Shown here in pieces: positions 1 to 64,000 of a DNA stretch of 64,000 bases. Both the position numbers and the translations under genes were made by a program. The stretch spans positions 2,971 to 66,970 of the forward strand of contig MGHM01000017.1 in assembly GCA_001793235.1 (NCBI GenBank). The letters are read 5' to 3'. Origin of the DNA: Candidatus Woesebacteria bacterium RIFCSPLOWO2_01_FULL_44_24b (GTDB lineage: Bacteria; Patescibacteriota; Microgenomatia; UBA8517). Positions within the stretch are counted from its first letter, which is position 1, and each line of letters starts with the position of its first letter. The notes beneath the pieces are model-generated. The model saw only the letters and a list, made by a program, of their open reading frames with translations, searched no databases and had not been told where the DNA came from.

Positions 1-1583
1 TTCCAGTTTTTATTCTCGGGAACCTTCTGGCCTCCAAGAACAATGTCGACTCCGCGCCCGGCCATGTTTGTAGCAACGGTTACTCCCTTATATTTTCCGG
101 CATCGGCTATAATCATAGCCTCCCGTTCGTGATTTTTAGCATTCAAAATGTTGTGCAGAATTTTCTTTCTTTTAAGAAGCTCACTGATAATTTCGTTTTT
201 CTCAACTGAAGTCGTCCCAACCAAAACCGGCTGGCCTTTTTTGTACCTTTCGACAATCTCCGCTGCCAAGGCTGTGTACTTCCCCCGGACAGTTTTATAA
301 ACCAAGTCTGACCTGTCCTTTCTTACCGCGGGCTTGTGCGTTGGCACCACAATTACGTCAAGGTTGTAAATTTTCCTGAACTCGTCTGCTTCAGTCGCGG
401 CGGTTCCAGTCATACCCGAGAGGTGCTCGTACATTCTGAAGTAATTCTGAAACGAAATTGTGGCCAAGGTTTTGCTTTCCTGCTGAATAGGAACGTCTTC
501 TTTTGCCTCAACTGCTTGGTGAAGGCCATCACTCCAGCGCCGCCCCGGCATTAAGCGACCGGTAAACTCGTCAACTATAATAACAGCCCCATCTTTAACA
601 ATATATTCACGATCTTTTAAATAATGGGCGCGTGCTCTGAGGGCATTTTCAATATGGTGAATTGTGTCAAAATCTTTTTCGTATAAATTAGTGACCCCTA
701 AGATTTTTTCAACTTTAGTAATGCCGTGCTCGGTTAAAGTTGCGCTTTTGGCCTTCTCGTCAATTGTGTAGTCAGTGTCGGCATTAAGGTTCCCCACAAG
801 CCGGGAAAATTTGTAGTATTTATCTGTCGGGTCTGTGTCTGGAGCTGAAATAATGAGTGGGGTTCGGGCTTCATCAACTAAAACCTGGTCTACCTCATCA
901 ACGATGGCAAAATAGTGACCTCGCTGGACCATCCTTGAGATTTCCGGCACCATGTTATCGCGCAAATAATCAAAGCCGAACTCGTTATTGGTGCCATAGG
1001 TAATGTCAGCAGCATAAGCCTCCTTGCGCTCTACAGGTTTCAGGTGACTAAGCCGCTCGTCGCCATGAGAAGTGTCTTCATATTCTTTATCATAAAGATA
1101 GCTTTTTTGCTCCTGGGCAATTACACCGACTGAAAGGCCCAAAAACTCATAAATCGGTGCATTCCAACCGGCACCAATGCGTGCCAAGTAGTCGTTAACG
1201 GTCACCAAATGCACACCGCGACCGGTCAAGGCTCTTAAATAAAGAGGCGCGGCCGCGGATAAAGTTTTCCCTTCACCGGTTTTTTGCTCGGCGATTTTGC
1301 CTTCAAATAAAGCAATACCCGCAAGAAGCTGGACATCATATGGCCGCATGCCCACTGTTCGGCTTGCAGCCTCGCGAACAAGCGCAAATGCCTCGGGCAA
1401 TAACTCTTCCAGTGTCTCCCCTTTTTGAAGTCTTTTTTTGAGCTCCTCGGTGGTTTTTGGAAAGTCTTTGTCCTTGAGTTTTTTAACCTTTTCTTCCTCT
1501 TTGTTAACCTTATCAACAATTTTATTGATTCGATTAACTTCCCGTTTATTTAAATCTATGATGTTACTGAAAATTTGAATCAT
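1..1583 (-). CDS. secA: Preprotein translocase ATPase SecA, N-terminal ~527 aa; the gene continues beyond the window start
   Basis: Translation of the reverse strand from the ATG at 1583 gives [21 protein letters not shown]...[49 protein letters not shown]...[24 protein letters not shown]...[26 protein letters not shown], the classic SecA DEAD motor with Walker A/B. It is not in the ORF track because it runs off the window. Confidence 0.9.
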
Positions 1584-1642
1584 GACCCTTCATTATACTG
1601 CATTCAGGCTAATTTGCATTGCCCGGATATATAATATAACTT

Positions 1643-1843
1643 GTGGCAGCAGAAAGACCTCTTTTTAAGCGTTGGGTTGAAAAAGGATCTGAAATCTCTC
1701 AAAAAATTGATAAGATTTCTCTCGTGGCAGGCGCCGGTTTCTATATAATTGGAGTGGCCGGCATAGCCGCGATATTAATAGGGGGAACAATAATTACATA
1801 TCCCATTGCCGAAGTGACAAAGAAGTGGGCAAGGAAAGATTAA
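1643..1843 (+). CDS. Small hydrophobic protein (single TM), hypothetical
   Basis: 66-aa ORF with a hydrophobic stretch AGAGFYIIGVAGIAAILIGGTII, divergent from secA; no family recognised. Confidence 0.3.
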   Translation: MAAERPLFKRWVEKGSEISQKIDKISLVAGAGFYIIGVAGIAAILIGGTIITYPIAEVTKKWARKD

Positions 1844-2241
1844 GTCTCTTCTCTCGATAATGAATCAATTTTCTCCAGGGCTGGCAAAAGAGCATCTCTC
1901 ACCATGCATATTTCTACTCCATCTAATTTTCGCCAATCCTCAACTTCACCAAGAAGATCACTTTCAACACCCATAATTATTTTATTCCCGTGTCTATCTA
2001 CTTGTATTTGCTCTTGATTATCTTTAAGTTCCTCTTCCGATAAATGCCTTATAACCAGATTTCCTTCTTCTATTTCAACCAACATATTGCTACGCACCGC
2101 CCTCTCGGCCACACCACCAACTAAATTTCCATTTTCTTCATTCGTTCTTTTGAGAATATCAAAAAATGCTTGAGTGTATCCCTTGTATTGTTCCGTCTCT
2201 TTGGTACTCGCTTCTGCCTCTGACATTTTTAGTTTGTACAA
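1840..2241 (-). CDS. Hypothetical protein (133 aa)
   Basis: ORF overlapping the downstream MTase gene by 13 nt (operonic); no motif recognised. Confidence 0.4.
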   Translation of the reverse strand: MYKLKMSEAEASTKETEQYKGYTQAFFDILKRTNEENGNLVGGVAERAVRSNMLVEIEEGNLVIRHLSEEELKDNQEQIQVDRHGNKIIMGVESDLLGEVEDWRKLDGVEICMVRDALLPALEKIDSLSREET

Positions 2242-2888
2242 ACAAACATAATATTTGCTTCGGGGTACAACCTGTCTACTCTATTAAACACCTTTTGTAG
2301 AACTTTCTCAAACTTTATCGCGTTGTCACGCTCCCGCGGCCCGTAGAGCCTGTTAAATATTGCGATCCCATCTGGAGAAAGAATATCTTTTACCTGTTTA
2401 ATCAAGGTAACCGACTCGAATTTCTTTGGGAAACCTGCTCCTACATACGTATCAAAACATATGAGGTCGTATGTCGTATTTCGTATATTGTATATCGGGT
2501 CTTTCATTGCATCCTCGGCATCGGCAATAACGATGTTTACATTTTGTTTATCTAACTTCATGTATTTCTTTCCCAACCCCACAATCACGGGATCTATATC
2601 AACACCGGTTGTGTCGACTTCGGGCCAGTTTTTCCTGACCAATTTTGCAATTGACCCGCCCCCCAAGCCAACTATCAAACAGCCTTTTACTCTTTCACTC
2701 TTCCACTCTTTCACTCTATTTAATGTGCTTTTCCAAATAACTTCAGCAAGCCCACCGGACTGTGGAAGCCCGCCGCCACGGATATAGGTGCCATAAGTCA
2801 GGTCGCGAATGACAGTCAGCTCGCCGTTAATGTCCGAGTTTACAGTCTTTAGCACCACCCGCCCCTCCAGTAAGTTTGTTAGAGACAT
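2229..2888 (-). CDS. Spermidine-synthase-like (PABS-type) SAM-dependent methyltransferase-fold protein
   Basis: LIVGLGGGSIAKLVRK...VDTTGVDIDPVIV...IVIADAEDAM...YDLICFDTYVGAG is a Rossmann GxGxG plus acidic residues, in the arrangement seen in spermidine/spermine synthases. It is not a DNA MTase: no DPPY/NPPY motif. Confidence 0.5.
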   Translation of the reverse strand: MSLTNLLEGRVVLKTVNSDINGELTVIRDLTYGTYIRGGGLPQSGGLAEVIWKSTLNRVKEWKSERVKGCLIVGLGGGSIAKLVRKNWPEVDTTGVDIDPVIVGLGKKYMKLDKQNVNIVIADAEDAMKDPIYNIRNTTYDLICFDTYVGAGFPKKFESVTLIKQVKDILSPDGIAIFNRLYGPRERDNAIKFEKVLQKVFNRVDRLYPEANIMFVCTN

Positions 2889-2933
2889 TTATTGATGTCC
2901 CTCTATTGAATTATTCTGATATTATATGCTCAA

Positions 2934-4505
2934 ATGAGCCAGTTTGAAAGGGAAGGGCAAATCTACCTAGGCCGGGAAGTGGAACCAGATAGTGAGAAAA
3001 AAGAATATACAATAGAACCCTCATACGATGCAGCATGGTTTTTAGGAGTTCTTTCCACAGCAGGCTACACTAGAATTCAAGGCAAAAGATACGCCGTACG
3101 TCTTCAAACACAGGATAGTGAGCTAATTGAAAAATTCAGTGCTTTAGGAGAGCAGATCTTAGAGACAAAACCTATTCTTTATACAAACGAGTACTCTGAT
3201 CCCAATAGAAAAATGAGCCAGACAGTTCAATTTTCTGGTAAAAAAGCCGTAACACAAACTGGAGATATGAGAAAAAGTATATGGCCAGCAACAATTGCTA
3301 GAAATCATTCTTGGATAATGGAAGATGATATATATTTATGGAAATTTATTGAAGGCATGTTTGATGCATCAGGACACATAGGAATAGCAGAGAGCTCCAA
3401 AGGAGTTAGGGGATACCTTAGAATTAATTGCCCAACTCAAGAAGGGCTTGTATTTATAAATTCCCTTCTCCAAAGACTTGAATTCAGAAACTCACAAGTT
3501 TATTTAAACCCTAAAGGTCGTGTTGGGTACATAAGAAACTATAGCCAAGAAGAGGTTGTAAATTTCTCTCTTAGCATAAATTCCTGTATAACACAAAAAC
3601 AGGAAAGCCTAGAGATAATGAGAAAAAAAGGAGTTGAAATTGCAAGAAGGAAGGAAAAATCCGAAAGAATAGAAGAACCTTCAACAAACTTAGCGTGGAC
3701 TTTGGGTGTTCTCTCAGCGGCAGGTCATGTAGACCCTAGTGGAGGGAGCATCGGAATAGTAAACAAACACGAAGAACTATTAAAAAAATTTTTGACGGTA
3801 GGTCAGGAGTTGTTCGGTACAACTGGATATCGTTTCAGACTTCAAGGAAAACACCCCGCGATAAAATTCAGTGATACCGCGAGTGCCAGAATTATAGGTG
3901 ACCTACGTTTCACTAACTGGGTTGCTAGAGTAAAGGAAAAATACCCCTGGCTAATTGACAAAGAGTATATATGGGATTTCCTCAGAGGATTCTTTGATGC
4001 TAGAGGGTACGTTAGCGATTTCAACGAATCAGCAGCTTCAAATTTACTGCTTACTCATCCGGACAAAAAAGGATGTAATTTTTTGCAAGACATATTGTTC
4101 GGGTTAGATTTTTCAAATCCTATTGTTGTAAAGAATAAGACCTACAAACAGGGTGTTCGAGGTGTACTTCTCGCGAGAAACGAGGATATAAAAAAGTTTG
4201 CTCAAAGTTTACACTCATGTATACCTGAAAAAGAGGAACGATTAGAAAAATTCCGACATATAATTTATAAAGAAAGCGAAGATCACAAAAGGATTGTTGA
4301 GGCATATGATAAAGTCTTTGAGGTTAGGCGACTCACTGGTTTAGGTTTATACGAGATCTCAAAACTCCCAGAAATAGCTAGCTATGAAATCCCGATAGCT
4401 ACTCTAAGAAAGTGGTTGTTTTACGATGCTAATCCCAGAAACACAAGGCGTAAAGGATTCAAATGGACAAACCCTATTGACATCAAAAAGCCTGACGATA
4501 TATAA
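2934..4505 (+). CDS. Four-motif LAGLIDADG-fold protein (tandem duplicated double-LAGLIDADG module) with C-terminal HTH-like segment; WhiA-like architecture, probably non-catalytic
   Basis: Four LAGLIDADG-like motifs: AWFLGVLSTAGYT, WKFIEGMFDASGHIG, AWTLGVLSAAGHV and WDFLRGFFDARGYVS. The canonical catalytic position (second D of LAGLIDADG) is S/A/R in all four. The C-terminus, GLGLYEISKLPEIASYEIPIATLRKWL, looks like an HTH. Confidence 0.6.
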   Translation: MSQFEREGQIYLGREVEPDSEKKEYTIEPSYDAAWFLGVLSTAGYTRIQGKRYAVRLQTQDSELIEKFSALGEQILETKPILYTNEYSDPNRKMSQTVQFSGKKAVTQTGDMRKSIWPATIARNHSWIMEDDIYLWKFIEGMFDASGHIGIAESSKGVRGYLRINCPTQEGLVFINSLLQRLEFRNSQVYLNPKGRVGYIRNYSQEEVVNFSLSINSCITQKQESLEIMRKKGVEIARRKEKSERIEEPSTNLAWTLGVLSAAGHVDPSGGSIGIVNKHEELLKKFLTVGQELFGTTGYRFRLQGKHPAIKFSDTASARIIGDLRFTNWVARVKEKYPWLIDKEYIWDFLRGFFDARGYVSDFNESAASNLLLTHPDKKGCNFLQDILFGLDFSNPIVVKNKTYKQGVRGVLLARNEDIKKFAQSLHSCIPEKEERLEKFRHIIYKESEDHKRIVEAYDKVFEVRRLTGLGLYEISKLPEIASYEIPIATLRKWLFYDANPRNTRRKGFKWTNPIDIKKPDDI

Positions 4506-4514
4506 ACACTAATC

Positions 4515-6443
4515 ATGCCAGAGAGATCAAAAGGAAAAGAACATAAAGAAATAATACACATACCGGTGGAAGAACTTGCAAAGGATAACCCTCAAATCGA
4601 AACTCCCAACCCTACTAGCTATGACGACATGGTAACTTCTTTTGCTCCTGGTCTATTTGATTCTATTAAGGTGGCAAGAGTTGACTTTGTTGAACAAGGG
4701 CAAATGGTATCGCGTTGGGGGATAGTAGATGGCAACTCCAAAACCAAATTCGCATATGACCACGGAAAAGAACATGGAATTACCGAGTTGGAATGCTACG
4801 ACGCTACACAAGAGTTATTGAGAAACCCAAGAATTGCGGACAGACCTGGTATTAAGAAAAATTCTCTTTCCATCAATGAATATCTAAGAGCAGTTATCCC
4901 ACCCACAAGAGAACATCGTGATATTGCAGCCAGAAGAATTGCTGGTCATATTACTCAAGGGTGGGATGGCTTGGTAGGCCAAGATATCTCTCGAGAATTC
5001 ACTGCTTCCGCGGCCTTAAGCTTACTAAATGACCCAAGAATCTCGACTTCCACAGAATTCTTACTGGCAAGATCAATTTCCAAACTGGACACGATTATAT
5101 CGAACGAAACAGAAGAAAAAAGGCAAATTATTCAGCAAGCTCTCGTTGAAATGAACTATATTCTTCAAGAAAGCCAACTACGACCTGGTGCTGTCTATAA
5201 GGAAATATTTATTTTGGTAGCATCAAAAGACCCGATGATTGGCGGAGCAAAGCAGGCATTACATCAAATGCATGGAGTTCTGAACCTGCCAGCTTTCCAG
5301 TCTAAGCTTGATGAATTAGGTCAAAGAGATATCGCTACTCAGAAGATTACTCAAGATAAACTTGCAAATTTGGCCCTTGAAACTATGAGTCGATTAGAAA
5401 AGGGAAACCAGGATCCGTCGTTGATTCCCACGATACTCCTCGATCAAAATTTAACTTTGGAAGAAACATCTGAAGTCATCTCGAGTGAGCAGGTTGCCAT
5501 AAGGTACGATGAAGTAAGACAAGCCAAACGCAGAAAAGATATAACACAGTCATACTCCGAACTAAAGGGCAGTGCCAGTATCTCCGATCTAGAATTAGAA
5601 TTAATATCAAGGTTTTCTGAGATAAACTTAAAGAGGGAGCAGTTTAAAGACGTTGCAAAGGTTATCCACAAAACGTCCACGACAGTCAATAATGTTACTA
5701 ATCTACTCCTACATATCGAATCTGAGCAAGATTCTTTAACTGAAAGAGGGGTAAAACAAACAACGCTGGATAAAGTTGGGGAGGTACTCTCGGATAATCT
5801 ACAAAATCTAGCTGCTTCTCAATCTCATCATCAACTTAGGCTACGAGAAAATGAGCTAAACACGGCCTATCAAGAATCACTAGAAGCAATACAAAGAGAT
5901 CGGGTTATAGTAAAAACCCAAGCGCAGATAGACTCCCTTATAAGACCAAGGTTAGCAAACTCATTCCGACCAGAAGTTACTGCTGCACTAGAAAAAAGAA
6001 CATTTTTGTATCTCATGGCGCACACCGGGGAGGAAATAAATAATATAGTTCCCCAGTTAATCGATCTGGATATAGACCTTTTAGTACGAGTGGTTGACGG
6101 CTCAGTAACACTTCAACACGCCAAAAACTTACAGAATGGAAGAAACTCGGAATGGCCACTGCCAACAGAACTTCCCCGTAAGGAAATTCCTGCAGAAATT
6201 GCAGAAATACAAAATCTCAAACTTTCAGAAGCTTTAAATAACCTTATTGACGTAATGCAATTTATCGAGTTAAACCCAGATTACTTAACCGTGGAAAATA
6301 AAGAAAAGGGCTGGCAAACAATTGTTGCTTTGGTAAAAATTGTCCACGGCCACCCAGATGCCAAGAGAATGATTGAAGATTATGATTCGTTATTAAAAAA
6401 GGTTATTAGATTACAAGAGCAACTTACCATAAAAAGGGACTAG
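4515..6443 (+). CDS. Large (642 aa) mostly alpha-helical hypothetical protein with ParB/Srx-like (DGQHR/DUF262-like) N-terminal region
   Basis: The N-terminus, IIHIPVEELAKDNPQIETPNP...QMVSRWGIVDGNSKTKFAY, resembles a ParB-fold 'I.V..L..NP.Q.R ... ivDGqhR..A' segment, with a DGNSK variant of DGQHR. The remainder is coiled-coil-like. It starts 10 nt after the previous gene. Confidence 0.45.
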   Translation: MPERSKGKEHKEIIHIPVEELAKDNPQIETPNPTSYDDMVTSFAPGLFDSIKVARVDFVEQGQMVSRWGIVDGNSKTKFAYDHGKEHGITELECYDATQELLRNPRIADRPGIKKNSLSINEYLRAVIPPTREHRDIAARRIAGHITQGWDGLVGQDISREFTASAALSLLNDPRISTSTEFLLARSISKLDTIISNETEEKRQIIQQALVEMNYILQESQLRPGAVYKEIFILVASKDPMIGGAKQALHQMHGVLNLPAFQSKLDELGQRDIATQKITQDKLANLALETMSRLEKGNQDPSLIPTILLDQNLTLEETSEVISSEQVAIRYDEVRQAKRRKDITQSYSELKGSASISDLELELISRFSEINLKREQFKDVAKVIHKTSTTVNNVTNLLLHIESEQDSLTERGVKQTTLDKVGEVLSDNLQNLAASQSHHQLRLRENELNTAYQESLEAIQRDRVIVKTQAQIDSLIRPRLANSFRPEVTAALEKRTFLYLMAHTGEEINNIVPQLIDLDIDLLVRVVDGSVTLQHAKNLQNGRNSEWPLPTELPRKEIPAEIAEIQNLKLSEALNNLIDVMQFIELNPDYLTVENKEKGWQTIVALVKIVHGHPDAKRMIEDYDSLLKKVIRLQEQLTIKRD

Positions 6444-6482
6444 ACTATTTACTTCGTCTTTTATTGGGGATAGAATATCTAT

Positions 6483-7646
6483 ATGGCAAATGCACCTCTT
6501 GCTGAGAAGCTAAGACCAAAGAAATTAAGTGAGTTTATCGGGCAAAGTAATTTGGTCGGAAAAGAAGGAATAATTAGAAAACTCCTTGCCCCAAACGTAG
6601 CCAGAGGCGAAGTGGGGTTCCCGTCACTCATTTTCTGGGGGCCTCCGGGAAGCGGCAAAACAACTTTAGCCCGCATTATTGCCGGTGAGCTCCAGAGACA
6701 ATATTTTGAAATATCTGCCGTCAATGCCTCGTCAAAAGAAATTCAAAAACTGGTCAAGGATAACTCCAACTTTATTCTCTTTATTGACGAGATTCATCGG
6801 TTCAACAAAGCCCAACAAGACAGGCTTTTGCCATATGTGGAAAGGGGAGATTTTATTTTAATTGGTGCAACTACTGAAAACCCATCTTTTGAAGTAATTG
6901 CGCCACTCCTTTCCCGCTCACGGGTGCTGGTTTTAAAACAGCATTCAGAAAAAGAGTTAGAGCTAATCTTAAACAAAGCTCTGAAATACTTAAAAATTAA
7001 AATAGATAAAAAGGCAGAGGAGTTTTTGGTTGAGAGCTCAAACGGCGACGCGCGAGTTTTAATAAATGTTTTAGAAATTGCAAATTCGCTAAAGACTAAA
7101 TATAAAATACTTGATACCACGATTATAGAAAACGCTCTTCAGAGACGTCAGCTTACGTTCGACAAACAAGGCGAGGAGTACTACAACGTCATTTCGGCGT
7201 TTATTAAAAGCATGAGAGCTTCCCAACCCGATGCAGTTCTTTATTATTTAGCGCGAATGGTGGAAGCCGGCCAGGACCCCTTGTATATTGCCAGACGCAT
7301 GGTTGTTTTCGCCAGTGAAGACATTGGCATGGCCCAGCCGACTGCACTGGTCGTTGCCAATGAAGTCTTTCGTGCATGCGAAACTATTGGCTATCCGGAA
7401 TGCGCAATAAATCTGGCTCACGGCGTGGTCTATTTGGCAACGGCCAAAAAGGACCGCTCGGCATATAATGCCTACATGGCGGCACTTTCAGATGTCCGCC
7501 AGCACGGCAATCTTCCGGTTCCCATGAATATCCGAAACCCCTCAACAAAACTCATGAAAGGTTTGGGCTATAGCAAAGGCTACGAAAAATATGATACTCA
7601 AAGTTATTTACCCGATAGACTTAAAGGTAAGAAGTATTATAATTGA
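6483..7646 (+). CDS. rarA: Replication-associated recombination protein A (AAA+ ATPase RarA/MgsA)
   Basis: [17 protein letters not shown]...[22 protein letters not shown]...[16 protein letters not shown]...[11 protein letters not shown]... and C-terminal MgsA_C-like [37 protein letters not shown]. Confidence 0.9.
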
Positions 7647-7649
7647 TTT

Positions 7650-8267
7650 ATGCCAGACGAATTTACAGATCCTACTGAGCACAAGCCAGAAAGTAAATCT
7701 CTGAGTTCTCCAGCCGAAGAAATAAATGCTCTACCTTCCATAGATCAAAGATATGAAACAGGATTAAGTCAAATTGCTAAAGAATTTAGCGATCAAGACA
7801 GGGCCAAAGAACTTACTATTGTTGCAGCCCAGTCACTAAAGCACTTTTTCGACAAAGAGGTTTACGGGGATCCAGAACTTAATGGGATTGATAAACTACC
7901 AACATATTGGTCATATGTTAGATTTTTAACTTGGGATAAGTTGAGACCTCATCTGGGACACGGGGAAACAGAATATGCAAACCACAACTATTCAGACAAA
8001 TTCCTCCAAGATATAAGCGACGAAGCAAATCAAATTTCTGAGCTGATGCCTGAAAATTTAAAACCAGAAGAATGGCATTTTATGGTGCGCGTTTGGTCCC
8101 ATATGCTAATGTCCGATCCTTTTTTGGTGAGACAAGGTTACATTACCGAAGAAGGACGTGACCATATGATTACACATGCTCTGTATGCTGGCCCTTCAGA
8201 TGAAATGTATCATTCGCGATTTAGTCAATGGAGGGATAACCTCTCAACAGGAATAAGAGAATCATAA
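7650..8267 (+). CDS. Hypothetical protein (205 aa)
   Basis: ORF 4 nt after rarA, same strand; no motif recognised. Confidence 0.45.
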   Translation: MPDEFTDPTEHKPESKSLSSPAEEINALPSIDQRYETGLSQIAKEFSDQDRAKELTIVAAQSLKHFFDKEVYGDPELNGIDKLPTYWSYVRFLTWDKLRPHLGHGETEYANHNYSDKFLQDISDEANQISELMPENLKPEEWHFMVRVWSHMLMSDPFLVRQGYITEEGRDHMITHALYAGPSDEMYHSRFSQWRDNLSTGIRES

Positions 8268-8899
8268 TAAAGACAAAGAATAAAATCAAAGCAGTTTTTA
8301 TTGACTGGAATGGTACATTATCTAACTCGAAATTTTTTGGGCATCTAGAAACGGAAAGTCCACAACTATACTCCAGAGTCCAAGATACACTTTTCGGTGG
8401 ACAATTAAGCCACCTGCTAAACCCCTGGATGATTGGAGACTTTGATAGCGAAACCGTCATAAAACACTTGGCAAATAAACTAGATTATCCGTTTAGCAAG
8501 CTCTTCGGCGAGTTTATTAAATCTTGCGAAAATATGCTTATTGATCCGGAAGTTCTTAGCTTGGTTGGTAAAATTAGGGCCAAGAAAATTAAGGTTGTGG
8601 TAGCGACAGACAATATGGATTCCTTCGACAGATGGACGTCGTCTTCGTTAAACCTGAAGAACCACTTCGACGCACTCCTTAATTCTTACAATATAAAGGC
8701 TAGAAAAAATGATTTCGACGAGAATGGTAACAGTTTGTTCTTTGGTGACTACCTAAGCACGCACAAATTGAGCCCTTCAGAAACTATACTAATTGATGAC
8801 TCTGAAGACAAGGAAAATTTACTATCAAACTACGGGGTCAATTGCAGAAAAATAGAATATGGGACAGGACTTAAAGAAGAACTTCGAAACATATTATAA
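8261..8899 (+). CDS. HAD-superfamily hydrolase-like protein; no canonical start codon upstream of motif I (start uncertain; possible frameshifted fusion with the preceding gene)
   Basis: The frame opened at 8240 encodes IKAVFIDWNGTLS (HAD motif I, DxDGT-like with N) at 8291-8329, then KVVVATDNMDS and ILIDDSEDK (motif IV-like). The first ATG/GTG/TTG in this frame is only at 8429, downstream of motif I. Confidence 0.4.
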   Translation: MIIKTKNKIKAVFIDWNGTLSNSKFFGHLETESPQLYSRVQDTLFGGQLSHLLNPWMIGDFDSETVIKHLANKLDYPFSKLFGEFIKSCENMLIDPEVLSLVGKIRAKKIKVVVATDNMDSFDRWTSSSLNLKNHFDALLNSYNIKARKNDFDENGNSLFFGDYLSTHKLSPSETILIDDSEDKENLLSNYGVNCRKIEYGTGLKEELRNIL

Positions 8900-8912
8900 G
8901 AGGAAAAAAGTA

Positions 8913-9206
8913 TTATTGACGTGCTCGTTCGTCCAATACCTTTTCCAGATGCGATAGCGCAGAAGTCGGTTTCCCAATTCGAACAAAATGACCGCTTATC
9001 ACGCCACCCGGAATCACGGTTTCTCCTCCATCCTCAGGATTGGAAATCGCTGCCACCGGGCAACCGCCATCTGATTTATAACCCAATTGGGCCACTATTT
9101 TTTCGTCATCAAATATTGGGCATGTTCCTGTCCAAATAAAGATGCAGTTTGCTGCCTTACAGTTATAATCTGAAACTACAGTTGCTTTTAATCTCTCCGA
9201 GTCCAT
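8913..9206 (-). CDS. Small ferredoxin-like protein (single Fe-S cluster type) with C-terminal extension
   Basis: VVSDYNCKAANCIFIWTGTCPIFDDEKIVAQL...DGGCPVAAISNPED matches the single-cluster ferredoxin pattern VDxxxCxxxxxC...CPxxF..DE...CPVxAI. Confidence 0.45.
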   Translation of the reverse strand: MDSERLKATVVSDYNCKAANCIFIWTGTCPIFDDEKIVAQLGYKSDGGCPVAAISNPEDGGETVIPGGVISGHFVRIGKPTSALSHLEKVLDERARQ

Positions 9207-9271
9207 GGCCTAATATATACTCCCATTACCAAATTTTGTCAAAAGGACTTACTATTAGTATAATTCGTTTT

Positions 9272-9997
9272 ATGTATTCATACAAAGATATCTTCGGAGA
9301 TAAAAAGCGAGTTCTTTTTGTGATGGCCCATCCGGATGATGCCGATGTTTTTTTTGGAGGAATAATTTCGCTTCTGAGGCAAGACAAAAAAGAAGTATTT
9401 GTTTTAGTCATGACTAATGGTTGCCGCGGTAGCCGCGATAATCACATTTCCGAAGACGCCCTCGCGGAAGCCAGAACTGGCGAGCAAAAAAATGCGTTAA
9501 AACAATATGGTGTGCCGGGTACTAACTTTATTTCATTAAATTATAAAGACGGCGAAGCTGAGAATAATATGGAGTTAATCGGCAAAATTGCTTATGTTGT
9601 ACGAAAATTCAAACCAGATATTGTTTGTACGCATAATCCTAATTCATTTTTCTCAAAAAGCTTTACCCAAGATCATTATCATGTTAATCACAAAGACCAT
9701 CGAATTTGCGGCACGTCAACCATGGATGCCGTTTACCCCTTTAGCCGCGACAGAAGCTTTTTTATTGAACACACCCAAGAGGGACTACACCCGCATATCG
9801 TGCGCGCAATGCTATTTACGGCAACTCCAGAGCAGATTAACACCAAAATTGATATCGAAAAAGTCATTAAAACAAAGAAAAATGGAATGGCCAAACACAA
9901 AAGCCAGTTTAACAAGGAAAAGATCGAAGAAATACTCGGGCATTTTAAGGATGGTAAAAATGACGTGGAGAGAGGATTTTATATTAAATTAGGATAA
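9272..9997 (+). CDS. PIG-L/LmbE-family N-acetylglucosaminyl deacetylase-like protein
   Basis: KRVLFVMAHPDDADVFFGG is the signature AHPDD motif of the LmbE/PIG-L family. The start is taken at the ATG at 9272; the ORF-track start at 9149 would overlap the convergent ferredoxin gene. Confidence 0.7.
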   Translation: MYSYKDIFGDKKRVLFVMAHPDDADVFFGGIISLLRQDKKEVFVLVMTNGCRGSRDNHISEDALAEARTGEQKNALKQYGVPGTNFISLNYKDGEAENNMELIGKIAYVVRKFKPDIVCTHNPNSFFSKSFTQDHYHVNHKDHRICGTSTMDAVYPFSRDRSFFIEHTQEGLHPHIVRAMLFTATPEQINTKIDIEKVIKTKKNGMAKHKSQFNKEKIEEILGHFKDGKNDVERGFYIKLG

Positions 9998-10010
9998 GTT
10001 AACAATCCCC

Positions 10011-10826
10011 ATGGTAGAAAATCTTTCCGTAAGGTATAACAACGATAGAGATATTAGAATGGACTTATTGCCACCCCAAGAAGTCACTATAAGTCATATA
10101 GGGGTTAATAACATTCCCTATATAGTTGATCTTGATAAACAAGCTGCCGAAGGTTTATTACATTTAGAGGGAGTACGCAAAGGTTTACCTGTTGACATCG
10201 CATTCGATTATTCTACGGACAATCGAACTGACAAAAGGCTAGAAGAGATCAGAAATAAGTATAAAGATCTCGATAGCAGTGTAGAATTTGCGAATATGCA
10301 CTTGGCTGAATGGAATGTACTATCTAGTTTTTTCTTGGTCCTTTCAACTAGATCAGCATTGGGTTACTTTTTCGAGAAAAACAATAGACTTCAAACTACT
10401 GTAAACGTGGGAACACACCACTATTTCTTTAATGATGAAAAAGACTTCAGACACAGTATCGCATCAACTCTGGCACATGAGATAGGGCATGCCAGGCAAC
10501 CAGCTGACATTCCAACTATGAGGTCTTCATCGATTGAGAAAATTAAGAAGTTATATGAGGTTTATATCCAAACTGTCCTGGGAGAATCAAAGTTACCTAA
10601 ATTGTCAGACAAGCTCTTGTCACACTTGGCCGAAAATACTAAACATCCAGAATTTATTGAGTTACCCAATAACGTCGTTATGACTTTGAATAGCTTAATG
10701 GATCACTTACCTAATATCTTAGCTTTGATTCCGTACTATGTTGTCGAGTCCGAGAGATTTGCAAGAGAATACGCTAAAAGTGCAACTCCAGCTTGGGAAG
10801 AGTTGATTACACTCAGAAAGCTATAG
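10011..10826 (+). CDS. HExxH zinc-metallopeptidase-like protein (ImmA/IrrE- or SprT-like motif), sits between direct repeats
   Basis: TLAHEIGHARQ is an HExxH motif in an ImmA/IrrE- or SprT-type context. The 271-aa ORF starts 13 nt after the deacetylase stop and ends 21 nt before the repeat copy. Confidence 0.5.
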   Translation: MVENLSVRYNNDRDIRMDLLPPQEVTISHIGVNNIPYIVDLDKQAAEGLLHLEGVRKGLPVDIAFDYSTDNRTDKRLEEIRNKYKDLDSSVEFANMHLAEWNVLSSFFLVLSTRSALGYFFEKNNRLQTTVNVGTHHYFFNDEKDFRHSIASTLAHEIGHARQPADIPTMRSSSIEKIKKLYEVYIQTVLGESKLPKLSDKLLSHLAENTKHPEFIELPNNVVMTLNSLMDHLPNILALIPYYVVESERFAREYAKSATPAWEELITLRKL

Positions 10827-10832
10827 ATGAAA

Positions 10833-10996
10833 CTAGCATCACGATGATTGATATCAAAAAAGTCATTAAAACAAAGAAAAATGGAATGGCCAAACATAAA
10901 AGCCAGTTCAACAAAGAAAAGATTGAAGAAATACTCGGGCACTTCAAAGATGGCAAAAAGAATGTGGAGAGAGGGTTTTATATCAAGCTCTCGTGA
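10833..10996 (+). pseudogene. Orphan duplicated 3' fragment of the PIG-L deacetylase gene (roughly 90% nt identity to 9853-9990)
   Basis: Encodes IDIKKVIKTKKNGMAKHKSQFNKEKIEEILGHFKDGKKNVERGFYIKLS, versus IDIEKVIKTKKNGMAKHKSQFNKEKIEEILGHFKDGKNDVERGFYIKLG at the C-terminus of the 9272-9997 gene. Hand alignment of about 140 nt shows roughly 13 mismatches. Confidence 0.6.
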
Positions 10997-11000
10997 GTCT

Positions 11001-13043
11001 CTATAGTCTGGTTTTTCGAAGCATTAAAGCATTGACAACAACGATTACCGATGATGCACTCATTAAAAGAGCCCCCCATTCTGGTCGAAGCAAAACTCCC
11101 CAAGGATACAAAACTCCCGCAGCCACCGGAATTGCAATAATATTGTAACCAGCGGCCCAAGCCAAATTTTGTTTCATTTTGCTATCAGTTTTTCGGCTTA
11201 ACTGAATAATTTTAACTACGTCCATGGGATTGTTTTTAACCAATACTATTTGCCCTGCTTCCACTGCCACGTCGGTCCCTGCCCCAATTGCGATTCCCAC
11301 ATTGGATTGTGTCAAAGCAGGTGCGTCATTCACGCCGTCACCTACCATGGCCACAATACTGCCATCCTTTTGTAATTGCCTTATCTTATTTACTTTGTCT
11401 TCCGGCAAAACATCAGCATAATATGTATCAATTTGAAGTTCCTTTGCAACTGATTTGGCAATACTTTCATTATCCCCCGTAATCATGGCAACCTTTACCC
11501 CTAAATCATGAAGGGTTTTTACGGCTTGTCTCGATTCCTGCCGAATAATATCAGACAATATTATAACCCCAGTAAGCTTTACTCCCTGAGATACCCAAAT
11601 AAAAGACTTGCCTTCTTCTACTTCTTTTTTAATATCTTCTTTAAGTTTGGTAATATTCACTTTGTTTTCTTTCATCAATGCCTCATTGCCAAGCACATAA
11701 GTTTTGCCATTCATCTTCCCGGAAACTCCACGCCCGGGATAAGACATAAAATCACTAACTTTATCCAAAGTGATTTTTTTGCTTTCAGCCTCAGAAACTA
11801 TCGCTCTAGCTATAGAATGCTGAGAATAAACATCAATAGAAGCAGCAATTTGCAAAACGTCCCCAATAATTTTATCTACTCCAAATTCTCCTTTAGTCAA
11901 AGTTCCAGTTTTATCGAACACTACCCAGGAGAGCTTCTTTGCAATTTCCAGCGCTTTAATATCTTTGATTAATATCCCGTTTTTTGCAGCGACTTGGGTT
12001 GTAATGGTCGTAACTGTAGGAATTGCGAGGCCGAGCGCATGCGGGCAGGCAATGACAATTACAGTTATTGCCAGGGTGCTTGCAAAAATAGCCCCCTGGG
12101 GGTTAAGTATTAGCCAATACAAAAAGGTTACTGACCCGACCGTGATTGCAGTAAATGTTAAAATAGTTGCTGCTTTGTCGGCCAGTCGCTGAACTGAAGG
12201 CTTAGTTGTTTGTGCCTGTCGTATCAAACTCATAATTTGAGCCAACGCACTTTCTGTCCCAGTTTTAGTGACTTCTATGGTTAAAGTTCCATCGTTATTA
12301 ATTGTTCCCCCGACTACACTATCGCCCACCTTTTTAAAAACAGGGCGAGATTCACCTGTTATCATTGATTCATTTAGCGAACTTTCTCCCTCAATTACTG
12401 TACCATCAACGGGCACTTTCTCTCCGGGGCGAATCACGACTTTATCTCCTTTTTGCAATTCACTGGTCTCTACTTCTACTAACTTACCGTCTACCAATTT
12501 ATTAGCGGTTGGAGGAATTAATTTAGCAAGTTCCTCTAGGGCACCTGTAGTTCCCATGACAGCTCGCATTTCCATCCAATGACCAAACAAAAAAGCAGAT
12601 ACCAAAGTAGAAATCTCCCACCAAAGTGATTCCCCTGGAAATAAAAAGGTCGCTGCTATTGAAAAGACATAGCCCGACAACACTGCTAAGCTAACCAAGG
12701 TCATCATGCCAAAATTGCGTGAAGTAATTTCCGATTTTGCTGCACTGAAAAACGGCCTGCCACCATAAAGAGCAACGACGGAACCAAGTAAAAATAAAAC
12801 AGCGTCTCGCCCGGCAAAATCTAGCGAATAATTAAACCAATTCTGAATACTTGGGGATAGTAATAATACTATAATTGTTACAGGAAGGGTCTGAAAGAAA
12901 AGCTTTTTGAAGCTATGCCCCATGTGAGCATGGTGTGAAGTGTGGTCCTTCACTTCTTCAACCAAAGTCATCCCACATTTAGGGCATTTTCCGGGTTTAT
13001 CACTTTTTACTTCCGGGTGCATCGGGCAGGTATAGGTTTTCAT
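11001..13043 (-). CDS. copB: P1B-type heavy-metal ATPase, CopB-like (CPH motif), with N-terminal CPMHPE...CPKCGM metal-binding domain
   Basis: N-terminal [22 protein letters not shown]; TM6 [12 protein letters not shown] (CPH); DKTGTLT phosphorylation site; [10 protein letters not shown] hinge. Confidence 0.85.
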
Positions 13044-13313
13044 TTACTTCTTACTTAAGAAATAGTTGTAAAACATCGCGAAAGCGTAGCCTGTCAGCCA
13101 TGCAACTACCGTAAATGACAAAAATCCAACAACAATTGTTCCTAAATCTGGGGTCTTTGGAGGTAGCGCGCCCAAATTTAGCCCATGCGCCCAGGAATTC
13201 ATCATACCCATAAAACTCGGCCTGAATAACAAAACCCAACCCGCACAGACTAAATACAATATCCCGCCAACCGAGGCTAATGCGTTTGCTGTTGCCATAG
13301 GATTATGTTTCAT
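13044..13313 (-). CDS. Small integral membrane protein (2-3 TM), hypothetical, within copper operon
   Basis: 89-aa hydrophobic ORF, contiguous with flanking genes on the same strand. Confidence 0.4.
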   Translation of the reverse strand: MKHNPMATANALASVGGILYLVCAGWVLLFRPSFMGMMNSWAHGLNLGALPPKTPDLGTIVVGFLSFTVVAWLTGYAFAMFYNYFLSKK

Positions 13314-13326
13314 TCATCTCACCCCC

Positions 13327-14013
13327 TCATTCATGTACTAATACCCTAACACCGCGATTATCTGATGTTGAGTTAACGGCGTTAACTCCCGGAGACATAG
13401 CCGGACCCGCCCACTCATAAATCAGTTTAGCATTGTCAGGATGTAAATTTATACAACCGCTACTTCTATTTTTAATACCGAAATCATTGTGCCAATACGC
13501 GCCGTGAATGGCATAACCTTTGTAGAAAAAGAGAGAATAGGGGACATTAGGCAGATTATAATATCCACTAGTCCCGGGCGTACCGCCACGGTAGCGTTGA
13601 GATCTCACTTTCCGCCATACTCTATACTCCCCAGGAGGAGTCTTATACCCAGGTCTTCCTGTTGAAACTGAAAACTCATATACCTTACGATTTCCCTCCC
13701 AGGCAAACAGTTTCATGTCCGACAAATCTACTTCTATCCACTTTTCAGCGCCGTCTGAAGCCAAGTGGGAACCCAATACTTTTATACTGCCGTTTTCCTC
13801 GAGTTTGGTAGGCAGCTGACTAACTGGTTTATTATCAAAAACGGGAGTCTCTGCATCCTCAACCCATTCTCCGCTGCTTTCTTGAACCTGGCGTAAAAAT
13901 GCTTCGTTTCCGCCGTTATCTGCATTTATTTTCGAATTTACATCAGAAACATTCTGGTTATAAATAAATAGGCCCAGAATCAAGATAATTGATATGGGCA
14001 GTAGAAGTTTCAT
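13327..14013 (-). CDS. L,D-transpeptidase (YkuD domain) family protein, secreted
   Basis: N-terminal signal/TM; catalytic-domain motif YAIHGAYWHNDFGIKNRSSGCINLHPDNAKLIYEW (the H...SxGC motif of YkuD). Confidence 0.7.
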   Translation of the reverse strand: MKLLLPISIILILGLFIYNQNVSDVNSKINADNGGNEAFLRQVQESSGEWVEDAETPVFDNKPVSQLPTKLEENGSIKVLGSHLASDGAEKWIEVDLSDMKLFAWEGNRKVYEFSVSTGRPGYKTPPGEYRVWRKVRSQRYRGGTPGTSGYYNLPNVPYSLFFYKGYAIHGAYWHNDFGIKNRSSGCINLHPDNAKLIYEWAGPAMSPGVNAVNSTSDNRGVRVLVHE

Positions 14014-16764
14014 CTAGTTATTTGCCATACTTGAGCTGACATTGGCAAACTGGATAAACATAAAGGTAAACGCCACCGCCATCACGGCCGGCGCTAATGC
14101 AGCTACATAATCTCTTTTGCCTGGAGTAAACCTGCGCAAAAGCAGGGAATTGCCGACTACCGAAATTGACGAGAGTGCCATGGCAAGCCCCGCCAACTCT
14201 GGCTTTAAGACTAACCCAAGCCCTGCAAATACCCTTGCGGCCACCGGGATACCAATTACATTGTAAAAAAGCGCAAAAAACATGTTTTGTTTTATTTTAC
14301 TCATTGTTGAGCGGGAAAGGTCAAGAGCTCCCACTACATCCCGAAGGTCGTTTTTAATTATTACAATCCCGCCGGTTTCCATAGCCACATCAGTACCGCT
14401 TCCCATGGCAATTCCCAAATCCGCCTGAGCAAGCGCCGGCGCGTCATTGATTCCATCCCCGACCATCCCAACTTTTTTACCAGCCTCTTGCAACTTTTTA
14501 ACTTCATTTGCCTTATCCTCTGGTAGAACTTCCGAGAGGACATTAGTAATCCCAACTTGAGAAGCAATTGCCTGCGCAGTACGCTCATTGTCCCCGGTTA
14601 TCATCCAAACTTCTATTCTGCGCTTTATCAACATCTCTATGGCTTCCTTAGAAGTTTCTTTGACTGTATCCGCTACCGCAATAAGCCCCAAGACCTGCTT
14701 TTCGGTTGAAAGCACCATCACAGTTTTACCCTGGCTCTCAAGGGCTTGAATTGTATACATCTGGTTTATTAAAGATAGTCCCAAAGTCTCACTGGCCATT
14801 TTTGGTTTGCCAAAATAATAGGTCGTCTCACCCAAATTCCCCTGCACTCCAAAACCCGGTATTGCACTAAACCCTTCAACTTCACTCAAGGCTATAGCTT
14901 TACCCGAAGCGTGGGTGTAAATCGCTTCAGCTAACGGGTGTTCTGATTGCTTCTCTAATGAAGCCGCAATTTGAAGTACCAAAGTATCCCCAATGATATC
15001 CGTAACTTCCGGTTTACCTTTAGTGATAGTTCCGGTTTTGTCAAAAACTATAGTATTGATTTTATTAGCCTTCTCAAGCGGTTCTCCACCTTTAACCAAA
15101 ATCCCATGCTCAGCCCCTTTGCCGGTGCCTACCATAATTGCAGTGGGTGTAGCTAGCCCTAAAGCGCAAGGGCAGGCGATAACTATCACTGCAGTAAAAG
15201 CCATCAATGCAAAAGACAAGGTAGCTCCAAGAACCAAGTACCAAATCGCAAAAGTAGAAATGGCGATCAGAATAACTGCCGGGACAAAATAGGCCGAAAT
15301 TCGGTCGGCAATGGCCTGAATTGGGGCTTTGGAGCCTTGAGCATCTTCAACTAATTTTATAATTTGAGACAAAGTAGTTTCTGCGCCTACACGAGTAGCC
15401 ATAAATTCAAAACTTCCGGTTTTATTTAAAGTTGAACCAATGACAATATCGCCTTCATGTTTCTCAACCGGCAAACTTTCGCCCGTAATCATTGACTCGT
15501 CAACCGACGAGGAGCCTTTAACAATCTCGCCATCAACTGGCACTTTCTCTCCGGGGCGAACGATAACAATATCACCCTTAACAACCTCCTCTAGAGCAAT
15601 ATCGACGGTTTGGCCATCTCTCACAACCCGTGCAGTTTTAGCCTGAAGCCCCATTAGTTTTTTGATCGCTTCAGAAGTTCTACCTTTAGCTTTTGCTTCA
15701 AGCCATTTTCCCAAAGTTACGAACGTAATTAAGAACGCGGCGGTTTCAAAATAAAGTTCTGGAATTTTTGCCCCCATCAAGCCAGTAAGAGAATCGTTAA
15801 CCGCAAAATAAACAAAGAAATTAATAACACTATAAAAAAATGCCACCGAAGTACCAATAGCTATTAGACTATCCATATTAAAAGTCTTCATACGAAGCCC
15901 GGACCACATACCTTTATAAAACCCGGACCCAATAATAAATTGCACGGGGGTTGCCAATATAAATGAGATAATTCCGACATATGGAAGCAAAATTGAGGCT
16001 CCGAGGAATTTGGGGAAAAAATCAAACAGCATGAAATATAGCATTGGCGCACTTAATATAAAGCTCCAGATAAATTTTCTGAATTGGCCCTTAATTTGTG
16101 CTTGCTGTTTCTCTGCTTCCTCTTTGGTATTTGTTGAGTCTGAAACACTTGCGCTATATCCCGTTTTTTCTACAGCTTTAATTAAGTCTTCTTCTTTAGT
16201 TAATGATGAGTCAAATCCCACACTTGCTTTCTCAGCTGCAAAATTAACTCTCGCTTCACTGACTCCTGGAACTTTTTTGAGTGATTTTTCAATTAATAGC
16301 GCGCAAGATGAACAATGCATACCATAAAGGGAAAGCGCAACTTTCTTTTGGCCTTCGCTAATCGGTGCTATGTCGGTGGATAGGACTTGCTGCCCGGGAT
16401 CCTTCAATGTTAAAACCCCATCAAATTCAAATTCCCCTTTTTGATTTTTTAGTGCTTTTCCAGTAACTCTAATTCCTGACTTAAGTAATTCTTTTAATGA
16501 ATTTTGGGAGGAGAATACTACAGTGCTTTTACCATTGCCATTGGCAGACTCTTCAACAACTGCATTATATCCGGCTTCTGCTATTGCTTCTTTAATTACT
16601 TCAGATGAAATATCTTGCGACGCTTTAATACTCCCCATACCAGTTTGGTGGCTAATCTCAACCCCCTGGACTCCCGCAATTTTTGACAACTCACGACTAA
16701 TCAATTTCTCACAAGACTTGCAATGCATCCCTTCAACGCTAAATTTAATAATGTCCTGTTTCAT
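14014..16764 (-). CDS. copA: Cu(I)-translocating P1B-1 ATPase CopA with two N-terminal HMA domains
   Basis: Two GMxCxxC HMA motifs ([20 protein letters not shown]); CPC in [12 protein letters not shown]; DKTGTIT; [10 protein letters not shown]. Confidence 0.9.
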
Positions 16765-17039
16765 GATTTTTTGATAACACCTATTAATTCATCCGCAATA
16801 GTCTCACCTTCGCCTTTGGCAACTTCATGAGCTACACAATGGCGGATGTGGTTTTCCAGTAGTGTTTGGTCCGACTTTTTTAAAGCTGCTTGGACAGCCA
16901 AAGATTGGTGAACCACATCAATGCAGTATTCATCATTCTCTACCATCGCAATTACCTTATCCAAGTGCCCTCTGGCAATCTTAAGGCGATGTAAAACATT
17001 TCGTTGAGTTGTCTGGTTTCTTGGTACCCCTTTTGGCAT
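16761..17039 (-). CDS. csoR: CsoR/RcnR-family metal-sensing transcriptional repressor
   Basis: [37 protein letters not shown]...HIRHCVAH carries the Cys-His-Cys ligand pattern of CsoR; it overlaps the copA start by 4 nt. Confidence 0.75.
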
Positions 17040-17091
17040 ACTTAATTTTAATCCCCTCCGGGGGGATTGACAAAGAATAGCCTACTGGTTT

Positions 17092-18123
17092 ATGATTGTC
17101 AACAGGTGCAAGATAAGTAATATGAATCCAATAATCCTAGCTTTTATAACGGGTCTCACCACAGGGGGGATATCTTGTATTGCAGTACAGGGAGGGTTAC
17201 TTGCCTCGGCAATTTCTCAAAAAAAAGAAAATCAAACCAATTTATCAATGGTTGGGATGTTCTTGGTTGCTAAAATATTTGTCTATACTCTACTTGGACT
17301 GGCACTTGGTGCATTAGGTTCAGCGCTAACCATAACTCCACAATTCCAAGGCTGGATGCAGATTGCGGCCGGCCTTTATATGCTGGCAACCGCCGCAAAT
17401 TTATTAAACCTTCATCCAATTTTTAGGTATGCAGTAATCCAGCCGCCAAGGTTTGCCTATCGTTTTATGCGCCAACAATCAAAATCCAGCCAACATTTCA
17501 CGCCAGCTTTGCTTGGTAGCCTAACTGTTTTAATTCCCTGTGGTATTACTCAGGGCATGATGGTTTTGGCAGTGGCTTCGGGTAGTTCCCTACTTGGTGC
17601 GGGAATCATGTTTGCATTCACACTGGGTACATCACCGGTTTTTGCTACTCTTGGCTTAACCGCTTCAAAACTTATGGAGAAAAAAGCCTTCGCCTATATC
17701 GGCGCAACAATGATCGCCATTCTGGGACTTTTATCTATCAACACCGGGCAAGTGCTCCGTGGCTCTGCCCATACCGCACAAAATTACTGGGAAGTAATGA
17801 TCACCGCACCCAATGAAGTCAAAGCGGGAAACGTGGCCGGGATTGACTCCGAAGGCAAACAGGAAGTTACAATTGATGTTAATAGCCGTGGCTACAGCTC
17901 GTCAGTAAACACTCTTAAAGCGGGAGTGCCTGTAAAACTTACTCTAAAAACAAACAACACTTTGGGCTGCTCAAGAGCTTTTACGATCCCCTCGTTGGGG
18001 ATACAAAAAGTGCTGGCTGAAACAGGAGAGGAAACCATTGAGTTCACACCAACAAAAACGGGCAAGCTTGCCTACACCTGCTCAATGGGGATGTATTCCG
18101 GGCAGTTTAATGTAGTCAACTAA
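17092..18123 (+). CDS. Polytopic membrane protein (CcdA/DsbD_2-like N-terminal region) fused to C-terminal cupredoxin-like beta domain
   Basis: N-terminal LAFITGLTTGGISCIAVQGGLL plus about six further TM segments. The C-terminal roughly 100 aa, VTIDVNSRGY...GCSRAF...GKLAYTCSMGMYSGQFNVVN, resembles a cupredoxin C-terminal strand with a Cys/Met-rich site. It is divergent from the csoR-copA operon. Confidence 0.5.
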   Translation: MIVNRCKISNMNPIILAFITGLTTGGISCIAVQGGLLASAISQKKENQTNLSMVGMFLVAKIFVYTLLGLALGALGSALTITPQFQGWMQIAAGLYMLATAANLLNLHPIFRYAVIQPPRFAYRFMRQQSKSSQHFTPALLGSLTVLIPCGITQGMMVLAVASGSSLLGAGIMFAFTLGTSPVFATLGLTASKLMEKKAFAYIGATMIAILGLLSINTGQVLRGSAHTAQNYWEVMITAPNEVKAGNVAGIDSEGKQEVTIDVNSRGYSSSVNTLKAGVPVKLTLKTNNTLGCSRAFTIPSLGIQKVLAETGEETIEFTPTKTGKLAYTCSMGMYSGQFNVVN

Positions 18124-18320
18124 TGGCCAAAAAGATTTACAAAGTACTAAATATGGATTGCGCCAGCTGCGCGCTTTTGATAGAGGCGGAGCTCGAGGAT
18201 GCCGGAATTGCCTGCAAATGTAGTTATGCTAAGCAAATTCTGGAAGTCGAAGGGGAGCATGATGAAAAAAAAGTCCACGAAGCTGTCCAAAAAGCCGGTT
18301 ACGAATTAGCGTTGACATGA
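18123..18320 (+). CDS. copZ: Copper chaperone CopZ (HMA domain)
   Basis: MAKKIYKVLNMDCASCALLIEAELEDAGI has the MxCxxC HMA motif; 65 aa. Confidence 0.8.
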   Translation: MAKKIYKVLNMDCASCALLIEAELEDAGIACKCSYAKQILEVEGEHDEKKVHEAVQKAGYELALT

Positions 18321-18625
18321 TTACAGAATCCTGTCATAATCCTGTTATGAGACAAATGATTCAGGACGAACAGTTTACTAATGTACAGCGTGCTCAAGCA
18401 GGTCTTACCCGTTTATTTTTAAAAGCCGCAAGAAGCGGCACTTTTTATCGCGTCTTAAAAAACGACAAGCCCTTGGGAGTACTTATCCCTAACAGAATGT
18501 GGGAGGATTTACTTGAAGATTTAGAAGCTTTATCTTCTCCCAGATATCTAAAAGCCATAGCCAAAGCCCGCCGTGAAACTAAAAGTTACTCTTTAGATGA
18601 AGTAAAGAAAAAGCTTAATTTATAA
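18317..18625 (+). CDS. Type II antitoxin, Phd/YefM family
   Basis: ~90-100 aa, ...FTNVQRAQAGLTRLFLKAARSGTFYRVLKNDKPLGVLIP..., followed 2 nt later by a RelE-like toxin. ATGA overlap with the copZ stop; the alternative start at 18347 is possible. Confidence 0.6.
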   Translation: MITESCHNPVMRQMIQDEQFTNVQRAQAGLTRLFLKAARSGTFYRVLKNDKPLGVLIPNRMWEDLLEDLEALSSPRYLKAIAKARRETKSYSLDEVKKKLNL

Positions 18626-18627
18626 AA

Positions 18628-18891
18628 TTGGAGAAATATCAATTTAGATTTAAGCCAACTGGAGAAAAATCCTTCAATAAATTATCTAAATCTGTCCAAG
18701 ATCAAATTATCAAAAAACTTGAATATTTTCTGAAGGCAGATGATCCACTAGAATTTGCCGAGCATCTTACTGATCGAGAAGTTGGTGAGTATAGATTTCG
18801 AATTGGAAAATATAGGATTATCACAGAGGTGACAGGAAAAATTATCTTCATACTTTTAGCCGGCCACAGGAGGGATATTTATAAGCGATAG
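18628..18891 (+). CDS. Type II toxin, RelE/ParE family
   Basis: YRFRIGKYRIITEVTGKIIFILLAGHRRDIY is the canonical RelE/ParE C-terminal signature. Confidence 0.8.
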   Translation: MEKYQFRFKPTGEKSFNKLSKSVQDQIIKKLEYFLKADDPLEFAEHLTDREVGEYRFRIGKYRIITEVTGKIIFILLAGHRRDIYKR

Positions 18892-18949
18892 CTTGCAACC
18901 TATAGTTATAAAAGATAAGTCTCTGTCCAAAAAGAAGGGTATGATTTAG

Positions 18950-19321
18950 CTATTTAGTCCTATTTTCTTCCTTGATATATTTGGATAACATTCTACGTAG
19001 ACCATATACCCACAATCTATCCTCCGAAAAACTGCTTTTTACCAAGGGATGTGCCTTTTTTAAAACTTCACTTAGCTCAATATTACCTTCGGTGGCTATG
19101 ATTTCATCACTATATTTTAACAAAAACTTATCTACTACCTTTTTGGGTATACCTTCCTTCTCCACAAGCTCATCCAAAAACTCCTGTATAATCTTCAACT
19201 TTTTCCTTCCTTGATAGTTTCGATATTTTGTAAGAAGGGTAAGAACTAAACCTAAGTATACTTCCGGTGAAAGAATCAATACCAAAACAAACGCTACCAG
19301 AATTAAAACGTATAAATTCAT
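18950..19321 (-). CDS. Hypothetical N-terminally membrane-anchored protein (123 aa)
   Basis: N-terminal TM (LYVLILVAFVLVLILSP); its stop abuts the serS start. Confidence 0.4.
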   Translation of the reverse strand: MNLYVLILVAFVLVLILSPEVYLGLVLTLLTKYRNYQGRKKLKIIQEFLDELVEKEGIPKKVVDKFLLKYSDEIIATEGNIELSEVLKKAHPLVKSSFSEDRLWVYGLRRMLSKYIKEENRTK

Positions 19322-20604
19322 CGCCCTGACTCTACCTTATCCTTCCCCATCCATTTTCGAAGCACTTCGGGGATAACAATACTTCCATCTTCCTGCTGGT
19401 AATTTTCCATTATGGCAATTATTGTTCTTCCAATTGCAAATGCGGTTGCGTCGTTCATCTGCACAAACTCGGTTTTGCCGCTTCTTTGTACTTTAGTATT
19501 AAGACGCCTTGCTTGATAATCAGTCATCAAATCAGATGTGTGGGTTTCTCTGTATTTATTTTGTCCTGGTAGCCAAGTATTAATATCAATTTGACGATAA
19601 TCCGGTCCGCCCATATCTCCTGAACAAATTTGAACAACTTGGTAAGGTAATTTAAGAGATTGCATTAAGTACTCCTGTATTGCAACAAAAAAATTCTGTT
19701 CTTTTATTGAATTCTCGGCAACTGTAAATGACTCCATCTCAACTTTGTCAAACTGATGAACTCTCAAAATACCCTGAGTATCTTTCCCGTAAGTTCCTGC
19801 TTCTTCTCTGAAACTTGTCGAAAATCCGACATAGCGGAAAGGCATGTCTGACTCTCTCAGTGTCTCATCCATATGAAGTGGCCCAAGTGTATGTTCTGCG
19901 CTTCCTATCAAATATAAATCCGCTTGTGGAATATAATAGCGCTCCTCTTTTGGCTCAAGTCTAGCCATTTTGGCCATAACTTCGGGCTTCATCATGACTG
20001 GAGGAATTACCGGTATAAATGCTTTTACAGAATAATCTTGGTCTATGGGCTCCAGAATTTTTTTCAAAGTTTTTACATTAGTCAAAGTATCAAAAGCAAA
20101 TTGCACTAAAGCAAATTCCATACGGGCAATATCCCCCATCAAATAACCAAATCTCGATCCTGAAATGTCTCCTGCTTTTTTAATATTTATAACTCCAAGA
20201 GCTATTCCTAAAGCCATGTGGTCTTTTGGCTCAAAATCAAATTTTGTAGGCTCCCCCCAAGAGCGGATTACTTTATTTTCATTCTCATCTTTGCCAATTG
20301 GCGTATCCTCTGAAATTAAATTTGGAACTTTATATAATGCTTGTTTGAATTTTTCTTCAATTTCTGTAAGCTTTGGTTCCAAATCCTTCAGTTGCTCTTT
20401 TATTTTTTTGCCTTCCTCGGAAGCCTTGCCAAGTTTGGATATTTCATTGCGTTTGGCTCGGAGGGTTTCGACTTGCAGCAGAAGTTCAAGTTTTTGTTTA
20501 TGAATATTTAAAACTTCGTCTACAATATTCGGATCTTTTTGCTTGGCAGCAATAGCCTCTTTAAACTTTTCAGGATTATCACGAACCAGCTGAATATCAA
20601 CCAT
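19318..20604 (-). CDS. serS: Seryl-tRNA synthetase
   Basis: N-terminal coiled-coil MVDIQLVRDNPEKFKEAIAAKQ...; class II core motifs (FRxE: SFREEAGTYGKDTQGILRVHQFDKVE); 428 aa. Confidence 0.9.
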   Translation of the reverse strand: MVDIQLVRDNPEKFKEAIAAKQKDPNIVDEVLNIHKQKLELLLQVETLRAKRNEISKLGKASEEGKKIKEQLKDLEPKLTEIEEKFKQALYKVPNLISEDTPIGKDENENKVIRSWGEPTKFDFEPKDHMALGIALGVINIKKAGDISGSRFGYLMGDIARMEFALVQFAFDTLTNVKTLKKILEPIDQDYSVKAFIPVIPPVMMKPEVMAKMARLEPKEERYYIPQADLYLIGSAEHTLGPLHMDETLRESDMPFRYVGFSTSFREEAGTYGKDTQGILRVHQFDKVEMESFTVAENSIKEQNFFVAIQEYLMQSLKLPYQVVQICSGDMGGPDYRQIDINTWLPGQNKYRETHTSDLMTDYQARRLNTKVQRSGKTEFVQMNDATAFAIGRTIIAIMENYQQEDGSIVIPEVLRKWMGKDKVESGR

Positions 20605-20629
20605 GAGCTTATTCTACACCAAGCTTAGC

Positions 20630-23600
20630 TTAATTTGAAGTTATAGGTGTATCAGTTGACCAAGCGGGGTCAGTGGTTTGAATGTTGGTTGAACTGCCTC
20701 TAGTGCCATTTCTGTTATTGCCAGATGAGTCCGCGAGTGTTTGCCCGGCGCCTTCATTTAAATGGTAAAGCACCACGGTATTCGCATCGGTTCCAAATAT
20801 CGAAGTTTGAGGAATGAAGTTAGCGGTATATCTGACATTATTTGAGATTCTTACTTCGTCCACAAGCCCTGGAAAATACTCCCCATTGTTATCTCCCGCA
20901 CGGCCTATGTTCAGGCGGCCACTGCTATTTGCAGGCGCTATCGTGCCAGTATCTGTATCTACTAACTGCCCGTTTACAAAAAATCTTCGGGTCCCGCTTG
21001 AATCACGAGTTATCGCAATGTGATACCACTGATTGAGCTGAACCGTTACACCTGAGCACTGCACAGAGTTACCTGCAGCCTGATAATACGCAAACTGGTC
21101 TCCAGCTCCGCAATCAAACCCTCCGCCATCCACATAAAGTGTAAACATCGCTTGATTGTAACTTGAATTTGCATCAGACATAAAAGTTTCATACCTTCCG
21201 GTATCTGTAGTTCTTTTTACCCATGCTTCGTAAGTGTAAACAGTTGAGAGAGGTAAATCCGTGAATCTGGCTAGGTCATTCGTGCCATCAAACTGCAAAC
21301 TTGTTCCGGACGATGGAGGAGTTGGCGTCGGGGTTGGACTTGGAGTCGGCGTCGGCGATGGTGTGGGCGTAGGGGTCGGTGTAGGTGTAGGGGTTGGGGT
21401 TGGAGTTGGTGCACCAAAAGTGATATCACTGGTTACATATACAGGACCTACCGGGTTGCCTCCTACATTTATAGTACCGTTCGTAGGTGAGCCAGTAACT
21501 GTTGCACTGTCCGAAGCAACTGTCCCGCTTCCTTCATTAAAATGATAGAGCCCAACTGTGTTTGTATCTGGTGCCCAAGCTCCAGTCGGCAAACCAAAAT
21601 TCTGGTCGTAGCGAACAATATTTGAAACACGAACTTCGTCAACTATTCCAGTATATGAAGGGTAAGCGCTCCCCGCATCGTGTTTTTCTGCACCTATCAC
21701 AAGATATGGATCGCTCCCGGGGTAGCTTGTAACTCTTGCATCACGATAGCTAACGTCTCCCATCAAGCCGCTAGCGGTTGCATCCAAGTTCCCATCAACA
21801 TAAACACTCAATTGACCAGTTAATCCGTTTCTTATTGCCGCCACATGATGCCAGGTATTATCTGCTACAAGAGTTGCCCCGCAAACAGTGTTGCCTGAAC
21901 TCCCCTGACTCACTCCAAATGCGACTTGCCCGTTTGTAAGGGAAACCCCATAGTCGCCATAATCGCCAGAGCCGAACACATCGCGGTCAAAAATAATATT
22001 TCCCGTAATCCAGCCAGCTTCAACTCCACAGGAGGCAACTCCACTATTTCCAGTCAACGGCGCTTTCATCCACCACTCAAGAGTGAAATCTCCTCCAACA
22101 TCAACGGGAGTTTGTGGGTCAATAGGGATTTTTACTCTGTCAATGTCGCCCGTGCCGTTTCCAAAAAACTGGAGTGCGTGCCCACCCGTTCCGGGCGTCG
22201 GTGTCGGGGTAGGAGTTGGCGAGGGAGTGGCGGTAGGAGTCGGGGTTGGTGTAGGTAACACGCCGGTGAGCGGTGTATTCATAGCTAATGCTATTTCAGA
22301 CTGATTTAAAGCTCTGTCATATACTCTGACTTCGTCCATCACACCGCTGAAGAAATCAAAGTTACTGCTTCCGCTAATCCATGCCCCAACTTGCAAAGTG
22401 TTTGTTAAACTTGCCAGACTCATGTTCTGCGGAGTACCAACTGGAGTACCGTTCAAATATGCCTGCATTTGAGAACCGTTGTAAGTAATGGCCACATGTT
22501 GCCAAGTTCCCGTGGGTACCGTACTACCTAGCACTATATCTGCCGAGCCGTTATAAAATGTCGGTACTCCGGTTCCTAGATAAAAGTCCCTGGGAGAACC
22601 TACCGTGGCAATTGTTTCATAACTTTGATTTGTGGGGTTATTTACCCAGGCCATGTAGGTAAACTGTGCGGGAAGCGGAAAGGAGGCCACCGAGCCGCGG
22701 TCGTCTGAGCCGTCCAAGTTTAAGCCTCCACCATACTTCCCTGTAGTATTCCAGATTGGGCTACCAGCAAGTGCCAGGTTTCTATTGTTGCCTGATGAGT
22801 CATTTGCAGTCGTACCGCTGCCGTCTTCAAATGCATAACCTGCCAAAAGGCCGGTTGCCGGAGGCGGTGTTGGAGTAGGTGTTGGTGTTGCTCCAGGTTG
22901 ATAAGTTGCAACATAAGACTGAGGAGTGTCTGGAGCCGTGATTGTGTGTGTTGCTGCTCCACCGTCGCTCCACGAGACAAAATCAAACCCTCCCTGAGAA
23001 AGAGGTGCCTCAATATTGTGTTGAAAATTAACTACAGTATTTAGTACAGTTGGAGTAACTTTAACAAAGCCGTCAATGTTTACCGTGAGTCCTGTTGGAG
23101 ATGTGTCAAAACTCAAGTCGACGGTTTCCGGAATAATGTTTACTGCGTTTGTCGCTTTCAAGCCGTCTGAGTCAGTTACCGTCAACACAAACTGAAATTG
23201 CATTTCATTGTTTATTTCATGCCCAGAGGTAGGAACGCCAAACACTCCACTTGAGCCGCTAACCGGGCCCGCTTCAGGATGAGTATGGCTTAAGTGAATC
23301 AAGAAAACATCCCAAGAATAATTCGCTTCAGCCAAAGTCCCGTCAGCATCAGACGCGCTCGAGCTAAAATTGGCATTCTCCCCGGCTCTGAATGTAATTT
23401 GACCGCCTGGCTGGTCAGACGGAGTAGTTACCGAAATTAAATCAATCACAGGAGGAGTGCCAACAATTATTGTGATGGGGTCGGACAAAGTCTGATTCAC
23501 ACCATCCGAAACCGTAAGCCTCGCGGTATATTGTCCTTTTTGCTGATACTCATGGCTTGGGTTTTGTTGAGTGGACGGAGGAGTACCATCGCCAAATTCC

Positions 23601-24859
23601 CAAGAGTAGGTAATAGGCTGACTTTCAGGATCAGTCGCGCTGGCTGTAAAGTTGACCGTAAGCGGTGCATTCGGCCCGCTGGTTGGATTCGCGCTGGCTG
23701 TAGCAATCACCGGTGGCTGATTTGCCGCGGTGTACTTTATTCTTCTCACAGTCCCCGGGTTACTCTGCCCTTCCCAAGAAATACCAATGTCTACATAATA
23801 AAGAGCCCCATCCGGCCCCTGTTCAAAATCAACTATTTCACCATACGGCCCATTTACAGTCCCATTGGCAGGTTCAAAATTAAAGGTGCCGTTTAGAACT
23901 CCAGTTGTGGGATCAAGATCAAGCCCGCGCACGAAGTTTCGCACATAATCTCCATAAAAATAGTCTCCTTGGTAACTCGCGGGGAAGTTGCCTCCGCGAT
24001 ACACAAAACCTCCAGTTACTGACGCGTCGCTGCCACCGTGGGGATAAGAAAAAAGCGGATTAGTCATGCCTGCCGTCCCGCAGCTTCCCTCACAAACTGG
24101 CCAGCCATAATTAGCCCCCGCTACTGCCACATTTATTTCTTCTATCGAATTTGCTGCGTCATTACCGCCAACATCTCCGATATAAATCTTTCCCGTCGGA
24201 GCATCCAACGAAATCCTGAATGGATTCCTAAGTCCCCTCGCCCAAATATAATCATAATTGGGTCCTGCATCGTCCCAAAAAGGATTATCCTGAGGAGTTG
24301 TGCCGTCTGTGTTTACTCTTAAAATTTTTCCTTGGTAACTGGTCAAGCTTTGTGAATTATTTGCAGCATCAAAGCCGTCCCCGGTTGAAATATAAAGTTT
24401 GCCGTCAGGGCCAACTATAACCGAGCCCCCATGATGCCAAAGATCGGCATCCTGAGGTGCCTCCCAAACTAGAAACTCACTACCTACACTTGCCGTGTTG
24501 CCGGTTGCCGTAAAGCGCGCTACTCTATCACGAAGAGGCGAGCCATGGGTGTAAAAAAGATAAAAAAAGCCGTTTGTTGTAAAATTTGAGTCAAGATCAA
24601 TCCCGGTTAATCCCCGCTCACCTTGATCAATATTAATATTAGTTATTTGCATAAATGGCGTGGGGTCAACTACTGAAGCTCCTGCTTGCACAATATGAAC
24701 TGTTCCATCACGCTCTAAAACTAACATCCTGCCATCCGGCAAAAATTCAATTGTAGTAGGCTGGTCAAGGCCGGTAATTAGGGTTTCACTGACAAAGTCT
24801 GGTGGAGGAGCGGCTTGCGCAATTTTGGGGGTTAAAAGAAATACTCCCTGCTGGAGCAA
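20630..24859 (-). CDS. Giant (1409 aa) secreted surface protein: N-terminal glucose/sorbosone-dehydrogenase-like beta-propeller, PKD/Ig-like domains, three LamG/ConA-like domains joined by Pro-Thr linkers
   Basis: Signal peptide; GLDQPTTIEFLPDGRMLVLERDGTVHIV (soluble quinoprotein dehydrogenase-type propeller); PKD-like PITYSWEFGDGTP...YTARLTVSD; LamG-like ...DEVRVYDRALNQSEI / DEVRVSNIVRY / DEVRISNNVRY; (PT)n linkers. Confidence 0.8.
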   Translation of the reverse strand: MLQQGVFLLTPKIAQAAPPPDFVSETLITGLDQPTTIEFLPDGRMLVLERDGTVHIVQAGASVVDPTPFMQITNINIDQGERGLTGIDLDSNFTTNGFFYLFYTHGSPLRDRVARFTATGNTASVGSEFLVWEAPQDADLWHHGGSVIVGPDGKLYISTGDGFDAANNSQSLTSYQGKILRVNTDGTTPQDNPFWDDAGPNYDYIWARGLRNPFRISLDAPTGKIYIGDVGGNDAANSIEEINVAVAGANYGWPVCEGSCGTAGMTNPLFSYPHGGSDASVTGGFVYRGGNFPASYQGDYFYGDYVRNFVRGLDLDPTTGVLNGTFNFEPANGTVNGPYGEIVDFEQGPDGALYYVDIGISWEGQSNPGTVRRIKYTAANQPPVIATASANPTSGPNAPLTVNFTASATDPESQPITYSWEFGDGTPPSTQQNPSHEYQQKGQYTARLTVSDGVNQTLSDPITIIVGTPPVIDLISVTTPSDQPGGQITFRAGENANFSSSASDADGTLAEANYSWDVFLIHLSHTHPEAGPVSGSSGVFGVPTSGHEINNEMQFQFVLTVTDSDGLKATNAVNIIPETVDLSFDTSPTGLTVNIDGFVKVTPTVLNTVVNFQHNIEAPLSQGGFDFVSWSDGGAATHTITAPDTPQSYVATYQPGATPTPTPTPPPATGLLAGYAFEDGSGTTANDSSGNNRNLALAGSPIWNTTGKYGGGLNLDGSDDRGSVASFPLPAQFTYMAWVNNPTNQSYETIATVGSPRDFYLGTGVPTFYNGSADIVLGSTVPTGTWQHVAITYNGSQMQAYLNGTPVGTPQNMSLASLTNTLQVGAWISGSSNFDFFSGVMDEVRVYDRALNQSEIALAMNTPLTGVLPTPTPTPTATPSPTPTPTPTPGTGGHALQFFGNGTGDIDRVKIPIDPQTPVDVGGDFTLEWWMKAPLTGNSGVASCGVEAGWITGNIIFDRDVFGSGDYGDYGVSLTNGQVAFGVSQGSSGNTVCGATLVADNTWHHVAAIRNGLTGQLSVYVDGNLDATASGLMGDVSYRDARVTSYPGSDPYLVIGAEKHDAGSAYPSYTGIVDEVRVSNIVRYDQNFGLPTGAWAPDTNTVGLYHFNEGSGTVASDSATVTGSPTNGTINVGGNPVGPVYVTSDITFGAPTPTPTPTPTPTPTPTPSPTPTPSPTPTPTPPSSGTSLQFDGTNDLARFTDLPLSTVYTYEAWVKRTTDTGRYETFMSDANSSYNQAMFTLYVDGGGFDCGAGDQFAYYQAAGNSVQCSGVTVQLNQWYHIAITRDSSGTRRFFVNGQLVDTDTGTIAPANSSGRLNIGRAGDNNGEYFPGLVDEVRISNNVRYTANFIPQTSIFGTDANTVVLYHLNEGAGQTLADSSGNNRNGTRGSSTNIQTTDPAWSTDTPITSN
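21313..21414 (-). repeat. In-frame (Pro-Thr)n coding microsatellite-like linker repeat inside the giant surface protein gene (second copy at 22185-22262, third near 22862-22895)
   Basis: ggngtnggngtnggn periodicity visible on the + strand (GVGVGV in the antisense frame); corresponds to the PTPTPTPT linkers. Confidence 0.7.
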
Positions 24860-24954
24860 AATACTTAATATACCAAGATAGTATGCAAATTTTCGCAGAT
24901 AGTATAAAGTTATAAGACACGAAACACTTTGTCAATAGGGAAAGGTAATCTTAA

Positions 24955-25530
24955 TTACAATCCTAACTCGGAAGAAATTTGTTGCATAGCTCTGAGAGCT
25001 ATTTCTATAAATTCCCTTAGAGGAATCTTAAGATATTCTTCACATTTTTCAATCTGCTCCCGGTTTGCACCAGCCGCAAAGCTTTTTTCTTTCCATTTCT
25101 TCATAACAGAGTCCACCGTGACCACTGATATATCTGCATTTTTAACAAGTGCAACTGCAACGATTAGACCAGTGAGCTCGTCACTACAGTAAAGGGACCA
25201 CTGCATTTTGTTCGTGGGCTTAGGCGCATCTTCCACGTAGCCCCAGGCATGGCTTGCAATTGTGTCGCTAATATCGGTTGTTCCTTGAATCTTTTTCAGC
25301 CATTCTATCGTCAGTTTAGTGTGATCTGTGGTTACCCTTTCAGTGCCCTTAAGCTCCTCATAATCAGCGTCGTGCAAGAGCCCCGCAATCCCCCAAGTGT
25401 CTTCATCCTCGCCAAAGTGCTTAGCAAGAGCGCGCATCACGGCTTCAACCGCATGGCAATGCCTACGCAAGTTAACGTTACCCATATGCTCATGCAAAAG
25501 ATCGAGCGCCTCATCCCTCGTTATTGTCAT
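24955..25530 (-). CDS. HD-domain phosphohydrolase-like protein
   Basis: RRHCHAVEAVMRALAKHF...GIAGLLHDADYE gives the H...HD metal-binding pattern of HD superfamily hydrolases. Confidence 0.55.
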   Translation of the reverse strand: MTITRDEALDLLHEHMGNVNLRRHCHAVEAVMRALAKHFGEDEDTWGIAGLLHDADYEELKGTERVTTDHTKLTIEWLKKIQGTTDISDTIASHAWGYVEDAPKPTNKMQWSLYCSDELTGLIVAVALVKNADISVVTVDSVMKKWKEKSFAAGANREQIEKCEEYLKIPLREFIEIALRAMQQISSELGL

Positions 25531-25961
25531 AGTTTAGTATACTCCGATCTTAATGCTACGAGCCCATGGTCTACCAGCAAATCACTGACCAAATATCTAT
25601 CTTCACTGTTTAGATCGTTTTTGTTCAAAATACGGAATCTGGATTGTCCTTTCTGTTTGTCAGGGGCTTCCACTCGGAAAGAAACTCTGGAAGACTGACC
25701 TATTATAATAGTCCCTGTGTATTCATAAACGACTTCCATCAAATCAGAAATAGAGACTTCCTCATCGGGATCCGTTGATAACACAAATAAATATCGCGAG
25801 AGGGGTTCTTTGGCCATCCCCGGGATTTTTATAAGAATCCCTTCATAGTAGTCTGGTATTGGTTGCTCCAGACCAAACACACCCATGTTTTTCCTGTTTG
25901 TACGCGCTTCAACAAGTGTTAAGCCTCCTCGAGTATCTGTCTTTAATCTTTCAGCTAACAT
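25527..25961 (-). CDS. Hypothetical protein (145 aa from MLAERLK...)
   Basis: ORF downstream of the greA terminator. The longer ORF-track start (26051) would run through the greA terminator hairpin, so the start is taken at 25961. Confidence 0.4.
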   Translation of the reverse strand: MLAERLKTDTRGGLTLVEARTNRKNMGVFGLEQPIPDYYEGILIKIPGMAKEPLSRYLFVLSTDPDEEVSISDLMEVVYEYTGTIIIGQSSRVSFRVEAPDKQKGQSRFRILNKNDLNSEDRYLVSDLLVDHGLVALRSEYTKL

Positions 25962-25971
25962 GATTATCAAT

Positions 25972-25996
25972 AAAAAACCCCGATTTGATCGGGGTT
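25972..25996 (-). terminator. Rho-independent terminator downstream of greA
   Basis: Minus-strand RNA acagaaCCCCGATcaaATCGGGGtttttta: 7-bp GC-rich stem followed by a U-tract, 30 nt after the greA stop. Confidence 0.6.
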
Positions 25997-26025
25997 CTGT
26001 AAACGGTACAAGAAGTACAACCCCG

Positions 26026-26508
26026 TTAGGAGCTTGGCTTCTTAATCTCAAGAATTTTATAAATTAGCTTGCCCGCAGGAGCTTCTACCTCTATGGTCTC
26101 GCCAACTTTCTTGCCTACCAACTGCTTTCCGAGAGGCGACTCGTGTGAAATTTTCTTCTGGGCGGGGTCCGCTTCCCACTCTCCCACAATGTTAAATTCA
26201 TGACGGTCGCCATTGGCTTGAACAATTACGGTTGTCCCGATACCAACTTTACCGTTTCCGTTGCCGTTATCGGCAACCACATCTGCGTTTTCTACAACGT
26301 TTTTCAGCTCATCAATGCGGCCATCCAAAAACTCAAGCTCTTCACGAGCGTTAATATAGTCACTATTTTCTGACAAATCACCCTCTTGTCGGGCACGCTC
26401 CAGCCGCTCGACTAACTTTGGTCTTTTAACACCGACCAACTCGTCAAGCTCAACCTTAAGGGCTTCTAGCCCGCTTTTAGTTACTTGTACTTGTTTTTGT
26501 GTATCCAT
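26026..26508 (-). CDS. greA: Transcription elongation factor GreA
   Basis: MDTQKQVQVTKSGLEALKVELDELVGVKRPKLVERLERARQEGDLSENSDYINAREELEFLDGRIDEL (coiled-coil finger) plus C-terminal FKBP-like domain; start at the ATG at 26508 (the ORF track used an upstream TTG). Confidence 0.9.
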   Translation of the reverse strand: MDTQKQVQVTKSGLEALKVELDELVGVKRPKLVERLERARQEGDLSENSDYINAREELEFLDGRIDELKNVVENADVVADNGNGNGKVGIGTTVIVQANGDRHEFNIVGEWEADPAQKKISHESPLGKQLVGKKVGETIEVEAPAGKLIYKILEIKKPSS

Positions 26509-26524
26509 TGTCTTTTTCCCTCTC

Positions 26525-26693
26525 AAAAAAAATCCCCCTCTGTTTTAAGTTCAGGGGAGTGAATAAAAAACCACTCCCTTCAGCTGATATTCTTGCAATT
26601 GCTGAAAAAATCCATTGAGAGGGGTGTTATATTCATGGGAAGTAACTTAATTACTAAGACAGAAGTATACTAAAATCCTCCTTCCTTGTCAAT
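26525..26693 (-). promoter_or_regulatory. greA promoter plus structured leader with a terminator-like hairpin 12 nt before the start codon
   Basis: Minus strand: TTGACA (26693-26688), 17 nt spacer, TATACT (26670-26665). Leader hairpin GGGAGUG...CACUCCC (26556-26580) shares its 3' arm with a UCCCCU/GGGGGA stem followed by U8 (26525-26560). Confidence 0.45.
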
Positions 26694-26697
26694 GGCC

Positions 26698-28194
26698 TTA
26701 GTGGGTATTTCGCTGAAAATTTCCCTCATTGGTTAAGCGCCTGAGAGGAGATGGATCAAGCTTATGAAGCTCCTCGACACTCCCGACATTGCGAAATACA
26801 AGCGCCAAAATTGCATCTTCATTAAGTAAATGCAGATTGTAAGTCAAAGTCGGCTGAGTAAACTTGACATAGTTCATTTGTGCTTTAGTTGTTTCACCTT
26901 CAACAAAAGCAGGGATATTGAAAGGCATAAGCTTTCCATCTAAGTACTTAGTCCTTGCAGAGGCCTCTCCGCCGTAAGGCTTAAATAACTTTCCCGATTT
27001 ATCAGAACAATAAAGAGCGCCACCAGGAGACTCAATTGTTCCTCCTGAAACCGCTCGCGAAACGCCAATGCCTGAAGCCCCGAGAAGCAAGGTAGTTGCA
27101 ATGTGATCTGAGGCCCCGCCTTCAACTATAACCGGAATGTTCACTTCCCCGCGAAGCTGCCAAACCAGCTCCGGCCAGTCGACCACTGACCCGCTTCTGA
27201 CCCCGGTGATGCACCTCCCGCCGCCGCCAATACCTACAAACAAGCCATCAGCACCCGCCGCCTGAACTGCCTTTGCCTGAACCACACTTACAATCTGACC
27301 GGCAAATATTTCAACTTTTTGACCAAATTCTTTTCTCAAGGACTTAACTGTCGTGACCACACCCGACCCGGGCTCTGGGGAATAAACTCTAAAGCTTCTA
27401 ACTCCGGCTTTGTAGAGCGCGATTGCCCGCTCAAGAGCTTTCGCAGGGTCGGCCGACAAAGTACCACACACGTTTTTTTGCCAATAAGCTGCAATTTTGC
27501 GCCTGTCTTTTCTGCCCTTCAAAACAGCTTTTTCGATTCGCTCTAACCAATCAAAGACCTCGCCTGCCAAGTCCACCTGCCGCTTTATTTCCGAAGTTAG
27601 GCCATTCCTGGGAATTGCGGATAAGCAATGACTGGCAGCCATAGTGGCAATGGCAGCGGCACTATTCCAAACATCTGGGGACGCCGAGCCCACAAAAATA
27701 CTTCTGGCCTGCCTGCCCAATTTCACAAATGGCCCTTGGGCATAGCGCTCTGTGCGGCTCGTTCGCGCCTTTTCGCCACCAACAACGGTTGCACCAAGGT
27801 CACCAATCGAGAACGCAAGTCCGTCGGCAAGCGAGCGCTCCACCACATCGGATTGCACCTTTGGAGGAAGAGAAAAGTCACTTTTATCGACGTTATATAG
27901 GAATTTCATCCGGTAAGGATGATTGAACATGGTCAGAAAAAACATGCGCATGCGTAGAGTCTGAACAATACGCTCCTGTGGCAGCATTTGAAGAGATTCA
28001 TAGGAAATATAATCATGCGGGGTAATAAGGAGACCCTGACTTGGGTAAACATGCTCGGCGTCTTTACTGAAGTGAATCCATGGAGCCAGATATCTTTCGA
28101 TATTTTCCTCGTCTTTTTTAAGGAGATTTTTTATTCTGTCTTTGCCCTCTTTACTGTCTCGGAGCTTAACAAAATCTTCCTGCAATCTATTCAC
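26698..28194 (-). CDS. IMPDH/GMP-reductase-family TIM-barrel protein with divergent N-terminal ~200 aa
   Basis: GADGLFVGIGGGGRCITGVRSG parallels the IMPDH catalytic loop GIGPGSICTTR, with an upstream phosphate-binding Gly-rich segment; 498 aa; no CBS pair recognised. Confidence 0.5.
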   Translation of the reverse strand: MNRLQEDFVKLRDSKEGKDRIKNLLKKDEENIERYLAPWIHFSKDAEHVYPSQGLLITPHDYISYESLQMLPQERIVQTLRMRMFFLTMFNHPYRMKFLYNVDKSDFSLPPKVQSDVVERSLADGLAFSIGDLGATVVGGEKARTSRTERYAQGPFVKLGRQARSIFVGSASPDVWNSAAAIATMAASHCLSAIPRNGLTSEIKRQVDLAGEVFDWLERIEKAVLKGRKDRRKIAAYWQKNVCGTLSADPAKALERAIALYKAGVRSFRVYSPEPGSGVVTTVKSLRKEFGQKVEIFAGQIVSVVQAKAVQAAGADGLFVGIGGGGRCITGVRSGSVVDWPELVWQLRGEVNIPVIVEGGASDHIATTLLLGASGIGVSRAVSGGTIESPGGALYCSDKSGKLFKPYGGEASARTKYLDGKLMPFNIPAFVEGETTKAQMNYVKFTQPTLTYNLHLLNEDAILALVFRNVGSVEELHKLDPSPLRRLTNEGNFQRNTH

Positions 28195-28218
28195 GCTTAT
28201 ACTATACTATATTCCATA

Positions 28219-28773
28219 GTGAAAAAAATAATCTTTGGTACCACAAATGCGGGCAAACTTGCCGAGGCTCAAAGTGTACTTGGCATGAAAGTGGAAGGTG
28301 TGAGCCTCGACATTGACGAAGTGCAGTCTCCGGATACGGCTTACGTGGCTACAAAAAAAGCCCAAGATTATTGGAAAAAAATAAAAAAACCGCTTTTTGT
28401 CGAGGATTTGGGCTTAACTTTCAAGGCATTTAAAAATCTTCCCGGGGTTTATATTAGAGACTTCCTGGAAAACTTGGGCAATGAGGGCTTAATAAAAATA
28501 ATTCCAAAAGGCAAGTCCAGAGAAGCTACGGCCGTAACGGTACTTGCCTATTATGCTGGCCGCGGCGAGCCCAAGCTTTTTAAAGGTGAAGTAAAAGGCA
28601 CAATTGCCCAAAAGACCAAAGGCGACAAAGGCTTTGGCTGGGACCCGATTTTTATCCCGAAGGGAAGTAAAAAAACATTCGGCCAGATGGAAATGGAAGA
28701 AAAAAACAAGTATTCAATGAGAAGAAAAGCCCTGGAAAAACTTCACAAGTGGCTCAAAGAAAAGAAGATGTGA
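28219..28773 (+). CDS. rdgB: Non-canonical purine NTP pyrophosphatase (RdgB/HAM1/ITPase family)
   Basis: KIIFGTTNAGKLAEAQSVLG...FVEDLGL...GFGWDPIFIP...SMRRKALEKL; GTG start at 28219 (the ORF-track extension overlaps the convergent upstream gene); the TGA stop overlaps the tRNA 3' end. Confidence 0.8.
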   Translation: MKKIIFGTTNAGKLAEAQSVLGMKVEGVSLDIDEVQSPDTAYVATKKAQDYWKKIKKPLFVEDLGLTFKAFKNLPGVYIRDFLENLGNEGLIKIIPKGKSREATAVTVLAYYAGRGEPKLFKGEVKGTIAQKTKGDKGFGWDPIFIPKGSKKTFGQMEMEEKNKYSMRRKALEKLHKWLKEKKM

Positions 28774-28843
28774 CGCTATCGGGAGTCGAACCCGAGTTTG
28801 TGGGATGAGAACCCACTGTCCTGGACCACTAGACGATAGCGCC
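28771..28843 (-). tRNA. tRNA-Glu (anticodon CUC)
   Basis: Minus strand GGCGCTATCGTCTAGTGGTCCAGGACAGTGGGTTCTCATCCCACAAACTCGGGTTCGACTCCCGATAGCGTCA: 7-bp acceptor stem, D-arm GTCT/GGAC with the TCTAGTGGTCCAGGA loop typical of tRNA-Glu, anticodon loop TTCTCAT, T-arm TCGGG-TTCGACT-CCCGA, discriminator A; CCA not encoded. Confidence 0.85.
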
Positions 28844-28870
28844 GTACCAGGATTATACCAAATTTGGGTG

Positions 28871-28900
28871 TTGACAGCACTTTTTATAAGTTGCTATAGT
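28871..28900 (+). promoter_or_regulatory. Near-consensus sigma70-type promoter (TTGACA-18-TATAGT)
   Basis: ttgaca at 28871-28876 and tatagt at 28895-28900 with an 18-nt AT-rich spacer, upstream of the leader ORF and operon. Confidence 0.5.
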
Positions 28901-28938
28901 TATTTTTTAGGAGCCGAAAGTTTTAAAAGCTTCTAAAA

Positions 28939-29001
28939 ATGAACAACAACTCACCAAATATTGGCAAACGGCGTCAAGATAGATACCGTTTTAATTTTTA
29001 A
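28939..29001 (+). CDS. Putative leader peptide ORF (20 codons: MNNNSPNIGKRRQDRYRFNF) whose stop abuts an intrinsic terminator
   Basis: The ATG at 28939 is preceded by AGGAG (28911-28915, distant). The TAA stop at 28999-29001 overlaps the first stem nucleotides of the terminator. Rich in Asn (3) and Arg (4 of 8 residues). Confidence 0.3.
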   Translation: MNNNSPNIGKRRQDRYRFNF

Positions 29002-29025
29002 AAGAGCCTTGGGGCTCTTTTTTTT
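29001..29025 (+). terminator. Rho-independent terminator/attenuator hairpin immediately upstream of the operon start codon
   Basis: AAAGAGCC-ttgg-GGCTCTTT followed by a T-tract, about 10 nt before the ATG at 29036. Confidence 0.6.
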
Positions 29026-29035
29026 GCGCCTAAAA

Positions 29036-29851
29036 ATGAAAACGAAGCATATTAGAAAAGTACTCCTCTGCGAGCCTTCGCATTTTTCCGTAGATTATGT
29101 AATTAATCCCTGGATGAAGATTGGAAGTATCAACAAAACTAAGGCAACTTCCCAGTGGAAGAATCTTGCAAACACTTTAACAAAACTTGCTATAAAGATC
29201 GAAATTATAAAACCCGCCAAAGGGTTGCCCGACATGGTCTTTGCTGCTGACCAGGCATTGATTAAATATAAAAACTTGGTTTTAAGTAATTTTCACTATC
29301 CCCAAAGGCGAAGGGAAATTAAAAAATATCTACCTTGGTTTAAGAAACAAAATTTCAAAATCTACAAACTTCCCAAAAAATGTTTTTTTGAAGGAAGCGG
29401 AGAATGTGTGTGGTATGGGGACCTATTGTTTGTAGGAACCGGATTTAGAAATTCCACCGGTGTTTGCAAATTTTTATCGGTATACCTAAATGTAGAGACA
29501 AAATGCCTCGAACTTATTAATCCTAAGTTTTATCACCTTGACACCTGCCTATTTCCACTTAATGACACGACTGCATTTTATTATCCTCTAGCATTCTCGC
29601 AAAAAAGCCAAAGAGTTTTGAAAAAGTTAGTTAAAAATTTAATCCCTCTAGCAGATGACGAAGCAAATAATTTTGCAGCCAATAGTTTGGTAACCGATCA
29701 TCGTGTAATTATGCAAAAGGGAAACAAAAATTTCGCCGTCAAGCTGAAAGATTTGGGCTACAAAACAGTGGAGGTAGATGTCTCAGAATTTATGAAATCT
29801 GGTGGTGGGATTCATTGCTTAGTGCAAACTTTAGAGGAGGAATATGCCTGA
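29036..29851 (+). CDS. Amidinotransferase-superfamily enzyme (DDAH / arginine- or agmatine-deiminase-like fold) with C-terminal catalytic Cys
   Basis: C-terminal KSGGGIHCLVQTL is the GGG(I/V)(H/R)C catalytic-Cys motif of the amidinotransferase/ADI/DDAH superfamily; 271 aa is DDAH-sized. Start at the ATG at 29036 (the ORF-track TTG at 28961 runs through the terminator). Confidence 0.55.
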   Translation: MKTKHIRKVLLCEPSHFSVDYVINPWMKIGSINKTKATSQWKNLANTLTKLAIKIEIIKPAKGLPDMVFAADQALIKYKNLVLSNFHYPQRRREIKKYLPWFKKQNFKIYKLPKKCFFEGSGECVWYGDLLFVGTGFRNSTGVCKFLSVYLNVETKCLELINPKFYHLDTCLFPLNDTTAFYYPLAFSQKSQRVLKKLVKNLIPLADDEANNFAANSLVTDHRVIMQKGNKNFAVKLKDLGYKTVEVDVSEFMKSGGGIHCLVQTLEEEYA

Positions 29852-31217
29852 AAGAATTCTTATTCATAATGCCGATTATATTTATAACCTTGCGGGAGTT
29901 TCACCAAATTCGCCGCCGCAAGATATCCTAATTGAGGGAAATATTATTGCTGCAATTGGCCCAAAATTAGATGAAAAATTTGGGGATGTTAAAACCCACA
30001 TAGACGCAACTAATAAACTTGTCTTTCCGGGGTTTATCAACACCCATCACCATCTATTTCAAGCATTCATGAGGCATGTACCTCAAATGCAAAATCAAAG
30101 AATAGATCAATGGATTGCAGAAGCTACTTCCCGAGCTAAAAAGATGGACCCCGAAGCACACTACTGGGCTGCCCTTTCTAATATGGCAGAACTAGTACTC
30201 TCTGGTGCAACAACTACGACCGATATGCTTTATCTATATCCTAATCAATACGATCATCAAGAACTTTTTGAAGCAACTATTGAGGCTGCAAAAACCATTG
30301 GAGTCCGATTTCATCCCTACCGTGGATCAATGAGCAGAAGAGATGGGTTATTTGAAAAAGATGTGTTAGAAGAATCTGAAAAAATTATTGAACATACCAG
30401 AGACATTGTAGATAAATTCCACCAGAAAGCTGGAGATGCAATGGTTAAAGTTGGGATAGCACCATGCACTATCTTTACAAACTGTGCTTATGATTACGAA
30501 CAAGCTGCGGCACTTGCAATAAGATACGACATTAATCTGCAAACTCATTTGGGTGAATCAAAATTTGAAACCCGATATGTTCTTGAAAAATACGGCATGA
30601 CACCTTACCAGTTGATGGAATCACTGGGGTGGAAAGATAGTAGAGTTAGCCTTGCCCATTGTATTGAGATAAACGATGAAGATATTGACCGTTTAGCGCA
30701 AAACCACAATTCTGTTAGCCATTGCCCTACTTCAAATGCACGCTCGCCCATAGGGCAAACAGGAGTTGCTCCAATAGCCAAAATGCTTCAAAAAGGAGTG
30801 AATGTGTCAATTGGCGTTGACGGCAGTGCAGGAAACGATTCATCTGACATGCTTTTTGAAATGAGAGCTGCCAGAACTAACCAAGGAATTCCAGAAGAAT
30901 CAACATATCTTGATCCAGAGCAGATTTTTTATATGGCAACTGAAGGTGGCGCCAAAGCTCTTAGATGGGAAAGCAACATAGGACGTGTTGAGCAAGGATA
31001 CTGCGCTGATATAACTATTTTTGATATTCATGATTCCATTGGTCATATAGGTGCATGGGACAAAGCCGGGTCACTAATAAGCTGCAGCTCTAAACGGGCT
31101 GAAACAGTTATTATAAACGGAGAAATAATTGTTTCAGAAGGAAGACTTACGAAAATAGAAGAACGGCAACTGATAAAAAAAGCAACGACTAAATGGAAGG
31201 AGGCTTTTGGCAAATGA
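29844..31217 (+). CDS. Amidohydrolase, TRZ/ATZ (chlorohydrolase / nucleobase- or nucleoside-deaminase) family
   Basis: PGFINTHHHLFQAFMR (HxH metal site), later HLGES and D-rich C-terminal motifs typical of guanine/cytosine/MTA deaminase-type amidohydrolases; overlaps the previous gene by 8 nt. Confidence 0.75.
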   Translation: MPERILIHNADYIYNLAGVSPNSPPQDILIEGNIIAAIGPKLDEKFGDVKTHIDATNKLVFPGFINTHHHLFQAFMRHVPQMQNQRIDQWIAEATSRAKKMDPEAHYWAALSNMAELVLSGATTTTDMLYLYPNQYDHQELFEATIEAAKTIGVRFHPYRGSMSRRDGLFEKDVLEESEKIIEHTRDIVDKFHQKAGDAMVKVGIAPCTIFTNCAYDYEQAAALAIRYDINLQTHLGESKFETRYVLEKYGMTPYQLMESLGWKDSRVSLAHCIEINDEDIDRLAQNHNSVSHCPTSNARSPIGQTGVAPIAKMLQKGVNVSIGVDGSAGNDSSDMLFEMRAARTNQGIPEESTYLDPEQIFYMATEGGAKALRWESNIGRVEQGYCADITIFDIHDSIGHIGAWDKAGSLISCSSKRAETVIINGEIIVSEGRLTKIEERQLIKKATTKWKEAFGK

Positions 31218-32488
31218 TAAATGTAGACTTAGAAAAAACAATTCCAGAACCTTTGCGCTTTCCCGATGAAAGAGTAAAAGTAGCTGAGATAAGACAAGAT
31301 TACGGAACTTTTTTAAGTGTAGATGCATTAAAATGGGCACTTAACAAAGATTACTTAAGTAAAGATTCCCAAAAAATAACCGCTTCAGAGATTGCCCCAT
31401 CGCTAAGATGTCCTGAAGGGTGCAATAATTGTCCCGATTCTATCCTCGAAATTAAAAGGCGTATAGCTGTAGGTTTGATTCCAAAGGTGGAAGCCAGGGC
31501 TCGAACTGAGACTTTTAAATATATGATGGACGATTTCTATAATTTGGGTATTCGCCATTGGATGTTTGTAGGAGGAACTCTTGATCACTTACCAGAAATT
31601 GGTGAACTAATTAATCATGGATTGAGCCAAGAAGAAACAAAAGTTAGTTGGTTTAGCGATGGCATCCCTCAAACTAATCCCGATGGCAGTCCTTCAAATT
31701 TAATGCAAACTGCACTAGAGGATGGATGGATGAAAAAAGTTGCAAATCATGTTTCTTGGGATTATCCCTACGGGTATGCCAATATAATCCCTCATGGAAA
31801 TATTTTACCTCTCAAGCAAGGGAGAGGGCTCAAATTTGAAGACGATCCAGAGTACTCAAGAGTTTTCAAAACTCACTATGGTACCATCTTTGCTCTTAAT
31901 TTGATTAATGCTGATGCAAGAAGGGTTGTGCTTAATATCACGGTCTCTCCAGGAAATTTAAGGCTAATTCCCCAATTATATGCTCAAGCCGATCTTTTGC
32001 AGCAACATGCTATCGAAAATGGAAAGAAAACTGAGGTAGGTTTAACGTTCAGCCCGTCCATTTGGAGACCTCACCAAGCCAGAGGGGACGGAACCTTACA
32101 AAGCCCTGCTTCGGCAGGGCTTGAAATGAGAGATATGTCAGAAACGAACGAAATATTTTCAATGATATTACAAAATGAATACCAGCGAATAAGAAATGGT
32201 CATCCTCGTTTACTTTATAACTCTTCAGGATATACAAATTTAATGGCTGACCCGCAATACAGACAAATTACAGTTGACCAGGGAGTACCCTATCCTAATG
32301 GTCCAGAAATACTAAATATAACCCCTACAGCTGACGCTTGGCTTGATCCGATGTTTGCAGGTCCGGAATTGGAAGCGATAAATAGTACGTTTGGATACAG
32401 AGACCGGGTCTTCAAACCTGAAAATAATATATTTACACAATTCCAAGACCCTAACCTGCCTTGGTTTCCAAATATGGTAACAACATGA
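31214..32488 (+). CDS. Hypothetical protein with CxxxCxxC motif (possible non-canonical radical SAM or Fe-S enzyme)
   Basis: SLRCPEGCNNCPDS (C-x3-C-x2-C) at residues ~65-75, followed by MFVGGTLDHLPE (possible GGE-like SAM-binding motif); ATGA-coupled to the amidohydrolase. Confidence 0.35.
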   Translation: MINVDLEKTIPEPLRFPDERVKVAEIRQDYGTFLSVDALKWALNKDYLSKDSQKITASEIAPSLRCPEGCNNCPDSILEIKRRIAVGLIPKVEARARTETFKYMMDDFYNLGIRHWMFVGGTLDHLPEIGELINHGLSQEETKVSWFSDGIPQTNPDGSPSNLMQTALEDGWMKKVANHVSWDYPYGYANIIPHGNILPLKQGRGLKFEDDPEYSRVFKTHYGTIFALNLINADARRVVLNITVSPGNLRLIPQLYAQADLLQQHAIENGKKTEVGLTFSPSIWRPHQARGDGTLQSPASAGLEMRDMSETNEIFSMILQNEYQRIRNGHPRLLYNSSGYTNLMADPQYRQITVDQGVPYPNGPEILNITPTADAWLDPMFAGPELEAINSTFGYRDRVFKPENNIFTQFQDPNLPWFPNMVTT

Positions 32489-33159
32489 GAGAAACTGACA
32501 AATATCTAGCTCAGTCAATTATTGATTTTAAAGTGCCAAGGTTTGGTGAGAATATAAAGAATAAAAGCGACTCTCCTTCCTGTATGTTTGACGTAAGAAA
32601 ATTATTATCCGAACCAGAGCCTTATAAGTATATTTGCAATAAAATGGCTGAGGTTGTCAAAAATGACTGTTCTGGAAGTGCTGTGGTTGGATTGGCCACT
32701 TCAGGCATAGCTTGGGCTGCAGTTGCTGGATACTTAACAGATATGCCAGTTTTATATGTTCGTAAGAAAAAAGAACCAAATGTTAGTGACTTATATTTGG
32801 AGGGTACTTTGCCAAGCGACAGAAGAGTGATACTTATCGATGACTTGCTCTTCGCTGGAGAAAGCAAAAATGAGGCTTTAGAGATACTTCAAAAGGAGGG
32901 TTGTATCGTTACGGATGTTGTTGTTGTCGTTGATAGACAGATACAAAGAAAAAAAGATGGACCCCCGATAGATCAAAGATGGGGATTACAATTTCATAAC
33001 CTTATAAATATGTCAGAAGTTGTCGAATATATGGTACAAACAAATTCTATCACTGAATCGCAACTTCAACATTTAATCCTAGACTATCAGCATTTTGAAC
33101 GCTGGGATATGCCAGATTTTGCTAAGGTGGGTGATTTTGATGAAAGACAAAACATTTGA
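32485..33159 (+). CDS. Type I phosphoribosyltransferase-domain protein (OPRT-like)
   Basis: AVVGLATSGIAWAAVAGYLTDMPVLYVRKKKE...RVILIDDLLFAGES gives the PRPP-binding loop (acidic-acidic followed by small residues); ATGA-coupled to the previous gene. Confidence 0.6.
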   Translation: MRETDKYLAQSIIDFKVPRFGENIKNKSDSPSCMFDVRKLLSEPEPYKYICNKMAEVVKNDCSGSAVVGLATSGIAWAAVAGYLTDMPVLYVRKKKEPNVSDLYLEGTLPSDRRVILIDDLLFAGESKNEALEILQKEGCIVTDVVVVVDRQIQRKKDGPPIDQRWGLQFHNLINMSEVVEYMVQTNSITESQLQHLILDYQHFERWDMPDFAKVGDFDERQNI

Positions 33160-33403
33160 AATAATTGGTTACACAACATTTGGAGATATAAGCAATGGTG
33201 AGTCTTATGTGGTGAAAATTAGCCACGATTGCCCCAAAAACGGTATTTTAGAACTATCAACCGGACTGGGTAAATACCATACTGATGAAAGAACGGTGTC
33301 TTGTAATAAATGTGAGGGGTCGGTATTAGTAAAAAAAGATATCGCAGGCCCTCAAATTATTTATCTTGCCTCTACTTCTTTTGAACCACAGGCTAAGGTA
33401 TAA
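33140..33403 (+). CDS. Small Cys/His-rich protein (87 aa), possible zinc ribbon
   Basis: MKDKTFEIIGYTTFG...SHDCPKNG...YHTDERTVSCNKCEGS; the start overlaps the upstream PRTase by 20 nt. Confidence 0.35.
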   Translation: MKDKTFEIIGYTTFGDISNGESYVVKISHDCPKNGILELSTGLGKYHTDERTVSCNKCEGSVLVKKDIAGPQIIYLASTSFEPQAKV

Positions 33404-33965
33404 TTTTGGGGTGGAGTACCATAATCTCCAAATCTGTGGGCTGACCCGGAAACTTCCCTTAATTCAAGTTGGCAGGCACACCAAAATCGCCGCGTTTTCA
33501 ATTTTGGGAGATGTTGAATTGACTGATGCTTTGGCTGATGCCATGACATTGAAAATTGAAAATTTAAAATTAAAAATTGATTACATCGTTGGTCCTGAAG
33601 TTAAAGCGGTACCCTTAGTTCATGGAGTCGCCAAGCGACTTGGTCACAAACGCTTTGTAATATGCCGCAAAAGCATCAAGCCCTATATGACTTCGCCAAT
33701 TGTGGTCAAGCCCTTGAGCCATTTTCCCAAGCACGTTAAGCCATTGGTATTGAACGGCCCCGACGCTCAAATGCTAAAAAATAAAAAAGTATTTGTTGTA
33801 GATGATGTAATTTCAACTGGAGTAACTTTTCGCCAAATTACCCATTTAATGAATAAAGTTGAAGCACAAGTGGAGGGATACATTGCTGCTATAAAACAAG
33901 GTGAGCAATTTGATAATTTAGAAAATTTATTATATTTAGCAGAACTTCCTGTATTTAAAAAGTAA
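33366..33965 (+). CDS. Type I phosphoribosyltransferase, adenine-PRTase-like
   Basis: IDYIVGPEVKAVPLVHGVAKRLGHKRFVICRK...KKVFVVDDVISTGVT is APRT-like; the TTG/GTG start region (33366-33411) is uncertain. Confidence 0.55.
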   Translation: MPLLLLNHRLRYNFGVEYHNLQICGLTRKLPLIQVGRHTKIAAFSILGDVELTDALADAMTLKIENLKLKIDYIVGPEVKAVPLVHGVAKRLGHKRFVICRKSIKPYMTSPIVVKPLSHFPKHVKPLVLNGPDAQMLKNKKVFVVDDVISTGVTFRQITHLMNKVEAQVEGYIAAIKQGEQFDNLENLLYLAELPVFKK

Positions 33966-34613
33966 TCAAAATCTCGGAGGGCTTAACAAAACACTTTTAT
34001 CCGACTGCATTTCACTGACTCCGATTACATAAAAAGGGTCAATATTTTGATTGCTCCTAAGTTTATCAACACCATGTTGGAATAATTTTGTAAAATATAC
34101 AGCCATCTCTATTTCTATATCTTCTTGCCTTAAAACGTCAATAATTAATGAGGCGGTGGTTGAATGGGCAATTACATCATCGACCAATAGTACTCTATCT
34201 CCCTTTTCAAGGCCGTTGAAAACAAACTCAGATATGTCGTCTGTTGTAAATGACTTAACTTTTTCTTTAACAATAACCGGCGTTTCCCAAGCTCCCGGAA
34301 TATCTTTACCCTTTCTTCCGGGAGCTAACGGAAGCCCTAACCGTTCTGCCACAGATGTGGCCAATGGTATGCCGGAATTGGGAATTCCTACAACTTTATC
34401 AAATTCGTATCCTCTAAAACGATAAGCTATTAAATCAGCAGCAAATCCCTGATACCCCAAATCAACAAGCTGATTTACCCATTTCACCGAAACATAGCCT
34501 TTTTCAAAATTGGTCACTTTCGCTTCCTTAATAAATCTGTCCCGTAAGGCCGATTCTCGCGCGCGAATACCTTCTAATTGTTCACTGTGTTCAATATCTC
34601 TTAAAATAGCCAT
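33966..34613 (-). CDS. Type I phosphoribosyltransferase-domain protein (third paralog, convergent)
   Basis: KVVGIPNSGIPLATSVAERLGLPL...DRVLLVDDVIAHSTTA; start at MAILRD (34613); its stop is directly adjacent to the stop of the 33366-33965 gene. Confidence 0.55.
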   Translation of the reverse strand: MAILRDIEHSEQLEGIRARESALRDRFIKEAKVTNFEKGYVSVKWVNQLVDLGYQGFAADLIAYRFRGYEFDKVVGIPNSGIPLATSVAERLGLPLAPGRKGKDIPGAWETPVIVKEKVKSFTTDDISEFVFNGLEKGDRVLLVDDVIAHSTTASLIIDVLRQEDIEIEMAVYFTKLFQHGVDKLRSNQNIDPFYVIGVSEMQSDKSVLLSPPRF

Positions 34614-34750
34614 ATGTTTTATAGTATTTGAAGAACAACAAATTAGCAATTGACACGCTTCTCTTATAGGGTTAATTTAAAAGTAACAGTGTAATACCTC
34701 TTTGATCTTGGGAGGAAATATAAGAATAACAAGATTGATAATTAAAAGGT

Positions 34751-34779
34751 AGTCCCGCTGTTGGCGGGATTTTTATTTG
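34751..34779 (+). terminator. Hairpin plus T-tract (intrinsic-terminator-like) in the intergenic region
   Basis: agTCCCGCtgttGGCGGGAttttta; no plus-strand gene lies immediately upstream, and the function is unclear. Confidence 0.3.
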
Positions 34780-34989
34780 TTATGAGCGTTGAAGCACTAG
34801 TCGCAAACAAAGATATAATTGAGTATGCCATTGGCGCTCCTCCCCAGGCTATGAAGCTCATTCACTCTTCTGTTTATGGGCCGCTTCATCAATCGGAAAA
34901 CGGATCAAACGACACTTCAGGTAAAAGTATTATCCATAGCGTAAGGCACGAGCCACCATTCCCCATAGATGTAAATATTCGGAAATAAG

Positions 34990-35604
34990 ATGGCAATACC
35001 AGACAGGCTTCAGACAAGTGAAATAAGGCAAATCTCACTGGAGCTGACTGACCCACAACTTGTTATTGATCTGAGCTCACTCGGTTACGAAGTACATATC
35101 GACACAGTGCTAAACAAACCTTTCTTTAAAGGAATATCCCAGCAAAGAGAGGTCCCCCTCCCTGCCTTTCATACGGATTCCTACATCTTAAATTCACTTG
35201 TCAATATGGGGTATAAATTCAGCGATCAGCATATTTATCCTGCGAACGCTGTCAAATACGCTCGTGGAGGCCAATGGGGTGCTATTAATGGAGTAATAAA
35301 CTTCTACCCTGATCTTGGCAAGCTTTTGACAACCAATTTAAACCCGGATTGTTTAGAGATAATTAAAACGGGAGTCAATAACGGCAATAGCCTTGAAGAA
35401 GAAGTTGAAAAAGTCCTGGGTAAAGCTCCGCAAAAGAAACTGCTCAAAATCCCGGTTGCAGTTCTCCCCACTACTTCCATTGACATAGAAGCCTGGGCCA
35501 TTTATGTCCCTGACTCAAACGTAGCAATAGCTCAGAACCTAAAGCAAATAGTTTGTGACCGAACAGAGAGAGCTTCCCACTCTGCAATCTCACTGCAAGA
35601 TTAA
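34990..35604 (+). CDS. Hypothetical protein (204 aa)
   Basis: ORF with coding-like composition; no motif recognised. Confidence 0.4.
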   Translation: MAIPDRLQTSEIRQISLELTDPQLVIDLSSLGYEVHIDTVLNKPFFKGISQQREVPLPAFHTDSYILNSLVNMGYKFSDQHIYPANAVKYARGGQWGAINGVINFYPDLGKLLTTNLNPDCLEIIKTGVNNGNSLEEEVEKVLGKAPQKKLLKIPVAVLPTTSIDIEAWAIYVPDSNVAIAQNLKQIVCDRTERASHSAISLQD

Positions 35605-35611
35605 CTAAACC

Positions 35612-36463
35612 ATGATCTTTCGTGAAAGAGAAAGAGCCAACAACCAAGAATGGTACACGCTAGACGGCTGGCATCTTAGCTTCTCCGGTGGTAGCACTAA
35701 GAATTCAATAGTAGTCAAAACAAGAACGGGCAACATTTACCAAGAGCCTGAGTCTACTATACATTTATCGGCCGCCCTAGGGGAACGCTTGGAAGTCTTT
35801 ATTAAAAGCGGGGGTTATATCGACAGAGTCATGGCAAACACTGATCCAGCAAGCTTAAACTACACAATTACTCAACTAAATCGCGCAATCTCAAGCACAG
35901 GCATTGATCATGCAACAATATGGTCAATTGGTGCAATGGGCTATTGCGGTTATTGTGCAAACGGCGAGATCTACCGAAGAAGTAGATACTTAAAGTCATT
36001 AATAGATGGAAATAACGATTTGGGTAAGATCATGAGACAGTCTCAAACCTTAAAAAATAAACAGTTCTACGACCGGGATGGCAGGATTGTAAGCTCGGCT
36101 GTGTGTAGCCTGACAGAGGCTTTTGAAATTTTAGACTACCCTACACCACCCATGCAAGTAAGCCCAAATTCCTCCTATTTGCTAATTATTCGAAGGGCGG
36201 ACTTAATTGAAGGTTATGAGTACACCAATACCATAGTTTCTGAAACAAACCAGTTTTGTTATGACTATTTTGATTTTACTTCAAGTTCTATAAACACTCC
36301 TACCAAAAATATGCCACAATTCCGCAAATATAAACCTTCCAAAGGCGATCAATTCCTTAGGGCTGTACAAATTCTAAAAGATGCAGGGTATCAAATAGAA
36401 GATGGAACGGGGTGCATTAGGGACAACAATACTCTGGTTTTTCCAGTCCCCAAACTACGCTGA
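35612..36463 (+). CDS. Hypothetical protein (283 aa)
   Basis: ORF 8 nt after the previous gene; no motif recognised. Confidence 0.4.
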   Translation: MIFRERERANNQEWYTLDGWHLSFSGGSTKNSIVVKTRTGNIYQEPESTIHLSAALGERLEVFIKSGGYIDRVMANTDPASLNYTITQLNRAISSTGIDHATIWSIGAMGYCGYCANGEIYRRSRYLKSLIDGNNDLGKIMRQSQTLKNKQFYDRDGRIVSSAVCSLTEAFEILDYPTPPMQVSPNSSYLLIIRRADLIEGYEYTNTIVSETNQFCYDYFDFTSSSINTPTKNMPQFRKYKPSKGDQFLRAVQILKDAGYQIEDGTGCIRDNNTLVFPVPKLR

Positions 36464-38872
36464 AGCTATAAATGCCGGGGCGTGAGGCAGTTGCTCGTCA
36501 GTGCGCTCCATGAGTGGCCAGCGGGTGAGGGCTACTTTTAGAACATCCTCTAACGCTTCTGCAAAGACGAATTTTATGCCAGCTCGTACATTGGCCGGGA
36601 TATCTTCCATATCTTTCTTGTTATCCCTTGGCAAAATGATGGTCTTGAGGCCCGCCACGTGCCCGGCCACCACTTTTTCCTTTACCCCGCCAATCTCAAG
36701 AACCCGCCCGCGAAGCGTCACTTCTCCGGTCATTCCCACGTCACGGCGAGTTGCAACTCCCGTGAGAGCCGAAACCAGAGCAGTGGAGATGGCTACACCT
36801 GCTGACGGGCCATCTTTCGGAGTGGCTCCTTCGGGAACGTGAATGTGCACATCCATTTTACTGCTAAAATTGCCGCGCAGCCCCAAGTCCCGCCAGTGCG
36901 CTTTAGTCCAGGTAAACGCAGCCTTGGCAGACTCTTTCATAACACTCCCAAGCTGCCCCGTTAAAGTGAGCTTGCCGGTGCCCGGCATGAGAGCTACTTC
37001 AATAAATAATATCTCGCCACCCGCACTGGTTACGGCCAGCCCGGTGGCCATGCCGGCTTCATCGTTTTTCTCGGCAATCTGAGACCTGAACTTTGCCGGC
37101 CCAAGAAACTTGCGCACTTCATCTTTACCCAAAAGCGTGGGGTACTTTTTCTTCTCAGCAACCAGACGCGCGATTTTCCTGTCAAGTGTAGCAAGGCTCC
37201 TCTCAAGCTCACGGATTCCGGCCTCCCTGGTGTAGTGCTTGATAATTTCCTTTACTGCGCTATCCGTTACCTTAATGCCTTTCCCGGTGAGACCGTTTAG
37301 GCGAATTTGCTTGGGCCAGAGATATTTTTTAGAAATATGAAATTTCTCATCGTCGATGTAGCCAGCAAAGCGGATTATTTCCATTCGGTCGCGCAAGGGA
37401 AGAGGAATGGTGTCGAGGACATTGGCCGTGCAAATAAACATAACCTCCGAGAGGTCAAAAGGCACTTCAAGATAATGGTCCGAAAACTCTTTATTCTGCT
37501 CAGGGTCGAGAATCTCCAGAAGTGCCGAGGCCGGGTCCCCTCGGTAATCCGCTCCAAGTTTGTCAACTTCATCAAGCATAAACACCGGATTTTTGGTGCC
37601 AGCATCTCTGATGCTTTGAATGATTCTGCCAGGCATTGCCCCGACATAAGTTCTCCTGTGGCCCCGAAGTTCGGCCTCGTCTCTGATGCCCCCCAAAGAA
37701 ACTCTCACAAATTCACGATCAAGAGCTTTTGCGATTGATTTGCCTATCGAGGTTTTACCCACACCGGGTGGCCCCACAAAACATAAAATTGTGGGGTGCG
37801 AACCGTTGTCTTTAGACTTTTCCTGCCCGTTTTTCAGGGTAAGCACGGATAAATACTCCAAAATCCGCTCTTTCGGTTTTTCAAGGCCGTAATGGTCCTC
37901 TTCCAAAACTTCGTTGGCTTTTTCAATAGACACCGATGATTCTGAAGTTTTGCTCCAGGGCATCTCGGCCAACCAATCCAGGTAATTTCTAATGTAACCC
38001 CCTTCGGGATTGTGGGGAGACATGTTCCTCAAGCGTTTAAGCTCTTTTCTGGCTTTAACAAGAACCGCCTTGGGCATTCCAGCCTTTTTTATTTTTTCCC
38101 GCAGCTCTTTTATGTCATCGTCGCCGCCATCTTCCAACCCTTCCTCGCCAAGTTCCTCCTCGATGGTTTTTTTCTTTTCTCTAAGCATGGCGCGCCTCAT
38201 CTGATCCTCAAAGCGCCTTTGAGTTTTGACCGAAATCGTCCGCTCCAAATCCAGCACGTTAATTTCTTGAGACAGATAATCAATTACTTTTGTGAGCCTG
38301 TCGCGTACGGAGAGCATCTCCAAAAGCTCCTGCTTATCGCGGGTTTTAAGCTCTAAGAGCGATGCAGCCGAGTCAACAAGTTCAATCGGGTCGGTTTGCT
38401 GGGACAGGACCCGCATGATGGTCGTGACCTCTACACCTTTACCCATATTTATAGCCTTTTTAAATAGCTCCGAGAGCTTTCCGGCCAAGGCTTTGACTTC
38501 TTCCCCTTCATAATCTTCCTCAAGAACTTCAGTGACCGAACCTGTCATGTATGGCTCCTCGGAAGTAACTTCCCCGAGGCGGACTCGAGTTTGGCCCCTA
38601 ACCATTGCATGAATTTCCCCCTCGGTTGTCATCATCTGGGTAATGGTCGCCAAAGTCCCAATTTTATAGAGGTCGTGAGGGGCGGGGTCTACTATTTTGT
38701 CACTTTTTTGGGCGAAAACTGCAACCACGCGGTCGGACTGAAATGCTGCGCTTACTGAAGCTACTGATTTTGGTCTGCCGAAAGAAAGGATCGAGTCAGT
38801 ATGGGGAAAAATCGTAGTCCCCCGGATGGCTACAATCGGCACCGTCCGTGTTACTTTAATAATATCGTCCAT
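36455..38872 (-). CDS. lon: ATP-dependent Lon protease (LonA)
   Basis: N-terminal LON domain, AAA+ GPPGVGKTS, C-terminal proteolytic PKDGPSAGVAISTALVSALTG (Ser) with downstream Lys; 805 aa. Confidence 0.9.
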   Translation of the reverse strand: MDDIIKVTRTVPIVAIRGTTIFPHTDSILSFGRPKSVASVSAAFQSDRVVAVFAQKSDKIVDPAPHDLYKIGTLATITQMMTTEGEIHAMVRGQTRVRLGEVTSEEPYMTGSVTEVLEEDYEGEEVKALAGKLSELFKKAINMGKGVEVTTIMRVLSQQTDPIELVDSAASLLELKTRDKQELLEMLSVRDRLTKVIDYLSQEINVLDLERTISVKTQRRFEDQMRRAMLREKKKTIEEELGEEGLEDGGDDDIKELREKIKKAGMPKAVLVKARKELKRLRNMSPHNPEGGYIRNYLDWLAEMPWSKTSESSVSIEKANEVLEEDHYGLEKPKERILEYLSVLTLKNGQEKSKDNGSHPTILCFVGPPGVGKTSIGKSIAKALDREFVRVSLGGIRDEAELRGHRRTYVGAMPGRIIQSIRDAGTKNPVFMLDEVDKLGADYRGDPASALLEILDPEQNKEFSDHYLEVPFDLSEVMFICTANVLDTIPLPLRDRMEIIRFAGYIDDEKFHISKKYLWPKQIRLNGLTGKGIKVTDSAVKEIIKHYTREAGIRELERSLATLDRKIARLVAEKKKYPTLLGKDEVRKFLGPAKFRSQIAEKNDEAGMATGLAVTSAGGEILFIEVALMPGTGKLTLTGQLGSVMKESAKAAFTWTKAHWRDLGLRGNFSSKMDVHIHVPEGATPKDGPSAGVAISTALVSALTGVATRRDVGMTGEVTLRGRVLEIGGVKEKVVAGHVAGLKTIILPRDNKKDMEDIPANVRAGIKFVFAEALEDVLKVALTRWPLMERTDEQLPHAPAFIASA

Positions 38873-38918
38873 ATTTTATTATATAACTCTAGCAGAGTAG
38901 CATTCTGAGTGCCAGCTG

Positions 38919-39377
38919 TCAAGCCTTTTTTCTGAACTTAATGTGTATTTTGTTAAATATCAGACTTGTTAGAACTCCAATCAAGACCCCAAGTGCGATA
39001 TCAAGCGGATAATGAACGTTAGCCAAAACACGCCCAACGCCAAGTAGCGCCGCGACTGTAAAAAGAAGCACTCCTATGCTTTTTTGATGGAGCGTGACAC
39101 TCGTGGCAAGGCTAAAAGCAACCGCGGCATGGACCGAGGGGAGACTCGAAAACTCCGAAAGCCCGGCACTGGGGTACCCCCCATACATATATGGGCGGGG
39201 AACCAAAAAAAGCTCCTTTAATATTAAGGAAAAAACGAAAGCAGAGAGGGCCGAAAACAAGGCATGCCATGCAAGTTCTTTTCTGCGTGCAATGTAGCGC
39301 TCATAAATAAATACAAAAACCACCAAAAGTATCACTCCATGGGTGTTCAGAAAAACAATAAAGGGGGACTCAATCAT
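38919..39377 (-). CDS. PAP2-family lipid phosphatase (membrane)
   Basis: LPSVHAAVAFSLA (PAP2 motif 2-like SxH) and RxxxxP-like segments; polytopic membrane protein. Confidence 0.55.
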   Translation of the reverse strand: MIESPFIVFLNTHGVILLVVFVFIYERYIARRKELAWHALFSALSAFVFSLILKELFLVPRPYMYGGYPSAGLSEFSSLPSVHAAVAFSLATSVTLHQKSIGVLLFTVAALLGVGRVLANVHYPLDIALGVLIGVLTSLIFNKIHIKFRKKA

Positions 39378-40038
39378 GTATTATTATCCTGGTTCCCGGG
39401 TTTTCGGCACTGGCAAACACCGTATTTTTATCCGAGGGGAGCGCCGGGGCCACCCAATAGTAGAGCTTCTCGGCAACCGAAGTGGGAAGGTTCACACAGC
39501 CATGGCTTCGGGGAGTGCCGAAATCGTTGTGCCAATATGTGCCGTGGAGGCCATAGCCCCGCCAGCCGGGGACGTTTTCATTCTCAAAATACATTACATA
39601 AGGCACATTTGGCAGGTAATAGTAATATCTGCCCTCTCCGCCTTCCATTTTACTTGCCCTGAGTTTCACCCAAACACGAAACTCACCTGTGGGAGTTGGG
39701 GTACCCGGAAGCCCACTCGAAACCGCGGTTTCGAGAAACATGCTTCCCCCGTCCCAAGCGCGAAGTTTTTGCTCAGACAAGTCAACCTCAATCCAGCGAT
39801 CGTTGGGCGAGGCGGCAGCGAGAACTTGCGTACCCGTCCGGGCATATGCAATCTGCGGAGCAATCAAGGAGTTACCCTCAAATATGGCAGATATATCCTC
39901 CTGAGCAATCCCGGACAAGTTTTCTGCCACACAGCCCAAAACAGGGCTCGCTTCCTTCGCACTTCTAAACAAAACCCCGGTGCCAAACAAGACCACCAAA
40001 GGCACAGCCAACAGGAAAACTTTGAGTCTTGTGCTCAC
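39370..40038 (-). CDS. L,D-transpeptidase (YkuD domain) paralog
   Basis: YGLHGTYWHNDFGTPRSHGCVNLPTSVAEKLYYW; N-terminal TM/signal. Confidence 0.7.
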   Translation of the reverse strand: MSTRLKVFLLAVPLVVLFGTGVLFRSAKEASPVLGCVAENLSGIAQEDISAIFEGNSLIAPQIAYARTGTQVLAAASPNDRWIEVDLSEQKLRAWDGGSMFLETAVSSGLPGTPTPTGEFRVWVKLRASKMEGGEGRYYYYLPNVPYVMYFENENVPGWRGYGLHGTYWHNDFGTPRSHGCVNLPTSVAEKLYYWVAPALPSDKNTVFASAENPGTRIIIHD

Positions 40039-40086
40039 ACTTCATAGTATCAGAAAGTGTTACCTGAAGTGTATACTTAAAACCAG

Positions 40087-40461
40087 ATGAGCCGTTTTCA
40101 CTCAACCGCAAGAAGCTTCGGCTATGCCTTCACCGGCATCAAGACCGCCTTTAAGCAAGAACCAAATTTTCAAGCTCACATCTTAATTGCGGTTTTGGTA
40201 ATTAGCGCGGGCGTATTTAGCGGACTATCAACCTCGGATTGGCTGCTTCTTTTATATGCAATCTTTTTTGTGCTTATTTTAGAGCTTTTCAATACCTCAA
40301 TTGAAGCGATAGTAAACCTGGTCAGCCCGGATATTCACCCCAAGGCGAAAATTGCCAAAGACGTGGCTGCGGCAGCGGTACTCTTGGCCGCGATTCAAGC
40401 AATTATAATAGGTGCCGTGATATTTACAGGAAAAGTAGTGTTATTACTCCAACAACTATAA
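40087..40461 (+). CDS. dgkA: Diacylglycerol/undecaprenol kinase, prokaryotic DgkA family
   Basis: ILELFNTSIEAIVNLVSPDIHPKAKIAKDVAAAAVLLAAI (DgkA signature); 124 aa, 3 TM. Confidence 0.75.
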   Translation: MSRFHSTARSFGYAFTGIKTAFKQEPNFQAHILIAVLVISAGVFSGLSTSDWLLLLYAIFFVLILELFNTSIEAIVNLVSPDIHPKAKIAKDVAAAAVLLAAIQAIIIGAVIFTGKVVLLLQQL

Positions 40462-41164
40462 GGTAGTAGCCGAAGACCTTGAATTTGTTTTGCATGAGCA
40501 TTGAAAGAAGAAAGTGGATGGCAATAATGCCAGAGATAAAGGCGGCAATTAAGCCGACTAACCCAAGAAGCGGTGAAAAGTCCCCATTCCCGCCATGGCT
40601 AATAAACTCAACAACATTGGCCCCAATTATGGCCGGAATTGAAATGAGGAAAGAAAATTCGGCGGCCTTTTTTTTGTCCAAATTCATTCTGGTTCCCGCG
40701 TAAATCGTCGCCCCGGAGCGACTAATTGCGGGAATAATTGCTATTGCCTGAAAGACTCCGATAATGAGGGCATCCCAAAAATCAATATGTTCCTTTTTGC
40801 CATTATATTTATCCACTTTAAAATTCATGTATGCCGAGATCAGGAAAGTAATTCCGACCAGCTTGATGAGAGAAAACAGCGCCTCGAGCTGTTCACGTAA
40901 AAGCACCCCGGCCAACGCCGCAGGGATAGTTGCAACTACAATAAGCTTTATCTCCTGAAAAGAAATTTTTAGAATTCTATCTCGCAAATACCAAATCACA
41001 GCCAAGGTTGTGCCAATGTGAAGGATTGCCTCAAACAAGACCCCGGGTTGTTCGAATTTGAGGTATTCGCTCGCAAGCACCAAATGCCCAGAAGAGCTTA
41101 CCGGTAAAAACTCAGTAAGCCCTTGAACTATTCCCAGGATTATGGCGTAAATATATTCCATCAA
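40424..41164 (-). CDS. uppP: Undecaprenyl-diphosphatase UppP/BacA
   Basis: N-terminal ILGIVQGLTEFLPVSSSGHLVL is the UppP signature. Confidence 0.85.
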   Translation of the reverse strand: MMEYIYAIILGIVQGLTEFLPVSSSGHLVLASEYLKFEQPGVLFEAILHIGTTLAVIWYLRDRILKISFQEIKLIVVATIPAALAGVLLREQLEALFSLIKLVGITFLISAYMNFKVDKYNGKKEHIDFWDALIIGVFQAIAIIPAISRSGATIYAGTRMNLDKKKAAEFSFLISIPAIIGANVVEFISHGGNGDFSPLLGLVGLIAAFISGIIAIHFLLSMLMQNKFKVFGYYLIVVGVITLLFL

Positions 41165-41802
41165 GGTTTGATATCGTTTATTTCGACAGCATCTTTAATA
41201 TCATATTTTCCAATTTTAGTTCTTCTCAGTTCCTTCAGATAAGCCCCTGTGCCAAGCTCTGTTCCAATGTCGCGAGCAAGAGCTCGTATGTACGTCCCCG
41301 ATGAAACTTCACACTTTATTTTGAGTACTGGGTAGTTATAGTCTAGCAGTTTGAGAGTGTAAACAATAACCTTTCTTGGCGCCAATTCAAAAGTTTTACC
41401 TTGGCGGGCAAGCTCATAAGCCTTTCTGCCCTTAAGCTTTATTGCCGAATAAGCCGGTGGGGTTTGCATCTGCTCGCCAACAAAACTCTCCAAAGTTTTC
41501 TTAATCTCTTCATAACTTAATCTCTTGTCATCTTGTTTTGTTATCTCCCCTTCAGAGTCGTCCGTTGTAGAGTTAGCTCCAAGTATAATCTCCGCCTCGT
41601 AAGTCTTTTTTGTATTTTTAGTCAAGTCCCCAAGTTTTTTGGTTGCCTCTCTCCCAACACCAACTATTAATAAGCCGGTAGCGTTTGGGTCCAGGGTCCC
41701 CGCATGCCCCACTCGCCTCTCACCCGTAATTTTCCGAACAACGTCCACCACATCGTGGCTGGTCATCCCTTTTGGTTTATTGACTAAAATTAGGCTATCC
41801 AT
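41161..41802 (-). CDS. truB: tRNA pseudouridine(55) synthase TruB
   Basis: LVNKPKGMTSHDVVDVVRKITGERRVGHAGTLDPNATGLLIVGVG (catalytic Asp in GTLDP). Confidence 0.85.
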   Translation of the reverse strand: MDSLILVNKPKGMTSHDVVDVVRKITGERRVGHAGTLDPNATGLLIVGVGREATKKLGDLTKNTKKTYEAEIILGANSTTDDSEGEITKQDDKRLSYEEIKKTLESFVGEQMQTPPAYSAIKLKGRKAYELARQGKTFELAPRKVIVYTLKLLDYNYPVLKIKCEVSSGTYIRALARDIGTELGTGAYLKELRRTKIGKYDIKDAVEINDIKP

Positions 41803-41816
41803 GCTAATATATTAGT

Positions 41817-42212
41817 ATGGACTCAACCGAAATTATACTCCAGGCCTTGGACAGCATGATTTTACAGTTTGCTTCGCTTCTTCCCAAGCTCATAGTGGCG
41901 CTTCTTATTTGGTATGTGGGCAAATACTTGCTCGGGCTGGCTCTCGTCTTCGTCAAGAAAATTGACCTTAAGAAAACCCAAGTTGATGAGGAAGCTATGG
42001 GGATGATAACAACTCTGGTAGACATCATCGGCAGAGTTGTTTTGGCTTTGGTTGTTCTGGATTACCTGGGAATTGGCCGCACAATAATAGGGGCGCTCAC
42101 GCAGGGAGTGACTTTTGCAATTGCAATTGCGCTGGGTTTGGCATTCGGTAAGGCACTCGAAGACGACGCTAGAAAGGTAGTTGAAAGTGTTAAGAGGTTA
42201 TTTAAGGAGTAG
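41817..42212 (+). CDS. Small membrane protein, hypothetical (131 aa)
   Basis: Three predicted TM helices; no family recognised. Confidence 0.4.
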   Translation: MDSTEIILQALDSMILQFASLLPKLIVALLIWYVGKYLLGLALVFVKKIDLKKTQVDEEAMGMITTLVDIIGRVVLALVVLDYLGIGRTIIGALTQGVTFAIAIALGLAFGKALEDDARKVVESVKRLFKE

Positions 42213-42803
42213 TTTGTTTGCTTCTTCCCAATTAACTACATTCCAAAAGGCTTCAATATACTCAACTCTTCGGTTCTGGTACTTGAGATAATATGCGTGT
42301 TCCCAAACGTCCAGTCCTAAGATTGGCATATTTCCTTGCATTAGCGGAGAGTTTTGAAATGAGTGTCTTTTTAGCTGTAACTTGCCGTCTGGAGTTTTAA
42401 TCAAAAATGCCCAGCCGCTGCCGAAAACAGCCATGGCCTTATTCGAAAATTCCTCACGGAATTTTTGGAAGTCGCCAAAAGTCTTATTAATGGCATCGGC
42501 TAGCTCGCCTTTCGGCTTGCCTCCACCTTTGGGAGACATAATAGTCCAGAAAAAAGAATGGTTGGCATGGCCCCCACCGTGATTAATTACGACTTGACGA
42601 ATATCTTCAGGGACATCGTGAATATTTTTCAATAACTCTTCTATAGATTTTTTTTGGAGTTCGGGGTACTTCTCCAAAGCCTTATTCAGGTTATCAACAT
42701 AGGCCTGGTGGTGCTTTTCGTGGTGCAGGTGCATTGTAGCCTCATCAATATAAGGCTCCAGGGCATCATAAGAATAAGAAAGTTTTGGTAACTGGAAACT
42801 CAC
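42198..42803 (-). CDS. sodA: Fe/Mn superoxide dismutase
   Basis: LPKLSYSYDALEPYIDEATMHLHHEKHHQAYVDNLN...DVWEHAYYL. Confidence 0.9.
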   Translation of the reverse strand: MSFQLPKLSYSYDALEPYIDEATMHLHHEKHHQAYVDNLNKALEKYPELQKKSIEELLKNIHDVPEDIRQVVINHGGGHANHSFFWTIMSPKGGGKPKGELADAINKTFGDFQKFREEFSNKAMAVFGSGWAFLIKTPDGKLQLKRHSFQNSPLMQGNMPILGLDVWEHAYYLKYQNRRVEYIEAFWNVVNWEEANKLLLK

Positions 42804-42821
42804 AAGTATAATTATAGCGTA

Positions 42822-44492
42822 GTGGTCAAACTAATAATAACGCTGCTTGTGACAAGTGCCCTTATACTTGGAGTGGCTACAAACACTTTTGCCCAGGAGC
42901 CAAACAACAAGTTCGGCATTCATATTATCGCCGAGAATGACTTGCCTGAAGCTGCTGCTTTGGTCAATAGTAGCGGCGGCCAGTGGGGTTATGTGACTTT
43001 GGTCATTCGCGAGGACGAGCGCGATGCCGTGCGCTGGCAGCGAGTGTTTGACCAAATGCGCCGCTTAAAACTCATTCCAATAGTTCGCGTTGCAACCAGG
43101 ATGAATAATTCGCATTGGGAGAAACCTGTGGCAGAGGAAGCAGTAAACTGGGCGGGTTTCCTAAACTCGCTCAACTGGCCGGTCAAAACCCGCTATGTAG
43201 TTTTGTTCAACGAGCCAAACCACGCCAAAGAATGGGGTGGTAGTATTGACCCCGCTGCTTTTGCCGAAATCACAAAAACTTACTATGACACTTTCAAAAA
43301 CTTCTCCAAAGACTTTTTTATTATGCCGGGCGGCTTAGACCTAGCAGCCACAAATTCCGAAAGTACCATGGAGGCCTCGCGTTTCTTTGATGCAATGCAC
43401 ACGGCCGATAACTTCATATTTACCCTCTTTGACGGGCTCGCCTCGCATTCCTACCCAAACCCGGGCTTTTCGGGCTCGCCAACCGACTCCGGCAAAACAA
43501 GTATTAAAGGCTATAAGTGGGAAATAAATTATCTAAAAGACTTTGGCATGCGGGAGGACATTCCGGTTTTTATCACCGAAACGGGCTGGGTGAAAAGTGC
43601 CGGAAACCTGGAAGAAAATTATGAACGTGCATTTAAAGAGACCTGGAGTGACCCGCAAATTGTCGCGGTCACACCGTTTTTGTTGAGTTACCTGGCAACG
43701 CCCTTTGATACTTTTTCCTGGAAAAATCCGGAGACCCGGGAATTTTACCCCCAATACTATTCGGTGCAAAGCATTACCAAGGAAAAAGGCGCGCCAGTCC
43801 AGACGCATTCTTTTGAATTTCAGAGCCATAACATTGCCGATACCCTGATAAGCGACTCTGAATACTCATTTTCAATAAACCTCAAAAATACGGGCCAATC
43901 AATTTGGAGTGCTGAAGATGATTTCTTCGTTCACATTGAGGGCACCATGGATAATAAAAATATGGTTGTTGGCAAAGTTCCGACAACCGAGCCCGGGGCC
44001 CTGGCTGAAATACCAATTAGACTTGTGACTTCGGAGCCAAGGGGGATTCACTCAATTAGCCTTTCTTTTTTCAAAGACGGCAATAAAATCGGCGACACCA
44101 CAACCACCAAATTCACTCTCATCTCTCCGCCCTCGATAAATATCTTTGCCAGGTTTTTGTTCGACGATACCCACGACATCTCAGTTGAAATGTACGATGG
44201 AATGACCAGGGTGACTAAATTCCAGAATTTATCTTTCATAGACGGAGTGCTTTCAATCGAGCAAATAAAAGGTGTTATACCAAACCGCGATTACCGGTTT
44301 GTGCTGACAAAGCCTTTTTACCTTTCAAAAAGCCGCGAGGCAAAGCTTCTGGTGGGAACGACCAACATACACTTTGGGATTTTACTTCCCCTGGATGTGA
44401 GCCCTGACGGCGAGCTGAACCTCAAAGATTTGGCCGCATTCTCCGTAAATCCATTTAATGCTATTATGAATATAATTGCTCATGGCCCTTAA
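42822..44492 (+). CDS. Secreted protein with GH-A-clan (GH5-like) TIM-barrel glycoside-hydrolase signature and C-terminal beta-sandwich region
   Basis: Signal peptide; VVLFNEPNHAKEW (NEP acid/base) and PVFITETGW (nucleophile Glu) about 130 aa apart, the spacing seen in clan GH-A. Confidence 0.45.
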   Translation: MVKLIITLLVTSALILGVATNTFAQEPNNKFGIHIIAENDLPEAAALVNSSGGQWGYVTLVIREDERDAVRWQRVFDQMRRLKLIPIVRVATRMNNSHWEKPVAEEAVNWAGFLNSLNWPVKTRYVVLFNEPNHAKEWGGSIDPAAFAEITKTYYDTFKNFSKDFFIMPGGLDLAATNSESTMEASRFFDAMHTADNFIFTLFDGLASHSYPNPGFSGSPTDSGKTSIKGYKWEINYLKDFGMREDIPVFITETGWVKSAGNLEENYERAFKETWSDPQIVAVTPFLLSYLATPFDTFSWKNPETREFYPQYYSVQSITKEKGAPVQTHSFEFQSHNIADTLISDSEYSFSINLKNTGQSIWSAEDDFFVHIEGTMDNKNMVVGKVPTTEPGALAEIPIRLVTSEPRGIHSISLSFFKDGNKIGDTTTTKFTLISPPSINIFARFLFDDTHDISVEMYDGMTRVTKFQNLSFIDGVLSIEQIKGVIPNRDYRFVLTKPFYLSKSREAKLLVGTTNIHFGILLPLDVSPDGELNLKDLAAFSVNPFNAIMNIIAHGP

Positions 44493-45681
44493 GCTAAAAA
44501 TTAAAAGGCCCAAACCACTTCTACTAATTGCCGGGGTTGCTCTCTTCGCACTAATCTCTTATTTAGCCGTAAACTTTAGCCAAACCAGAAACCAGATATC
44601 CATGCTTCAGGTGCTTTCTATGGAGCTTGGTGCGGAAAATGAAGAGCTTAAAAAACAGCTTGCCGAAAACCTCATGAAATTGTCTGAGCTTGAGCAGGAA
44701 GATCAATATCAAATCAATCTGGAGTTGAAAAAGAAAATCGCAAGCATTGAGAGCACTTATAAAGAGGCAGTTAACACTTACGAAGAGTTATTGAAATTAA
44801 AAGAAAATACAAATAATACATCTGTCTTTGATGATCAATTCACTGAGGCGATAGTTTCTCTGGCTGCCCAGAACTATGAAGAGGCGGACAAGTCCTTGAC
44901 GGAGTTGTCCGTTAAAATCGCGGCGGAACAGCAAAAAGTTGTTGCCAGCTTCACAATTCCCTCTTCCGTTCCGGTAAGTAATGCCCCACCGGGCTCGGGT
45001 TATTCCAGGCAAACCGTTAATACCGACATCGGCCAGTATTTGGTAAGCATGGTCGCGGGGGAGCTTGGCAGTACTCGAGTGATAGTTGACACCGCGTCGG
45101 CAAGTACTTGCACAAACGACTGCCCCACCTTGCCTCTGGCTACTTATGTTGCGCGTACTGGAGCTTATGCCGGGATAAACGGCAGCTACTTCTGCCCCGC
45201 GGAATACCCCAGCTGTGCGGGCAAAACAAACAGCTTTGATACTCTTTTGATGAACAAAGATAAAACCTATTTCAATTCGGACAATAATGTTTATAGCGGT
45301 GTGCCGGCGGTTATTTTTGGCGGAGGCTATATCCGCTTTGTCGGGGCGTCCTCAGACTGGGGCCGCGATACCGGCATTGACAGTATGATTGCAAACCAAC
45401 CGCTTTTGGTCTCGGGCGGGAATGTGGTTTTTGGTGGCGATGGAGACCCTAAAAAAGGCAGTAAAGGTGGGAGAAGCTTTGTAGCAAACAAAGGCAACAC
45501 CGTTTACATTGGCGTGGTACATAGCGCAACAGTTGCGGAAAGTGCGGTAGCTCTCAAAGCCCTGGGAATGGAGAATGCGTTAAACCTTGATGACGGCGGC
45601 TCAACAGCGCTTTGGTCAGGTGGCTACAAAGTCGGTCCCGGAAGAAACCTGCCAAATGTTATTTTGTTTATGGGGAAATAG
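44476..45681 (+). CDS. Membrane-anchored coiled-coil protein with C-terminal phosphodiester-glycosidase (NAGPA-like, DUF2233) domain
   Basis: C-terminal ...GAYAGINGSYF...ALNLDDGGSTALW is the signature LDGGGS motif of the phosphodiester glycosidase family; overlaps the previous gene. Confidence 0.55.
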   Translation: MLMALKLKIKRPKPLLLIAGVALFALISYLAVNFSQTRNQISMLQVLSMELGAENEELKKQLAENLMKLSELEQEDQYQINLELKKKIASIESTYKEAVNTYEELLKLKENTNNTSVFDDQFTEAIVSLAAQNYEEADKSLTELSVKIAAEQQKVVASFTIPSSVPVSNAPPGSGYSRQTVNTDIGQYLVSMVAGELGSTRVIVDTASASTCTNDCPTLPLATYVARTGAYAGINGSYFCPAEYPSCAGKTNSFDTLLMNKDKTYFNSDNNVYSGVPAVIFGGGYIRFVGASSDWGRDTGIDSMIANQPLLVSGGNVVFGGDGDPKKGSKGGRSFVANKGNTVYIGVVHSATVAESAVALKALGMENALNLDDGGSTALWSGGYKVGPGRNLPNVILFMGK

Positions 45682-45731
45682 TCAATTCTTCTTGACTAGA
45701 TTTTAATGGTTTTACACTTTAGAATGCAACA

Positions 45732-46442
45732 ATGAAACAACTTCATGAGATTCAGTTGCAAATTTTAAAGAAACTGCTCTTTGCTAACGGTTTAAAGTTC
45801 TCAGAACTAAAACCCGATAACGAGATGGAAAATAATCAATTCACCTTTCATCTAGATCAGATGATTGCTATGGGGCACATTGCAAAAACCGAACATAAGT
45901 ACTTCTTAACCCAAAAGGGTAAAGAGTTTGCAAATCGCATGGATACGAATAAAACAGCAATTCCATTGCAAGCCAAGATTAGTGTGATAATTATTCCAAT
46001 GAAAGGCAAGCCAAAAAATCGCGTGTTTCTGATTTATACAAGGCTTAAACAGCCTTTTTATGGCTGTCAAGGTTTTATGTCCGGCAAAGTTAATTTTGGG
46101 GAAAAGGTTATCGACGCTGCCAAGCGGGAGTTCAAAGAAGAAACCAACTTAGATGGCAGGGCTCAAATTGTGGCATTAAAGCACTACAGAGTATTTGATA
46201 AAAAAACAAAAGAACTTCTGGAGGACAAATTCATGTTTTACTGCAAAGTTGAAAATCCGCGTGGAGATTTAGTTCCGGCTGATGAAGGCAAGTATGGCTG
46301 GGTGAACAGAAAAGACTTAAAAAAATATGTTACCAATCATTTTGAAAGTTTTGATGTTCTATTAGAAGATATAAAACTGGCAGAATCCTTTGATGGGCAT
46401 GTTAAGTTTATTGAAATTGATCACTTTAGCATTAAATTTTAG
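45732..46442 (+). CDS. NUDIX hydrolase with N-terminal winged-helix domain
   Basis: Nudix box GKVNFGEKVIDAAKREFKEETNL (Gx5Ex7REUxEExGU). Confidence 0.7.
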   Translation: MKQLHEIQLQILKKLLFANGLKFSELKPDNEMENNQFTFHLDQMIAMGHIAKTEHKYFLTQKGKEFANRMDTNKTAIPLQAKISVIIIPMKGKPKNRVFLIYTRLKQPFYGCQGFMSGKVNFGEKVIDAAKREFKEETNLDGRAQIVALKHYRVFDKKTKELLEDKFMFYCKVENPRGDLVPADEGKYGWVNRKDLKKYVTNHFESFDVLLEDIKLAESFDGHVKFIEIDHFSIKF

Positions 46443-46447
46443 AAGTA

Positions 46448-47110
46448 TCAGTACTCCACGAAGTAGTTGATGTCGGCGTTTTGCTTCACTTCTGCAATCC
46501 AAGTGGAATACTGTGTTGAGAGCTCCTGCTGAAGAAGCTCCTCACGCGCCAGCTTCTTAAGCCCCTCTTCATCAAGATTTGTAGGCAAATACGCCTTGTT
46601 AGTTTCTATAAACTCGGCTATTTTCTCGTCAGTAATGGTAACTTTTCCCTCCAGAAGCTTTTCAACATAAAGCTGAACCTTTATCTGGTCCCGGAAATCC
46701 GCCTGGCTGATGCCTTGGGTTGCAAGTAAAGCGTCAATATCTTGACCTTGGGCGCTCATCTGCTCTTTAAGTGCACTTACTTTTGCATCAATGTCTGCAT
46801 CAGTAACCGTTATATTTGCTTTTCTGGCCTCCTGAGAGACGAGCATCTCGCTAATGAGGTTGTCCAAAACTTGTTTACCCCCCTGCTTTTCCAACTCCCT
46901 GACAACAGAGACTCTGGAGAGTGGATAACCATTAACAGTAGCTGCTACAAAAAGATCTTTTGAAGAAAATAAAACATAAGCAAGAGCCAAAACCACAACA
47001 AAGATAAAAAGCCTCTTGCGCATGCCCATCGATGCCTTCACTGAAGCCACTGGCTTTTTTTCAACTTTATTATTAACTTTACTAACTTTTTTTACTACTT
47101 TAGCCGCCAT
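46448..47110 (-). CDS. SurA N-terminal-domain chaperone-like protein (no PPIase domain)
   Basis: Signal anchor followed by VNGYPLSRVSVVRELEKQ...LISEMLVSQEARKANITVTDADIDAKV, typical of SurA_N/PpiD-like domains. Confidence 0.5.
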   Translation of the reverse strand: MAAKVVKKVSKVNNKVEKKPVASVKASMGMRKRLFIFVVVLALAYVLFSSKDLFVAATVNGYPLSRVSVVRELEKQGGKQVLDNLISEMLVSQEARKANITVTDADIDAKVSALKEQMSAQGQDIDALLATQGISQADFRDQIKVQLYVEKLLEGKVTITDEKIAEFIETNKAYLPTNLDEEGLKKLAREELLQQELSTQYSTWIAEVKQNADINYFVEY

Positions 47111-47129
47111 GGTTTAGAGTATAACACAG

Positions 47130-47348
47130 TTACTTCTTTTTTTTCTTGCTTCTCCCGTAGTGATGAGCTAGTGCAATCGCAAGCCCCAATGGAATTGCCA
47201 AAATAAGGCTTTTTACAAACATCAAAAACAAGACTGTAAACGCAGAACCCAAGGCAACACTTTCCGTAGTCGGGTCCAGTTCGCGATTAAGAAATCCTTT
47301 CTTTTTTGCTGCCACAAACATCACCTCCTTGCTAAGAATAAGACGCAA
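47130..47348 (-). CDS. Small membrane protein ending in a poly-Lys tail, hypothetical
   Basis: Hydrophobic 64-72 aa ORF; start uncertain (47321 or 47348). Confidence 0.3.
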   Translation of the reverse strand: MRLILSKEVMFVAAKKKGFLNRELDPTTESVALGSAFTVLFLMFVKSLILAIPLGLAIALAHHYGRSKKKKK

Positions 47349-47932
47349 AGAATGCCCGCGTCAATAGCAATTACCGGAAGTAAATATAAACCCGCAATCT
47401 TAAGCACCTCAACATCAGCGTCGAAATAAACTCTTAGCCCCAAGAGATATAAAATTACACCGATTACCAAGCTAAATATAATTACCTTCCACGCACCTTC
47501 CATGTCTTTTTTACTTGAAAACATGGTGTTGCCCACAACAAAAATAAAGTAAGACAGAAAGGCAACGACTCGCCAATCACTGGTTAATTCATGAGTAACA
47601 ACTAAATACACAATCCCTATTATTAAGAAAAGGCCAACAATTACGGGTGCCGCGCCAATAATTAATCTTTTGACGATATTGGTTTTTTCAATGGCAACAC
47701 TCCCGAGAACAATCTCGGTTTCTCTCTTTTCAGGCCTGAGAGAGAATTTTCCAACCCGCACGAACAATAATTTTGCAGCTATATAATGCGACAACTCATG
47801 TAAAAACGTCCCCGGTAAAAATAATAGTATGTAAACCGGAGTTGGTAAAAGCCCGAAAAAGCGTGAGTTTACGGCACGGGCCAGCCTCCAAAGAAGAATT
47901 ATTTCAAGGGCAAAAAGTAAAAAGTAGGGCAC
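47321..47932 (-). CDS. Polytopic membrane protein with HExxH motif (putative intramembrane/M50-like metalloprotease)
   Basis: FLHELSHYIAAKLLF sits in a TM context, and there are about five TM segments. Confidence 0.45.
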   Translation of the reverse strand: MPYFLLFALEIILLWRLARAVNSRFFGLLPTPVYILLFLPGTFLHELSHYIAAKLLFVRVGKFSLRPEKRETEIVLGSVAIEKTNIVKRLIIGAAPVIVGLFLIIGIVYLVVTHELTSDWRVVAFLSYFIFVVGNTMFSSKKDMEGAWKVIIFSLVIGVILYLLGLRVYFDADVEVLKIAGLYLLPVIAIDAGILCVLFLARR

Positions 47933-47935
47933 TAC

Positions 47936-48856
47936 CTATGATACAACTTTCTCAATTGCAGGGGCCATTTGCTTTTTTCTGGAAACCACTCCGGGGAGTT
48001 TCATATAATCGCCCTCGAAATCTTTACCAAAAGCCTTCTTGGCCACTTCCCTCGCGTTAGCGTTAGAGACCAGAAGTTCCGAACTGGTTTCCAAAATGTT
48101 GACGATAAAGAAAAATATTTCATGGAGCTTTTCCTCTGACTTAAGCGCTTCCATTTCTTTTGTGATTTCTGCGCTTAATCTTTTGGCATTTTCAGGTTTT
48201 GTAGTTTCTACCCCTGATATTCTCACCTTCTTACCTCCAAAGTCGAAAACTTTACTGTCAACGTATAGAATATCTCGCGCAGTCATGCCGGTTAAGTCAC
48301 TTTTTGCAGCAAACATGCCGTCTGCATGTTTATCAATATCAAGTCCTGCAATCTTGGTCAGCTCCTCTGCGGCTTTTTTATCTTCTTCAGTGGTCGTTGG
48401 GCTTGTGAACTTTAAAGTGTCGGACAAAATTGCAGACAACATTAAAGTCGTAATTTCCTTGGCAGGAGCGATATTATCTCTTTGCATCAGCTGGAAAACC
48501 AAAGTCGAGGAGCAGCCCACCGGCTTCATATAAACTTCCAAGGGCGATTCAGTAGTAAGCCCGGCCAGTTTATGATGATCAACTATGGTCTTGATTACGG
48601 CTTCACCGATATTGTTTGGAAGCTCCTCCGGGTTGTTTGTGTCCACCACAACCACCTCATCTCCCACAGAAAGCTTGTCCAGTAGTTTGGGAGCTTGAAC
48701 TTTTGCAGCATTTAAAACAAATTTGGTCTCACGATTAAGTTCCCCCAAAACAAAAGCCTCGGCGTCTTCACCTTTTTGCTTCAAAAACCAAGCATAAGCC
48801 ATGGGGGCACAAGTTGCATCGGTATCTGGGGATTTGTGGCCAAAGACCTTGATCAT
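47936..48856 (-). CDS. ppaC: Manganese-dependent inorganic pyrophosphatase, family II (DHH-DHHA2)
   Basis: MIKVFGHKSPDTDATCAPMAYA...VVVDTNNPEELP...IVDHHKL (DHH motifs). Confidence 0.8.
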   Translation of the reverse strand: MIKVFGHKSPDTDATCAPMAYAWFLKQKGEDAEAFVLGELNRETKFVLNAAKVQAPKLLDKLSVGDEVVVVDTNNPEELPNNIGEAVIKTIVDHHKLAGLTTESPLEVYMKPVGCSSTLVFQLMQRDNIAPAKEITTLMLSAILSDTLKFTSPTTTEEDKKAAEELTKIAGLDIDKHADGMFAAKSDLTGMTARDILYVDSKVFDFGGKKVRISGVETTKPENAKRLSAEITKEMEALKSEEKLHEIFFFIVNILETSSELLVSNANAREVAKKAFGKDFEGDYMKLPGVVSRKKQMAPAIEKVVS

Positions 48857-48881
48857 ATGGGGTTTATTCTACTACAAAACA

Positions 48882-49118
48882 CTACTTATTTGTACAGTTG
48901 GTTGTGACATCTCTACTTTTGAGAATAAAATGCGCTCTCCAATCCCCACCAAAAGCAATAGACCGATATCCTTTCCATCTCCCAGTTAGAGGATGGTTGT
49001 AAAGAATGGGGTGATATGGTTGCTTCACAAACACTGCCAGTGCGGCTGCAAATCTTCTTTTTTGAGTCGATGGCAATTTTTTGTGCTGTTTTTTAAATTT
49101 GGGGTGATACTCCAAAAT
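48882..49118 (-). CDS. Type II toxin, YafQ/RelE-family mRNA interferase
   Basis: ILEYHPKFKKQHKKLP...KRRFAAALAVFVKQPYHPILYNHPLTGRWKGYRSIAFGGDWRAHFIL matches the YafQ pattern (...LkG.w.GyrechI.pDwllIY). Confidence 0.55.
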   Translation of the reverse strand: MLEYHPKFKKQHKKLPSTQKRRFAAALAVFVKQPYHPILYNHPLTGRWKGYRSIAFGGDWRAHFILKSRDVTTNCTNK

Positions 49119-49125
49119 CATGAAG

Positions 49126-49401
49126 TTATTCCTCAAGCGAAGCTAACATTTCCTCGGCAGTATCAAATGGCCCTACAATGTTGCGCCCTGCCTTAATATC
49201 CCTCTCAACTTCTTTCATAATCTTTTCCAAATAGGGAGTGGGCGTGAGTGGAGATTCTAAAACCACACGGCGGCTACGAACCGCCTGTTTCAGCACAACT
49301 GTCGCAAAGGCACTCACAGAAAGCCCCACAGAGGCTGCAAAATCAGCGATTTCTTTCTTTGTTTTTTTATCTGTTCTAATACTTAGAAGTGCAGTATTCA
49401 T
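49126..49401 (-). CDS. Type II antitoxin, DinJ/RelB family
   Basis: MNTALLSIRTDKKTKKEIADFAASVGLSVSAFATVVLKQAV is an RHH DinJ-like N-terminus; immediately upstream of the YafQ-like toxin. Confidence 0.55.
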   Translation of the reverse strand: MNTALLSIRTDKKTKKEIADFAASVGLSVSAFATVVLKQAVRSRRVVLESPLTPTPYLEKIMKEVERDIKAGRNIVGPFDTAEEMLASLEE

Positions 49402-49451
49402 TATGATGACATTGTATAACATTTGTCATCATTTTGTCAACAAAGTAATAA

Positions 49452-49916
49452 CTACTCGTTTAAGTTAGTTTTTCGGACCAATTTCGCAATATAGACTATT
49501 TGCCGTAGCTCCCCGTCTTCGCTTTCAAACTCGTTGGCACCGGTTAACCTTTGATATTCACGAAGATAATAAGACAAGCTTTCTTGAAGCTCCTTCCCCT
49601 CGTTCTTAATATCCTCAATTTTCTGATTCAACTCAGCAGCCTGCGGCTGGCGCAAAATTCTGTGCTTCGCCTCGCTTTTGTTTTTACTGGCCTTTTTGGC
49701 AATCTCATTTTTATCAGTATAATCTTCGTCATTTGCAAAAATGGAGCCCAGCATTTCTTTATGGGGCTTCATGTCCTCTTTGAGGTTTTCAAGCTTTTTA
49801 AGGCGGGAATTTATCGCATCCTGAATTTCAAGAAGGCTCATCACATTCTCCCCAACTACTTCCGCGTCTTCGATTTTTTCGTCGGTGGCTTTTATAGGCT
49901 CATCCATGGCCCTCAA
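49452..49916 (-). CDS. Coiled-coil hypothetical protein (154 aa)
   Basis: Highly charged helical ORF; no motif recognised. Confidence 0.4.
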   Translation of the reverse strand: MRAMDEPIKATDEKIEDAEVVGENVMSLLEIQDAINSRLKKLENLKEDMKPHKEMLGSIFANDEDYTDKNEIAKKASKNKSEAKHRILRQPQAAELNQKIEDIKNEGKELQESLSYYLREYQRLTGANEFESEDGELRQIVYIAKLVRKTNLNE

Positions 49917-49953
49917 TTTATCAAAATACTAGGCAAACTTACAAGTAGCAATA

Positions 49954-50640
49954 TTATATCTCTACTCCGTCAACAACCCACGGGCCGTCATCAACCGGGC
50001 AGGGAAGATATTGTCCATACTGCTCTCTCTTTTGCATCACAGTCTTTGCAATAAAAAATTCTGTATCTGTATATGTATTGTATATCTGCTTAATTCCCTT
50101 GTCAGTAAATAAAGCATCAACGCCATAACGCTCCAATATTTTCAAACGGGGGATATATGCCACCATTGTTTTTTCTCCTTCGTGCCCAGGTTTTGGGCAA
50201 AGGTATAAATCATAATAATCTTCAGCTAAAGCATCCAAGGTTTCATGCCTGGGTTGTCTATCCATCGTATTTGGATCACTTGAAAATGAAACACCGCCGT
50301 ACATTTTCGTTTCTGGTACGACATAAGAAGACACATTGTGATGAACATCGTTTTTATTGGCCAGTAACAACATCAAATCCGGATCGTAACCGCGAGGATA
50401 AAGCATGGCCAACAAAAGCAGTGTTCCGTTAAAACATGTTGCCCTCTTCTCCTCTAGAACGCGAACGATTGATATATCTTCCCCTGTCTCGTCATAAGTG
50501 AGATATCCTTTGACAAACTCTTGAGCCTTTTGTGGTGTATCATTTTCAATAACATGGGGTATAAGAATTTCGGGGTAACCCAAGGAAGACAGATATCCTT
50601 CCATGCTCCGCCTTGATTCAACCTCTACTGGTAAAGCCAT
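49954..50640 (-). CDS. Hypothetical protein (228 aa), possible papain/transglutaminase-like Cys-His fold
   Basis: ATCFNGTLLLLAML followed by HHNVSSYVV, weakly reminiscent of a transglutaminase-like Cys...His core. Confidence 0.35.
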   Translation of the reverse strand: MALPVEVESRRSMEGYLSSLGYPEILIPHVIENDTPQKAQEFVKGYLTYDETGEDISIVRVLEEKRATCFNGTLLLLAMLYPRGYDPDLMLLLANKNDVHHNVSSYVVPETKMYGGVSFSSDPNTMDRQPRHETLDALAEDYYDLYLCPKPGHEGEKTMVAYIPRLKILERYGVDALFTDKGIKQIYNTYTDTEFFIAKTVMQKREQYGQYLPCPVDDGPWVVDGVEI

Positions 50641-50682
50641 GGGGGGATTTTAGCACTTTTGAGTGTTAAAGAAAAGAAATTT

Positions 50683-51327
50683 TTACGCAACAGTTTTTCT
50701 TTGCTTGATAAACTGCTGGGCAAATTTACCAACCAAAAAGATAAGTGAAAATGATCCTACAAATATCGCAGTAAATGTTATAAAAATTAGTGGGGTTTGT
50801 GAGTTTAGCGCAATTGTGTACCAAATTAATACACCCGGAATGGCGGCTACCAAAGATACAACGAAATAAGTTTTGAACTTCATGTTGGTCAAACCCATTG
50901 CATAAGAAATAAAATCATTCAGGCTACCCAAAAAAACGCGGAGGAAAAACAGACTTACAATTCCATGCTCAACAGTGAACTTATCAACAGTCCTCATATT
51001 TTTTTCTCCGACAAATCGTTTTATTAATGGTCTGCCCCATCTTCTTGAAATATAAAAATTAACAGCAGCACTGATAATCCCGGATATCGTCAGGAGAAAT
51101 ACAATTTGGGGGCCATAAAGCACAAAACCAACAAACATAAGCGGTGTTCCACTTAGTGGCGCAATTACGGTTGTTACAACTCCAAGTAAAATTATCAAAA
51201 ATGGCCCCAGTATCCCAGCTCTTTCTATCCACTCTTTAATTACATTGGGGTCAACAGAGCGGCTTAGTAAATAAAGAAGAGCAATTACTACCAAGACTGG
51301 TATAACTGAATACAGCTTCTCTTTCAT
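50683..51327 (-). CDS. DedA/TVP38 (SNARE-associated) family membrane protein
   Basis: GPFLIILLGVVTTVIAPLSGTPLMFVGFVLYGP and overall topology typical of DedA. Confidence 0.6.
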   Translation of the reverse strand: MKEKLYSVIPVLVVIALLYLLSRSVDPNVIKEWIERAGILGPFLIILLGVVTTVIAPLSGTPLMFVGFVLYGPQIVFLLTISGIISAAVNFYISRRWGRPLIKRFVGEKNMRTVDKFTVEHGIVSLFFLRVFLGSLNDFISYAMGLTNMKFKTYFVVSLVAAIPGVLIWYTIALNSQTPLIFITFTAIFVGSFSLIFLVGKFAQQFIKQRKTVA

Positions 51328-51368
51328 ACCAAAAGTATACAGTAAACACTCATGTTATAATTTTCCTC

Positions 51369-52616
51369 ATGGCAACAACTGAGCGCGCAGAGCTACGCTT
51401 TTCTGTTGAAAAAAGTGCATACATTGGAAACCTGCATGTTGGCTACGTAGGCTATGGCAAGTGGCGAGCACTTCCGGGCAACGAAGGCTTTACTGGAGGA
51501 TTTACTTTTCCCCCGGAATACGATGCTTACTCGGATTACGCACATGTGCAAAATGTTGAGAAGGTCGAAGCACTTGCAAAGCGTGCCATGAAAGCCAAAG
51601 ACTGGGACGGGATCGATATCTTAGTGGGGGCTTCCGTGTCGGCTAGGGATTATGTTCCTCACGAAACAGCTGACAATCTAAGACAGAATGGAATTTACGT
51701 CGGGGAAAGCAAATTTTATGGCTATGCCTGCCTTGGTGGGATGGCAGCAGTTACAGATCTTGCCCTTGATCCAAAATATGAAGGGGCAAGAGTTGTGGTA
51801 GTGCCATTTGAGAATTTAAGCGGTACAGTCATGGGACCAGTTGAGAACGGAGAATATAATGCAACACAAAACATGTTCGGCAATGGCGCAGGATGGATGG
51901 CGTTTGAAGCAGGAAAGGATTTAAAGTGTTTATATGCCTGCGTTGTCGTTGATCACGACGAATACGGAGTTATCAAAGTTCCTCGCGCATACGAGTTACC
52001 CCCTGAGGAAGAAAGGCTTGAGCCTCCTGCACACTACCAATTTGTTGGTGATTCCAGAAAACATTTCGCTTGGACCAAAAATGGAGCATACAAAGAAATG
52101 CCTTTATCTAAGGATCATACCAGAATGGAGCCTATACCAACTCTAAAAGAATTTGCTTATAAAGGTGCGGAACATATAGCACAAAACGATAGTGTATTTA
52201 TTTCTAAATATTGGCCCAAATATGGTTTCATGCCCATTGGCGAGCCTTGGATGCACCAAGCAAGTAGTACTGTAGTGGGGGCATTGGAAAACAGAACTCG
52301 AATTCAAATGCTTTCTTACTACGGAGTGGAAAGAGCCACAATAACTAAGCTGAATAAAATGGACCAATTTGAGCGACAAGAGAAAATTGCAGAAATATTA
52401 GGAGCAAAAGATGTTCCCGCGTTGTGGTACCACGATCCAAGCTTGCCATGGGTAATGAAAGAGTCGCTATTGAATAACGTAAGCGGTGCTACGTCATTTG
52501 TACAACTCACCGAAATGGCATGTCAAGGAAGAATAAAGCCGGGTACAATAACTCCTGCCTACGGCTTTGCCATTGGGTCTATGTTTGGAAGTTATTATGT
52601 GGTTTTTGATCAATAA
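51369..52616 (+). CDS. Thiolase-fold condensing enzyme (HMG-CoA-synthase / FabH-like)
   Basis: YGYACLGGMAAV (active-site Cys as in NACYGGT/AACAG), later HQASSTVV (His) and NNVSGATS (Asn); 415 aa. Confidence 0.45.
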   Translation: MATTERAELRFSVEKSAYIGNLHVGYVGYGKWRALPGNEGFTGGFTFPPEYDAYSDYAHVQNVEKVEALAKRAMKAKDWDGIDILVGASVSARDYVPHETADNLRQNGIYVGESKFYGYACLGGMAAVTDLALDPKYEGARVVVVPFENLSGTVMGPVENGEYNATQNMFGNGAGWMAFEAGKDLKCLYACVVVDHDEYGVIKVPRAYELPPEEERLEPPAHYQFVGDSRKHFAWTKNGAYKEMPLSKDHTRMEPIPTLKEFAYKGAEHIAQNDSVFISKYWPKYGFMPIGEPWMHQASSTVVGALENRTRIQMLSYYGVERATITKLNKMDQFERQEKIAEILGAKDVPALWYHDPSLPWVMKESLLNNVSGATSFVQLTEMACQGRIKPGTITPAYGFAIGSMFGSYYVVFDQ

Positions 52617-53829
52617 ACTGCACAACTTCTTCAAGGGCAACAAGCTTATTTTCCCCTGAAGCCATTTCTTTGAGAGTAACTTTATTTTGTTTGACTTCCT
52701 CTTCCCCGATTATGACAACATAGGGTATTCCCTTTTTATCTGCATATTTTATTTGCTTACCAATTTGAGTGTCGTTATCCGGATAGAGTTCGGTGTTAAT
52801 TCCGGCATCTCTTAGACTTGTGCTAACTTCTATGGATCTATCAAGAAATTCATCGGAAAAAACAGTTACCAAAACTCTCGTGTTTGTACCAAACTTGGGC
52901 AACAAATTCAAAGTTTCTAATGCTTCAAGCGTTCTGTCAAAACCAAACGCAATTCCCGTTCCTGCAATCTTTTTACCGATAATTCTCTCAAACATACCGT
53001 CATATCTTTCGCCCCCGCCAACGGAGCCACCGAAAGAAGCGGTAGAATAGCCCGGTATTACCATTTCCCAAATAGGGCCTTCGGAGTAGGAAAAAGATCT
53101 TGCAAGGGTTGGTTCAAACTTGTAGTTCTCTTGTGCGATTCCAGAGTTTTTTAGATACGAAAAAATTGTCTCTAGCGTCTTGTCTGGTTTCAAGTTGTTC
53201 ACTTTTTCCAAGAAATCCTCCGCTTCTTTTTGGGTAAATCCTTTGGCAATAATTTCGGAAACAACACCTTCAGCTCCTATTTTTTTAATCTTGTCTATTG
53301 CGGCAATTACTGGATAGGGAATTTCTTTGAGAAGTTCGCGGCTATTTATTAAAGCAACTACGTCCTTAAATCCTAAAGTTTTGTAAAGGTCGATACTTAC
53401 GGCTATGCACTCGGCATCGGCAATAGGGGACTCTATCCCAAAAATATCGATATCGGCTTGCACAAATTCACGGTACCTGCCTTTTTGAGGCTTTTCTGAC
53501 CTAAAAGCGGACTGGATTTGATATCTTCTAAAAGGAAAGACAATATTATTTAGGTTTTGCCCGACTACTCTTACAGAGGGCACTGTTTGGTCATACCGCA
53601 ACGCCACATCACGGTCACCTTGATCCTTAAATTTGAAAAATAATTTTTCATCTTCGCCAATTTGGCCGGCAAAAAGCTCAAGAGGCTCAAGAGTAGGAGT
53701 TTCCAAAGGCTCATAACCCCATTTCTCAAAGACAGAGACCATCTTAGTCCTAAGCCAAGCTCGTTTGCGAGCCTCTTCAGGCAAAAAGTCTCTGAATCCT
53801 TTTAGTAATTGGATGTTTTGTTTAGTCAT
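52579..53829 (-). CDS. hisS: Histidyl-tRNA synthetase
   Basis: MTKQNIQLLKGFRDFLPEEARKR... aligns with the E. coli HisRS N-terminus; class II motifs; C-terminal anticodon-binding domain. Overlaps the convergent thiolase-like gene's 3' end. Confidence 0.9.
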   Translation of the reverse strand: MTKQNIQLLKGFRDFLPEEARKRAWLRTKMVSVFEKWGYEPLETPTLEPLELFAGQIGEDEKLFFKFKDQGDRDVALRYDQTVPSVRVVGQNLNNIVFPFRRYQIQSAFRSEKPQKGRYREFVQADIDIFGIESPIADAECIAVSIDLYKTLGFKDVVALINSRELLKEIPYPVIAAIDKIKKIGAEGVVSEIIAKGFTQKEAEDFLEKVNNLKPDKTLETIFSYLKNSGIAQENYKFEPTLARSFSYSEGPIWEMVIPGYSTASFGGSVGGGERYDGMFERIIGKKIAGTGIAFGFDRTLEALETLNLLPKFGTNTRVLVTVFSDEFLDRSIEVSTSLRDAGINTELYPDNDTQIGKQIKYADKKGIPYVVIIGEEEVKQNKVTLKEMASGENKLVALEEVVQFIDQKPHNNFQT

Positions 53830-54505
53830 ATAAATAATTCTCACTCTCCATTAAAACCGCATTATTGACCTTTTCTACTTTAGCTGTAATTGTAAAAACG
53901 TTATTATTTTTCTCCACAGATATTATTTCGCCGGTCGGTTGAACAATATCTTTCATTCTGCTTATAATACTCATCGCAATGCTTCCAGACCCACAAGATG
54001 TTTCTTCAACAATTGTATTTGTGGCTTTGACATACACTATTGGCCTCAACCTACCTGAATTATAATCTACTATCCCAAAAGCTGGTAGATTATATTCTTC
54101 GGCCATTTTAGCTAAAGTCTCTGATGAGTCTAAACTATCTCTATCTGCAAACAAATAGCCAATACCTTTGAAAATCACACACCTGTCTTTAATATAAAAA
54201 GGGAGCGAAAGTTTAATGGATGTATCGCCGTTTATGTTTACATATTCGACTGGCCTTTCAACACCGCTGGTATAAAGAAACCCACTTTTATTTTTGAGAC
54301 TCCTCACAAATGCAATTGTCCCATTAACGCACAACTCATTGCCCATCATGATTAGTCTAGGCAAACCTTTAAATTCGTCAACAAATCCCACTTGCTCGAC
54401 CTCACCGAGATATTTTTTACACACAAGACCCCTCAAGTCTGCTGAGCAATTTCTGACCAGCAAAGTTGAGTTACCTCCTGCTATTATATATTTTTCGTAT
54501 TTCAT
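53822..54505 (-). CDS. Diaminopimelate-epimerase-family (DapF/PhzF-like fold) protein, short form
   Basis: YIIAGGNSTLLV (cf. GNDFxxV), MMGNELCVNGTIAF (cf. EMCGNGARC) and ETSCGSGSIA (second Cys). Start at MKYEKY (54505), because the ORF-track extension runs into the tRNA-His. Confidence 0.5.
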   Translation of the reverse strand: MKYEKYIIAGGNSTLLVRNCSADLRGLVCKKYLGEVEQVGFVDEFKGLPRLIMMGNELCVNGTIAFVRSLKNKSGFLYTSGVERPVEYVNINGDTSIKLSLPFYIKDRCVIFKGIGYLFADRDSLDSSETLAKMAEEYNLPAFGIVDYNSGRLRPIVYVKATNTIVEETSCGSGSIAMSIISRMKDIVQPTGEIISVEKNNNVFTITAKVEKVNNAVLMESENYLYD

Positions 54506-54519
54506 ATAATTTTCCTTTG

Positions 54520-54594
54520 GGTGGCTGAAGGGAATCGAACCCTCGACCTGTCGCTCCACAAGCGACCGCTCTAACCAACTGAGCTACAGCCACC
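54520..54594 (-). tRNA. tRNA-His (anticodon GUG) with encoded G-1
   Basis: Minus strand G-GTGGCTG-TAGCTCAGTTGGTTAGAGC-GGTCGCTTGTGGAGCGACA-GGTCGAGGGTTCGATTCCCTTCAGCCACC-C; near-identical layout to E. coli tRNA-His including G-1 and discriminator C73. Confidence 0.85.
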
Positions 54595-54666
54595 AAAAAA
54601 CCTCCCGTTCTTTACACACCAATTCAAATAAATGAACTAATGTATAAGGAACGAGAGGTGGTCTTA

Positions 54667-54691
54667 ACAAAAAAAGACCGCTCCCGCGGTC
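54667..54691 (-). terminator. Rho-independent terminator (minus strand) ending a ~215-nt GC-enriched untranslated region downstream of the 82-aa gene
   Basis: Minus RNA GACCGCGGGAGCGGUC followed by UUUUUUUG. Confidence 0.5.
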
Positions 54692-54904
54692 CCATCCTTA
54701 TTCTCGCCAACTTACGTTGGTAAGCTCTTGGGCCGACTCTACTTCGGCAAGCTCAGCACTTGCAGCGCGGTGACATCGACTGACTGATTTTACGGTTTGT
54801 CTTCCGTCAGGTATTTGGCCTGCAGCTCCTGGATCGTGACTCCAGTACAAACGCTTTTGACTAAACTGGCGTAGTTTACAATAAGACTGCAAATTTTGTC
54901 AAAT

Positions 54905-55153
54905 TTATTTCTTTTTTAAAACCTTCTTGCCAAGAGTGAAATCTTTATTTAGTAGAAGATAAATTGCGGGGAGAATTCCGAGGGAGTTGACCACCAAAAG
55001 CGCGATAAACCAAACCTGCTGGCCGCGCTTGGCTGCTCGCCAAAGAGCAAAGCCTTTAAGAACCAAGTCCAACAAAGCCAACGGTCCCACAATCCACAAA
55101 ATCCGGGGATTATTAAACATCCAGCCGCTCATCCAATTATTTCCCCACATCAT
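54905..55153 (-). CDS. Small 2-TM membrane protein, hypothetical
   Basis: 82-aa ORF with two hydrophobic helices and a Lys-rich C-terminus. Confidence 0.4.
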   Translation of the reverse strand: MMWGNNWMSGWMFNNPRILWIVGPLALLDLVLKGFALWRAAKRGQQVWFIALLVVNSLGILPAIYLLLNKDFTLGKKVLKKK

Positions 55154-55233
55154 ATAATTAATATTAGACTTGCAAGAAGCTATCTGTCAATATCTCAGCC
55201 AATCCTCAGCAAAGTGGTACAATATTGCCATAA

Positions 55234-55893
55234 ATGCGACTACTTGTTGTTGAGGATGAACATAAAATCGCGGCGGCATTGAAAAAAGGCTTGGAGCAGG
55301 AAAACTACGCGGTAGATTTGGCTTATGATGGCGAGGAAGGTTATGACTTTGCCTCCACCGAAGACTACGCTGTAATTATTCTTGACTTGATGCTTCCGAA
55401 GATGGACGGTGTAACTGTTTGCAAAAAGCTCCGCGAGGACAACATTCACACGCCAATTTTAATGCTTACTGCAAAAGGCGAGCTGGATGATAAAGTAAGC
55501 GGCCTCAATTCCGGCGCGGACGATTATCTCACAAAGCCATTTGCCTTTGCCGAACTTCTCGCCCGCGTCAAGGCCTTAACCCGAAGGCCCAAGCATACCA
55601 CTCAAACCAAACTGAAGGTTGCAGACTTAACACTCAACACAAATAACTATGAAGTAAAAAGAAATGCTAAAGTTATTCAACTGTCCAAAAAAGAGTTTGC
55701 TTTACTGGAATACTTAATGCGCCACCCAAACACTATTTTGTCCAAAGACCAGATAATTGCCCATATTTGGGATTATGAAGCCGACGTTTTGCCTAATACC
55801 GTGGAGGTTTATATCGGGTATTTAAGAAGAAAACTTCCAAATTTAATTCATACTATACGAGGATTTGGGTACAAGATCGGAGAAGCCAAATGA
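55234..55893 (+). CDS. OmpR-family response regulator
   Basis: MRLLVVEDEHKIAAALKKGLE...AVIILDLMLPKMDG (receiver Asp) plus C-terminal winged-helix ...EVYIGYLRRKL. Confidence 0.85.
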   Translation: MRLLVVEDEHKIAAALKKGLEQENYAVDLAYDGEEGYDFASTEDYAVIILDLMLPKMDGVTVCKKLREDNIHTPILMLTAKGELDDKVSGLNSGADDYLTKPFAFAELLARVKALTRRPKHTTQTKLKVADLTLNTNNYEVKRNAKVIQLSKKEFALLEYLMRHPNTILSKDQIIAHIWDYEADVLPNTVEVYIGYLRRKLPNLIHTIRGFGYKIGEAK

Positions 55894-56900
55894 CCCGCTT
55901 TTCTTCAGCCCGCTTAAAGCTTACTCTTTGGTACTTAATTATTGTCGCGATCGTAAGCTTTTCCTTCAGCGCCATTATTTATAATGGCGTGGTCTCCGAG
56001 CTTGAGCGCGGCTTTCAAATAGCAGAGTTTCATGTTCAAAGCCCAAACAACGTCTTTGTCCCGAGAAAAATTGCCCTTCAAATTTTAAAAGACGATTTTG
56101 AGCTTGCCAAAAAAGCGGTCACCATTCGTCTTTTGTCCATTAACGCAATTATAATCGCGGCCTCCGGAATTGCGGCGTACATTTTGGCCGGCAAAACGCT
56201 TGAGCCTTTGCAGTTAGCGCTTGAAGAGCAAAAACGCTTTACGGCTGATGCGAGTCATGAGCTTAAGACCCCATTGACTGCCTTAAGAACTGAACTCGAA
56301 GTAGCCTTACGAGATAAAAAACTAAATTTAAAAGATGCGAAAAATATGCTAAAAAGCAACTTGGAAGAGGTGGCAAATCTTCAAAACTTGTCAGAAAACC
56401 TCATGAAATTAACAAGATATTCTCAAGGAATAAACGGCATCCGCTTTAATAGACTAAACATCAAAATTCCGCTGGAGCAGGCCATAAAGAAAGTTACTCC
56501 AATGGCAAAAGCTAAAAATATAAAGCTAAGGAAGGACATTTCAAACATAGAAATTAAAGCGGACAGCCAATCGCTTGAGGAGCTATTTATAATACTTCTG
56601 GACAATGCCATTAAATATAGCCCCGAAAAATCGGTAGTTATTATTTCCACTCTCGTTCATCGTAATAAAGTGGCGGTTGACGTGGCAGATCAAGGAGTGG
56701 GTATTGCCAAAGCAGACATTCCCCATTTGTTTGACAGGTTTTACAGGGCTGATGTGTCGCGCAACAAAACCAAAGCAGATGGTTATGGTCTTGGATTGGC
56801 AATAGCCAAAGAAATAGTAGAGCGCCACAAGGGCGAGATTTCAGTGCGAAGCATTGTGGACAAGGGCTCCACTTTCACAGTTTTACTTCCAATATCTTAA
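55890..56900 (+). CDS. Sensor histidine kinase (2 TM, HisKA + HATPase_c)
   Basis: H-box FTADASHELKTPLTALR; N, G1 (DQGVGI) and G2 (GYGLGLAIAK) boxes; overlaps the response-regulator stop by 4 nt. Confidence 0.85.
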   Translation: MTRFSSARLKLTLWYLIIVAIVSFSFSAIIYNGVVSELERGFQIAEFHVQSPNNVFVPRKIALQILKDDFELAKKAVTIRLLSINAIIIAASGIAAYILAGKTLEPLQLALEEQKRFTADASHELKTPLTALRTELEVALRDKKLNLKDAKNMLKSNLEEVANLQNLSENLMKLTRYSQGINGIRFNRLNIKIPLEQAIKKVTPMAKAKNIKLRKDISNIEIKADSQSLEELFIILLDNAIKYSPEKSVVIISTLVHRNKVAVDVADQGVGIAKADIPHLFDRFYRADVSRNKTKADGYGLGLAIAKEIVERHKGEISVRSIVDKGSTFTVLLPIS

Positions 56901-56990
56901 GCATTTCTTCAGATTTAGGGTTTATATTCACAATTAAAGGTGAAAGGGGGCCTGCCCCTCCGTAGCCTTGGCGAAGGGGGGTGAGAATAG

Positions 56991-57467
56991 ATGAAGAAAA
57001 AGATATTTTTATCTAGTGTTGTGATGACCGGGCTTTTGGCGGTTGGGGCAATAGGCATTCTGCCAGCCTCTGCCCAGGAAGCCACAGACTATCCGACAAT
57101 TATCCAAAAGTTGGCCGACAGGTTTGGTCTAAACGTCGAGGAAGTACAGGATGTTTTTGAAGAGGAGCGTGCTGAGCACCATGCTCAAATGCTTGACAGC
57201 TTTGAAGACAGGCTCTCCCAAGCTGTGACTGATGGAAAAATAACAGAGGAGCAAAAACAGGCGATTTTAAATAAGCACGAGGAGCTCACGGCCAAGATGG
57301 AGGAACTAAGAAACCAGAACATAAGCCGCGACGAAATGCACGAACAAATGCGTGCCTATCGTGAGGAGCTTAAAACCTGGGCTGAAGAGCAAGGCATAGA
57401 GTTTACATTCATGGCCAGGTTCGGTGATCACCACCATGGGGGAATGTTTCTGGAAAAGCTAGACTAA
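56991..57467 (+). CDS. Secreted helical protein with LTxxQ-like motif (CpxP/Spy- or DUF2680-like), His-rich C-terminus
   Basis: Signal peptide; KITEEQKQAILNKHEEL; C-terminal GDHHHGG. Confidence 0.45.
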   Translation: MKKKIFLSSVVMTGLLAVGAIGILPASAQEATDYPTIIQKLADRFGLNVEEVQDVFEEERAEHHAQMLDSFEDRLSQAVTDGKITEEQKQAILNKHEELTAKMEELRNQNISRDEMHEQMRAYREELKTWAEEQGIEFTFMARFGDHHHGGMFLEKLD

Positions 57468-57482
57468 ATTTAGCTAGCCAAG

Positions 57483-57519
57483 CAAGATACCTCGCATCTG
57501 CGGGGTATCTTGTATTTTG
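57483..57519 (+). terminator. Rho-independent terminator after the secreted-protein gene
   Basis: 13-bp stem CAAGATACCTCGC-atct-GCGGGGTATCTTG followed by TATTTTG. Confidence 0.6.
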
Positions 57520-57622
57520 ACAAATCAGCAAAAAGGCATTTAACATGTCCCAGTGAGATAGCGAAGCATCTCACGGGATCACATGAGATGTGCTATGCAC
57601 TATCTCATAGTGAGCAAAGGAG

Positions 57623-58156
57623 GTGAGCAGATTGGAAGAAAATACTAAAGAAGATACAACTGAAAATATACAAGAAGCTAATCAGTCAAATAAAATGAAT
57701 CCCATGCTCCTTGTGGGAATTATTGTTGCGGTTTTAATTATTGGTGCAGTTGTGGTTCTTGGAATGGGAGCATCAAATACTGCAGACTCTGTAGCTGAAA
57801 AAACTGAAAACACGGTAGCACCCATAGCCACCACTCAGAGTGAAACGATGGATGAAGCAGCGCCCGAGAACGTAATTGAAGTAGAGGGCGGCTCTTTTTA
57901 CTTTAAGCCAAACGAAATTCGAGTCAAAGCCGGCGAGACTGTCACAATCAAGCTTAACTCGGCAGACATGATGCATGACTTTGTCATTGACGAGCTGGAT
58001 GTTCGAACTGAGATAGTCCAGGGAGGTAGTTCAGGAAGCGTCACATTCACACCCACCGAACCCGGGGAATATGAATTTTACTGCAGTGTGAGTAACCACC
58101 GAGCGCAGGGAATGGTGGGGACACTTATAGTCGAAGAATACACGCTTGTAGAGTGA
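57623..58156 (+). CDS. Membrane-anchored type-1 copper protein (cupredoxin; plastocyanin/halocyanin-like)
   Basis: N-terminal TM; beta domain with MMHDF (His), [20 protein letters not shown] (Cys-x4-His-x4-Met), the complete type-1 Cu ligand set. Confidence 0.7.
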   Translation: MSRLEENTKEDTTENIQEANQSNKMNPMLLVGIIVAVLIIGAVVVLGMGASNTADSVAEKTENTVAPIATTQSETMDEAAPENVIEVEGGSFYFKPNEIRVKAGETVTIKLNSADMMHDFVIDELDVRTEIVQGGSSGSVTFTPTEPGEYEFYCSVSNHRAQGMVGTLIVEEYTLVE

Positions 58157-59285
58157 TAGCCTTCGCAACCACAGAGGCAACATTTCGGTCCAGCACATCA
58201 GGAATTATGTTTTCTGAACTTAAATTCTTGACGTAGTTAGCGAGAGCGTGTGCAGCCGCCAGTTTCATTTTTTCAGTGATAGCCCGTGCATGGCTATCAA
58301 GCGCTCCGCGAAACACCCCCGGGAAAGCAAGTACATTATTCACCTGATTTGGGTAATCACTTCGGCCGCTGGCCACTACTTTTGCTCCGCCTTTTACAGC
58401 CTCTTCGGGCATAATCTCGGGAACAGGATTTGCAAGCGCAAAAACAATAGGATCTTTATTCATTGAAGAAACATCATGAGAAGTCACAATATTCGGCGCG
58501 CTGACACCAATGAAAACATCGGCGTTTTTAAGAGCTTGGGAAAGCGTCCCGGTTTCATGATTAGGATTAGTTAGTTTTGCCATCTTACTTTGTGCCCAAT
58601 TCAAGCCCTTTGTACTTTTATCAATAATGCCGCGGCTATTGACCATAATTATATTTGTGGCTCCCTCCGCCAATAAAATTTTTGCTACCGCAATACCTGC
58701 AGCACCAGCACCTGCAATTACAATCTTGCTTGTTTCAATTTTGCGTTTTGTAACCTTCAGAGCATTAATAAGTGCCGCCAAGACAACAATTGCCGTGCCA
58801 TGCTGATCGTCATGAAAAACGGGAATGTCGAGCACTTTTTTAAGTTTCTCCTCTATCTCAAAACATCGGGGCGCGGAAATATCCTCCAAATTAATAGCTC
58901 CAAAACCTGGAGAGATTGCTTTGACAATGGCAACAATCTCGTTAACTTCTTTTGTATCTAGACAAATTGGATAAGCATCAACTCCGGCAAATTCTTTCAT
59001 AAGGACGGCTTTGCCCTCCATGACAGGAAGGGCGGCTTCGGGACCGATGTCCCCAAGGCCTAAAACTGCCGTGCCGTCGGTCACAATTGCCACTGTATTT
59101 CCTTTACTGGTGTAGTCATAAACTTTACTTTTGTTTTTTGCTATCGCCCGGCTCACGGCGGCAACCCCGGGAGTGTAAGCTAGAGACAAACTGGCTCGGT
59201 TTTTAATAGGAGTTTTGACCAAAAGCCCAATCTTGCCATGATTTTTTTTATGAAGCGCCAGAGCAGCTTTATCAATGTCAATCAT
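58125..59285 (-). CDS. NAD(P)-dependent malic enzyme (short form)
   Basis: [14 protein letters not shown]...[40 protein letters not shown]...[16 protein letters not shown] (NAD-binding). Confidence 0.85.
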
Positions 59286-59811
59286 ATAACCTCGGATTTT
59301 TGAACGGTATCAAAGCCAAAATTACTGCTGGTTCATAAAAAGTTGTACGGGTTAAAACATCGCCAGTGAGTATCCCAACTGCGCCATTTGCCTGCTTTGA
59401 ATTTTTCAGTCCAAAGACAATATCGTCTGCTTCCCCCAACTCTTTTCCTTGTTTAATCAGTTGAACAACCTTTTTGGGCAAGAAAAATGCCCCAGTTCTG
59501 CCCTTGCCAAATTTTCCGTTTTTGGACTTAACTACAATCCAGGCAAAGCCTTCCATCCCGCCGTTTCGCTCCTCCAGTCCTCCTTCAATTCCCACCCAAT
59601 AGTCTGCATTGGGCACAAGCTTGGCAACGTTATTGGCTCGATTTGTAGCGCCTATCATGGTTTCTTCCTCACTCATTGGCTGGTCAGAGACTCCGGACGG
59701 GGCAGAAATTCCTTCAACTTTGAAAAGTACTTCAGGAAACATTTTTGCAAACCCAATTTCCGTTGTGTTGATTTTAACAGGATTTGCCGATGCAACTACT
59801 ACTCTTTTCAT
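59278..59811 (-). CDS. Inosine/xanthosine triphosphatase (YjjX/Maf-Ham1-like, DUF84)
   Basis: MKRVVVASANPVKINTTEIGF...SGVSDQPMSEEETMIGATNRA...WVGIEGG... aligns with E. coli YjjX along its length; start at the ATG at 59811. Confidence 0.6.
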   Translation of the reverse strand: MKRVVVASANPVKINTTEIGFAKMFPEVLFKVEGISAPSGVSDQPMSEEETMIGATNRANNVAKLVPNADYWVGIEGGLEERNGGMEGFAWIVVKSKNGKFGKGRTGAFFLPKKVVQLIKQGKELGEADDIVFGLKNSKQANGAVGILTGDVLTRTTFYEPAVILALIPFKNPRLYD

Positions 59812-59841
59812 AGCACTAATTATGATACCATCAGGGGCAAA

Positions 59842-61107
59842 ATGGCCAAAGTACGAGAAGTGGAGTATCTCTCTATCGGCGGTGGGATGGGGAGCTTTTG
59901 CTGGGTTGATACTTTGCGTATTCATGGAGTTTCCTTTAAAGATATCTGTGTAATTTCGCCCAATAAAAAACCGTATCGCCAGTTAAAACTCTACTGTGAT
60001 GCAATAGGGCTTACTAAAAATCAAAGACTTAGAAGCGACTCAGGCAGCCGACCGGATAACTTCTGGGGGTTCCCGGGTTACGGACTATCGGAAGCACTTG
60101 ACGAGCTAAAGAATAAAAAATTTACCAAGGCAGCCAAATTATTACTCCAGTTATTTTTTGAGCCTTTTATTTTCGGTTACTACTCGCCAGCTGCCGGCCG
60201 TGTTTATAAGGCACTTGAGCGTGAGGCAAAAAGAATCGACTGGGAAAAATCTTTAATTATAGGCCATGCCAATAACTTAACAAAATTTCCCGATGGCAGA
60301 TTTAAGATTACTTACAGCCGGGATAACTCAATAATTGCAAGGGTCGTCCACCTGTCTTTGGGGCATGGAAAACTTAGAAAAATCAAAAGTCAAAAATCAA
60401 AAGTCAAAAATGCATACGAATTAGATAATGAGTTTTTAAATAAAATTAAAAGAAAAGGTGGGACTGTAATGGTAATTGGCCGCGGAACTGCCGCGCAGAA
60501 AATAGTTGAACGCCTTTTGGACTTTAAAAAAATCAAGGTTGCTTCTTTGCATAGAGAAGTGGAAAGTCCAAAAGATTTTAGAGGCGTAAAACAAAAAAGG
60601 TTCCTTAGCTGGAGGCTCCAGCAATTTAACTGGCCGCGTGCTGCATTCGGCGGAGGCCTAATGCATGAATCTGACTCACTCTGGAGCTTGCCCTCAGCAA
60701 CACCAGATAAAAATTGGATAAGAAAAGTAAAAAATGCAATTAAAGATGGAAGATATGAAATCACGAAAAGACCTATAAAGGCAAACTTTACTATCGACTG
60801 CTCAGGCTTTGGTGAAGCTGCCAGAACTCACGAATTTTATTCTAAGCTAATAAAAAAATATAATTTGCCGCTGACTCCAAACGGCAGCATCCGGACAGGC
60901 GATGCTTTTGAAATTGAAGCATTGTGCTCCTATAAAACCCGGGTATTTATATCGGGGGCACTTTCCGGATTTTCAGGCCCAGCCGACAGTTTCTTCGGAG
61001 CACAGTTCGCTTCCTTCAAAACACTGGAAAACCTTAATGTCAAAAAAATGGACTTTATAGAGTCCTTTGAAGCTTGGTGCAGGTGGCTTACAAATAAAAA
61101 AATATGA
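59842..61107 (+). CDS. FAD/NAD(P)-binding oxidoreductase (two dinucleotide-binding GxGxxG/A motifs)
   Basis: EYLSIGGGMGSFCW and TVMVIGRGTAAQKIVERL. Start at the ATG at 59842 (the upstream ORF-track extension overlaps the divergent yjjX-like gene). Contains an in-frame 14-nt tandem repeat at 60372-60407. Confidence 0.45.
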   Translation: MAKVREVEYLSIGGGMGSFCWVDTLRIHGVSFKDICVISPNKKPYRQLKLYCDAIGLTKNQRLRSDSGSRPDNFWGFPGYGLSEALDELKNKKFTKAAKLLLQLFFEPFIFGYYSPAAGRVYKALEREAKRIDWEKSLIIGHANNLTKFPDGRFKITYSRDNSIIARVVHLSLGHGKLRKIKSQKSKVKNAYELDNEFLNKIKRKGGTVMVIGRGTAAQKIVERLLDFKKIKVASLHREVESPKDFRGVKQKRFLSWRLQQFNWPRAAFGGGLMHESDSLWSLPSATPDKNWIRKVKNAIKDGRYEITKRPIKANFTIDCSGFGEAARTHEFYSKLIKKYNLPLTPNGSIRTGDAFEIEALCSYKTRVFISGALSGFSGPADSFFGAQFASFKTLENLNVKKMDFIESFEAWCRWLTNKKI

Positions 61108-61451
61108 CACCAACACTTGCGGGAAGGCTTGAAACCAGAATAGTCTTAAGCTTCTTTGTGGCTCTCCCTGTTTTGGTTTTTGCCGGCATGGCAAACATCA
61201 TCTTTATCATGCTTGCCGTGGGCGTTGCCTTGGATTTTGTCTATAACTATTTGCAATACAAGCGCTGGGACGGCGACTGGCCGCTTGTTTTTAGCTTTAT
61301 TGCGGGTGTCACTGAGGGAATAATTTTATGGCTCATTATTGATATCCGAATTCCAATCTACGTCTTGATACTCGTGCTCACCCTGACTGCCCAAGTGCTT
61401 CTGGGAGTTTTCTTTCCGTACAGAAGATTTAAGGGCGGCAGGATTTTGTGA
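61104..61451 (+). CDS. Small membrane protein, hypothetical (115 aa, 3 TM)
   Basis: Hydrophobic ORF overlapping the previous stop by 4 nt. Confidence 0.4.
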   Translation: MTPTLAGRLETRIVLSFFVALPVLVFAGMANIIFIMLAVGVALDFVYNYLQYKRWDGDWPLVFSFIAGVTEGIILWLIIDIRIPIYVLILVLTLTAQVLLGVFFPYRRFKGGRIL

Positions 61452-61462
61452 TATATTAAAGT

Positions 61463-61810
61463 GTGAAGCGCGATACCGTCAAAGCAATTTTTACCAACCT
61501 TCTTTTTGTAATTGGTGTAATTCTAATTATCTTGGGCGGCAGCCGGGCAATTTTAACTGTAGTAAGGCTTGCCGTTTTTGACAAATATCCGCTTGACTCA
61601 TACGCGGAAACGCGCTGCAGCTATGCCCCGATTCCAGCACAAGACGGCGAGGTAATGCCCAAACTTGAAGCGGAATGCATGAGCTCACTGGACTATGAAC
61701 GCAGACTCAAGCTCACTGATGACATTGTCAATTCCTCAACAATGCTTATTTCCGGGATAGCACTTGCACTAAGCTTCAAGAAGTTTATCTTTAGCAAAAA
61801 AGCTAGTTAA
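61463..61810 (+). CDS. Membrane-anchored hypothetical protein (115 aa)
   Basis: N-terminal TM; no motif recognised. Confidence 0.35.
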   Translation: MKRDTVKAIFTNLLFVIGVILIILGGSRAILTVVRLAVFDKYPLDSYAETRCSYAPIPAQDGEVMPKLEAECMSSLDYERRLKLTDDIVNSSTMLISGIALALSFKKFIFSKKAS

Positions 61811-62039
61811 GCTCTTTGCTGGTTTTTCCCTTGTCCTCAGTCATAATCATAAGCTTTGCAAGCTCCTCAACCACTTCCCTGGCATGTTCACGGCTCATGC
61901 CAATCCGGCTTATTATTCTCTTAGTACCCCTGAATTTTTGCATGAAGTTCATGACCACTCCATTCTTATTGGCCGTAATGTTTACAGTATCTGTGTAAAG
62001 AATCAAGGGCAGGTCCCCAGAAATTTTACTTTCTGCCAT
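61803..62039 (-). CDS. Hypothetical small protein (78 aa)
   Basis: ORF with coding-like composition; no motif recognised. Confidence 0.35.
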   Translation of the reverse strand: MAESKISGDLPLILYTDTVNITANKNGVVMNFMQKFRGTKRIISRIGMSREHAREVVEELAKLMIMTEDKGKTSKELN

Positions 62040-62087
62040 GTTGGGAGATTATATCACAACTTGAGGCTGGAGAGTGTATAATAAACC

Positions 62088-62516
62088 ATGGGCAACTATT
62101 TGTTTCTTGTTTTTCTTGTTCCTTTAATTATGGATGTTGTTGGGACCGTAACAGGACAAAAGAAAGAGTATTGGTCCAGTAAATATAAGAAGTACAACGA
62201 GGCGGTGCCTTTTATTGATATTATACTTGGCATAAATCCTCTACTGTTTATTTTAGTTTGCTTAGTTATTTGGATTCCTATCACTTATTGGCTAACACAC
62301 AATTTGCCCCACCCATTAAACCTCTGGGCTTCTCTCGCACTTTTTGCGGCACATGCAACCAATAGCACCAACTGGCTCCGGAAAACCCAATGGAATTTGG
62401 GAATTTTCACCGGCAAAGATAAATTTTCAATGGCTCTGGCCTTAATTCCCATAGCAATTTATTTACTATTTATTGGCTACATTGCAACATGGGGATTGCT
62501 TCAATATTTTTCGTGA
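62088..62516 (+). CDS. Membrane protein, hypothetical (142 aa, 4 TM)
   Basis: Hydrophobic ORF. Confidence 0.4.
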   Translation: MGNYLFLVFLVPLIMDVVGTVTGQKKEYWSSKYKKYNEAVPFIDIILGINPLLFILVCLVIWIPITYWLTHNLPHPLNLWASLALFAAHATNSTNWLRKTQWNLGIFTGKDKFSMALALIPIAIYLLFIGYIATWGLLQYFS

Positions 62517-62723
62517 GCTTTCAGCCTGCCAATGCACGGGTTATGGCGTCTCTGATATTTTTGCCACGATACCACCTTTTATAAAACACGAGTGTTGGTC
62601 CTCTTTGCGGGTTTCTTAAATAAAACTCGTTTATCCTCCCGCCTTTTCCTACGAAGGTTTTCACCAAATCTTCCACTAACTTATTGTTGATTATAACTTA
62701 AGTATAGCATACGGTGCTTACCC

Positions 62724-63966
62724 TCAACTTATGACATCAGACTTTGGTCGTTCTCGGCGGGCCAGAAGTACAAACGGCAAGGCAAGTATCTGAAACCCCG
62801 CACCTGCTATATAAGATAATGGATAACTGCCCAAATCAGCAACTCTGCCAAGAATGGGCTGAATGACCACTCCTCCCGAGGAGCCAACCAGTGAATCAAA
62901 AGAAAGAACTGTCGCCCGCTGTTTTGAAGGAATAAGCCCGTTCATATAAGCCTGGCGAATCGGCGTGACTGCTGCAAAAACCAACCCCCAAAGAACCAAA
63001 AGCGCGATTGCGAGCCAGAAACTACTCGTTAAACCAATCAGAAGTAACAAAATAGAGCTCACAATTACTCCTGCCGCGAGAGCAGAAGTTCTTAATTTAA
63101 ACAACTTCTTGAAGTAAGTTACTGCCATCCCGCCGACTATTTGTGCACAAGCCACAATGGCCGCGGCGAGCCCTGCAATCCAGTATGCGGTCTCGTCACC
63201 GTAAAGCTTTAGTAAATAAGGCTGCATTGCAAAAAAAGCATAGGAAGCTGACTCCCACGCCGAAGGGGGCGGCTATCATCATCCAGCGAATTGCAGGGGC
63301 TCTCAAACCAATGTTAACGGAAGTTGAAAAGATTTTCTTCATGTCTTTGAATATGTATCTGCTTCTCTTTGGCTTAAAGCCCAAGTCATGCATTAATAAA
63401 AATGCAATCAGAAAGTTTAACCCCAAAACTGCTGCTCGCAAAACGTAGGGCACACCCAGGTTACTAAATTGTGCAATCAAACCTCCGCCAACCGAACCCG
63501 CGAGCATCGCAAACCCACCCACAATTTGCCCTTTAGCAAAAACAGACTCCAGTGTTCCTTTGAATTTTGTAAATTTCAAGGCATCGACCAGCCAGGCTTC
63601 GGTTGCCCCCGAAAAGAAAGTAAAACCAAGACCCAAAAGAACAGAAGTTGTTGCAAAGAAGCCAAACGAAGCATGAGCCTGCCAAGCGAACAAATACAAT
63701 AAAGTTGATATCGCCAAGGTTATAGTTCCCAGTAAATATGAAGTTCTGCGACCCAAAGAGTCCGCAATTATCCCCGTTGGTACTTCAAAAATAACCTGCC
63801 CCAAAGTGAAAAACGCGTTGGCGGCAAAAGCCTCGGTATTGGTTAGCCCAGCATCGAGTAAAAAAAGCGTGTTTATACCCCAGATGAAGCTTGCTGCAAG
63901 GGTATTCAGGAGCAGTAAAACCAAATAAGTATTTTGGATGCTCGGGGGTTTTGTAATCATTGTCAT
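62724..63966 (-). pseudogene. MFS transporter split by a frameshift in a homopolymeric A7/T7 tract (N-half 63196-63966, C-half 62724-63227)
   Basis: Two overlapping minus-strand ORFs in different frames encode the consecutive halves of a 12-TM MFS protein (GRRTSYLLG motif in the N-half). The junction lies at aaaaaaa (63229-63235). Confidence 0.55.
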
Positions 63967-64000
63967 ATTGTAGCAGTTTACACTGAAGCAGCACTTATAG

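Follow-up and report, generated by a model that had tools for sequence, protein, structure and literature searches.

The locus described here raises the question of what a free-standing LAGLIDADG protein with four motifs (P1) and the large protein encoded directly behind it (P2) do in the cell, and whether the two are functionally wired to the fork-maintenance ATPase RarA, whose gene follows them. Our preferred reading, to which we give a probability of about one half, is that P1 and P2 form a lineage-specific, non-cleaving, site-specific DNA-binding module of two proteins, chromosomally encoded, in Microgenomates-type CPR bacteria. The genes concerned lie within the 64-kb stretch of DNA that was analysed as a whole (the window) and are arranged as follows.

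2229-2888, divergent from P1: 219-aa ORF of methyltransferase/spermidine-synthase fold (Pfam Spermine_synth 3.5e-7, Methyltransf_25 7e-6)
2934..4505, + strand: P1, 523-aa ORF with two LAGLIDADG units and no catalytic acids (Pfam LAGLIDADG_3 2.8e-13; PHROG 4645 'endonuclease' 4e-14)
4515..6443, + strand: P2, 642-aa partner ORF (A2803_04715), of a family without a Pfam model
6483-7646, directly after P2: rarA (Pfam MgsA_C 3.2e-51, AAA and AAA_assoc_2)
7650-8267, after rarA: 205-aa ORF
8429-8899: 156-aa ORF, the last gene, with a weak HAD match

P1, P2, rarA and both later genes lie where the initial annotation had placed them, the domain matches show that rarA is genuine, and the divergent SAM-methyltransferase-fold gene is present upstream. 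The spacing between P1 and P2 is 9 nt rather than the ten nucleotides given earlier. Gaps of 4-40 nt had been described for the genes after P2; this describes the 39 nt before rarA and the 3 nt before the 205-aa ORF, but not the 161 nt before the last gene. Co-transcription of P1, P2 and rarA is plausible, and promoter and terminator scans of the window performed no better than on shuffles. A protein identical to P1 (A2803_04710) is encoded in Candidatus Woesebacteria RIFCSPHIGHO2_01_FULL_44_21.

Duplication and catalytic loss in P1

The 523-aa product carries all four of the LAGLIDADG motifs first read in it, distributed over two units that are followed by a C-terminal tail.

3006..3638, + strand: LAGLIDADG unit 1, aa 25-235 (family unit HMM 2e-54)
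3039-3068, + strand: motif 1, FLGVLSTAGY, aa 36-45, A at position 8
3345-3377, + strand: motif 2, FIEGMFDASGH, aa 138-148, S at position 8
3666..4271, + strand: LAGLIDADG unit 2, aa 245-446 (family unit HMM 6e-61)
3699-3728, + strand: motif 3, TLGVLSAAGH, aa 256-265, A at position 8
3978-4010, + strand: motif 4, FLRGFFDARGY, aa 349-359, R at position 8
4272..4502, + strand: C-terminal tail, aa 447-523, with an HTH-like core at 4347-4418 (LYEISKLPEIASYEIPIATLRKWL)

When the motifs are aligned on LAGLIDADG, the catalytic acid falls at position 8, and the replacements at this position (A, S, A and R, as the initial annotation had seen) leave none of the four motifs with an acidic metal-binding residue; P1 would therefore no longer be able to cut. 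The two halves of the protein are tandem units of about 205 aa (28% identical over 205 aa, E 4e-28), each a complete two-motif module whose motifs stand about 100 aa apart (aa 36 and 138, aa 256 and 349). Pfam LAGLIDADG_3 (PF14528) matches P1 at 50.4 bits against a cutoff of 22.5 (E 2.8e-13), in a stretch inside unit 2 (aa 348-425). This score, the internal duplication and the in-register profile matches to solved endonucleases described below place the motifs above chance and confirm, from sequence, that P1 is a duplicated and catalytically degenerate LAGLIDADG-fold protein. An AF2 model of P1 computed without an alignment was unusable (pLDDT 33).

The P1 ORF stands alone between protein-coding genes and has its own start, Pfam finds no Hint or intein domain in it, and no RNA family, intron or rRNA was found in the window, in agreement with the earlier statement that it sits in neither an intron nor an intein. 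A plain, active homing endonuclease is thus rejected, both for the missing acids and for the absence of a surrounding group I intron or intein.

Word-indexed protein searches returned almost no relatives of P1; an exhaustive HMMER search did recover them. The P1-unit family comprises 238 cluster representatives, and since 18 of the best 150 carry two or three units, the architecture first described as twice the usual double motif is a real duplication but not a unique one. The family consensus matches LAGLIDADG_3 in two stretches (1.5e-25, 89.7 bits), and among solved structures the family profile matches the VMA intein (7qss), PI-PkoII (2cw7), PI-PfuI (1dq3), I-Tsp061I (2dch), I-DmoI and the bI3 maturase. 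Homing endonucleases of the LAGLIDADG_3 type, archaeal or carried by inteins, give the best of these matches; both motifs are in register, and the G/R of the family falls on the catalytic D/E of the solved enzymes.

Unlike those enzymes, P1 and its partner-linked relatives have G, A or S in motif 1 and R, K or S in motif 2 at the catalytic position, they are neither intron-borne nor equipped with Hint or intein domains, and the unit is duplicated. Across the family, position 8 is G in motif 1 of 105 of 167 units and R or K in motif 2 of 114, with both acids retained in only 10 of the 167. None of the 23 units encoded next to a P2 homologue has the acid pair, and the sole acidic residue in either of their motifs is an E in motif 1 of one locus (L007). 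Two DPANN archaeal loci that have no P2 (L005 and L010) keep D and E in GDG and S[DE]G motifs; an archaeal upstream gene considered as a divergent P2 was rejected as an EpsG-like membrane protein. That a basic residue is conserved where the active site used to be speaks for binding rather than cutting.

The HTH-like C-terminus proposed for P1 finds support in its relatives. Tails homologous to that of P1 occur in fifteen family members, catalytically intact archaeal ones included, and two of the fifteen match HTH_23 weakly (1.6e-4). The tail consensus matches only the generic HTH_32 (0.0045) and HTH_12 in Pfam, weakly, with a Brinker HTH match at 0.17, and the tail of P1 itself has no Pfam match.

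A dead LAGLIDADG fold with an HTH-like tail recalls WhiA (PF14527 and PF02650), a regulator of sporulation and cell division and a domesticated DNA binder, which is likewise free-standing, bacterial, stripped of its catalytic residues and fitted with a C-terminal HTH-type element. P1 might accordingly be a WhiA-like regulator of transcription or the cell cycle that forms no DNA machine with P2, the latter being co-expressed but unrelated. The family consensus narrowly exceeds the cutoff of LAGLIDADG_WhiA (27 bits against 23.2), and one relative also passes (25.5 bits), but P1 itself reaches 16.9 bits, neither the WhiA HTH nor the WhiA N-terminal domain is listed for it at E up to 1, and no WhiA structure (such as 3HYI, of the T. 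maritima protein) is among the PDB matches of the family profile. P1 further differs from WhiA in having two full double-motif units instead of one, a 640-740-aa partner that WhiA lacks, and intein and archaeal enzymes as its closest solved relatives. P1 is thus rejected as a member of the WhiA family, and the earlier label 'WhiA-like' stands as an analogy only. The tight linkage to P2, the correlation of catalytic loss with P2 and the existence of fusion proteins, all described below, argue for a joint function, so that we regard the separate-regulator reading as unlikely.

The partner protein and its N-terminus

P2 has no match in Pfam, NCBIfam, PDB, PADLOC or PHROG. Its family, with members of 640-740 aa, was sampled at 19 distinct loci including the window, and 17 full-length sequences were aligned. 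P2 comprises the following regions.

4551..4772, + strand: candidate ParB/Srx-like core, aa 13-86, with an NP box, the beta strand 'VARV' and 'VDGNSKTK' (family consensus vvDG.TRTK)
4773..5309, + strand: most conserved part, aa 87-265, with the blocks LQYLRAV...T.EH..IA..RIA.H...W..VG and LV....IGG...KL
5412..6134, + strand: all-helical body, aa ~300-540 (AF2 from a 3-sequence alignment, pLDDT 75-92, long helices)

Invariant among the 17 members are N25, P26, Y36, V56, D72, G73 and D82 in the candidate core, and T98, L118, Y123, T131, H134, I137, R141, A143, H145, W150, G155, E198, L234, I242, G243, G244 and K264 in the region that follows. The conserved N-terminal ~265 aa would probably begin with a nucleotide-binding ParB/Srx-like domain and lead into the long helical body. 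The two strings on which a ParB/Srx fold had first been proposed are present (IPVEELAKDNPQIETPNP, aa 16-33; WGIVDGNSKTKFA, aa 68-80).

An indication of such a fold comes from an hhalign comparison of the P2 family with 13 plasmid ParBs (P 0.0015, probability 17%), in which the score of 27.7 over 65 columns compares with 10.0 +/- 1.8, at most 15.5, for column shuffles. The alignment is in register over the NP and GERR boxes and the beta strand, and enlarging the ParB profile from 7 to 13 sequences strengthened the signal. In this alignment P2 resembles the CTP-dependent clamps ParB, Noc and KorB (PF02195) in its NP box, its 'qPi.V' strand and a DG.TR box opposite GERR, where the conserved Arg, kept in 15 of 17 members and replaced by Lys in the window copy, falls on the second Arg of ParB. 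The 'vvDG.TR' box also resembles the DGHHR/DGQHR box of other ParB/Srx proteins (SerK, DndB, DUF262/GmrSD), and SerK (5x0e) is the best PDB profile match of the P2 family, at a non-significant E of 0.8, in two collinear segments of which the second falls in aa 87-265.

Other comparisons returned less. Pfam ParBc (PF02195) matches neither nine P2 members nor the family consensus at permissive E, the PDB profile search contains no ParB, and neither the window nor loci L001-L024 contain a match to a ParB HMM. The DndB- and DUF262-type models fared no better, with nothing in PADLOC beyond E 0.017. AF2 gives the N-terminal 137 aa a pLDDT below 40 (3-sequence alignment), and Foldseek of the P2 model against PDB yields nothing with E below 0.3. 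The sequence comparison thus points weakly to a ParB/Srx-like domain: the in-register alignment speaks for the original proposal, and the missing Pfam, NCBIfam and PADLOC matches speak against it.

P2 in any case differs from ParB in being two to three times larger and mostly helical and in having no recognisable ParB HTH or C-terminal dimerisation domain; a ParABS partition system was rejected on these grounds and because Pfam scans of the neighbouring genes revealed no ParA. From DndB, SspE and GmrSD-type proteins it differs in matching no PADLOC model and having no HNH/DUF1524 nuclease domain.

The nature of P2 also bears on whether P1 acts on RNA. Dead LAGLIDADG proteins can be RNA maturases, for which loss of the catalytic acids is typical, and P1 could in principle be a trans-acting maturase, like mitochondrial bI3, for group I introns in CPR rRNA and tRNA, with P2 as an RNA-binding or chaperone partner. 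The family profile does match the catalytically dead, nucleic-acid-binding yeast bI3 maturase (2ab5), weakly (E 0.01), and rRNA and tRNA introns are abundant in CPR genomes (PMC11270868, PMC13011429). The P1-type genes, however, are free-standing among housekeeping genes, and the window holds neither intron nor rRNA. All maturases known to us are encoded inside the intron they serve and bind RNA; P1-type proteins instead have a conserved protein partner and DNA-binding accessories, namely HTH-like tails and, in some family members, HNH_repeat (PF18780). The best, weak similarity of P2 is likewise to nucleotide- or DNA-binding ParB/Srx proteins. We therefore consider a splicing cofactor improbable, and DNA the more probable ligand of P1.

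Conservation of the pair and its surroundings

A hand-built, degenerate DNA pattern for the LAGLIDADG gene alone, with 0 chance matches in window shuffles, found nine genome loci. In six of them the gene directly upstream, in the same orientation, encodes a P2 homologue (E 1e-109 to 1e-158). Conversely, a scan with P2 alone found 13 metagenome loci, with a LAGLIDADG gene adjacent in 11 of the 12 that could be assessed, and the two genes are also adjacent at L001 and L002. Overall, P2 adjoins a same-strand gene of the LAGLIDADG family in 17 of 18 assessable loci, the sole exception being L016, and the proposed pairing of P1 with the 642-aa protein is thereby upheld. The paired loci come from Microgenomates-type CPR genomes and metagenomes (Woese-, Davies-, Levybacteria and unnamed relatives), a spread that rests on about 20 loci and includes three MAGs labelled Gammaproteobacteria in their records.

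The gene order is LAGL-P2 or P2-LAGL(-LAGL). Repeatedly, one P2 is accompanied by two LAGLIDADG units, fused in the window, L012 and L014 and encoded by two genes in L007, L017 and L019. P2-like C-terminal segments also occur fused to some members of the family. Divergence of P2 and its partner is correlated (r 0.63, Mantel p 2e-4), and the pair can be followed down to 23-25% identity. Adjacency and co-divergence are no proof of a physical complex. Apart from unrelated work, the literature search brought up only homing endonucleases of CPR introns, and the conserved pair is apparently undescribed.

The comparison of loci revealed no other gene common to them, and the surroundings differ at every locus. 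Chromosomal housekeeping genes surround the pair, often ones concerned with DNA (rarA, ruvAB, ssb, dnaE, dcd, TatD). A few neighbours are PIN, Bro-N or DUF5615 genes.

These neighbourhoods decide the question of RarA. The initial annotation held that the pair is wired to this ATPase in fork maintenance, in the gene order LAGLIDADG-ParB-like-rarA. In the window rarA begins 39 nt behind P2, no terminator is predicted in between, and other loci do adjoin ruvAB, ssb or dnaE. The pair is conserved, but none of the other 21 locus entries that carry P2 (L001-L004, L006-L009, L012-L024), not even the closest relative L012 (38% identity), has rarA next to it; the one further AAA+ match, RuvB, lies in the LAGL-side locus L011, where the position of P2 is truncated. 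Because rarA is adjacent only in the window, it is not part of the module but merely a local neighbour, and a RarA-coupled module, which we reject, is the least credible of the readings considered.

The changing surroundings would also suit a selfish two-component homing or mobile element, in which the LAGLIDADG protein recognises the target and a ParB-like nuclease domain in P2 cleaves it. The homing-endonuclease descent of the family, which has intact members, agrees with this, as do the PIN, Bro-N or DUF5615 neighbours, and some ParB/Srx domains are nucleases. The 64-kb window, however, holds a single copy, a search of 2.9 M viral contigs gave no match, and a P2 N-terminus used as tblastn query likewise had none in phage and plasmid collections. 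The repeat search of the window produced no convincing binding site or DNA target and no repeats bounding the pair, whose flanks are ordinary housekeeping genes. The depth of the co-divergence, the size and mostly helical, scaffold-like build of P2 and the basic residue at the former active site further argue against a cleaving element, which we hold to be rather unlikely.

Since defence islands commonly contain DGQHR/ParB-like domains and proteins derived from nucleases, an anti-phage system might be suspected. PADLOC gave no significant match for P1, P2 or three relatives (best E 0.017-0.03), PHROGs gave nothing for P2, the neighbours are housekeeping genes rather than defence islands, and no active nuclease motif is present, all of which make a defence role very improbable.

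A possible role on the chromosome

Under our preferred reading of a non-cleaving DNA-binding module, P1 would descend from an archaeal or intein-type LAGLIDADG homing endonuclease and would have kept its DNA-binding saddle, duplicated into two saddles (four LAGLIDADG domains) and accompanied by the HTH-like tail. The dead LAGLIDADG protein would serve as a sequence-specific reader of a long DNA site in a complex with P2, and P2 would act on chromosomal DNA in a nucleotide-dependent manner or as a scaffold, for instance by clamping, bridging or recruitment.

More tentatively, and with clearly less confidence, we suggest that the pair is an undescribed two-component DNA machine of Microgenomates-type CPR bacteria, in which a domesticated, non-cleaving LAGLIDADG reader of sites of about 20-40 bp, with one saddle or two and in fused or separate genes, brings a nucleotide-dependent protein of the ParB/Srx type onto the chromosome or fixes its position there. 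Functionally, P1 and P2 would then correspond to ParB-parS or Noc, the difference being that a dead homing endonuclease takes over the recognition of the site.

To our knowledge, very few homing endonucleases have been domesticated into DNA-binding factors (WhiA, maturases, HO-related proteins), and P1 would, if the reading is correct, represent an independent, lineage-wide case in CPR bacteria. It is unusual in that loss of the catalytic residues goes together with the gain of a fixed protein partner, in that a whole two-domain unit has repeatedly been duplicated to give four-domain readers, and in that the large family to which the partner belongs has no Pfam model and may possess a nucleotide-binding domain of the ParB/Srx type. 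In CPR bacteria, whose genomes are tiny, about one gene in two is unannotated; a conserved, putatively DNA-binding two-gene module, often beside replication and repair genes, offers a target for experiments on chromosome handling in these bacteria. Dead LAGLIDADG scaffolds with a natural tandem architecture may also be of interest to protein engineers.

A duplicated LAGLIDADG protein with degenerate catalytic positions

P1, a 523-aa protein with four LAGLIDADG motifs, and its 642-aa downstream partner P2 lie next to rarA in the window. ORF calling confirmed the gene positions of the initial annotation.

Genes around the P1-P2 pair (window coordinates) and LAGLIDADG motifs of P1
1840-2241, 133-aa ORF beside the methyltransferase-fold gene; no Pfam or NCBIfam match
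2229-2888, divergent, upstream of P1, methyltransferase/spermidine-synthase-fold gene (Pfam)
2934-4505, + strand, P1 (523 aa), ORF
P1 aa 36-45, 138-148, 256-265 and 349-359, LAGLIDADG motifs 1-4
4515-6443, + strand, P2 (642 aa), ORF starting 9 nt after P1
6483-7646, + strand, rarA (Pfam MgsA_C 3.2e-51, AAA, AAA_assoc_2)
7650-8267, 205-aa ORF that overlaps the rarA operon, unmatched in Pfam and NCBIfam
8429-8899, weak HAD-like ORF after a 161-nt gap

P1 and P2 are identical to hypothetical proteins A2803_04710 and A2803_04715 of Candidatus Woesebacteria bacterium RIFCSPHIGHO2_01_FULL_44_21 (CPR/Microgenomates). Within the 64-kb window, P1 is the sole LAGLIDADG gene, P2 has no paralogue, and ParB is likewise absent.

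Aligned with each other, the N- and C-terminal halves of P1 are 28% identical across 205 aa (E 4e-28), so P1 is a tandem duplication of a ~205-aa unit, and two LAGLIDADG motifs ~100 aa apart lie in each copy. Pfam LAGLIDADG_3 matches aa 348-425 (2.8e-13). A profile built from 38 units of the family finds solved LAGLIDADG enzymes in the PDB and nothing else meaningful: the VMA inteins 7qsu (1.9e-5) and 7qss (2.8e-5), then PI-PkoII, PI-PfuI, I-Tsp061I, the bI3 maturase and I-DmoI. A trans-acting intron maturase is a less likely alternative for P1. In the profile alignments, the family's G (motif 1) and R (motif 2) fall on the catalytic D/E of the solved enzymes. The corresponding residues of P1 are A, S, A and R in motifs 1-4, so that all four motifs are degenerate, as initially annotated.

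The WhiA-like domestication also proposed for P1 holds by analogy but not as membership, since P1 scores 16.9 bits against the WhiA LAGLIDADG model (cutoff 23.2), Pfam detects no WhiA HTH in P1, and no WhiA structure occurs among the PDB matches of the 38-unit profile. An HTH-like C-terminus is a plausible assignment that falls short of proof: 15 relatives have a tail homologous to that of P1 (aa ~447-515), and generic HTH signals in these tails are weak (HTH_23 1.6e-4 in two members, HTH_32 0.0045 for the consensus, Brinker HTH 0.17).

Searched exhaustively with HMMER, 1.84 billion representatives yield 238 relatives at E ≤ 1e-3, of which 159 reach E ≤ 1e-10. A single unit is present in 132 of the top 150, two units in 17 and three in one; the duplication described as twice the usual motif number is therefore real but recurrent (18/150). 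Many members carry the homing-endonuclease-associated repeat PF18780. The catalytic position is G in motif 1 of 105/167 units and R or K in motif 2 of 114/167, and acids occupy both motifs in only 10. Canonical acids (GVMAGDGS and GYFDSEGS) are found in two archaeal genes, from Nanoarchaeia / Woesearchaeota MAGs:

L005, 1569-2489, intact LAGLIDADG-family gene
L010, 3292-4212, intact LAGLIDADG-family gene

These are probably active free-standing homing endonucleases. They also carry the HTH-like tail of P1, and they hint at archaeal-CPR exchange. Each has an EpsG-like membrane gene on one side and a polysaccharide flippase gene on the other, and P2 is missing at both loci.

Linkage of P1 and P2 across genomes

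A protein search found only two distant P2 homologues, each followed 3-4 nt on by a ~300-aa degenerate LAGLIDADG protein. From the LAGLIDADG side, a DNA pattern for the unit motif alone, with zero chance matches in window shuffles, identifies 9 loci in 185,579 species genomes. At six of these a P2 homologue (710-743 aa, E 1e-109 to 1e-158) lies directly upstream on the same strand; of the remaining three, one ends at the P2 position and two are DPANN archaea without P2. Scanning metagenome contigs with a P2 alignment gives 13 loci, and 11 of the 12 assessable ones have a same-strand adjoining LAGLIDADG-family gene (L016 is the exception; L022 ends early and is not counted). After removal of near-duplicates, the partner is present at 17/18 assessable P2 loci, where the two genes are 3-39 nt apart or overlap slightly, and no gene beyond the pair is common to the loci. 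Pairwise identities of P2 and its partner are correlated (r 0.63, Mantel p 2e-4).

Two gene orders occur: a two-unit LAGLIDADG gene followed by P2 (window, L012, L014/L015), or P2 followed by one LAGLIDADG gene or two (two at L007, L017 and L019). The closest relatives of units tend to be other units of the same locus, a pattern suggesting that units were duplicated repeatedly and that P2 recurrently needs two of them. The acid pair is absent from all 23 partner-adjacent units, among them an L007 unit with E in motif 1 and S in motif 2. Loss of catalytic residues tracks with the presence of P2 when these 23 units are compared with the two archaeal genes lacking it. We further note that C-terminal extensions of three relatives (P0150, P0022 and P0125) match segments of the helical and C-terminal regions of P2, with a whole-sequence E of 6e-10 for P0150 in a 150-protein search; these possible fusions of LAGLIDADG-family and P2-like sequences are a modest hint that the two families work together.

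The best-supported reading is that P1 and P2 form a lineage-specific two-protein module. A WhiA-like regulator with P2 as an unrelated neighbour is a less likely alternative; the analogy with WhiA speaks for it and the linkage at 17/18 loci against it. Three MAGs with the pair (L003, L004, L007) are labelled 'uncultured Gammaproteobacteria', a record label that may be wrong; all other bacterial carriers are CPR/Microgenomates.

P2 and its possible ParB/Srx-like region

P2 falls outside every curated family: Pfam, NCBIfam, PADLOC, PHROG and PDB sequence searches give no match for P2, eight relatives or family consensus sequences. An AF2 model from a three-sequence alignment has an all-helical body at aa ~300-540 (pLDDT 75-92) and pLDDT below 40 over the first 137 aa, and Foldseek finds nothing for it in the PDB. 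Within the first 265 aa, residues invariant in 17 members are N25, P26, Y36, V56, D72, G73, D82, T98, L118, Y123, T131, H134, I137, R141, A143, H145, W150, G155, E198, L234, I242, G243, G244 and K264. Two residues past 'DG.T', 15/17 members have Arg and the window P2 has Lys.

The ParB-like N-terminus of the initial annotation was assessed by profile-profile comparison with plasmid ParB proteins from annotated records. P2 scores 24.2 against 7 ParBs (P 0.0066; column-shuffle null 10.5 ± 1.5, max 15.0) and 27.7 against 13 (P 0.0015, probability 17%; null 10.0 ± 1.8, max 15.5). The register is constant across comparisons: the P2 NP box aligns with the ParB NP..PR box, 'DppqVarV' with 'lQPi.V', and 'vvDG.TRTK' with 'ii.GeRR.rA'. 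Free serine kinase, a protein with a ParB/Srx fold, is the best PDB profile match, though its E of 0.8 falls short of significance; here 'vvDGltr' lies on 'IVDGHHR', with a second collinear segment. Together these alignments make a ParB/Srx-like region plausible and somewhat favoured, if unproven.

In the two-protein module, an archaeal- or intein-type homing endonuclease was inactivated and would serve as a reader of specific DNA sequences; doubling has often given it four LAGLIDADG domains. The reader would act with the large P2, whose conserved N-terminal region probably binds a nucleotide through a ParB/Srx-like domain. The analyses show the fold, the inactivation, the duplication and the linkage; a P1-P2 complex, its binding to DNA, its dependence on a nucleotide and its role in the cell are inferred. 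A two-component selfish element, which shares the endonuclease ancestry and makes P2 the nuclease, is a less likely alternative. The module would join the domesticated LAGLIDADG DNA binders. Literature searches yielded nothing beyond LAGLIDADG endonucleases encoded in CPR introns and unrelated papers; a separate DNA-targeting system not described before is a less likely possibility.

A 'D(T/A)RTGR'-like C-terminal tail is conserved in 11/17 P2 proteins (L003, L004, L007-L009, L013, L017-L020 and L023; variants include STSR, NRTR and RTDR) and is missing from the window P2 (end 6420-6443) and the other LAGLIDADG-then-P2 loci. The L001 homologue P0003 is split into ORFs 7580-7789 and 7786-9714, with its conserved N-terminal 'DP..L..DNPAA' box in a separate-frame 69-aa ORF; a frameshift or a misassembly of GCA_041643115.1 would account for the split.

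Genomic neighbourhood

The pair had been described as wired to RarA. The pair itself is conserved, but rarA adjoins it in the window alone and at none of the other loci, not even that of the closest relative, L012 (38% identity), leaving a RarA-coupled reading poorly supported. Neighbours elsewhere are ordinary chromosomal genes. Some are DNA-related, a soft trend without statistics: rpsF-ssb (L003, L004), ruvA-ruvB (L011), dnaE (L014), dcd (L008), TatD (L001) and a DHH protein (L013). The remainder include PNPase, BipA, aminotransferases, a PIN toxin and a Bro-N protein. A defence role for the pair is likewise poorly supported, with no PADLOC match for P2. Neither family is found in 2.9 million viral contigs.

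Elsewhere in the window, a 147-nt direct repeat (9841-9987 and 10840-10986; 130/147 identical, spacing 999 nt) flanks both sides of a 271-aa ORF without Pfam match (10011-10826). The 3' end of a PIG-L-like deacetylase ORF (9149-9997) makes up copy 1, and its ~50 C-terminal residues are encoded again, with a stop, in copy 2; the region looks like an insertion with duplication of the target gene's 3' end. G-rich repeats of 12/18-nt periodicity at 21317-22256 lie within a 1409-aa minus-strand ORF (20630-24859) and point to a repetitive low-complexity protein segment.

Follow-up and report, generated by a model that had tools for sequence, protein, structure and literature searches.

How does transcription reach an operon that begins directly behind an intrinsic terminator? 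This question is raised by a locus in the window (the whole 64-kb stretch of DNA that was analysed), in which a promoter, a leader ORF of 20 codons and a terminator precede a series of genes headed by a guanidino-group-modifying enzyme. The Patescibacteria (CPR), to which the locus belongs, are uncultured, with reduced genomes and few recognisable regulators, and to our knowledge almost nothing is known about how they regulate their genes. An earlier note on this DNA had read the arrangement as a candidate ribosome-mediated transcription attenuator in which Arg or Asn codons of the leader may be sensed. Here, the locus is compared with about 170 related loci (designated by L numbers).

Leader region and operon genes

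The features of the locus are collected in Table 1. TTGACA and TATAGT were found where the earlier note had placed them (28871–28900), separated by a spacer of 18 nt, and the leader RNA probably starts at about 28906–28908. The −35 hexamer is the same in L001, and TTGACA is kept in nearly all leader-bearing loci. Likewise, the position of the −10 box relative to a 5′ element, UUUUUAG(G/A)AG, is kept across clades. The upstream neighbour of the operon is a tRNA-Glu gene on the opposite strand, and a search for a −10 box or leaderless promoter between the T-tract and the gene ATG at 29036 found none. The leader promoter is therefore the sole transcription path to the operon.

Table 1. Coordinates of the leader and operon features in the window
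Feature	Position	Strand	Details
Leader promoter, −35 TTGACA	28871–28876	+	11/12 consensus positions matched (−35 plus −10)
Extended −10, TGcTATAGT	28892–28900	+	TATAGT 28895–28900; extended −10 TG 28892–28893
P1, 5′-terminal hairpin	28907–28936	+	Folds; 5′ arm UUAGGAGC 28907–28914, 3′ arm GCUUCUAA 28929–28936
Leader ORF, MNNNSPNIGKRRQDRYRFNF, 20 codons and TAA	28939–29001	+	Same family and frame in L001, L160, L167 and L161
P2, hairpin within leader ORF (AAACGG-C-GUC / GAU-A-CCGUUU)	28966–28991	+	Folds and covariation
Intrinsic terminator, stem AAAAGAGCC/GGCUCUUUU, loop UUGG, U8	29000–29025	+	RNAfold and own scan; 5′ arm AAAAGAGCC 29000–29008, TTGG, 3′ arm GGCTCTTTT 29013–29021; eight T 29018–29025
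Spacer, GCGCCUAAAA	29026–29035	+	U-tract to gene ATG; no Shine–Dalgarno (SD) motif, no −10 box
Gene 1, DDAH/arginine-dihydrolase-like enzyme of the guanidino-group-modifying superfamily, 271 aa	29036–29851	+	Pfam PF19420, E 7e-16
Gene 2, 8-oxoguanine-deaminase-like amidohydrolase	29844–31217	+	
431-aa protein without assigned function	31193–32488	+	
pyrE-like phosphoribosyltransferase	32461/32485–33159	+	

The strong intrinsic terminator that had been claimed at 29001–29025 was confirmed, with a hairpin energy of −11.4 kcal/mol, a stem that begins at 29000 and a tract of eight T, and the ATG of gene 1 indeed follows the T-tract at a distance of 10 nt. The consensus terminator scan missed this element because the extended stem includes four of the eight T; it was found by a separate scan of our own and by RNAfold. 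GAGCC-N4-GGCTC occurs once in the window, namely in this terminator. In the region that follows, the G(C)C behind the U-tract is kept from clade to clade, and CUAAAAAUGAA from the spacer is repeated at the leader ATG. Since the stretch from the T-tract to the ATG has no room for a promoter, and since the architecture is conserved across many loci (see below), the data support a module of leader ORF and terminator that must gate transcription of the operon.

The 20-codon leader ORF is present as described and contains four Arg in eight codons and five Asn in 20. Its TAA (28999–29001) overlaps the stem foot at 29000, as the earlier note had observed, and ends 2 nt ahead of the GAGCC core. When the window is taken by itself, 1.4% of dinucleotide shuffles also yield an ATG ORF of 20 codons or more that adjoins the hairpin, a marginal result. 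The ORF family and its frame are retained in all five members of the window's clade although the start codon has shifted. An AGGAG motif had been thought to serve this ORF. It lies inside the 5′ arm of P1 (28909–28913), 25 nt upstream of the leader ATG, and therefore cannot be the SD sequence of the leader. The ATG is devoid of an SD motif, and its 5′ flank is paired in P1. Still, the genome of the window is SD-poor (SD-like motifs at 17 of 60 starts) with abundant leaderless starts, so that a leader ATG of this kind does not disqualify a mechanism based on coupled translation.

Two hairpins precede the terminator. The 3′ arm of P1 ends 2 nt ahead of the leader ATG, and P1 is accompanied by one compensatory pair (U–A to C–G) among the window, L001 and L160, with 93% of cells paired. 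The 5′ element of P1 is a real SD in L169 (N6-AUG) and L160 (N11-AUG), and it holds the GUG start in the GTG clade discussed below. P2, with one compensatory pair (U–A to A–U) and 96% of cells paired, is followed by a U-rich run (28989–28999); in L167 the homologous hairpin has a complete U8 tract, and in L161 it represents the sole terminator. A MAFFT/RNAalifold treatment of five P2 regions misaligned L167 and L161 and added little, the hairpins being evident in the single sequences. The K-R-R..R..F-F stretch of the leader peptide is the in-frame translation of P2 and the U-run. P2 may act as a pause site for RNA polymerase or as a weak first terminator, and together with UUUUAAUUUUU it constitutes a candidate UTP-sensitive pause region in the window leader.

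The first enzyme had been described as arginine- or agmatine-deiminase-like; its Pfam assignment is given in Table 1. Against NCBIfam, it reached 242 bits for the Mtb-type dimethylargininase and 232 bits for arginine dihydrolase, both under the cut-off. The suspected link to arginine metabolism is real, as the gene 1 orthologue is operonic with argG in many genomes. The genes between 29844 and 33159 are overlapping or tightly packed, and because stops and starts overlap, the operon genes are presumably co-transcribed. A pyrimidine de novo operon was considered for the window and rejected, gene 2 being 8-oxoguanine-deaminase-like and not a dihydroorotase; the pyrimidine connection comes solely from neighbours and other loci.

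Conservation of the leader module

The count of hairpins covered 160 orthologous loci. A hairpin with T-tract occurs within 110 nt upstream of the gene 1 orthologue in 43 of these, and the remaining loci are mostly operonic behind argG. Dereplication gave 28 leaders, phylogenetically non-independent, which fall into about ten sequence-unrelated types. In approximately 26 of the 28, a short ORF abuts the hairpin, traverses it or is fused through it. Abutting ORFs, defined as ATG ORFs of at least eight codons ending at −8 to +3 of the hairpin GC core, were found in 13/28 leaders vs. 1.7 ± 1.3 in shuffles, and ORFs reading through the hairpin in 8/28 vs. 4.3 ± 1.9; none of 1000 shuffles reached 13 abutting ORFs or 21 in total. 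Thus, the pairing of short ORF and terminator that the earlier note had described is kept as an architecture across many orthologous operons.

The forms of this architecture differ in how the ORF meets the gene. Stops of the abutting ORFs are located 1–5 nt ahead of the hairpin GC core, whereas the read-through ORFs end on the gene start, as ATGA or TAAATG (L004, L082, L161, L164 and the L064 type). In the GTG clade (L002, L162, L163, L165, L166), the ORF starts at a GTG, 11 nt downstream of the −10 box, and is fused in frame to the enzyme, which places the terminator inside the coding sequence and would give an N-terminal extension of 28 residues. No alternative start codon exists in this clade and neither of the remaining frames is open, so that ribosomes must translate through the terminator in these loci. 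In L168, whose enzyme is 63% identical, promoter and 5′ element are the same but lead straight into the gene, and both ORF and terminator are absent. The module thus acts as one unit.

No coding constraint could be detected in the leader peptides. Variable sites are distributed over the three codon positions as 21/32/32, i.e. without third-position bias, and 13 codons vary synonymously only vs. 44 with a change of amino acid. What is kept across leaders is the ORF and its end point, not the peptide, as would be expected if what counts is that the ORF is translated, whatever its product.

The terminator stem is found again, with free loops, in 32 loci immediately 5′ of the orthologous gene, and AAGAGCC-N4-GGCUCUU occurs 37 times in 837 kb, with 32 of the occurrences ahead of this gene. 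Four of the other five precede argG, a DHO_dh-like gene (twice) and a 329-aa gene in the same kind of module. A related hairpin (3′ arm GGCTTTT) is found ahead of an AsnRS/AsnA-like gene in L053, and pyrB in L026 and L044 is preceded by promoter, hairpin, U8 and ATG without an ORF. The stem differs from the generic terminators of these genomes. In L007, L041, L047, L104, L161 and L167, the same architecture is built with different stems.

Folding of the leaders of the window, L001 and L160 revealed no conserved antiterminator pairing with the terminator arms. A weak CUCUU/AAGAG antiterminator is present in the GTG clade, so that RNA rearrangements may contribute. A pairing of the 5′ end with a terminator arm in L033 was dismissed, the pairing bases lying upstream of the inferred start site. 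Rfam 15 at gathering score gave no match for the window and 20 loci, and permissive searches returned nothing relevant at E ≤ 10 for the window leader or E ≤ 1 for five loci; Phe_leader matched the window leader only at E = 10. A PyrR-binding site, considered because L002 and L026 contain UCCAGAG, was not detected by the Rfam models. The U fraction upstream of the hairpins is 0.35 vs. 0.31 at ordinary terminators (p = 0.025, for non-independent sequences), and runs of at least four U occur in 43% of loci vs. 31%. As U-richness is barely above that of ordinary terminators, it lends UTP sensing weak support at best.

A proposed coupling-type attenuation mechanism

With moderate confidence, we interpret the leader as an attenuator of transcription that depends on the ribosome and, like those of pyrBI and pyrE, works by coupling. 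RNA initiated at the leader promoter would end at U8 (29025), 10 nt short of the operon ATG, and polymerase would pass beyond this point only when the terminator hairpin is kept from folding. A ribosome translating the leader ORF could provide this block. Because the stop codon sits at the hairpin foot, a ribosome level with the polymerase would cover the 5′ arm (29000–29008) as the 3′ arm emerges, and polymerase would enter the operon. If the leader is untranslated or the ribosome lags, the hairpin would form and transcription would stop. P2 and its U-rich tail probably pause the polymerase, allowing the ribosome to catch up; the counterparts of P2 in relatives would serve as a first terminator. 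We infer the direction of control to be from translation to read-through: in the pyrE/pyrBI geometry, termination is suppressed, not promoted, by translation that is completed or tightly coupled.

The effect of stop codon position has a precedent in λ tR2: with the stop codon 28 bp upstream, termination was about 90%, and with the stop codon moved to 5 bp it fell below 10% in a translation-dependent manner (PMC4824070). Similarly, the pyrBI terminator is prevented only with tight coupling across pyrL (PMC5021804). Terminators in the first 100 nt of E. coli coding regions usually work, as the ribosome is still behind (PMC4824070); therefore, the coupling mechanism proposed here needs a pause, for which P2 is the candidate.

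Several signals could be relayed in this way. One is the general rate of translation or elongation. Another is the availability of Arg-tRNA at the four Arg codons immediately 5′ of the stop, which would turn on an arginine-consuming enzyme only when arginine is plentiful. The third is UTP-dependent polymerase speed, as in pyrBI. The coupling mechanism leaves the near-invariant stem across unrelated leaders unexplained. In summary, the conserved module of leader translation and terminator partly supports the earlier proposal of ribosome-mediated attenuation; Arg/Asn sensing and a trp-type antiterminator are not supported.

Alternative readings of the leader

The composition of the leader peptide invites two readings that depend on what is translated. 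In an attenuator of the trp/his type, stalling at Arg or Asn codons under starvation would allow an antiterminator to form and switch the operon on. The density of Arg and Asn codons, the C-terminal Arg motif (K/Q)RR..R..(F/L).(F/Y) retained in L001, L160, L167 and L161, and the role of gene 1 in arginine metabolism would be in line with such a mechanism. It is nonetheless quite unlikely, as the competing pairing is not conserved in the window's clade and the stop codon adjoins the terminator instead of a segment 2, where a terminating ribosome would not mask segment 2 with the terminator left free. Moreover, the proposed sensing codons do not hold across the family: the NNN run is confined to the window and L001 and missing from L160, L167 and L161, the Arg codons form the arms of P2, which covaries as RNA, and in other clades the gene is preceded by leaders rich in Ile, Thr or Lys (e.g. 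the Thr/Ile-rich MKKTTRFFTIIIV). Induction by starvation would also be illogical for an enzyme that consumes arginine. A nascent-peptide arrest sensor of the TnaC/SpeFL type, in which the peptide and a metabolite, for instance arginine or ornithine, hold the ribosome at the stop and so block the terminator, would make use of the stop at the terminator foot and of the C-terminal RR..R..F.F, conserved up to the stop in the window's clade, and substrate induction would suit a catabolic enzyme. SpeFL (MENNSR...HIRR...FHFFNAR) loosely resembles the window leader peptide. Still, synonymous changes are not in excess, peptides of other clades are unrelated, P2 and the U-run account for the conserved residues, and the known examples act on Rho and not on intrinsic terminators, which makes arrest a very improbable explanation.

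The remaining readings give translation of the leader a minor role or none. The near-invariant stem with free loops over about nine unrelated leader types, its concentration ahead of this gene and in modules of the same kind, its difference from generic terminators, the related hairpin before the AsnRS/AsnA-like gene and the pyrB leaders without ORF could all indicate a protein or small ligand that reads the AAGAGCC-N4-GGCUCUU hairpin or the corresponding DNA palindrome and so determines whether there is termination or a roadblock, the ORFs being secondary. Such a factor-dependent attenuator or operator appears unlikely in view of the six loci that keep the architecture with quite different stems, and of the strong statistical association between ORF and hairpin. 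In some leaders, the hairpin follows the start site after a mere 50 nt or so, with no room for an aptamer; the Rfam searches, PyrR site included, gave no match, and none of the operon's phosphoribosyltransferases scores as PyrR. With its near-consensus promoter and strong terminator, the leader would also produce an abundant short RNA, and two reports describe released attenuator RNAs and leader peptides that act in trans in other bacteria (PMC6614838, PMC7298713). The module could accordingly be an independent tiny gene for a peptide or an sRNA of about 120 nt, with the operon unregulated and transcribed by constitutive leak-through. This is highly unlikely given that the peptides are unconserved, that the module is always 0–40 nt from the downstream gene start and in several loci overlaps it or is fused to the gene, and that L168 lacks the module altogether. 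Finally, the enzyme may have no separate leader and start at TTG 28961, as in a public call (P0001, 296 aa), with the hairpin inside the coding sequence. From 28943 onwards, the frame stays open as far as the gene, and fusions of this kind are known from the GTG clade. However, L001 and L160 do not keep TTG 28961, whereas their ATG starts, and those of L164 and L167, align with ATG 29036. In the window's clade, it is the frame-0 mini-ORF that is conserved, so that we give this start very little credence.

Implications and relation to known attenuators

The comparison of these loci indicates that a known attenuation principle may be met here in an unfamiliar form and lineage. A conserved protein-free switch with the ribosome as antiterminator would be a cheap means of tying arginine and nucleotide salvage to translational or nucleotide status. 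The leader module also accounts for the discordant N-termini of the enzyme in public records (245, 271, 296 and 299 aa), and it suggests a pattern with which CPR genomes can be searched: a short-ORF stop, at most 6 nt, a hairpin, a U-tract of at least seven and an ATG within 40 nt. The variants fused in frame represent a natural test case for an intrinsic terminator tolerated within a coding sequence.

A wider reading is speculative and, as a whole, rather doubtful. The loci could belong to a Patescibacteria family of ribosome-coupled attenuators that share the AAGAGCC/GGCUCUU terminator and coordinate arginine/citrulline and pyrimidine genes, including an undescribed arrangement in which a gene carries the terminator in its own coding sequence. 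The family would comprise the DDAH-like enzyme, argG-MGS, the DHO_dh-like gene with pyrF and the AsnRS/AsnA-like gene, largely on leaderless or near-leaderless RNAs, and the invariant stem may additionally be read by a trans-acting factor. If so, the embedded terminator would ensure that only transcripts translated from their first nucleotides are completed.

Among known systems, the trpL, hisL, thrL, ilvL, pheL and leuL leaders share the promoter, short leader ORF, intrinsic terminator and biased peptides. They differ in that the clade studied here has no conserved 2:3 antiterminator, its stop lies against the terminator, orthologous leaders do not keep the biased codons, and no Rfam leader model matches. 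As in TnaC and SpeFL, downstream transcription would depend on where the ribosome stands when it reaches the end of the leader ORF, and the targets are catabolic and amino-acid-related; those are conserved ligand-sensing peptides acting on Rho, whereas the peptides here are unconstrained and the terminator is intrinsic. Engineered and natural stop-proximal terminators (Li et al. 2016, PMC4824070), with a stop within about 5 nt and translation-dependent suppression of termination, offer a physical parallel, albeit one that describes a general biophysical effect on λ tR2 in E. coli and not a dedicated regulatory element.

The nearest likeness is to E. coli pyrE (rph-pyrE) and pyrBI (pyrL), where an intrinsic terminator likewise stands immediately before the regulated gene. 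The abutting ORFs end a few nucleotides before the hairpin as in pyrE, and the read-through ORFs run through it as in pyrL. In both E. coli systems, a ribosome close behind the polymerase blocks the hairpin, no antiterminator is needed and the peptide is irrelevant, as is proposed here. Pyrimidine genes are near or co-regulated here as well (the pyrE-like phosphoribosyltransferase, the DHO_dh-like gene with pyrF, and pyrB). The differences concern lineage and form: the leaders are found in Patescibacteria, their ORFs of 12–28 codons often reside on RNA that is leaderless or nearly so, the ORF of some variants continues in frame into the enzyme, and the first gene encodes an arginine-type guanidino hydrolase. 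Unlike in pyrBI, UTP-sensitive pausing is here only a candidate, U-richness being barely over background.

Leader architecture and genomic context

The promoter, 20-codon ORF, hairpin with T-tract and gene ATG at 29036 described in the earlier note are all present in the sequence (see table). A consensus terminator scan missed the hairpin solely because an extension of the stem absorbs half of the T-tract, and an Rfam search of the window leader returned no family. The AGGAG motif is 25 nt away from the ATG of the leader ORF, within the 5' arm of the 5'-terminal hairpin P1, and is not the Shine–Dalgarno (SD) sequence of this ORF. Neither of the two start codons, of leader or of gene, has an SD; each stands in the context CUAAAAAUGAA. 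This is nothing unusual for the genome, which belongs to a Patescibacteria (CPR) bacterium of Microgenomates type and is SD-poor: of 60 starts in the window, 17 have an SD-like motif ahead of them. Among 59 long ORFs, 14 have a strong −10 box (TAnnnT) that ends 5–9 nt ahead of their ATG, compared to 3.1% for ATG triplets as a whole, and leaderless transcripts are therefore apparently common. In L169, one of the fetched loci encoding relatives of the first operon gene (L numbers), the 5' AGGAG serves as a genuine SD, with a spacing of six nt to a leader ORF of 11 codons.

Features of the window leader, its surroundings and related modules
Feature	Location	Strand	Remarks
Ham1/ITPase gene	stop at 28773	+	left of leader
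tRNA-Glu(CUC)	28770-28843	−	3' end overlaps Ham1/ITPase stop
tRNA-Glu promoter	28860-28852	−	extended −10, TGgTATAAT; back to back with leader promoter, diverging
Leader promoter	28871-28900	+	TTGACA 28871-76, 18-nt spacer, TATAGT 28895-28900; 11/12 consensus match; extended −10 TG
AGGAG	28909-13	+	P1 5' arm
Leader ORF	28939-29001	+	20 codons, MNNNSPNIGKRRQDRYRFNF, stop
Hairpin P2	28966-28991	+	U-run after; read in frame as leader's K-R-R..R..F-F
Terminator	29000-29025	+	AAAAGAGCC-UUGG-GGCUCUUUU; eight U in all, 29018-29025; −11.4 kcal/mol
First operon gene	ATG 29036	+	
431-aa ORF	31193-32488	+	mid-operon
Second attenuator-like module	34651-34790	+	TTGACA 34651-56, possible −10 TAATTT; hairpin AGTCCCG-ctgttgg-CGGGATT (34751-71), then T-run
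Module before argG-MGS	L029:400-2154		GAGCC-type stem
Module before DHO_dh-family gene	L149:1590-2747; L091:4950-6105		GAGCC-type stem; pyrF-like gene next
Module before unknown gene	L163		GAGCC-type stem
Module before argG (MGS-like fusion)	L005:120-1893; L081:1190-2933; L084:1335-2981		slightly different stem
Module before AsnRS/AsnA-like gene	L053, reverse-complement 5603-6780	−	slightly different stem
pyrB	L026:3790-3885; L044:3670-3756		promoter, hairpin, U7-8, ATG; without leader ORF
PRK06886 cytosine-deaminase-like amidohydrolase	L053, reverse-complement 1040-1111	−	promoter, hairpin, U7-8, ATG; without ORF

The first regulated gene encodes a DDAH/arginine-dihydrolase-like enzyme (best NCBIfam matches ~240 bits, under cut-offs), and the others an 8-oxoguanine-deaminase-like amidohydrolase, phosphoribosyltransferases and the 431-aa protein, for which the only Pfam/NCBIfam match is spurious (E 0.002). 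The minus-strand tRNA, promoter and leader are syntenic in L160, L161, L162, L165, L166 and L167. Public calls of the enzyme's N-terminus differ (245, 271, 296 and 299 aa; P0001, P0002, P0005, P0008, P0016). The P0001 call (window 28961-29851) takes TTG 28961 as its start and runs across the terminator, probably a mis-call in the window's genome. In the second module, the TAG stop (34750-52) of a TTG-initiated 14–16-codon ORF stands at the foot of the hairpin, and ATG 34783 follows, leading into unknown genes (34990-36463).

Conservation of the ORF–hairpin arrangement

The comparison set comprised 170 fetched loci. A hairpin with T-tract lies at most 110 nt from the gene in 43 of the 160 loci with enough upstream sequence; in most of the others the gene directly follows argG, itself fused to an MGS-like domain. 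The leaders fall into about ten types, unrelated in sequence and built on one plan: TTGACA-N17-(TAnAGT/TATCCT), the 5' element UUUUUAG(G/A)AG, short ORF, terminator, U8-G(C)C-A-rich-ATG. After dereplication at 80%, which left out L065, 13 of 28 leaders carry an ATG-initiated ORF, at least 8 codons long, with its stop 1–5 nt short of the hairpin's GC core (the window's own locus, WIN, with L001, L160, L104, L006, L033, L055, L078, L045, L007, L041, L042 and L047). The same abutting geometry occurs in L065, L149 and L163b. In 8 further dereplicated leaders the ORF traverses the hairpin, usually terminating on the gene start codon (ATGA or TAAATG). Shuffled leaders gave 1.7±1.3 abutting and 4.3±1.9 traversing cases, and none of 1000 shuffles reached the observed numbers; for the window alone the chance of the arrangement is 1.4%. 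The combination of short ORF and terminator recurs before many orthologous genes.

Within the window's clade (WIN, L001, L160, L167, L161; enzymes 67–84% identical) the leaders share one ORF family in one frame, the start codon having moved by four codons. The peptides of L001, L160, L167 and L161 are MNNNSPNTSQRRRNRHRFIY, MRLEIDNKLSNLMKRRPVRHRLFF, MHLDLNKTINRKRRNLWRFF and MHLEPPDNLPDLATKRPDRRFFLPKR, each followed by a stop. Across three sequences, P1 has one compensatory pair and so has P2; for P2, 96% of cells are paired in the given register versus 26–61% in slid registers. The L167 homologue of P2 has a full U8 tract, and that of L161 is the sole terminator there; P2 is most plausibly a pause site, or a first terminator, within the ORF. 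In L168 (63% identical) the same promoter and 5' element are fused straight to the gene, without ORF or terminator.

A second clade, the fused or GTG clade (L002, L162, L163, L165, L166; enzymes 59–70% identical), offers no start codon from the T-tract up to the conserved N-terminus (K-T-K-Y-I-K). Initiation in frame is possible solely at a GTG, 11 nt past the −10 box, from which the frame stays open for 27–28 codons through the terminator, with 1–5 stops in the other two frames; in these loci ribosomes must therefore translate through the hairpin. Public gene calls give these proteins 299 aa, which appear genuine. L164 has the same ORF in a different register relative to the hairpin, ending ATGA on the gene start: compared with the fused clade, the RNA hairpin is conserved and the encoded peptide is not.

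What the leader may sense

The earlier note was right in kind in proposing a ribosome-mediated attenuator, and wrong in three details: the SD, the sensing of Arg or Asn and a trp-like antiterminator. It envisaged sensing through Arg and Asn codons; the Asn run is not conserved among the five window-clade leaders, and the Arg stretch is the in-frame reading of P2 and its U-run. A trp-like antiterminator likewise finds no support, as the window's clade has no conserved alternative pairing with either terminator arm. Within clades, variable ORF sites are distributed 21/32/32 over the codon positions, without third-position excess, and 13 variable codons are synonymous-only versus 44 amino-acid-changing. 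Between clades the peptides are wholly different: Arg-rich in the window's, Lys-rich in the GTG clade, Thr/Ile-rich elsewhere (MKTTKFITIIIS, MKKTTRFFTIIIV, MKKTNRITNFILIS, MAKKFKVKTIIIT). Conservation concerns the presence of the ORF and its end point, which argues against both codon-specific sensing and an arrest peptide, and favours a mechanism depending on ribosome position.

The constancy of the stem sequence, set against variable loops and leaders, leaves recognition of the stem by a factor as a less likely alternative. The 837 kb of fetched loci, a sample biased toward the neighbourhood of one gene, contain 37 copies of GAGCC-N3-6-GGCTC; the 64-kb window has one. Thirty-two occurrences precede the DDAH-like gene; four of the other five lie within a promoter/short ORF/hairpin/ATG module, and the fifth (L115) is without T-tract. 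In the modules ahead of argG, the DHO_dh-family gene and the AsnRS/AsnA-like gene, the short ORF finishes at the hairpin or within it, and a U-tract leads on to the ATG. The L005 leader before argG encodes MSNNNKTTIREQINQNKS and a stop. The ORF-less hairpins of pyrB (aspartate carbamoyltransferase, over the TIGR00670 cut-off) and the amidohydrolase (UCCAGAG-CGAG-ACUCUGGA or CCAGAA...UUCUGG) directly follow the promoter, which places a terminator at the extreme 5' end of the transcript. Despite the biased sampling, these sequences suggest that genes of arginine, aspartate and pyrimidine metabolism have a control device in common.

Several observations accompany this survey. In L036, L014, L152 and L029, argininosuccinate synthase has an MGS-like domain of ~130 aa at its C-terminus (Pfam PF00764, PF20979 and PF02142 on L029). 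In many loci of Saccharibacteria type, argG-MGS immediately precedes the DDAH-like gene, which suggests a functional arginine/citrulline pair. In the Shapirobacteria-type L082:19-4458 and L004:698-6056 (= L170), leader and DDAH-like gene lie between 16S rRNA/tRNA and tRNA/23S rRNA, therefore placing a protein gene with a strong intrinsic terminator inside an rRNA operon spacer. L081, L087, L089, L091 and others show a CPR-type neighbourhood under the public titles 'uncultured Gammaproteobacteria' or 'Pseudomonadales', labels that look doubtful.

Proposed mechanism and comparison with known attenuators

Within the ribosome-position mechanism, the way in which the control runs, the part of P2 as a pause site and the signal are all inferred. 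A ribosome pacing the polymerase would cover 29000-29012 as the 3' arm emerges, allowing the polymerase to continue into the operon; pausing at P2 and its U-run may help the ribosome to keep pace. With the leader untranslated or the ribosome lagging, termination would occur at 29025. Conceivable signals are overall translation rate, UTP-dependent polymerase speed (for which U-richness is weak support) and arginine supply, via the four Arg codons shortly ahead of the stop. If arginine is sensed, the arginine-consuming enzyme would be on only when arginine is plentiful, the opposite of the logic first suggested.

The element is probably a ribosome-mediated attenuator, a variant of a known principle. 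Its interest is moderate, resting on conservation in a lineage about whose gene control next to nothing is known; the unusual in-frame variant, with the terminator inside the gene, adds to it. The coverage mechanism is proposed on the basis of the pyrE and pyrBI geometries and of stop-codon effects at tR2 in E. coli, where moving the stop from 28 to 5 bp before the terminator lowered termination from ~90% to <10%, only with the ORF translated (PMC4824070). Within the first 100 nt of a coding region, terminators are otherwise effective, except where pausing gives the ribosome time to close the gap, as it does in pyrBI (PMC4824070; PMC5021804). With its stop codon placed at the base of the terminator hairpin, the window leader has the geometry of pyrE, and leaders whose ORF traverses the hairpin share that of pyrBI, in which the pyrL ORF runs through the terminator.

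Follow-up and report, generated by a model that had tools for sequence, protein, structure and literature searches.

What does the gene cluster at positions 29036–34649 of this window (the whole stretch of DNA analyzed, 64,000 nucleotides) do for its host, a tiny groundwater bacterium of the CPR, Candidatus Woesebacteria? A sequence-only reading had proposed an undescribed nucleobase/nucleotide pathway. Our analysis suggests that this remains the best description, that the genes do not reduce to conventional salvage, and that their conserved core may be a new route to a pyrimidine-like nucleotide.

Gene layout and upstream signals

All seven open reading frames of that reading were recovered at its coordinates, and each of its family calls was verified: six coupled plus-strand genes (G1–G6) and one convergent phosphoribosyltransferase (PRTase) gene, G7. 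The ATGA-type coupling it claimed for every junction holds for G2/G3 and G3/G4; elsewhere neighboring genes overlap slightly or lie a few nucleotides apart. Read from the sequence, G1 and G2 overlap by 8 nt (ATGCCTGA), with a GAGGAGG Shine-Dalgarno sequence; G2 and G3 form an ATGA overlap if the ATG at 31214, after GGAAGGAGG, is the start of G3 (424 aa; its longest open reading frame begins at 31193); and G3 and G4 form another at 32485. G4 and G5 overlap by 20 nt, a 7-nt gap separates G5 from the GTG start of G6 at 33411, and the stop codons of G6 and G7 abut at 33965/33966. Despite the non-ATGA junctions, G1–G6 amount to one tightly coupled predicted operon, and the arrangement indicates that it is a real, co-transcribed metabolic one. 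The cluster is surrounded by housekeeping genes, in very small CPR genomes, and a HAM1 ITPase and an IMPDH-family protein nearby mark its neighborhood as one of nucleotide hygiene; the adjacency of tRNA-Glu, which had been pointed out earlier, carries no information.

A dedicated promoter and attenuator had also been claimed, and candidates for both lie upstream on the plus strand. The promoter-like site (TTGACA-18 nt-TATAGT, 28871–28900; 11/12 matches, with a TG extension) is a consensus match only, the regional number of such sites not exceeding shuffled expectation. The leader hairpin (GAGCC-TTGG-GGCTC, extended by flanking A/T pairs; about 29000–29030) is followed by T8, ending about 6–9 nt ahead of the G1 start codon, and the fold of 28905–29040 reaches −32.4 kcal/mol (z = −2.5). 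Hairpin and T8 form a candidate attenuator; searched against Rfam, the leader came near the gathering score of no family and matched no known riboswitch.

A conserved three-enzyme core

Comparison across loci shows the predicted functional heart of the operon to be a three-enzyme module, G2-G3-G4. A G2-type amidohydrolase adjoins the radical SAM gene in 19 of 20 assessable loci, an OPRT-like PRTase adjoins it or is fused to it in 19 of 21, and the association persists though radical SAM identity drops to 25–50% and gene order varies. The unit envisaged earlier, with three PRTases, an amidino enzyme and a small Cys protein, does not hold together, since only G2-G3-G4 recurs elsewhere; that these three co-occur in other loci nevertheless upholds a pathway interpretation.

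G2 (29844–31217, plus strand; 457 aa) is a mononuclear-metal amidohydrolase of the isocytosine/8-oxoguanine deaminase clade (Pfam Amidohydro_1, E 9e-56), with PDB matches to 3hpa (3e-79), the isocytosine deaminase VCZ (7ww2, 2e-72) and TrzN (1e-58). It scores 396 bits against the 8-oxoguanine deaminase equivalog NF006055, under the cut-off of 532, and also matches a 5'-deoxyadenosine deaminase model (228 bits) and MTA/SAH deaminase models. The VCZ substrate and catalytic residues Q73, W90, Y130, H234, E237, H271, D322 and HxH are kept, with departures at S326 (G) and F88 (D). Among 16 cluster amidohydrolases the catalytic set is invariant, as are Q73, W90, Y130 and E237, which in VCZ hold the 4-oxo-pyrimidine ring; S326G is a family-specific change (15/16), and D or E replaces F88 in 11/16. 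G2 is a zinc amidohydrolase with a predicted active site like that of isocytosine/8-oxoguanine deaminases, and the acidic residue at position 88 makes a carboxylated (orotate-like) substrate a poor fit. Characterized relatives deaminate isocytosine, guanine, 8-oxoguanine and ammeline at a common 2-amino-4-oxo motif (PMC10481359). Names of the AtzB/AtzC type appear among the search matches.

G3 (31214–32488, plus strand) belongs to a very rare, unnamed radical SAM family of patchy distribution and, like G5, had no match in Pfam. The earlier guess of an atypical radical SAM enzyme is borne out: G3 carries the RCPEGCNNCPDS motif and, downstream of it, a GG(T) motif, both of which its family conserves, with one CxxxCxxC cluster site and no auxiliary-cluster cysteines, and the best structural match is BlsE, an enzyme of a cytosine-nucleoside antibiotic pathway (PMC3715490). 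Between close relatives, the gene has been swapped for a 30%-identical homologue.

G4 (32485–33159, plus strand; 224 aa; PF00156) is an orotate-PRTase-like enzyme whose best PDB matches are all OPRTs (2wns, 1e-15). In alignment with OPRTs it retains the acidic PRPP loop and the VDR(Q) motif and lacks the Phe-Phe loop; given this loss and a sub-cut-off score against TIGR00336 pyrE (75.9 bits, under 106.8), its base need not be orotate. Its dN/dS against the relative L029 is 0.04, and in some genomes it is fused to the G3 C-terminus (P0012, P0017, P0018, P0019, P0021).

The remaining genes, G1, G5, G6 and G7, are by all indications from these comparisons lineage-specific additions, and outside the window G5 and G6 were found in the nearest relative only. 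G5 (33140–33403, plus strand; 87 aa) is a Cys/His protein with one non-identical homologue among 5.8e9 proteins searched; 77% identity and a dN/dS of 0.12 against that homologue indicate a real gene. Residues H29, C31, H47, C55 and C58 are kept in the homologue, and the gene lies between G4 and G6 in L029 and L030 too; its AF2 model (pLDDT 38) is unusable. G6 (33411–33965, plus strand; 184 aa), an APRT-like PRTase of the Thermus type (PRK07322 subfamily), passes the cut-off of the APRT subfamily model NF005592 (175 against 143 bits), matches 5zgo (1e-31), 6fsp (9e-31) and 7f06 (6e-23) in the PDB, and is 82% identical in L029 (dN/dS 0.04); it may be an ordinary purine PRTase. Convergent with it, G7 (33966–34613, minus strand; 215 aa from the ATG at 34613, the longest open reading frame extending to 34649) encodes a divergent purine-type PRTase-fold protein (PF00156, E 7.5e-11) whose best curated models, Xpt (54 bits) and Apt (51 bits), fall far under their cut-offs. 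It is absent from L029 and L030 and probably lies outside the conserved system.

G4, G6 and G7 had been called paralogs; all three are PF00156 Pribosyltran proteins, but identities of 29% over 105 aa (G6/G7) and 23% over 92 aa (G4/G7) argue against close paralogy. That G4 and G7 are not ordinary Apt/Xpt/Hpt/PyrE orthologs agrees with our searches, in which neither reached a curated equivalog cut-off. At other loci, MTAP (L008), a PNP-family phosphorylase (L022), a class II aldolase and MetK adjoin the radical SAM gene and may handle by-products. A true UPRTase occurs in L008 and L014, with a short partial tblastn match in L032, and a 318-aa UPRTase-like protein in eight loci, giving these surroundings a pyrimidine character; OMP decarboxylase was seen in none of the loci.

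The arginine link and a proposed route

Gene neighborhoods also show a predicted link between the module and arginine/citrulline enzymes. The most informative partner, argininosuccinate synthase (ArgG), is absent from the 64-kb window and so was out of sight of the sequence-only reading. At no fewer than 11 other loci it stands ahead of the module, and the protein is often a fusion with a CPSase-type allosteric domain. Of 23 distinct loci, 11 include a bona fide ArgG (NF001770, 468 bits; cut-off 334) in the cluster, in three arrangements, and we infer it in three further loci. The ArgG-carrying loci include the most remote radical SAM relatives, which have no PRTase. For the extra C-terminal domain of ArgG, the best match is the allosteric, nucleotide/ornithine-binding domain of carbamoyl-phosphate synthetase, and in L032 CarB lies directly upstream.

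In the window, the place that ArgG has elsewhere is occupied by G1 (29036–29851, plus strand; 271 aa), a guanidino-group-modifying enzyme of the DDAH/ADI fold that resembles arginine dihydrolase, arginine deiminase and DDAH. It has the catalytic Cys (GGGIHC) and His (FYHLDTC), its PDB matches include ArgZ/Sll1336 (E 2e-57) and AgrE/Alr4995 (4e-53), and the start at 29036 agrees with the N-terminus of ArgZ homologues; NCBIfam scores fall under the cut-offs for Mtb-type DDAH (242 bits; 300) and arginine dihydrolase (232 bits; 450). G1-like genes occur at one other locus only, and the ArgG-less loci with a guanidino-modifying enzyme are the window and L009. None of the loci contains an ArgH/PurB-type lyase; the aspartate skeleton is therefore likely to be kept. 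Since the ArgG-MGS fusion occurs in more than 120 clusters in Microgenomates and is far commoner than the radical SAM family, its adjacency could owe something to lineage history or to arginine and pyrimidine genes being co-regulated in general. Furthermore, one genome without the radical SAM gene couples ArgG-MGS to another amidohydrolase, a CodA-like one, so the ArgG-amidohydrolase pair may serve a role that needs no radical SAM enzyme.

We tentatively propose, at somewhat less than even probability, that the module turns a 2-amino-4-oxo-pyrimidine precursor derived from arginine/citrulline and aspartate into a uracil- or orotate-like base, which is then phosphoribosylated. On chemical grounds, a guanidino/ureido donor (arginine, then citrulline) would be joined to aspartate, by ArgG making argininosuccinate or, in the window lineage, by G1 supplying citrulline or transferring an amidino group to aspartate. 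The guanidino-succinate part would cyclize to a 2-(substituted)amino-4-oxo-5,6-dihydropyrimidine-6-carboxylate; spontaneous formation of the six-membered 'anhydride' of argininosuccinate is known. G3 could then take a ring hydrogen, with dehydrogenation or oxidative decarboxylation yielding an isocytosine-type ring. G2 would hydrolyze the C2–N bond, releasing an orotate-/uracil-like base and ornithine or ammonia; displacement of N-alkylamines from carbons of this kind is known among related TRZ/ATZ enzymes. G4 would join the base to PRPP, and G6 might recover the adenine that the by-product 5'-deoxyadenosine releases, or do no more than purine salvage. The scheme assigns no step to G5 or G7, and it does not account for the presence of two or three PRTases beside the module.

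Alternative readings and known chemistry

Alternatively, though we consider it rather unlikely, the operon may serve salvage or detoxification, with G2 deaminating a pre-formed 2-amino-4-oxo heterocycle that comes from the environment or arises through damage (guanine, 8-oxoguanine, isocytosine, or a pterin or deazapurine fragment), G3 remodeling the product or precursor, the PRTases refilling the nucleotide pool, and ArgG adjacency reflecting co-regulation only. The closest characterized relatives of G2, the nearby HAM1 ITPase and IMPDH-family protein, the APRT subfamily score of G6, the MTAP/PNP and UPRTase genes of other loci and the general dependence of CPR bacteria on salvage are all consistent with this. 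However, G2 stays under the 8-oxoguanine deaminase cut-off and has family-specific pocket changes, we know of no base-salvage route that depends on a fusion of a radical SAM enzyme with an OPRT-like domain, and pure base salvage does not predict an ArgG link in remote, PRTase-free clusters.

Synthesis of a non-canonical nucleotide or nucleoside (a signal, toxin or antimetabolite) from an arginine-derived base, loosely like blasticidin-type or cylindrospermopsin-type chemistry, seems distinctly improbable. The BlsE match of G3, the rarity and patchiness of its family and the swap between close relatives would suit such a role, as would the natural-product-like context of L007, where an MFS transporter, an ABC exporter and an NRPS-like PP-binding reductase flank the radical SAM-PRTase pair, and the RND/ABC efflux set downstream of the cluster in L035. 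Against it are the housekeeping surroundings in very small genomes and neighbors from primary metabolism (UPRTase, MTAP, CarB, ArgG); no glycosyltransferase, aminotransferase, ligase or resistance gene is found in the CPR loci and no exporter in the window operon, and a PADLOC search gave no defense-system match. Nothing supports the host-interaction role suggested earlier.

There is only a slight chance that G2 is a 5'-deoxyadenosine/MTA-type deaminase servicing the radical SAM enzyme, with G6 or G7 recycling adenine and G3 acting in something unrelated, for example modifying a target encoded elsewhere. The deoxyadenosine and MTA/SAH deaminase matches of G2 point this way, as do MTAP, MetK and the class II aldolase (a type found in 5-deoxyribose disposal) beside the radical SAM gene in other loci. 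Yet G2 matches 8-oxoguanine/isocytosine deaminase far better (396 versus 228 bits) and keeps the pyrimidinone-binding residues of VCZ, the conserved, fused PRTase is OPRT-like rather than APRT-like, and the ArgG linkage is left unexplained. Ordinary salvage by a guanine deaminase and Apt, Xpt and PyrE orthologues beside a chance Fe-S protein is disfavored as very improbable: the PRTase-fold and deaminase-fold proteins all come from salvage-type superfamilies, but G4 and G7 fail every curated equivalog cut-off, and G2-G3-G4 adjacency recurs across deep divergence, with G3-G4 fusions in some genomes.

No described pathway in the searched literature matches the module. Two reactions of the proposed arginine/aspartate route have parallels: oxidative decarboxylation, as suggested for G3, is carried out by HemN and BlsE, and the C2–N hydrolysis suggested for G2 is the reaction of all its nearest characterized relatives.

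Operon layout and the recurring gene unit

The operon at 29036-34649 consists of six same-strand genes and one convergent gene, and the ORF listing and the junctions read in the sequence bear out the sequence-only reading of it, with small corrections. These genes encode an arginine deiminase/dihydrolase-like protein (G1), an amidohydrolase (G2), a radical SAM enzyme (G3), an OPRT-like phosphoribosyltransferase (PRTase; G4), an 87-aa Cys/His protein (G5), an APRT-like PRTase (G6) and, on the minus strand, a PRTase-fold protein (G7). ATGA-type coupling, earlier claimed for every junction, holds for G2/G3 and G3/G4 and not for the others: G1 and G2 overlap by 8 nt, G4 and G5 by 20 nt, G5 and G6 are separated by a 7-nt gap, and the stop codons of G6 and G7 abut. 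The G2/G3 overlap presupposes that G3 starts at ATG 31214, which has a strong GGAAGGAGG ahead of it. A near-consensus promoter-like site (28871-28900) lies 5' of the operon, as does a plus-strand leader of ~130 nt (28905-29035) with a strong hairpin and T8 ending just 5' of the G1 start codon. Shine-Dalgarno sequences are strong at G2 to G5, with none at G1. Scanned against Rfam, the leader matches no riboswitch or leader model, the best non-tRNA matches falling far under gathering scores; it is a possible candidate for a ligand- or translation-coupled attenuator.

Several features flank this layout. A gene for a HAM1/RdgB non-canonical NTP pyrophosphatase (28219-28773, plus strand) ends in a stop that overlaps the 3' end of tRNA-Glu(CTC) (28770-28843, minus strand) by 4 nt, and a second house-cleaning NTPase, of the NTPase_I-T family, is encoded at ~59278-59811 (minus strand). 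Transcribed divergently from both the HAM1 gene and the operon is the gene for a 498-aa IMPDH/GMP-reductase-family TIM-barrel protein (26698-28194, minus strand). Its sequence is extremely divergent, scoring 52 bits on the IMPDH model (cut-off 481), and it has an unmatched N-terminal region of ~250 aa; judged by these matches, it is neither a canonical GuaB nor a canonical GuaC. A 1409-aa ORF without a Pfam domain (20630-24859, minus strand) resembles the giant orphan proteins typical of CPR genomes. Beyond G7, two adjacent plus-strand genes (34990-35604 and 35612-36463; 204 and 283 aa) have no Pfam, NCBIfam or PADLOC match, and an ORF resembling one of them (D1-like, 30% identity) occurs in the relative L030.

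Comparison with 23 distinct non-window loci carrying G3 homologues, annotated by BLAST and Pfam and drawn mostly from metagenome contigs (a scan of GTDB genomes found only three loci), separates a conserved core from its surroundings. A G2-type amidohydrolase gene sits beside the radical SAM gene in 19 of the 20 loci with upstream sequence present, and 19 of 21 have a G4-type PRTase immediately downstream of it, in four cases fused to the radical SAM C-terminus; the fusion proteins are P0012, P0017, P0018, P0019 and P0021. The two most remote clades have, in place of the PRTase, DUF6282, which is phosphotriesterase-like and belongs to the amidohydrolase superfamily; a literature search for DUF6282 by name returned no paper. 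On this gene-order evidence, G2-G3-G4 is the unit kept together by selection. The operon genes had been read as one candidate pathway; recurrence bears this out for G2-G3-G4 and not for G1, G5, G6 and G7, none of which recurs likewise. Three PRTase paralogues had also been taken as the defining feature, a view we abandon: G4, G6 and G7 are no more than distant relatives of each other, G6 and G7 lie outside the conserved core, and the set is not recurrent with the module.

The nearest relative (L029/L030) has G4, G5 and G6 at 77-83% identity and is missing G7. Its radical SAM protein (L029, 282-1532) is only 30% identical to that of the window (31193-32488) and 58% identical to another family member, P0035, and the 93 C-terminal residues of its G2 (the contig contains no more of it) are ~60% identical to the window G2. 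Since the radical SAM protein and the G2 end are so much more divergent than G4 to G6, this pattern indicates that the amidohydrolase-radical SAM segment has been exchanged between lineages by xenologous replacement. On a 262-kb contig of 52% GC (L007, 1-12131), a radical SAM-PRTase pair occurs without an amidohydrolase and is flanked by a 1543-aa orphan, a PP-binding/thioester-reductase protein, an MFS transporter and an ABC exporter; this context is natural-product-like, unlike that of the CPR loci.

Predicted activities of the operon enzymes

Motifs, the PF04055 matches of homologues and fold together show that G3, earlier suspected of being an atypical radical SAM protein, is a radical SAM enzyme, and SAM cleavage activity is predicted for it. 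Every family member covering the region has the cluster-ligand cysteines C73, C77 and C80 (RCPEGCNNCPDS), the CxxxCxxC and GG(T) motifs are kept across the family, and many members contain exactly three cysteines; G3 also has a GGE-type SAM-binding motif and a partial (beta/alpha)6 TIM-barrel. The window G3 has no Pfam match of its own, to PF04055 or otherwise, and 17 of 23 homologues match PF04055 at E <= 1 (best 2e-8), with the remote member P0049 scoring 47.1 bits against a cut-off of 29.5. A profile search of G3 against PDB sequences found nothing significant, so a fold search was needed. Likeness to BlsE, the cytosylglucuronate decarboxylase of blasticidin S (PDB 7VOB; PMC3715490), is at fold level only: identity to BlsE, to SPASM/twitch-type enzymes (MoaA, anSME, SuiB, SkfB, PqqE) and to viperin is only 11-15%, the C-terminal region of G3 is ~100 aa longer than theirs and carries invariant RPHQARGD, NSSG and FGYRDR, and the BlsE gene context is unlike that of G3. 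The basic residues R223, K226, R244, R292, R297, R339 and R405 of G3 are likewise invariant. On the BlsE model TIGR04466 the window G3 has no match and P0049 reaches 24 bits (cut-off 400). A role for G3 as an OMP-decarboxylase substitute was considered and rejected, since nothing pointed to it and an sp2 carbon is a chemically unattractive site for radical decarboxylation. The family is extremely rare, with no curated model and no characterized member: 23 matches in an index of 5.8 billion proteins, 35 representatives at E < 1e-3 among 1.84 billion cluster representatives, three loci among GTDB species genomes and 14 among JGI metagenomes.

G2 is a TRZ/ATZ-type amidohydrolase whose top matches, both full-length, are 3HPA, an 8-oxoguanine deaminase structure (E 3e-79), and the isocytosine deaminase VCZ (PDB 7WW2/8IS4; E 2e-72); on the 8-oxoguanine deaminase model NF006055 it scores 396.3 bits, under the equivalog cut-off of 532. 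In VCZ bound to its product 5-fluorouracil, the substrate pocket is formed by Q73, F88, W90, L91, Y130 and S326: Q73 and Y130 contact O4, W90, L91 and H234 stack on the ring, E237 contacts N1 and the exocyclic group, and S326 reaches N3 through water (PMC10481359). The 8-oxoguanine deaminase Pa0142 (given as PDB 3HPA) takes 8-oxoguanine, guanine, isocytosine and ammeline (PMC10481359). The metal-ligand and catalytic set of these deaminases (HxH, H234, E237, H271 and D322 in VCZ numbering) and the ring-binding Q73, W90 and Y130 are invariant in G2 and the 15 other cluster amidohydrolases. Position 326 is Gly in 15 of the 16 proteins, position 88 is acidic (Asp or Glu) in 11 of 16 (Asp in G2), and position 91 is Ile in G2. 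To judge from these residues, recognition of a 4-oxo-pyrimidine is probably kept in G2 and the remaining pocket is altered. Since the ring-binding and catalytic residues are invariant, G2 very probably hydrolyzes the C2-N bond of a 2-amino-4-oxo-pyrimidine-type ring; since S326 and F88 are changed, its substrates are very probably not exactly the known ones. Related TRZ/ATZ enzymes, whose names appear among the search matches, displace N-alkylamines from such ring carbons. In contrast to the characterized deaminases, for which such a neighbor is unreported, the G2 type is encoded beside a radical SAM gene (19 of 20 assessable loci).

G1 can be aligned, from one end to the other, with the arginine dihydrolase domain of ArgZ/AgrE (PDB 6JUY, 6LRF; E 2e-57), and it matches PF19420 (E 7e-16). 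The catalytic Cys and His of this pentein-fold, guanidino-group-modifying superfamily are kept in the alignment (GGGIHC and FYHLDTC in G1; GGAAKC and FYHLDTC in ArgZ). However, G1 lacks the ornithine cyclodeaminase domain of ArgZ/AgrE, carries Asp at the ArgZ position whose Asn is changed to Ser in PDB 6JUZ, and falls under curated cut-offs for both arginine dihydrolase (NF052232; 232.3 bits, cut-off 450) and Mtb-type DDAH (NF045659; 241.8 bits, cut-off 300). Because of these differences it is uncertain whether G1 would yield citrulline, yield ornithine or transfer an amidino group.

G4 has the type I PRTase fold, and all of its top PDB matches are OPRTs; its acidic PRPP loop VILIDDLLFAGES and its VVVDRQ align with those of OPRT structures (including the OPRT domain of human UMPS, PDB 2WNS), the latter with the VDR motif, whose Arg has a role in base binding. 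It scores 75.9 bits on the pyrE model TIGR00336, under the cut-off of 106.8, and differs from OPRT in a 40-aa C-terminal extension, in its fusion to the radical SAM protein in some genomes and in an N-terminal base/carboxylate loop signature, [IL][RK]NKxDS, that replaces the OPRT Phe-Phe loop, with E. coli PyrE as the comparison. By score (175.3 bits against a cut-off of 143) and by end-to-end alignment with PDB 5ZGO (E 1.4e-31), G6 belongs to the Thermus-type adenine PRTase subfamily (PRK07322, NF005592; PDB 5ZGO, 6FSP), though its sugar donor and base are not certain because an adenine phosphopsicosyltransferase (7F06) also falls in this subfamily. G7, a divergent purine-type PRTase-fold protein, reaches none of the curated Xpt, Apt or Hpt equivalog cut-offs; at best it scores 54.4 bits for Xpt (cut-off 177) and 51 for Apt (cut-off 243). 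G5 is a real gene and an orphan, with one homologue (77% identity, dN/dS 0.12), no family match and an AF2 model too poor for use (pLDDT 38). A defense role for the operon was rejected on the PADLOC results, in which it matched no known anti-phage system; there were only weak, partial matches of the G6 PRPP loop to ShosT and PsyrT (E ~1e-4).

Argininosuccinate synthase and other partners

A bona fide argininosuccinate synthase (ArgG) is encoded in the cluster at 11 of the 23 loci, and its presence is implied at three more by contigs of matching length. The L014 copy scores 467.7 bits on NF001770 (cut-off 334) and 416.9 on TIGR00032 (cut-off 268). The gene is mostly the first of the cluster, elsewhere downstream or on the opposite strand, and it is retained in the remote DUF6282 clades. 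A tblastn search found no ArgG in the window. Among the loci without ArgG, two encode a guanidino-modifying enzyme: G1 in the window and an ADI-like gene in L009. An ArgH/PurB-type lyase was found in none of the loci. An MGS-like domain forms the C-terminus of ArgG in most CPR loci, and its top matches are CPSase allosteric domains (2YVQ, E 1.5e-7; E. coli CarB residues 937-1038); in L035 this domain is on a separate GNAT-MGS protein, and in L032 CarB lies directly upstream.

The ArgG-MGS fusion was discarded as a marker for the pathway, being common in Microgenomates without the radical SAM gene (>120 clusters, far more than the radical SAM family). In one genome without that gene (L037, 9001-11600; GCA_040960765.1), ArgG-MGS overlaps by 4 nt with the gene for a 324-aa CodA-like amidohydrolase of the uncharacterized PRK06886 family, so the coupling of ArgG to an amidohydrolase is broader than the radical SAM module. 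This pairing of ArgG with a deaminase-type amidohydrolase is widespread in Microgenomates.

Other neighbors include true UPRTases (L008 and L014, with a low-confidence partial match in L032), which give the neighborhood a pyrimidine flavor. A protein of ~318 aa, found in eight distinct loci (including L009, 7015-7968, and L016, 9009-9971) and not in the window, has a 100-aa N-terminal extension and no Pfam or NCBIfam match; its PRPP-loop-like NPASGAS and C-terminal VGDAGHVLRHF make it putatively UPRTase-like. Further partners are MTAP (L008), a PNP-family phosphorylase (L022), MetK, and a class II aldolase translationally coupled to a radical SAM-PRTase fusion. From what is established on the salvage of 5'-deoxyadenosine and 5-deoxyribose, these four would be in line with clearing 5'-deoxyadenosine and replenishing SAM for an active radical SAM enzyme.

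A proposed route to a base-nucleotide, its rivals and known pathways

We tentatively propose that the module builds a ring from arginine or citrulline and aspartate, converts it to a uracil- or orotate-like base and then to a nucleotide, a reading that is quite possible though short of probable. ArgG would couple citrulline and aspartate to argininosuccinate; in the window lineage, G1 would supply citrulline from arginine or move the amidino group to aspartate. The guanidino-succinate part would then close to a six-membered ring, perhaps by the action of DUF6282 in the remote clades; a six-membered cyclic anhydride of argininosuccinate forms spontaneously. The radical SAM enzyme might aromatize this ring by dehydrogenation or by oxidative decarboxylation, a reaction that HemN and BlsE carry out on their substrates. 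G2 would cleave the C2-N bond to release an orotate- or uracil-like base and ornithine or ammonia, and the OPRT-like G4 would add ribose 5-phosphate. The ArgG-amidohydrolase-radical SAM-PRTase gene order matches the order of these steps, except that the amidohydrolase is encoded before the radical SAM enzyme and would act after it. The chain also fits the G3-G4 fusion, the absence of a lyase, the isocytosine-type pocket of G2 and the CPSase-type domain on ArgG. Against it count the lack of ArgG in the window, the acidic pocket position 88, which disfavors a carboxylated base, the absence of a recognizable OMP decarboxylase from every locus, and the multiple PRTases, which it leaves unexplained.

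A further-reaching form of this proposal, which we consider unlikely, is that the module and ArgG (or G1) constitute a hitherto undescribed radical SAM-dependent de novo route to pyrimidine nucleotides, with the ring derived from the guanidino or ureido carbon and nitrogens of arginine or citrulline plus aspartate, via cyclized argininosuccinate or guanidinosuccinate. The radical SAM enzyme would aromatize this ring, G2 would turn it from an isocytosine-type into a uracil- or orotate-type one, and phosphoribosylation would follow. If true, carbamoyl phosphate, ATCase, dihydroorotase and dihydroorotate dehydrogenase would be bypassed in organisms thought to be without nucleotide synthesis.

Alternatively, the module may salvage or detoxify a pre-formed 2-amino-4-oxo base; we regard this as somewhat unlikely, and as base salvage it would be the first such route to need radical chemistry. 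Synthesis of a nucleoside analogue would be in keeping with the BlsE-like fold of G3, the rarity of its family, the natural-product-like context of L007 and the exchange of the radical SAM gene between relatives, and even so seems distinctly improbable. It is very unlikely that the amidohydrolase and PRTases service by-products of the radical SAM enzyme. That this is an ordinary salvage operon with one gene inserted by chance is extremely improbable, given the recurrence of the module elsewhere and the fusions.

We rate the operon, in which every enzyme comes from a known superfamily, as a nucleotide-forming one built around a new radical SAM enzyme; targeted full-text literature searches found no paper on this gene combination. 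It is assumed that CPR/Patescibacteria obtain their nucleotides from partners. If a compact operon turned amino-acid-derived precursors into a base-nucleotide, whether by making or by remaking it, CPR metabolic reconstructions would change and the source of CPR pyrimidines would become experimentally testable. Furthermore, its well-delimited partners and natural OPRT-like fusion make the G3 family unusually tractable for the discovery of a new reaction.

Two known pathways resemble the proposed chain from amino acids to a base-nucleotide. In cylindrospermopsin biosynthesis, a uracil ring is made from a guanidino group by the amidinotransferase CyrA and the amidohydrolase-family enzymes CyrG and CyrH, but that pathway belongs to polyketide-linked secondary metabolism and, unlike the module, is not known to involve a radical SAM enzyme, a PRTase or ArgG. 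The canonical de novo pathway (CarAB, PyrB-PyrF) differs in that PyrB, PyrC, PyrD and PyrF are all missing from the module, whose donor would be citrulline or arginine instead of carbamoyl phosphate, whose oxidation would depend on radical SAM chemistry and which would need an additional C2-N hydrolysis. The two nevertheless appear to follow a parallel logic, in which an aspartate-containing ureido or guanidino compound would undergo ring closure, oxidation and phosphoribosylation. Both encode amidohydrolase-superfamily, oxidizing and OPRT-like enzymes in that order, and the likeness extends to the CPSase-type allosteric domain on ArgG and to the CarB gene adjacent to the module in L032.
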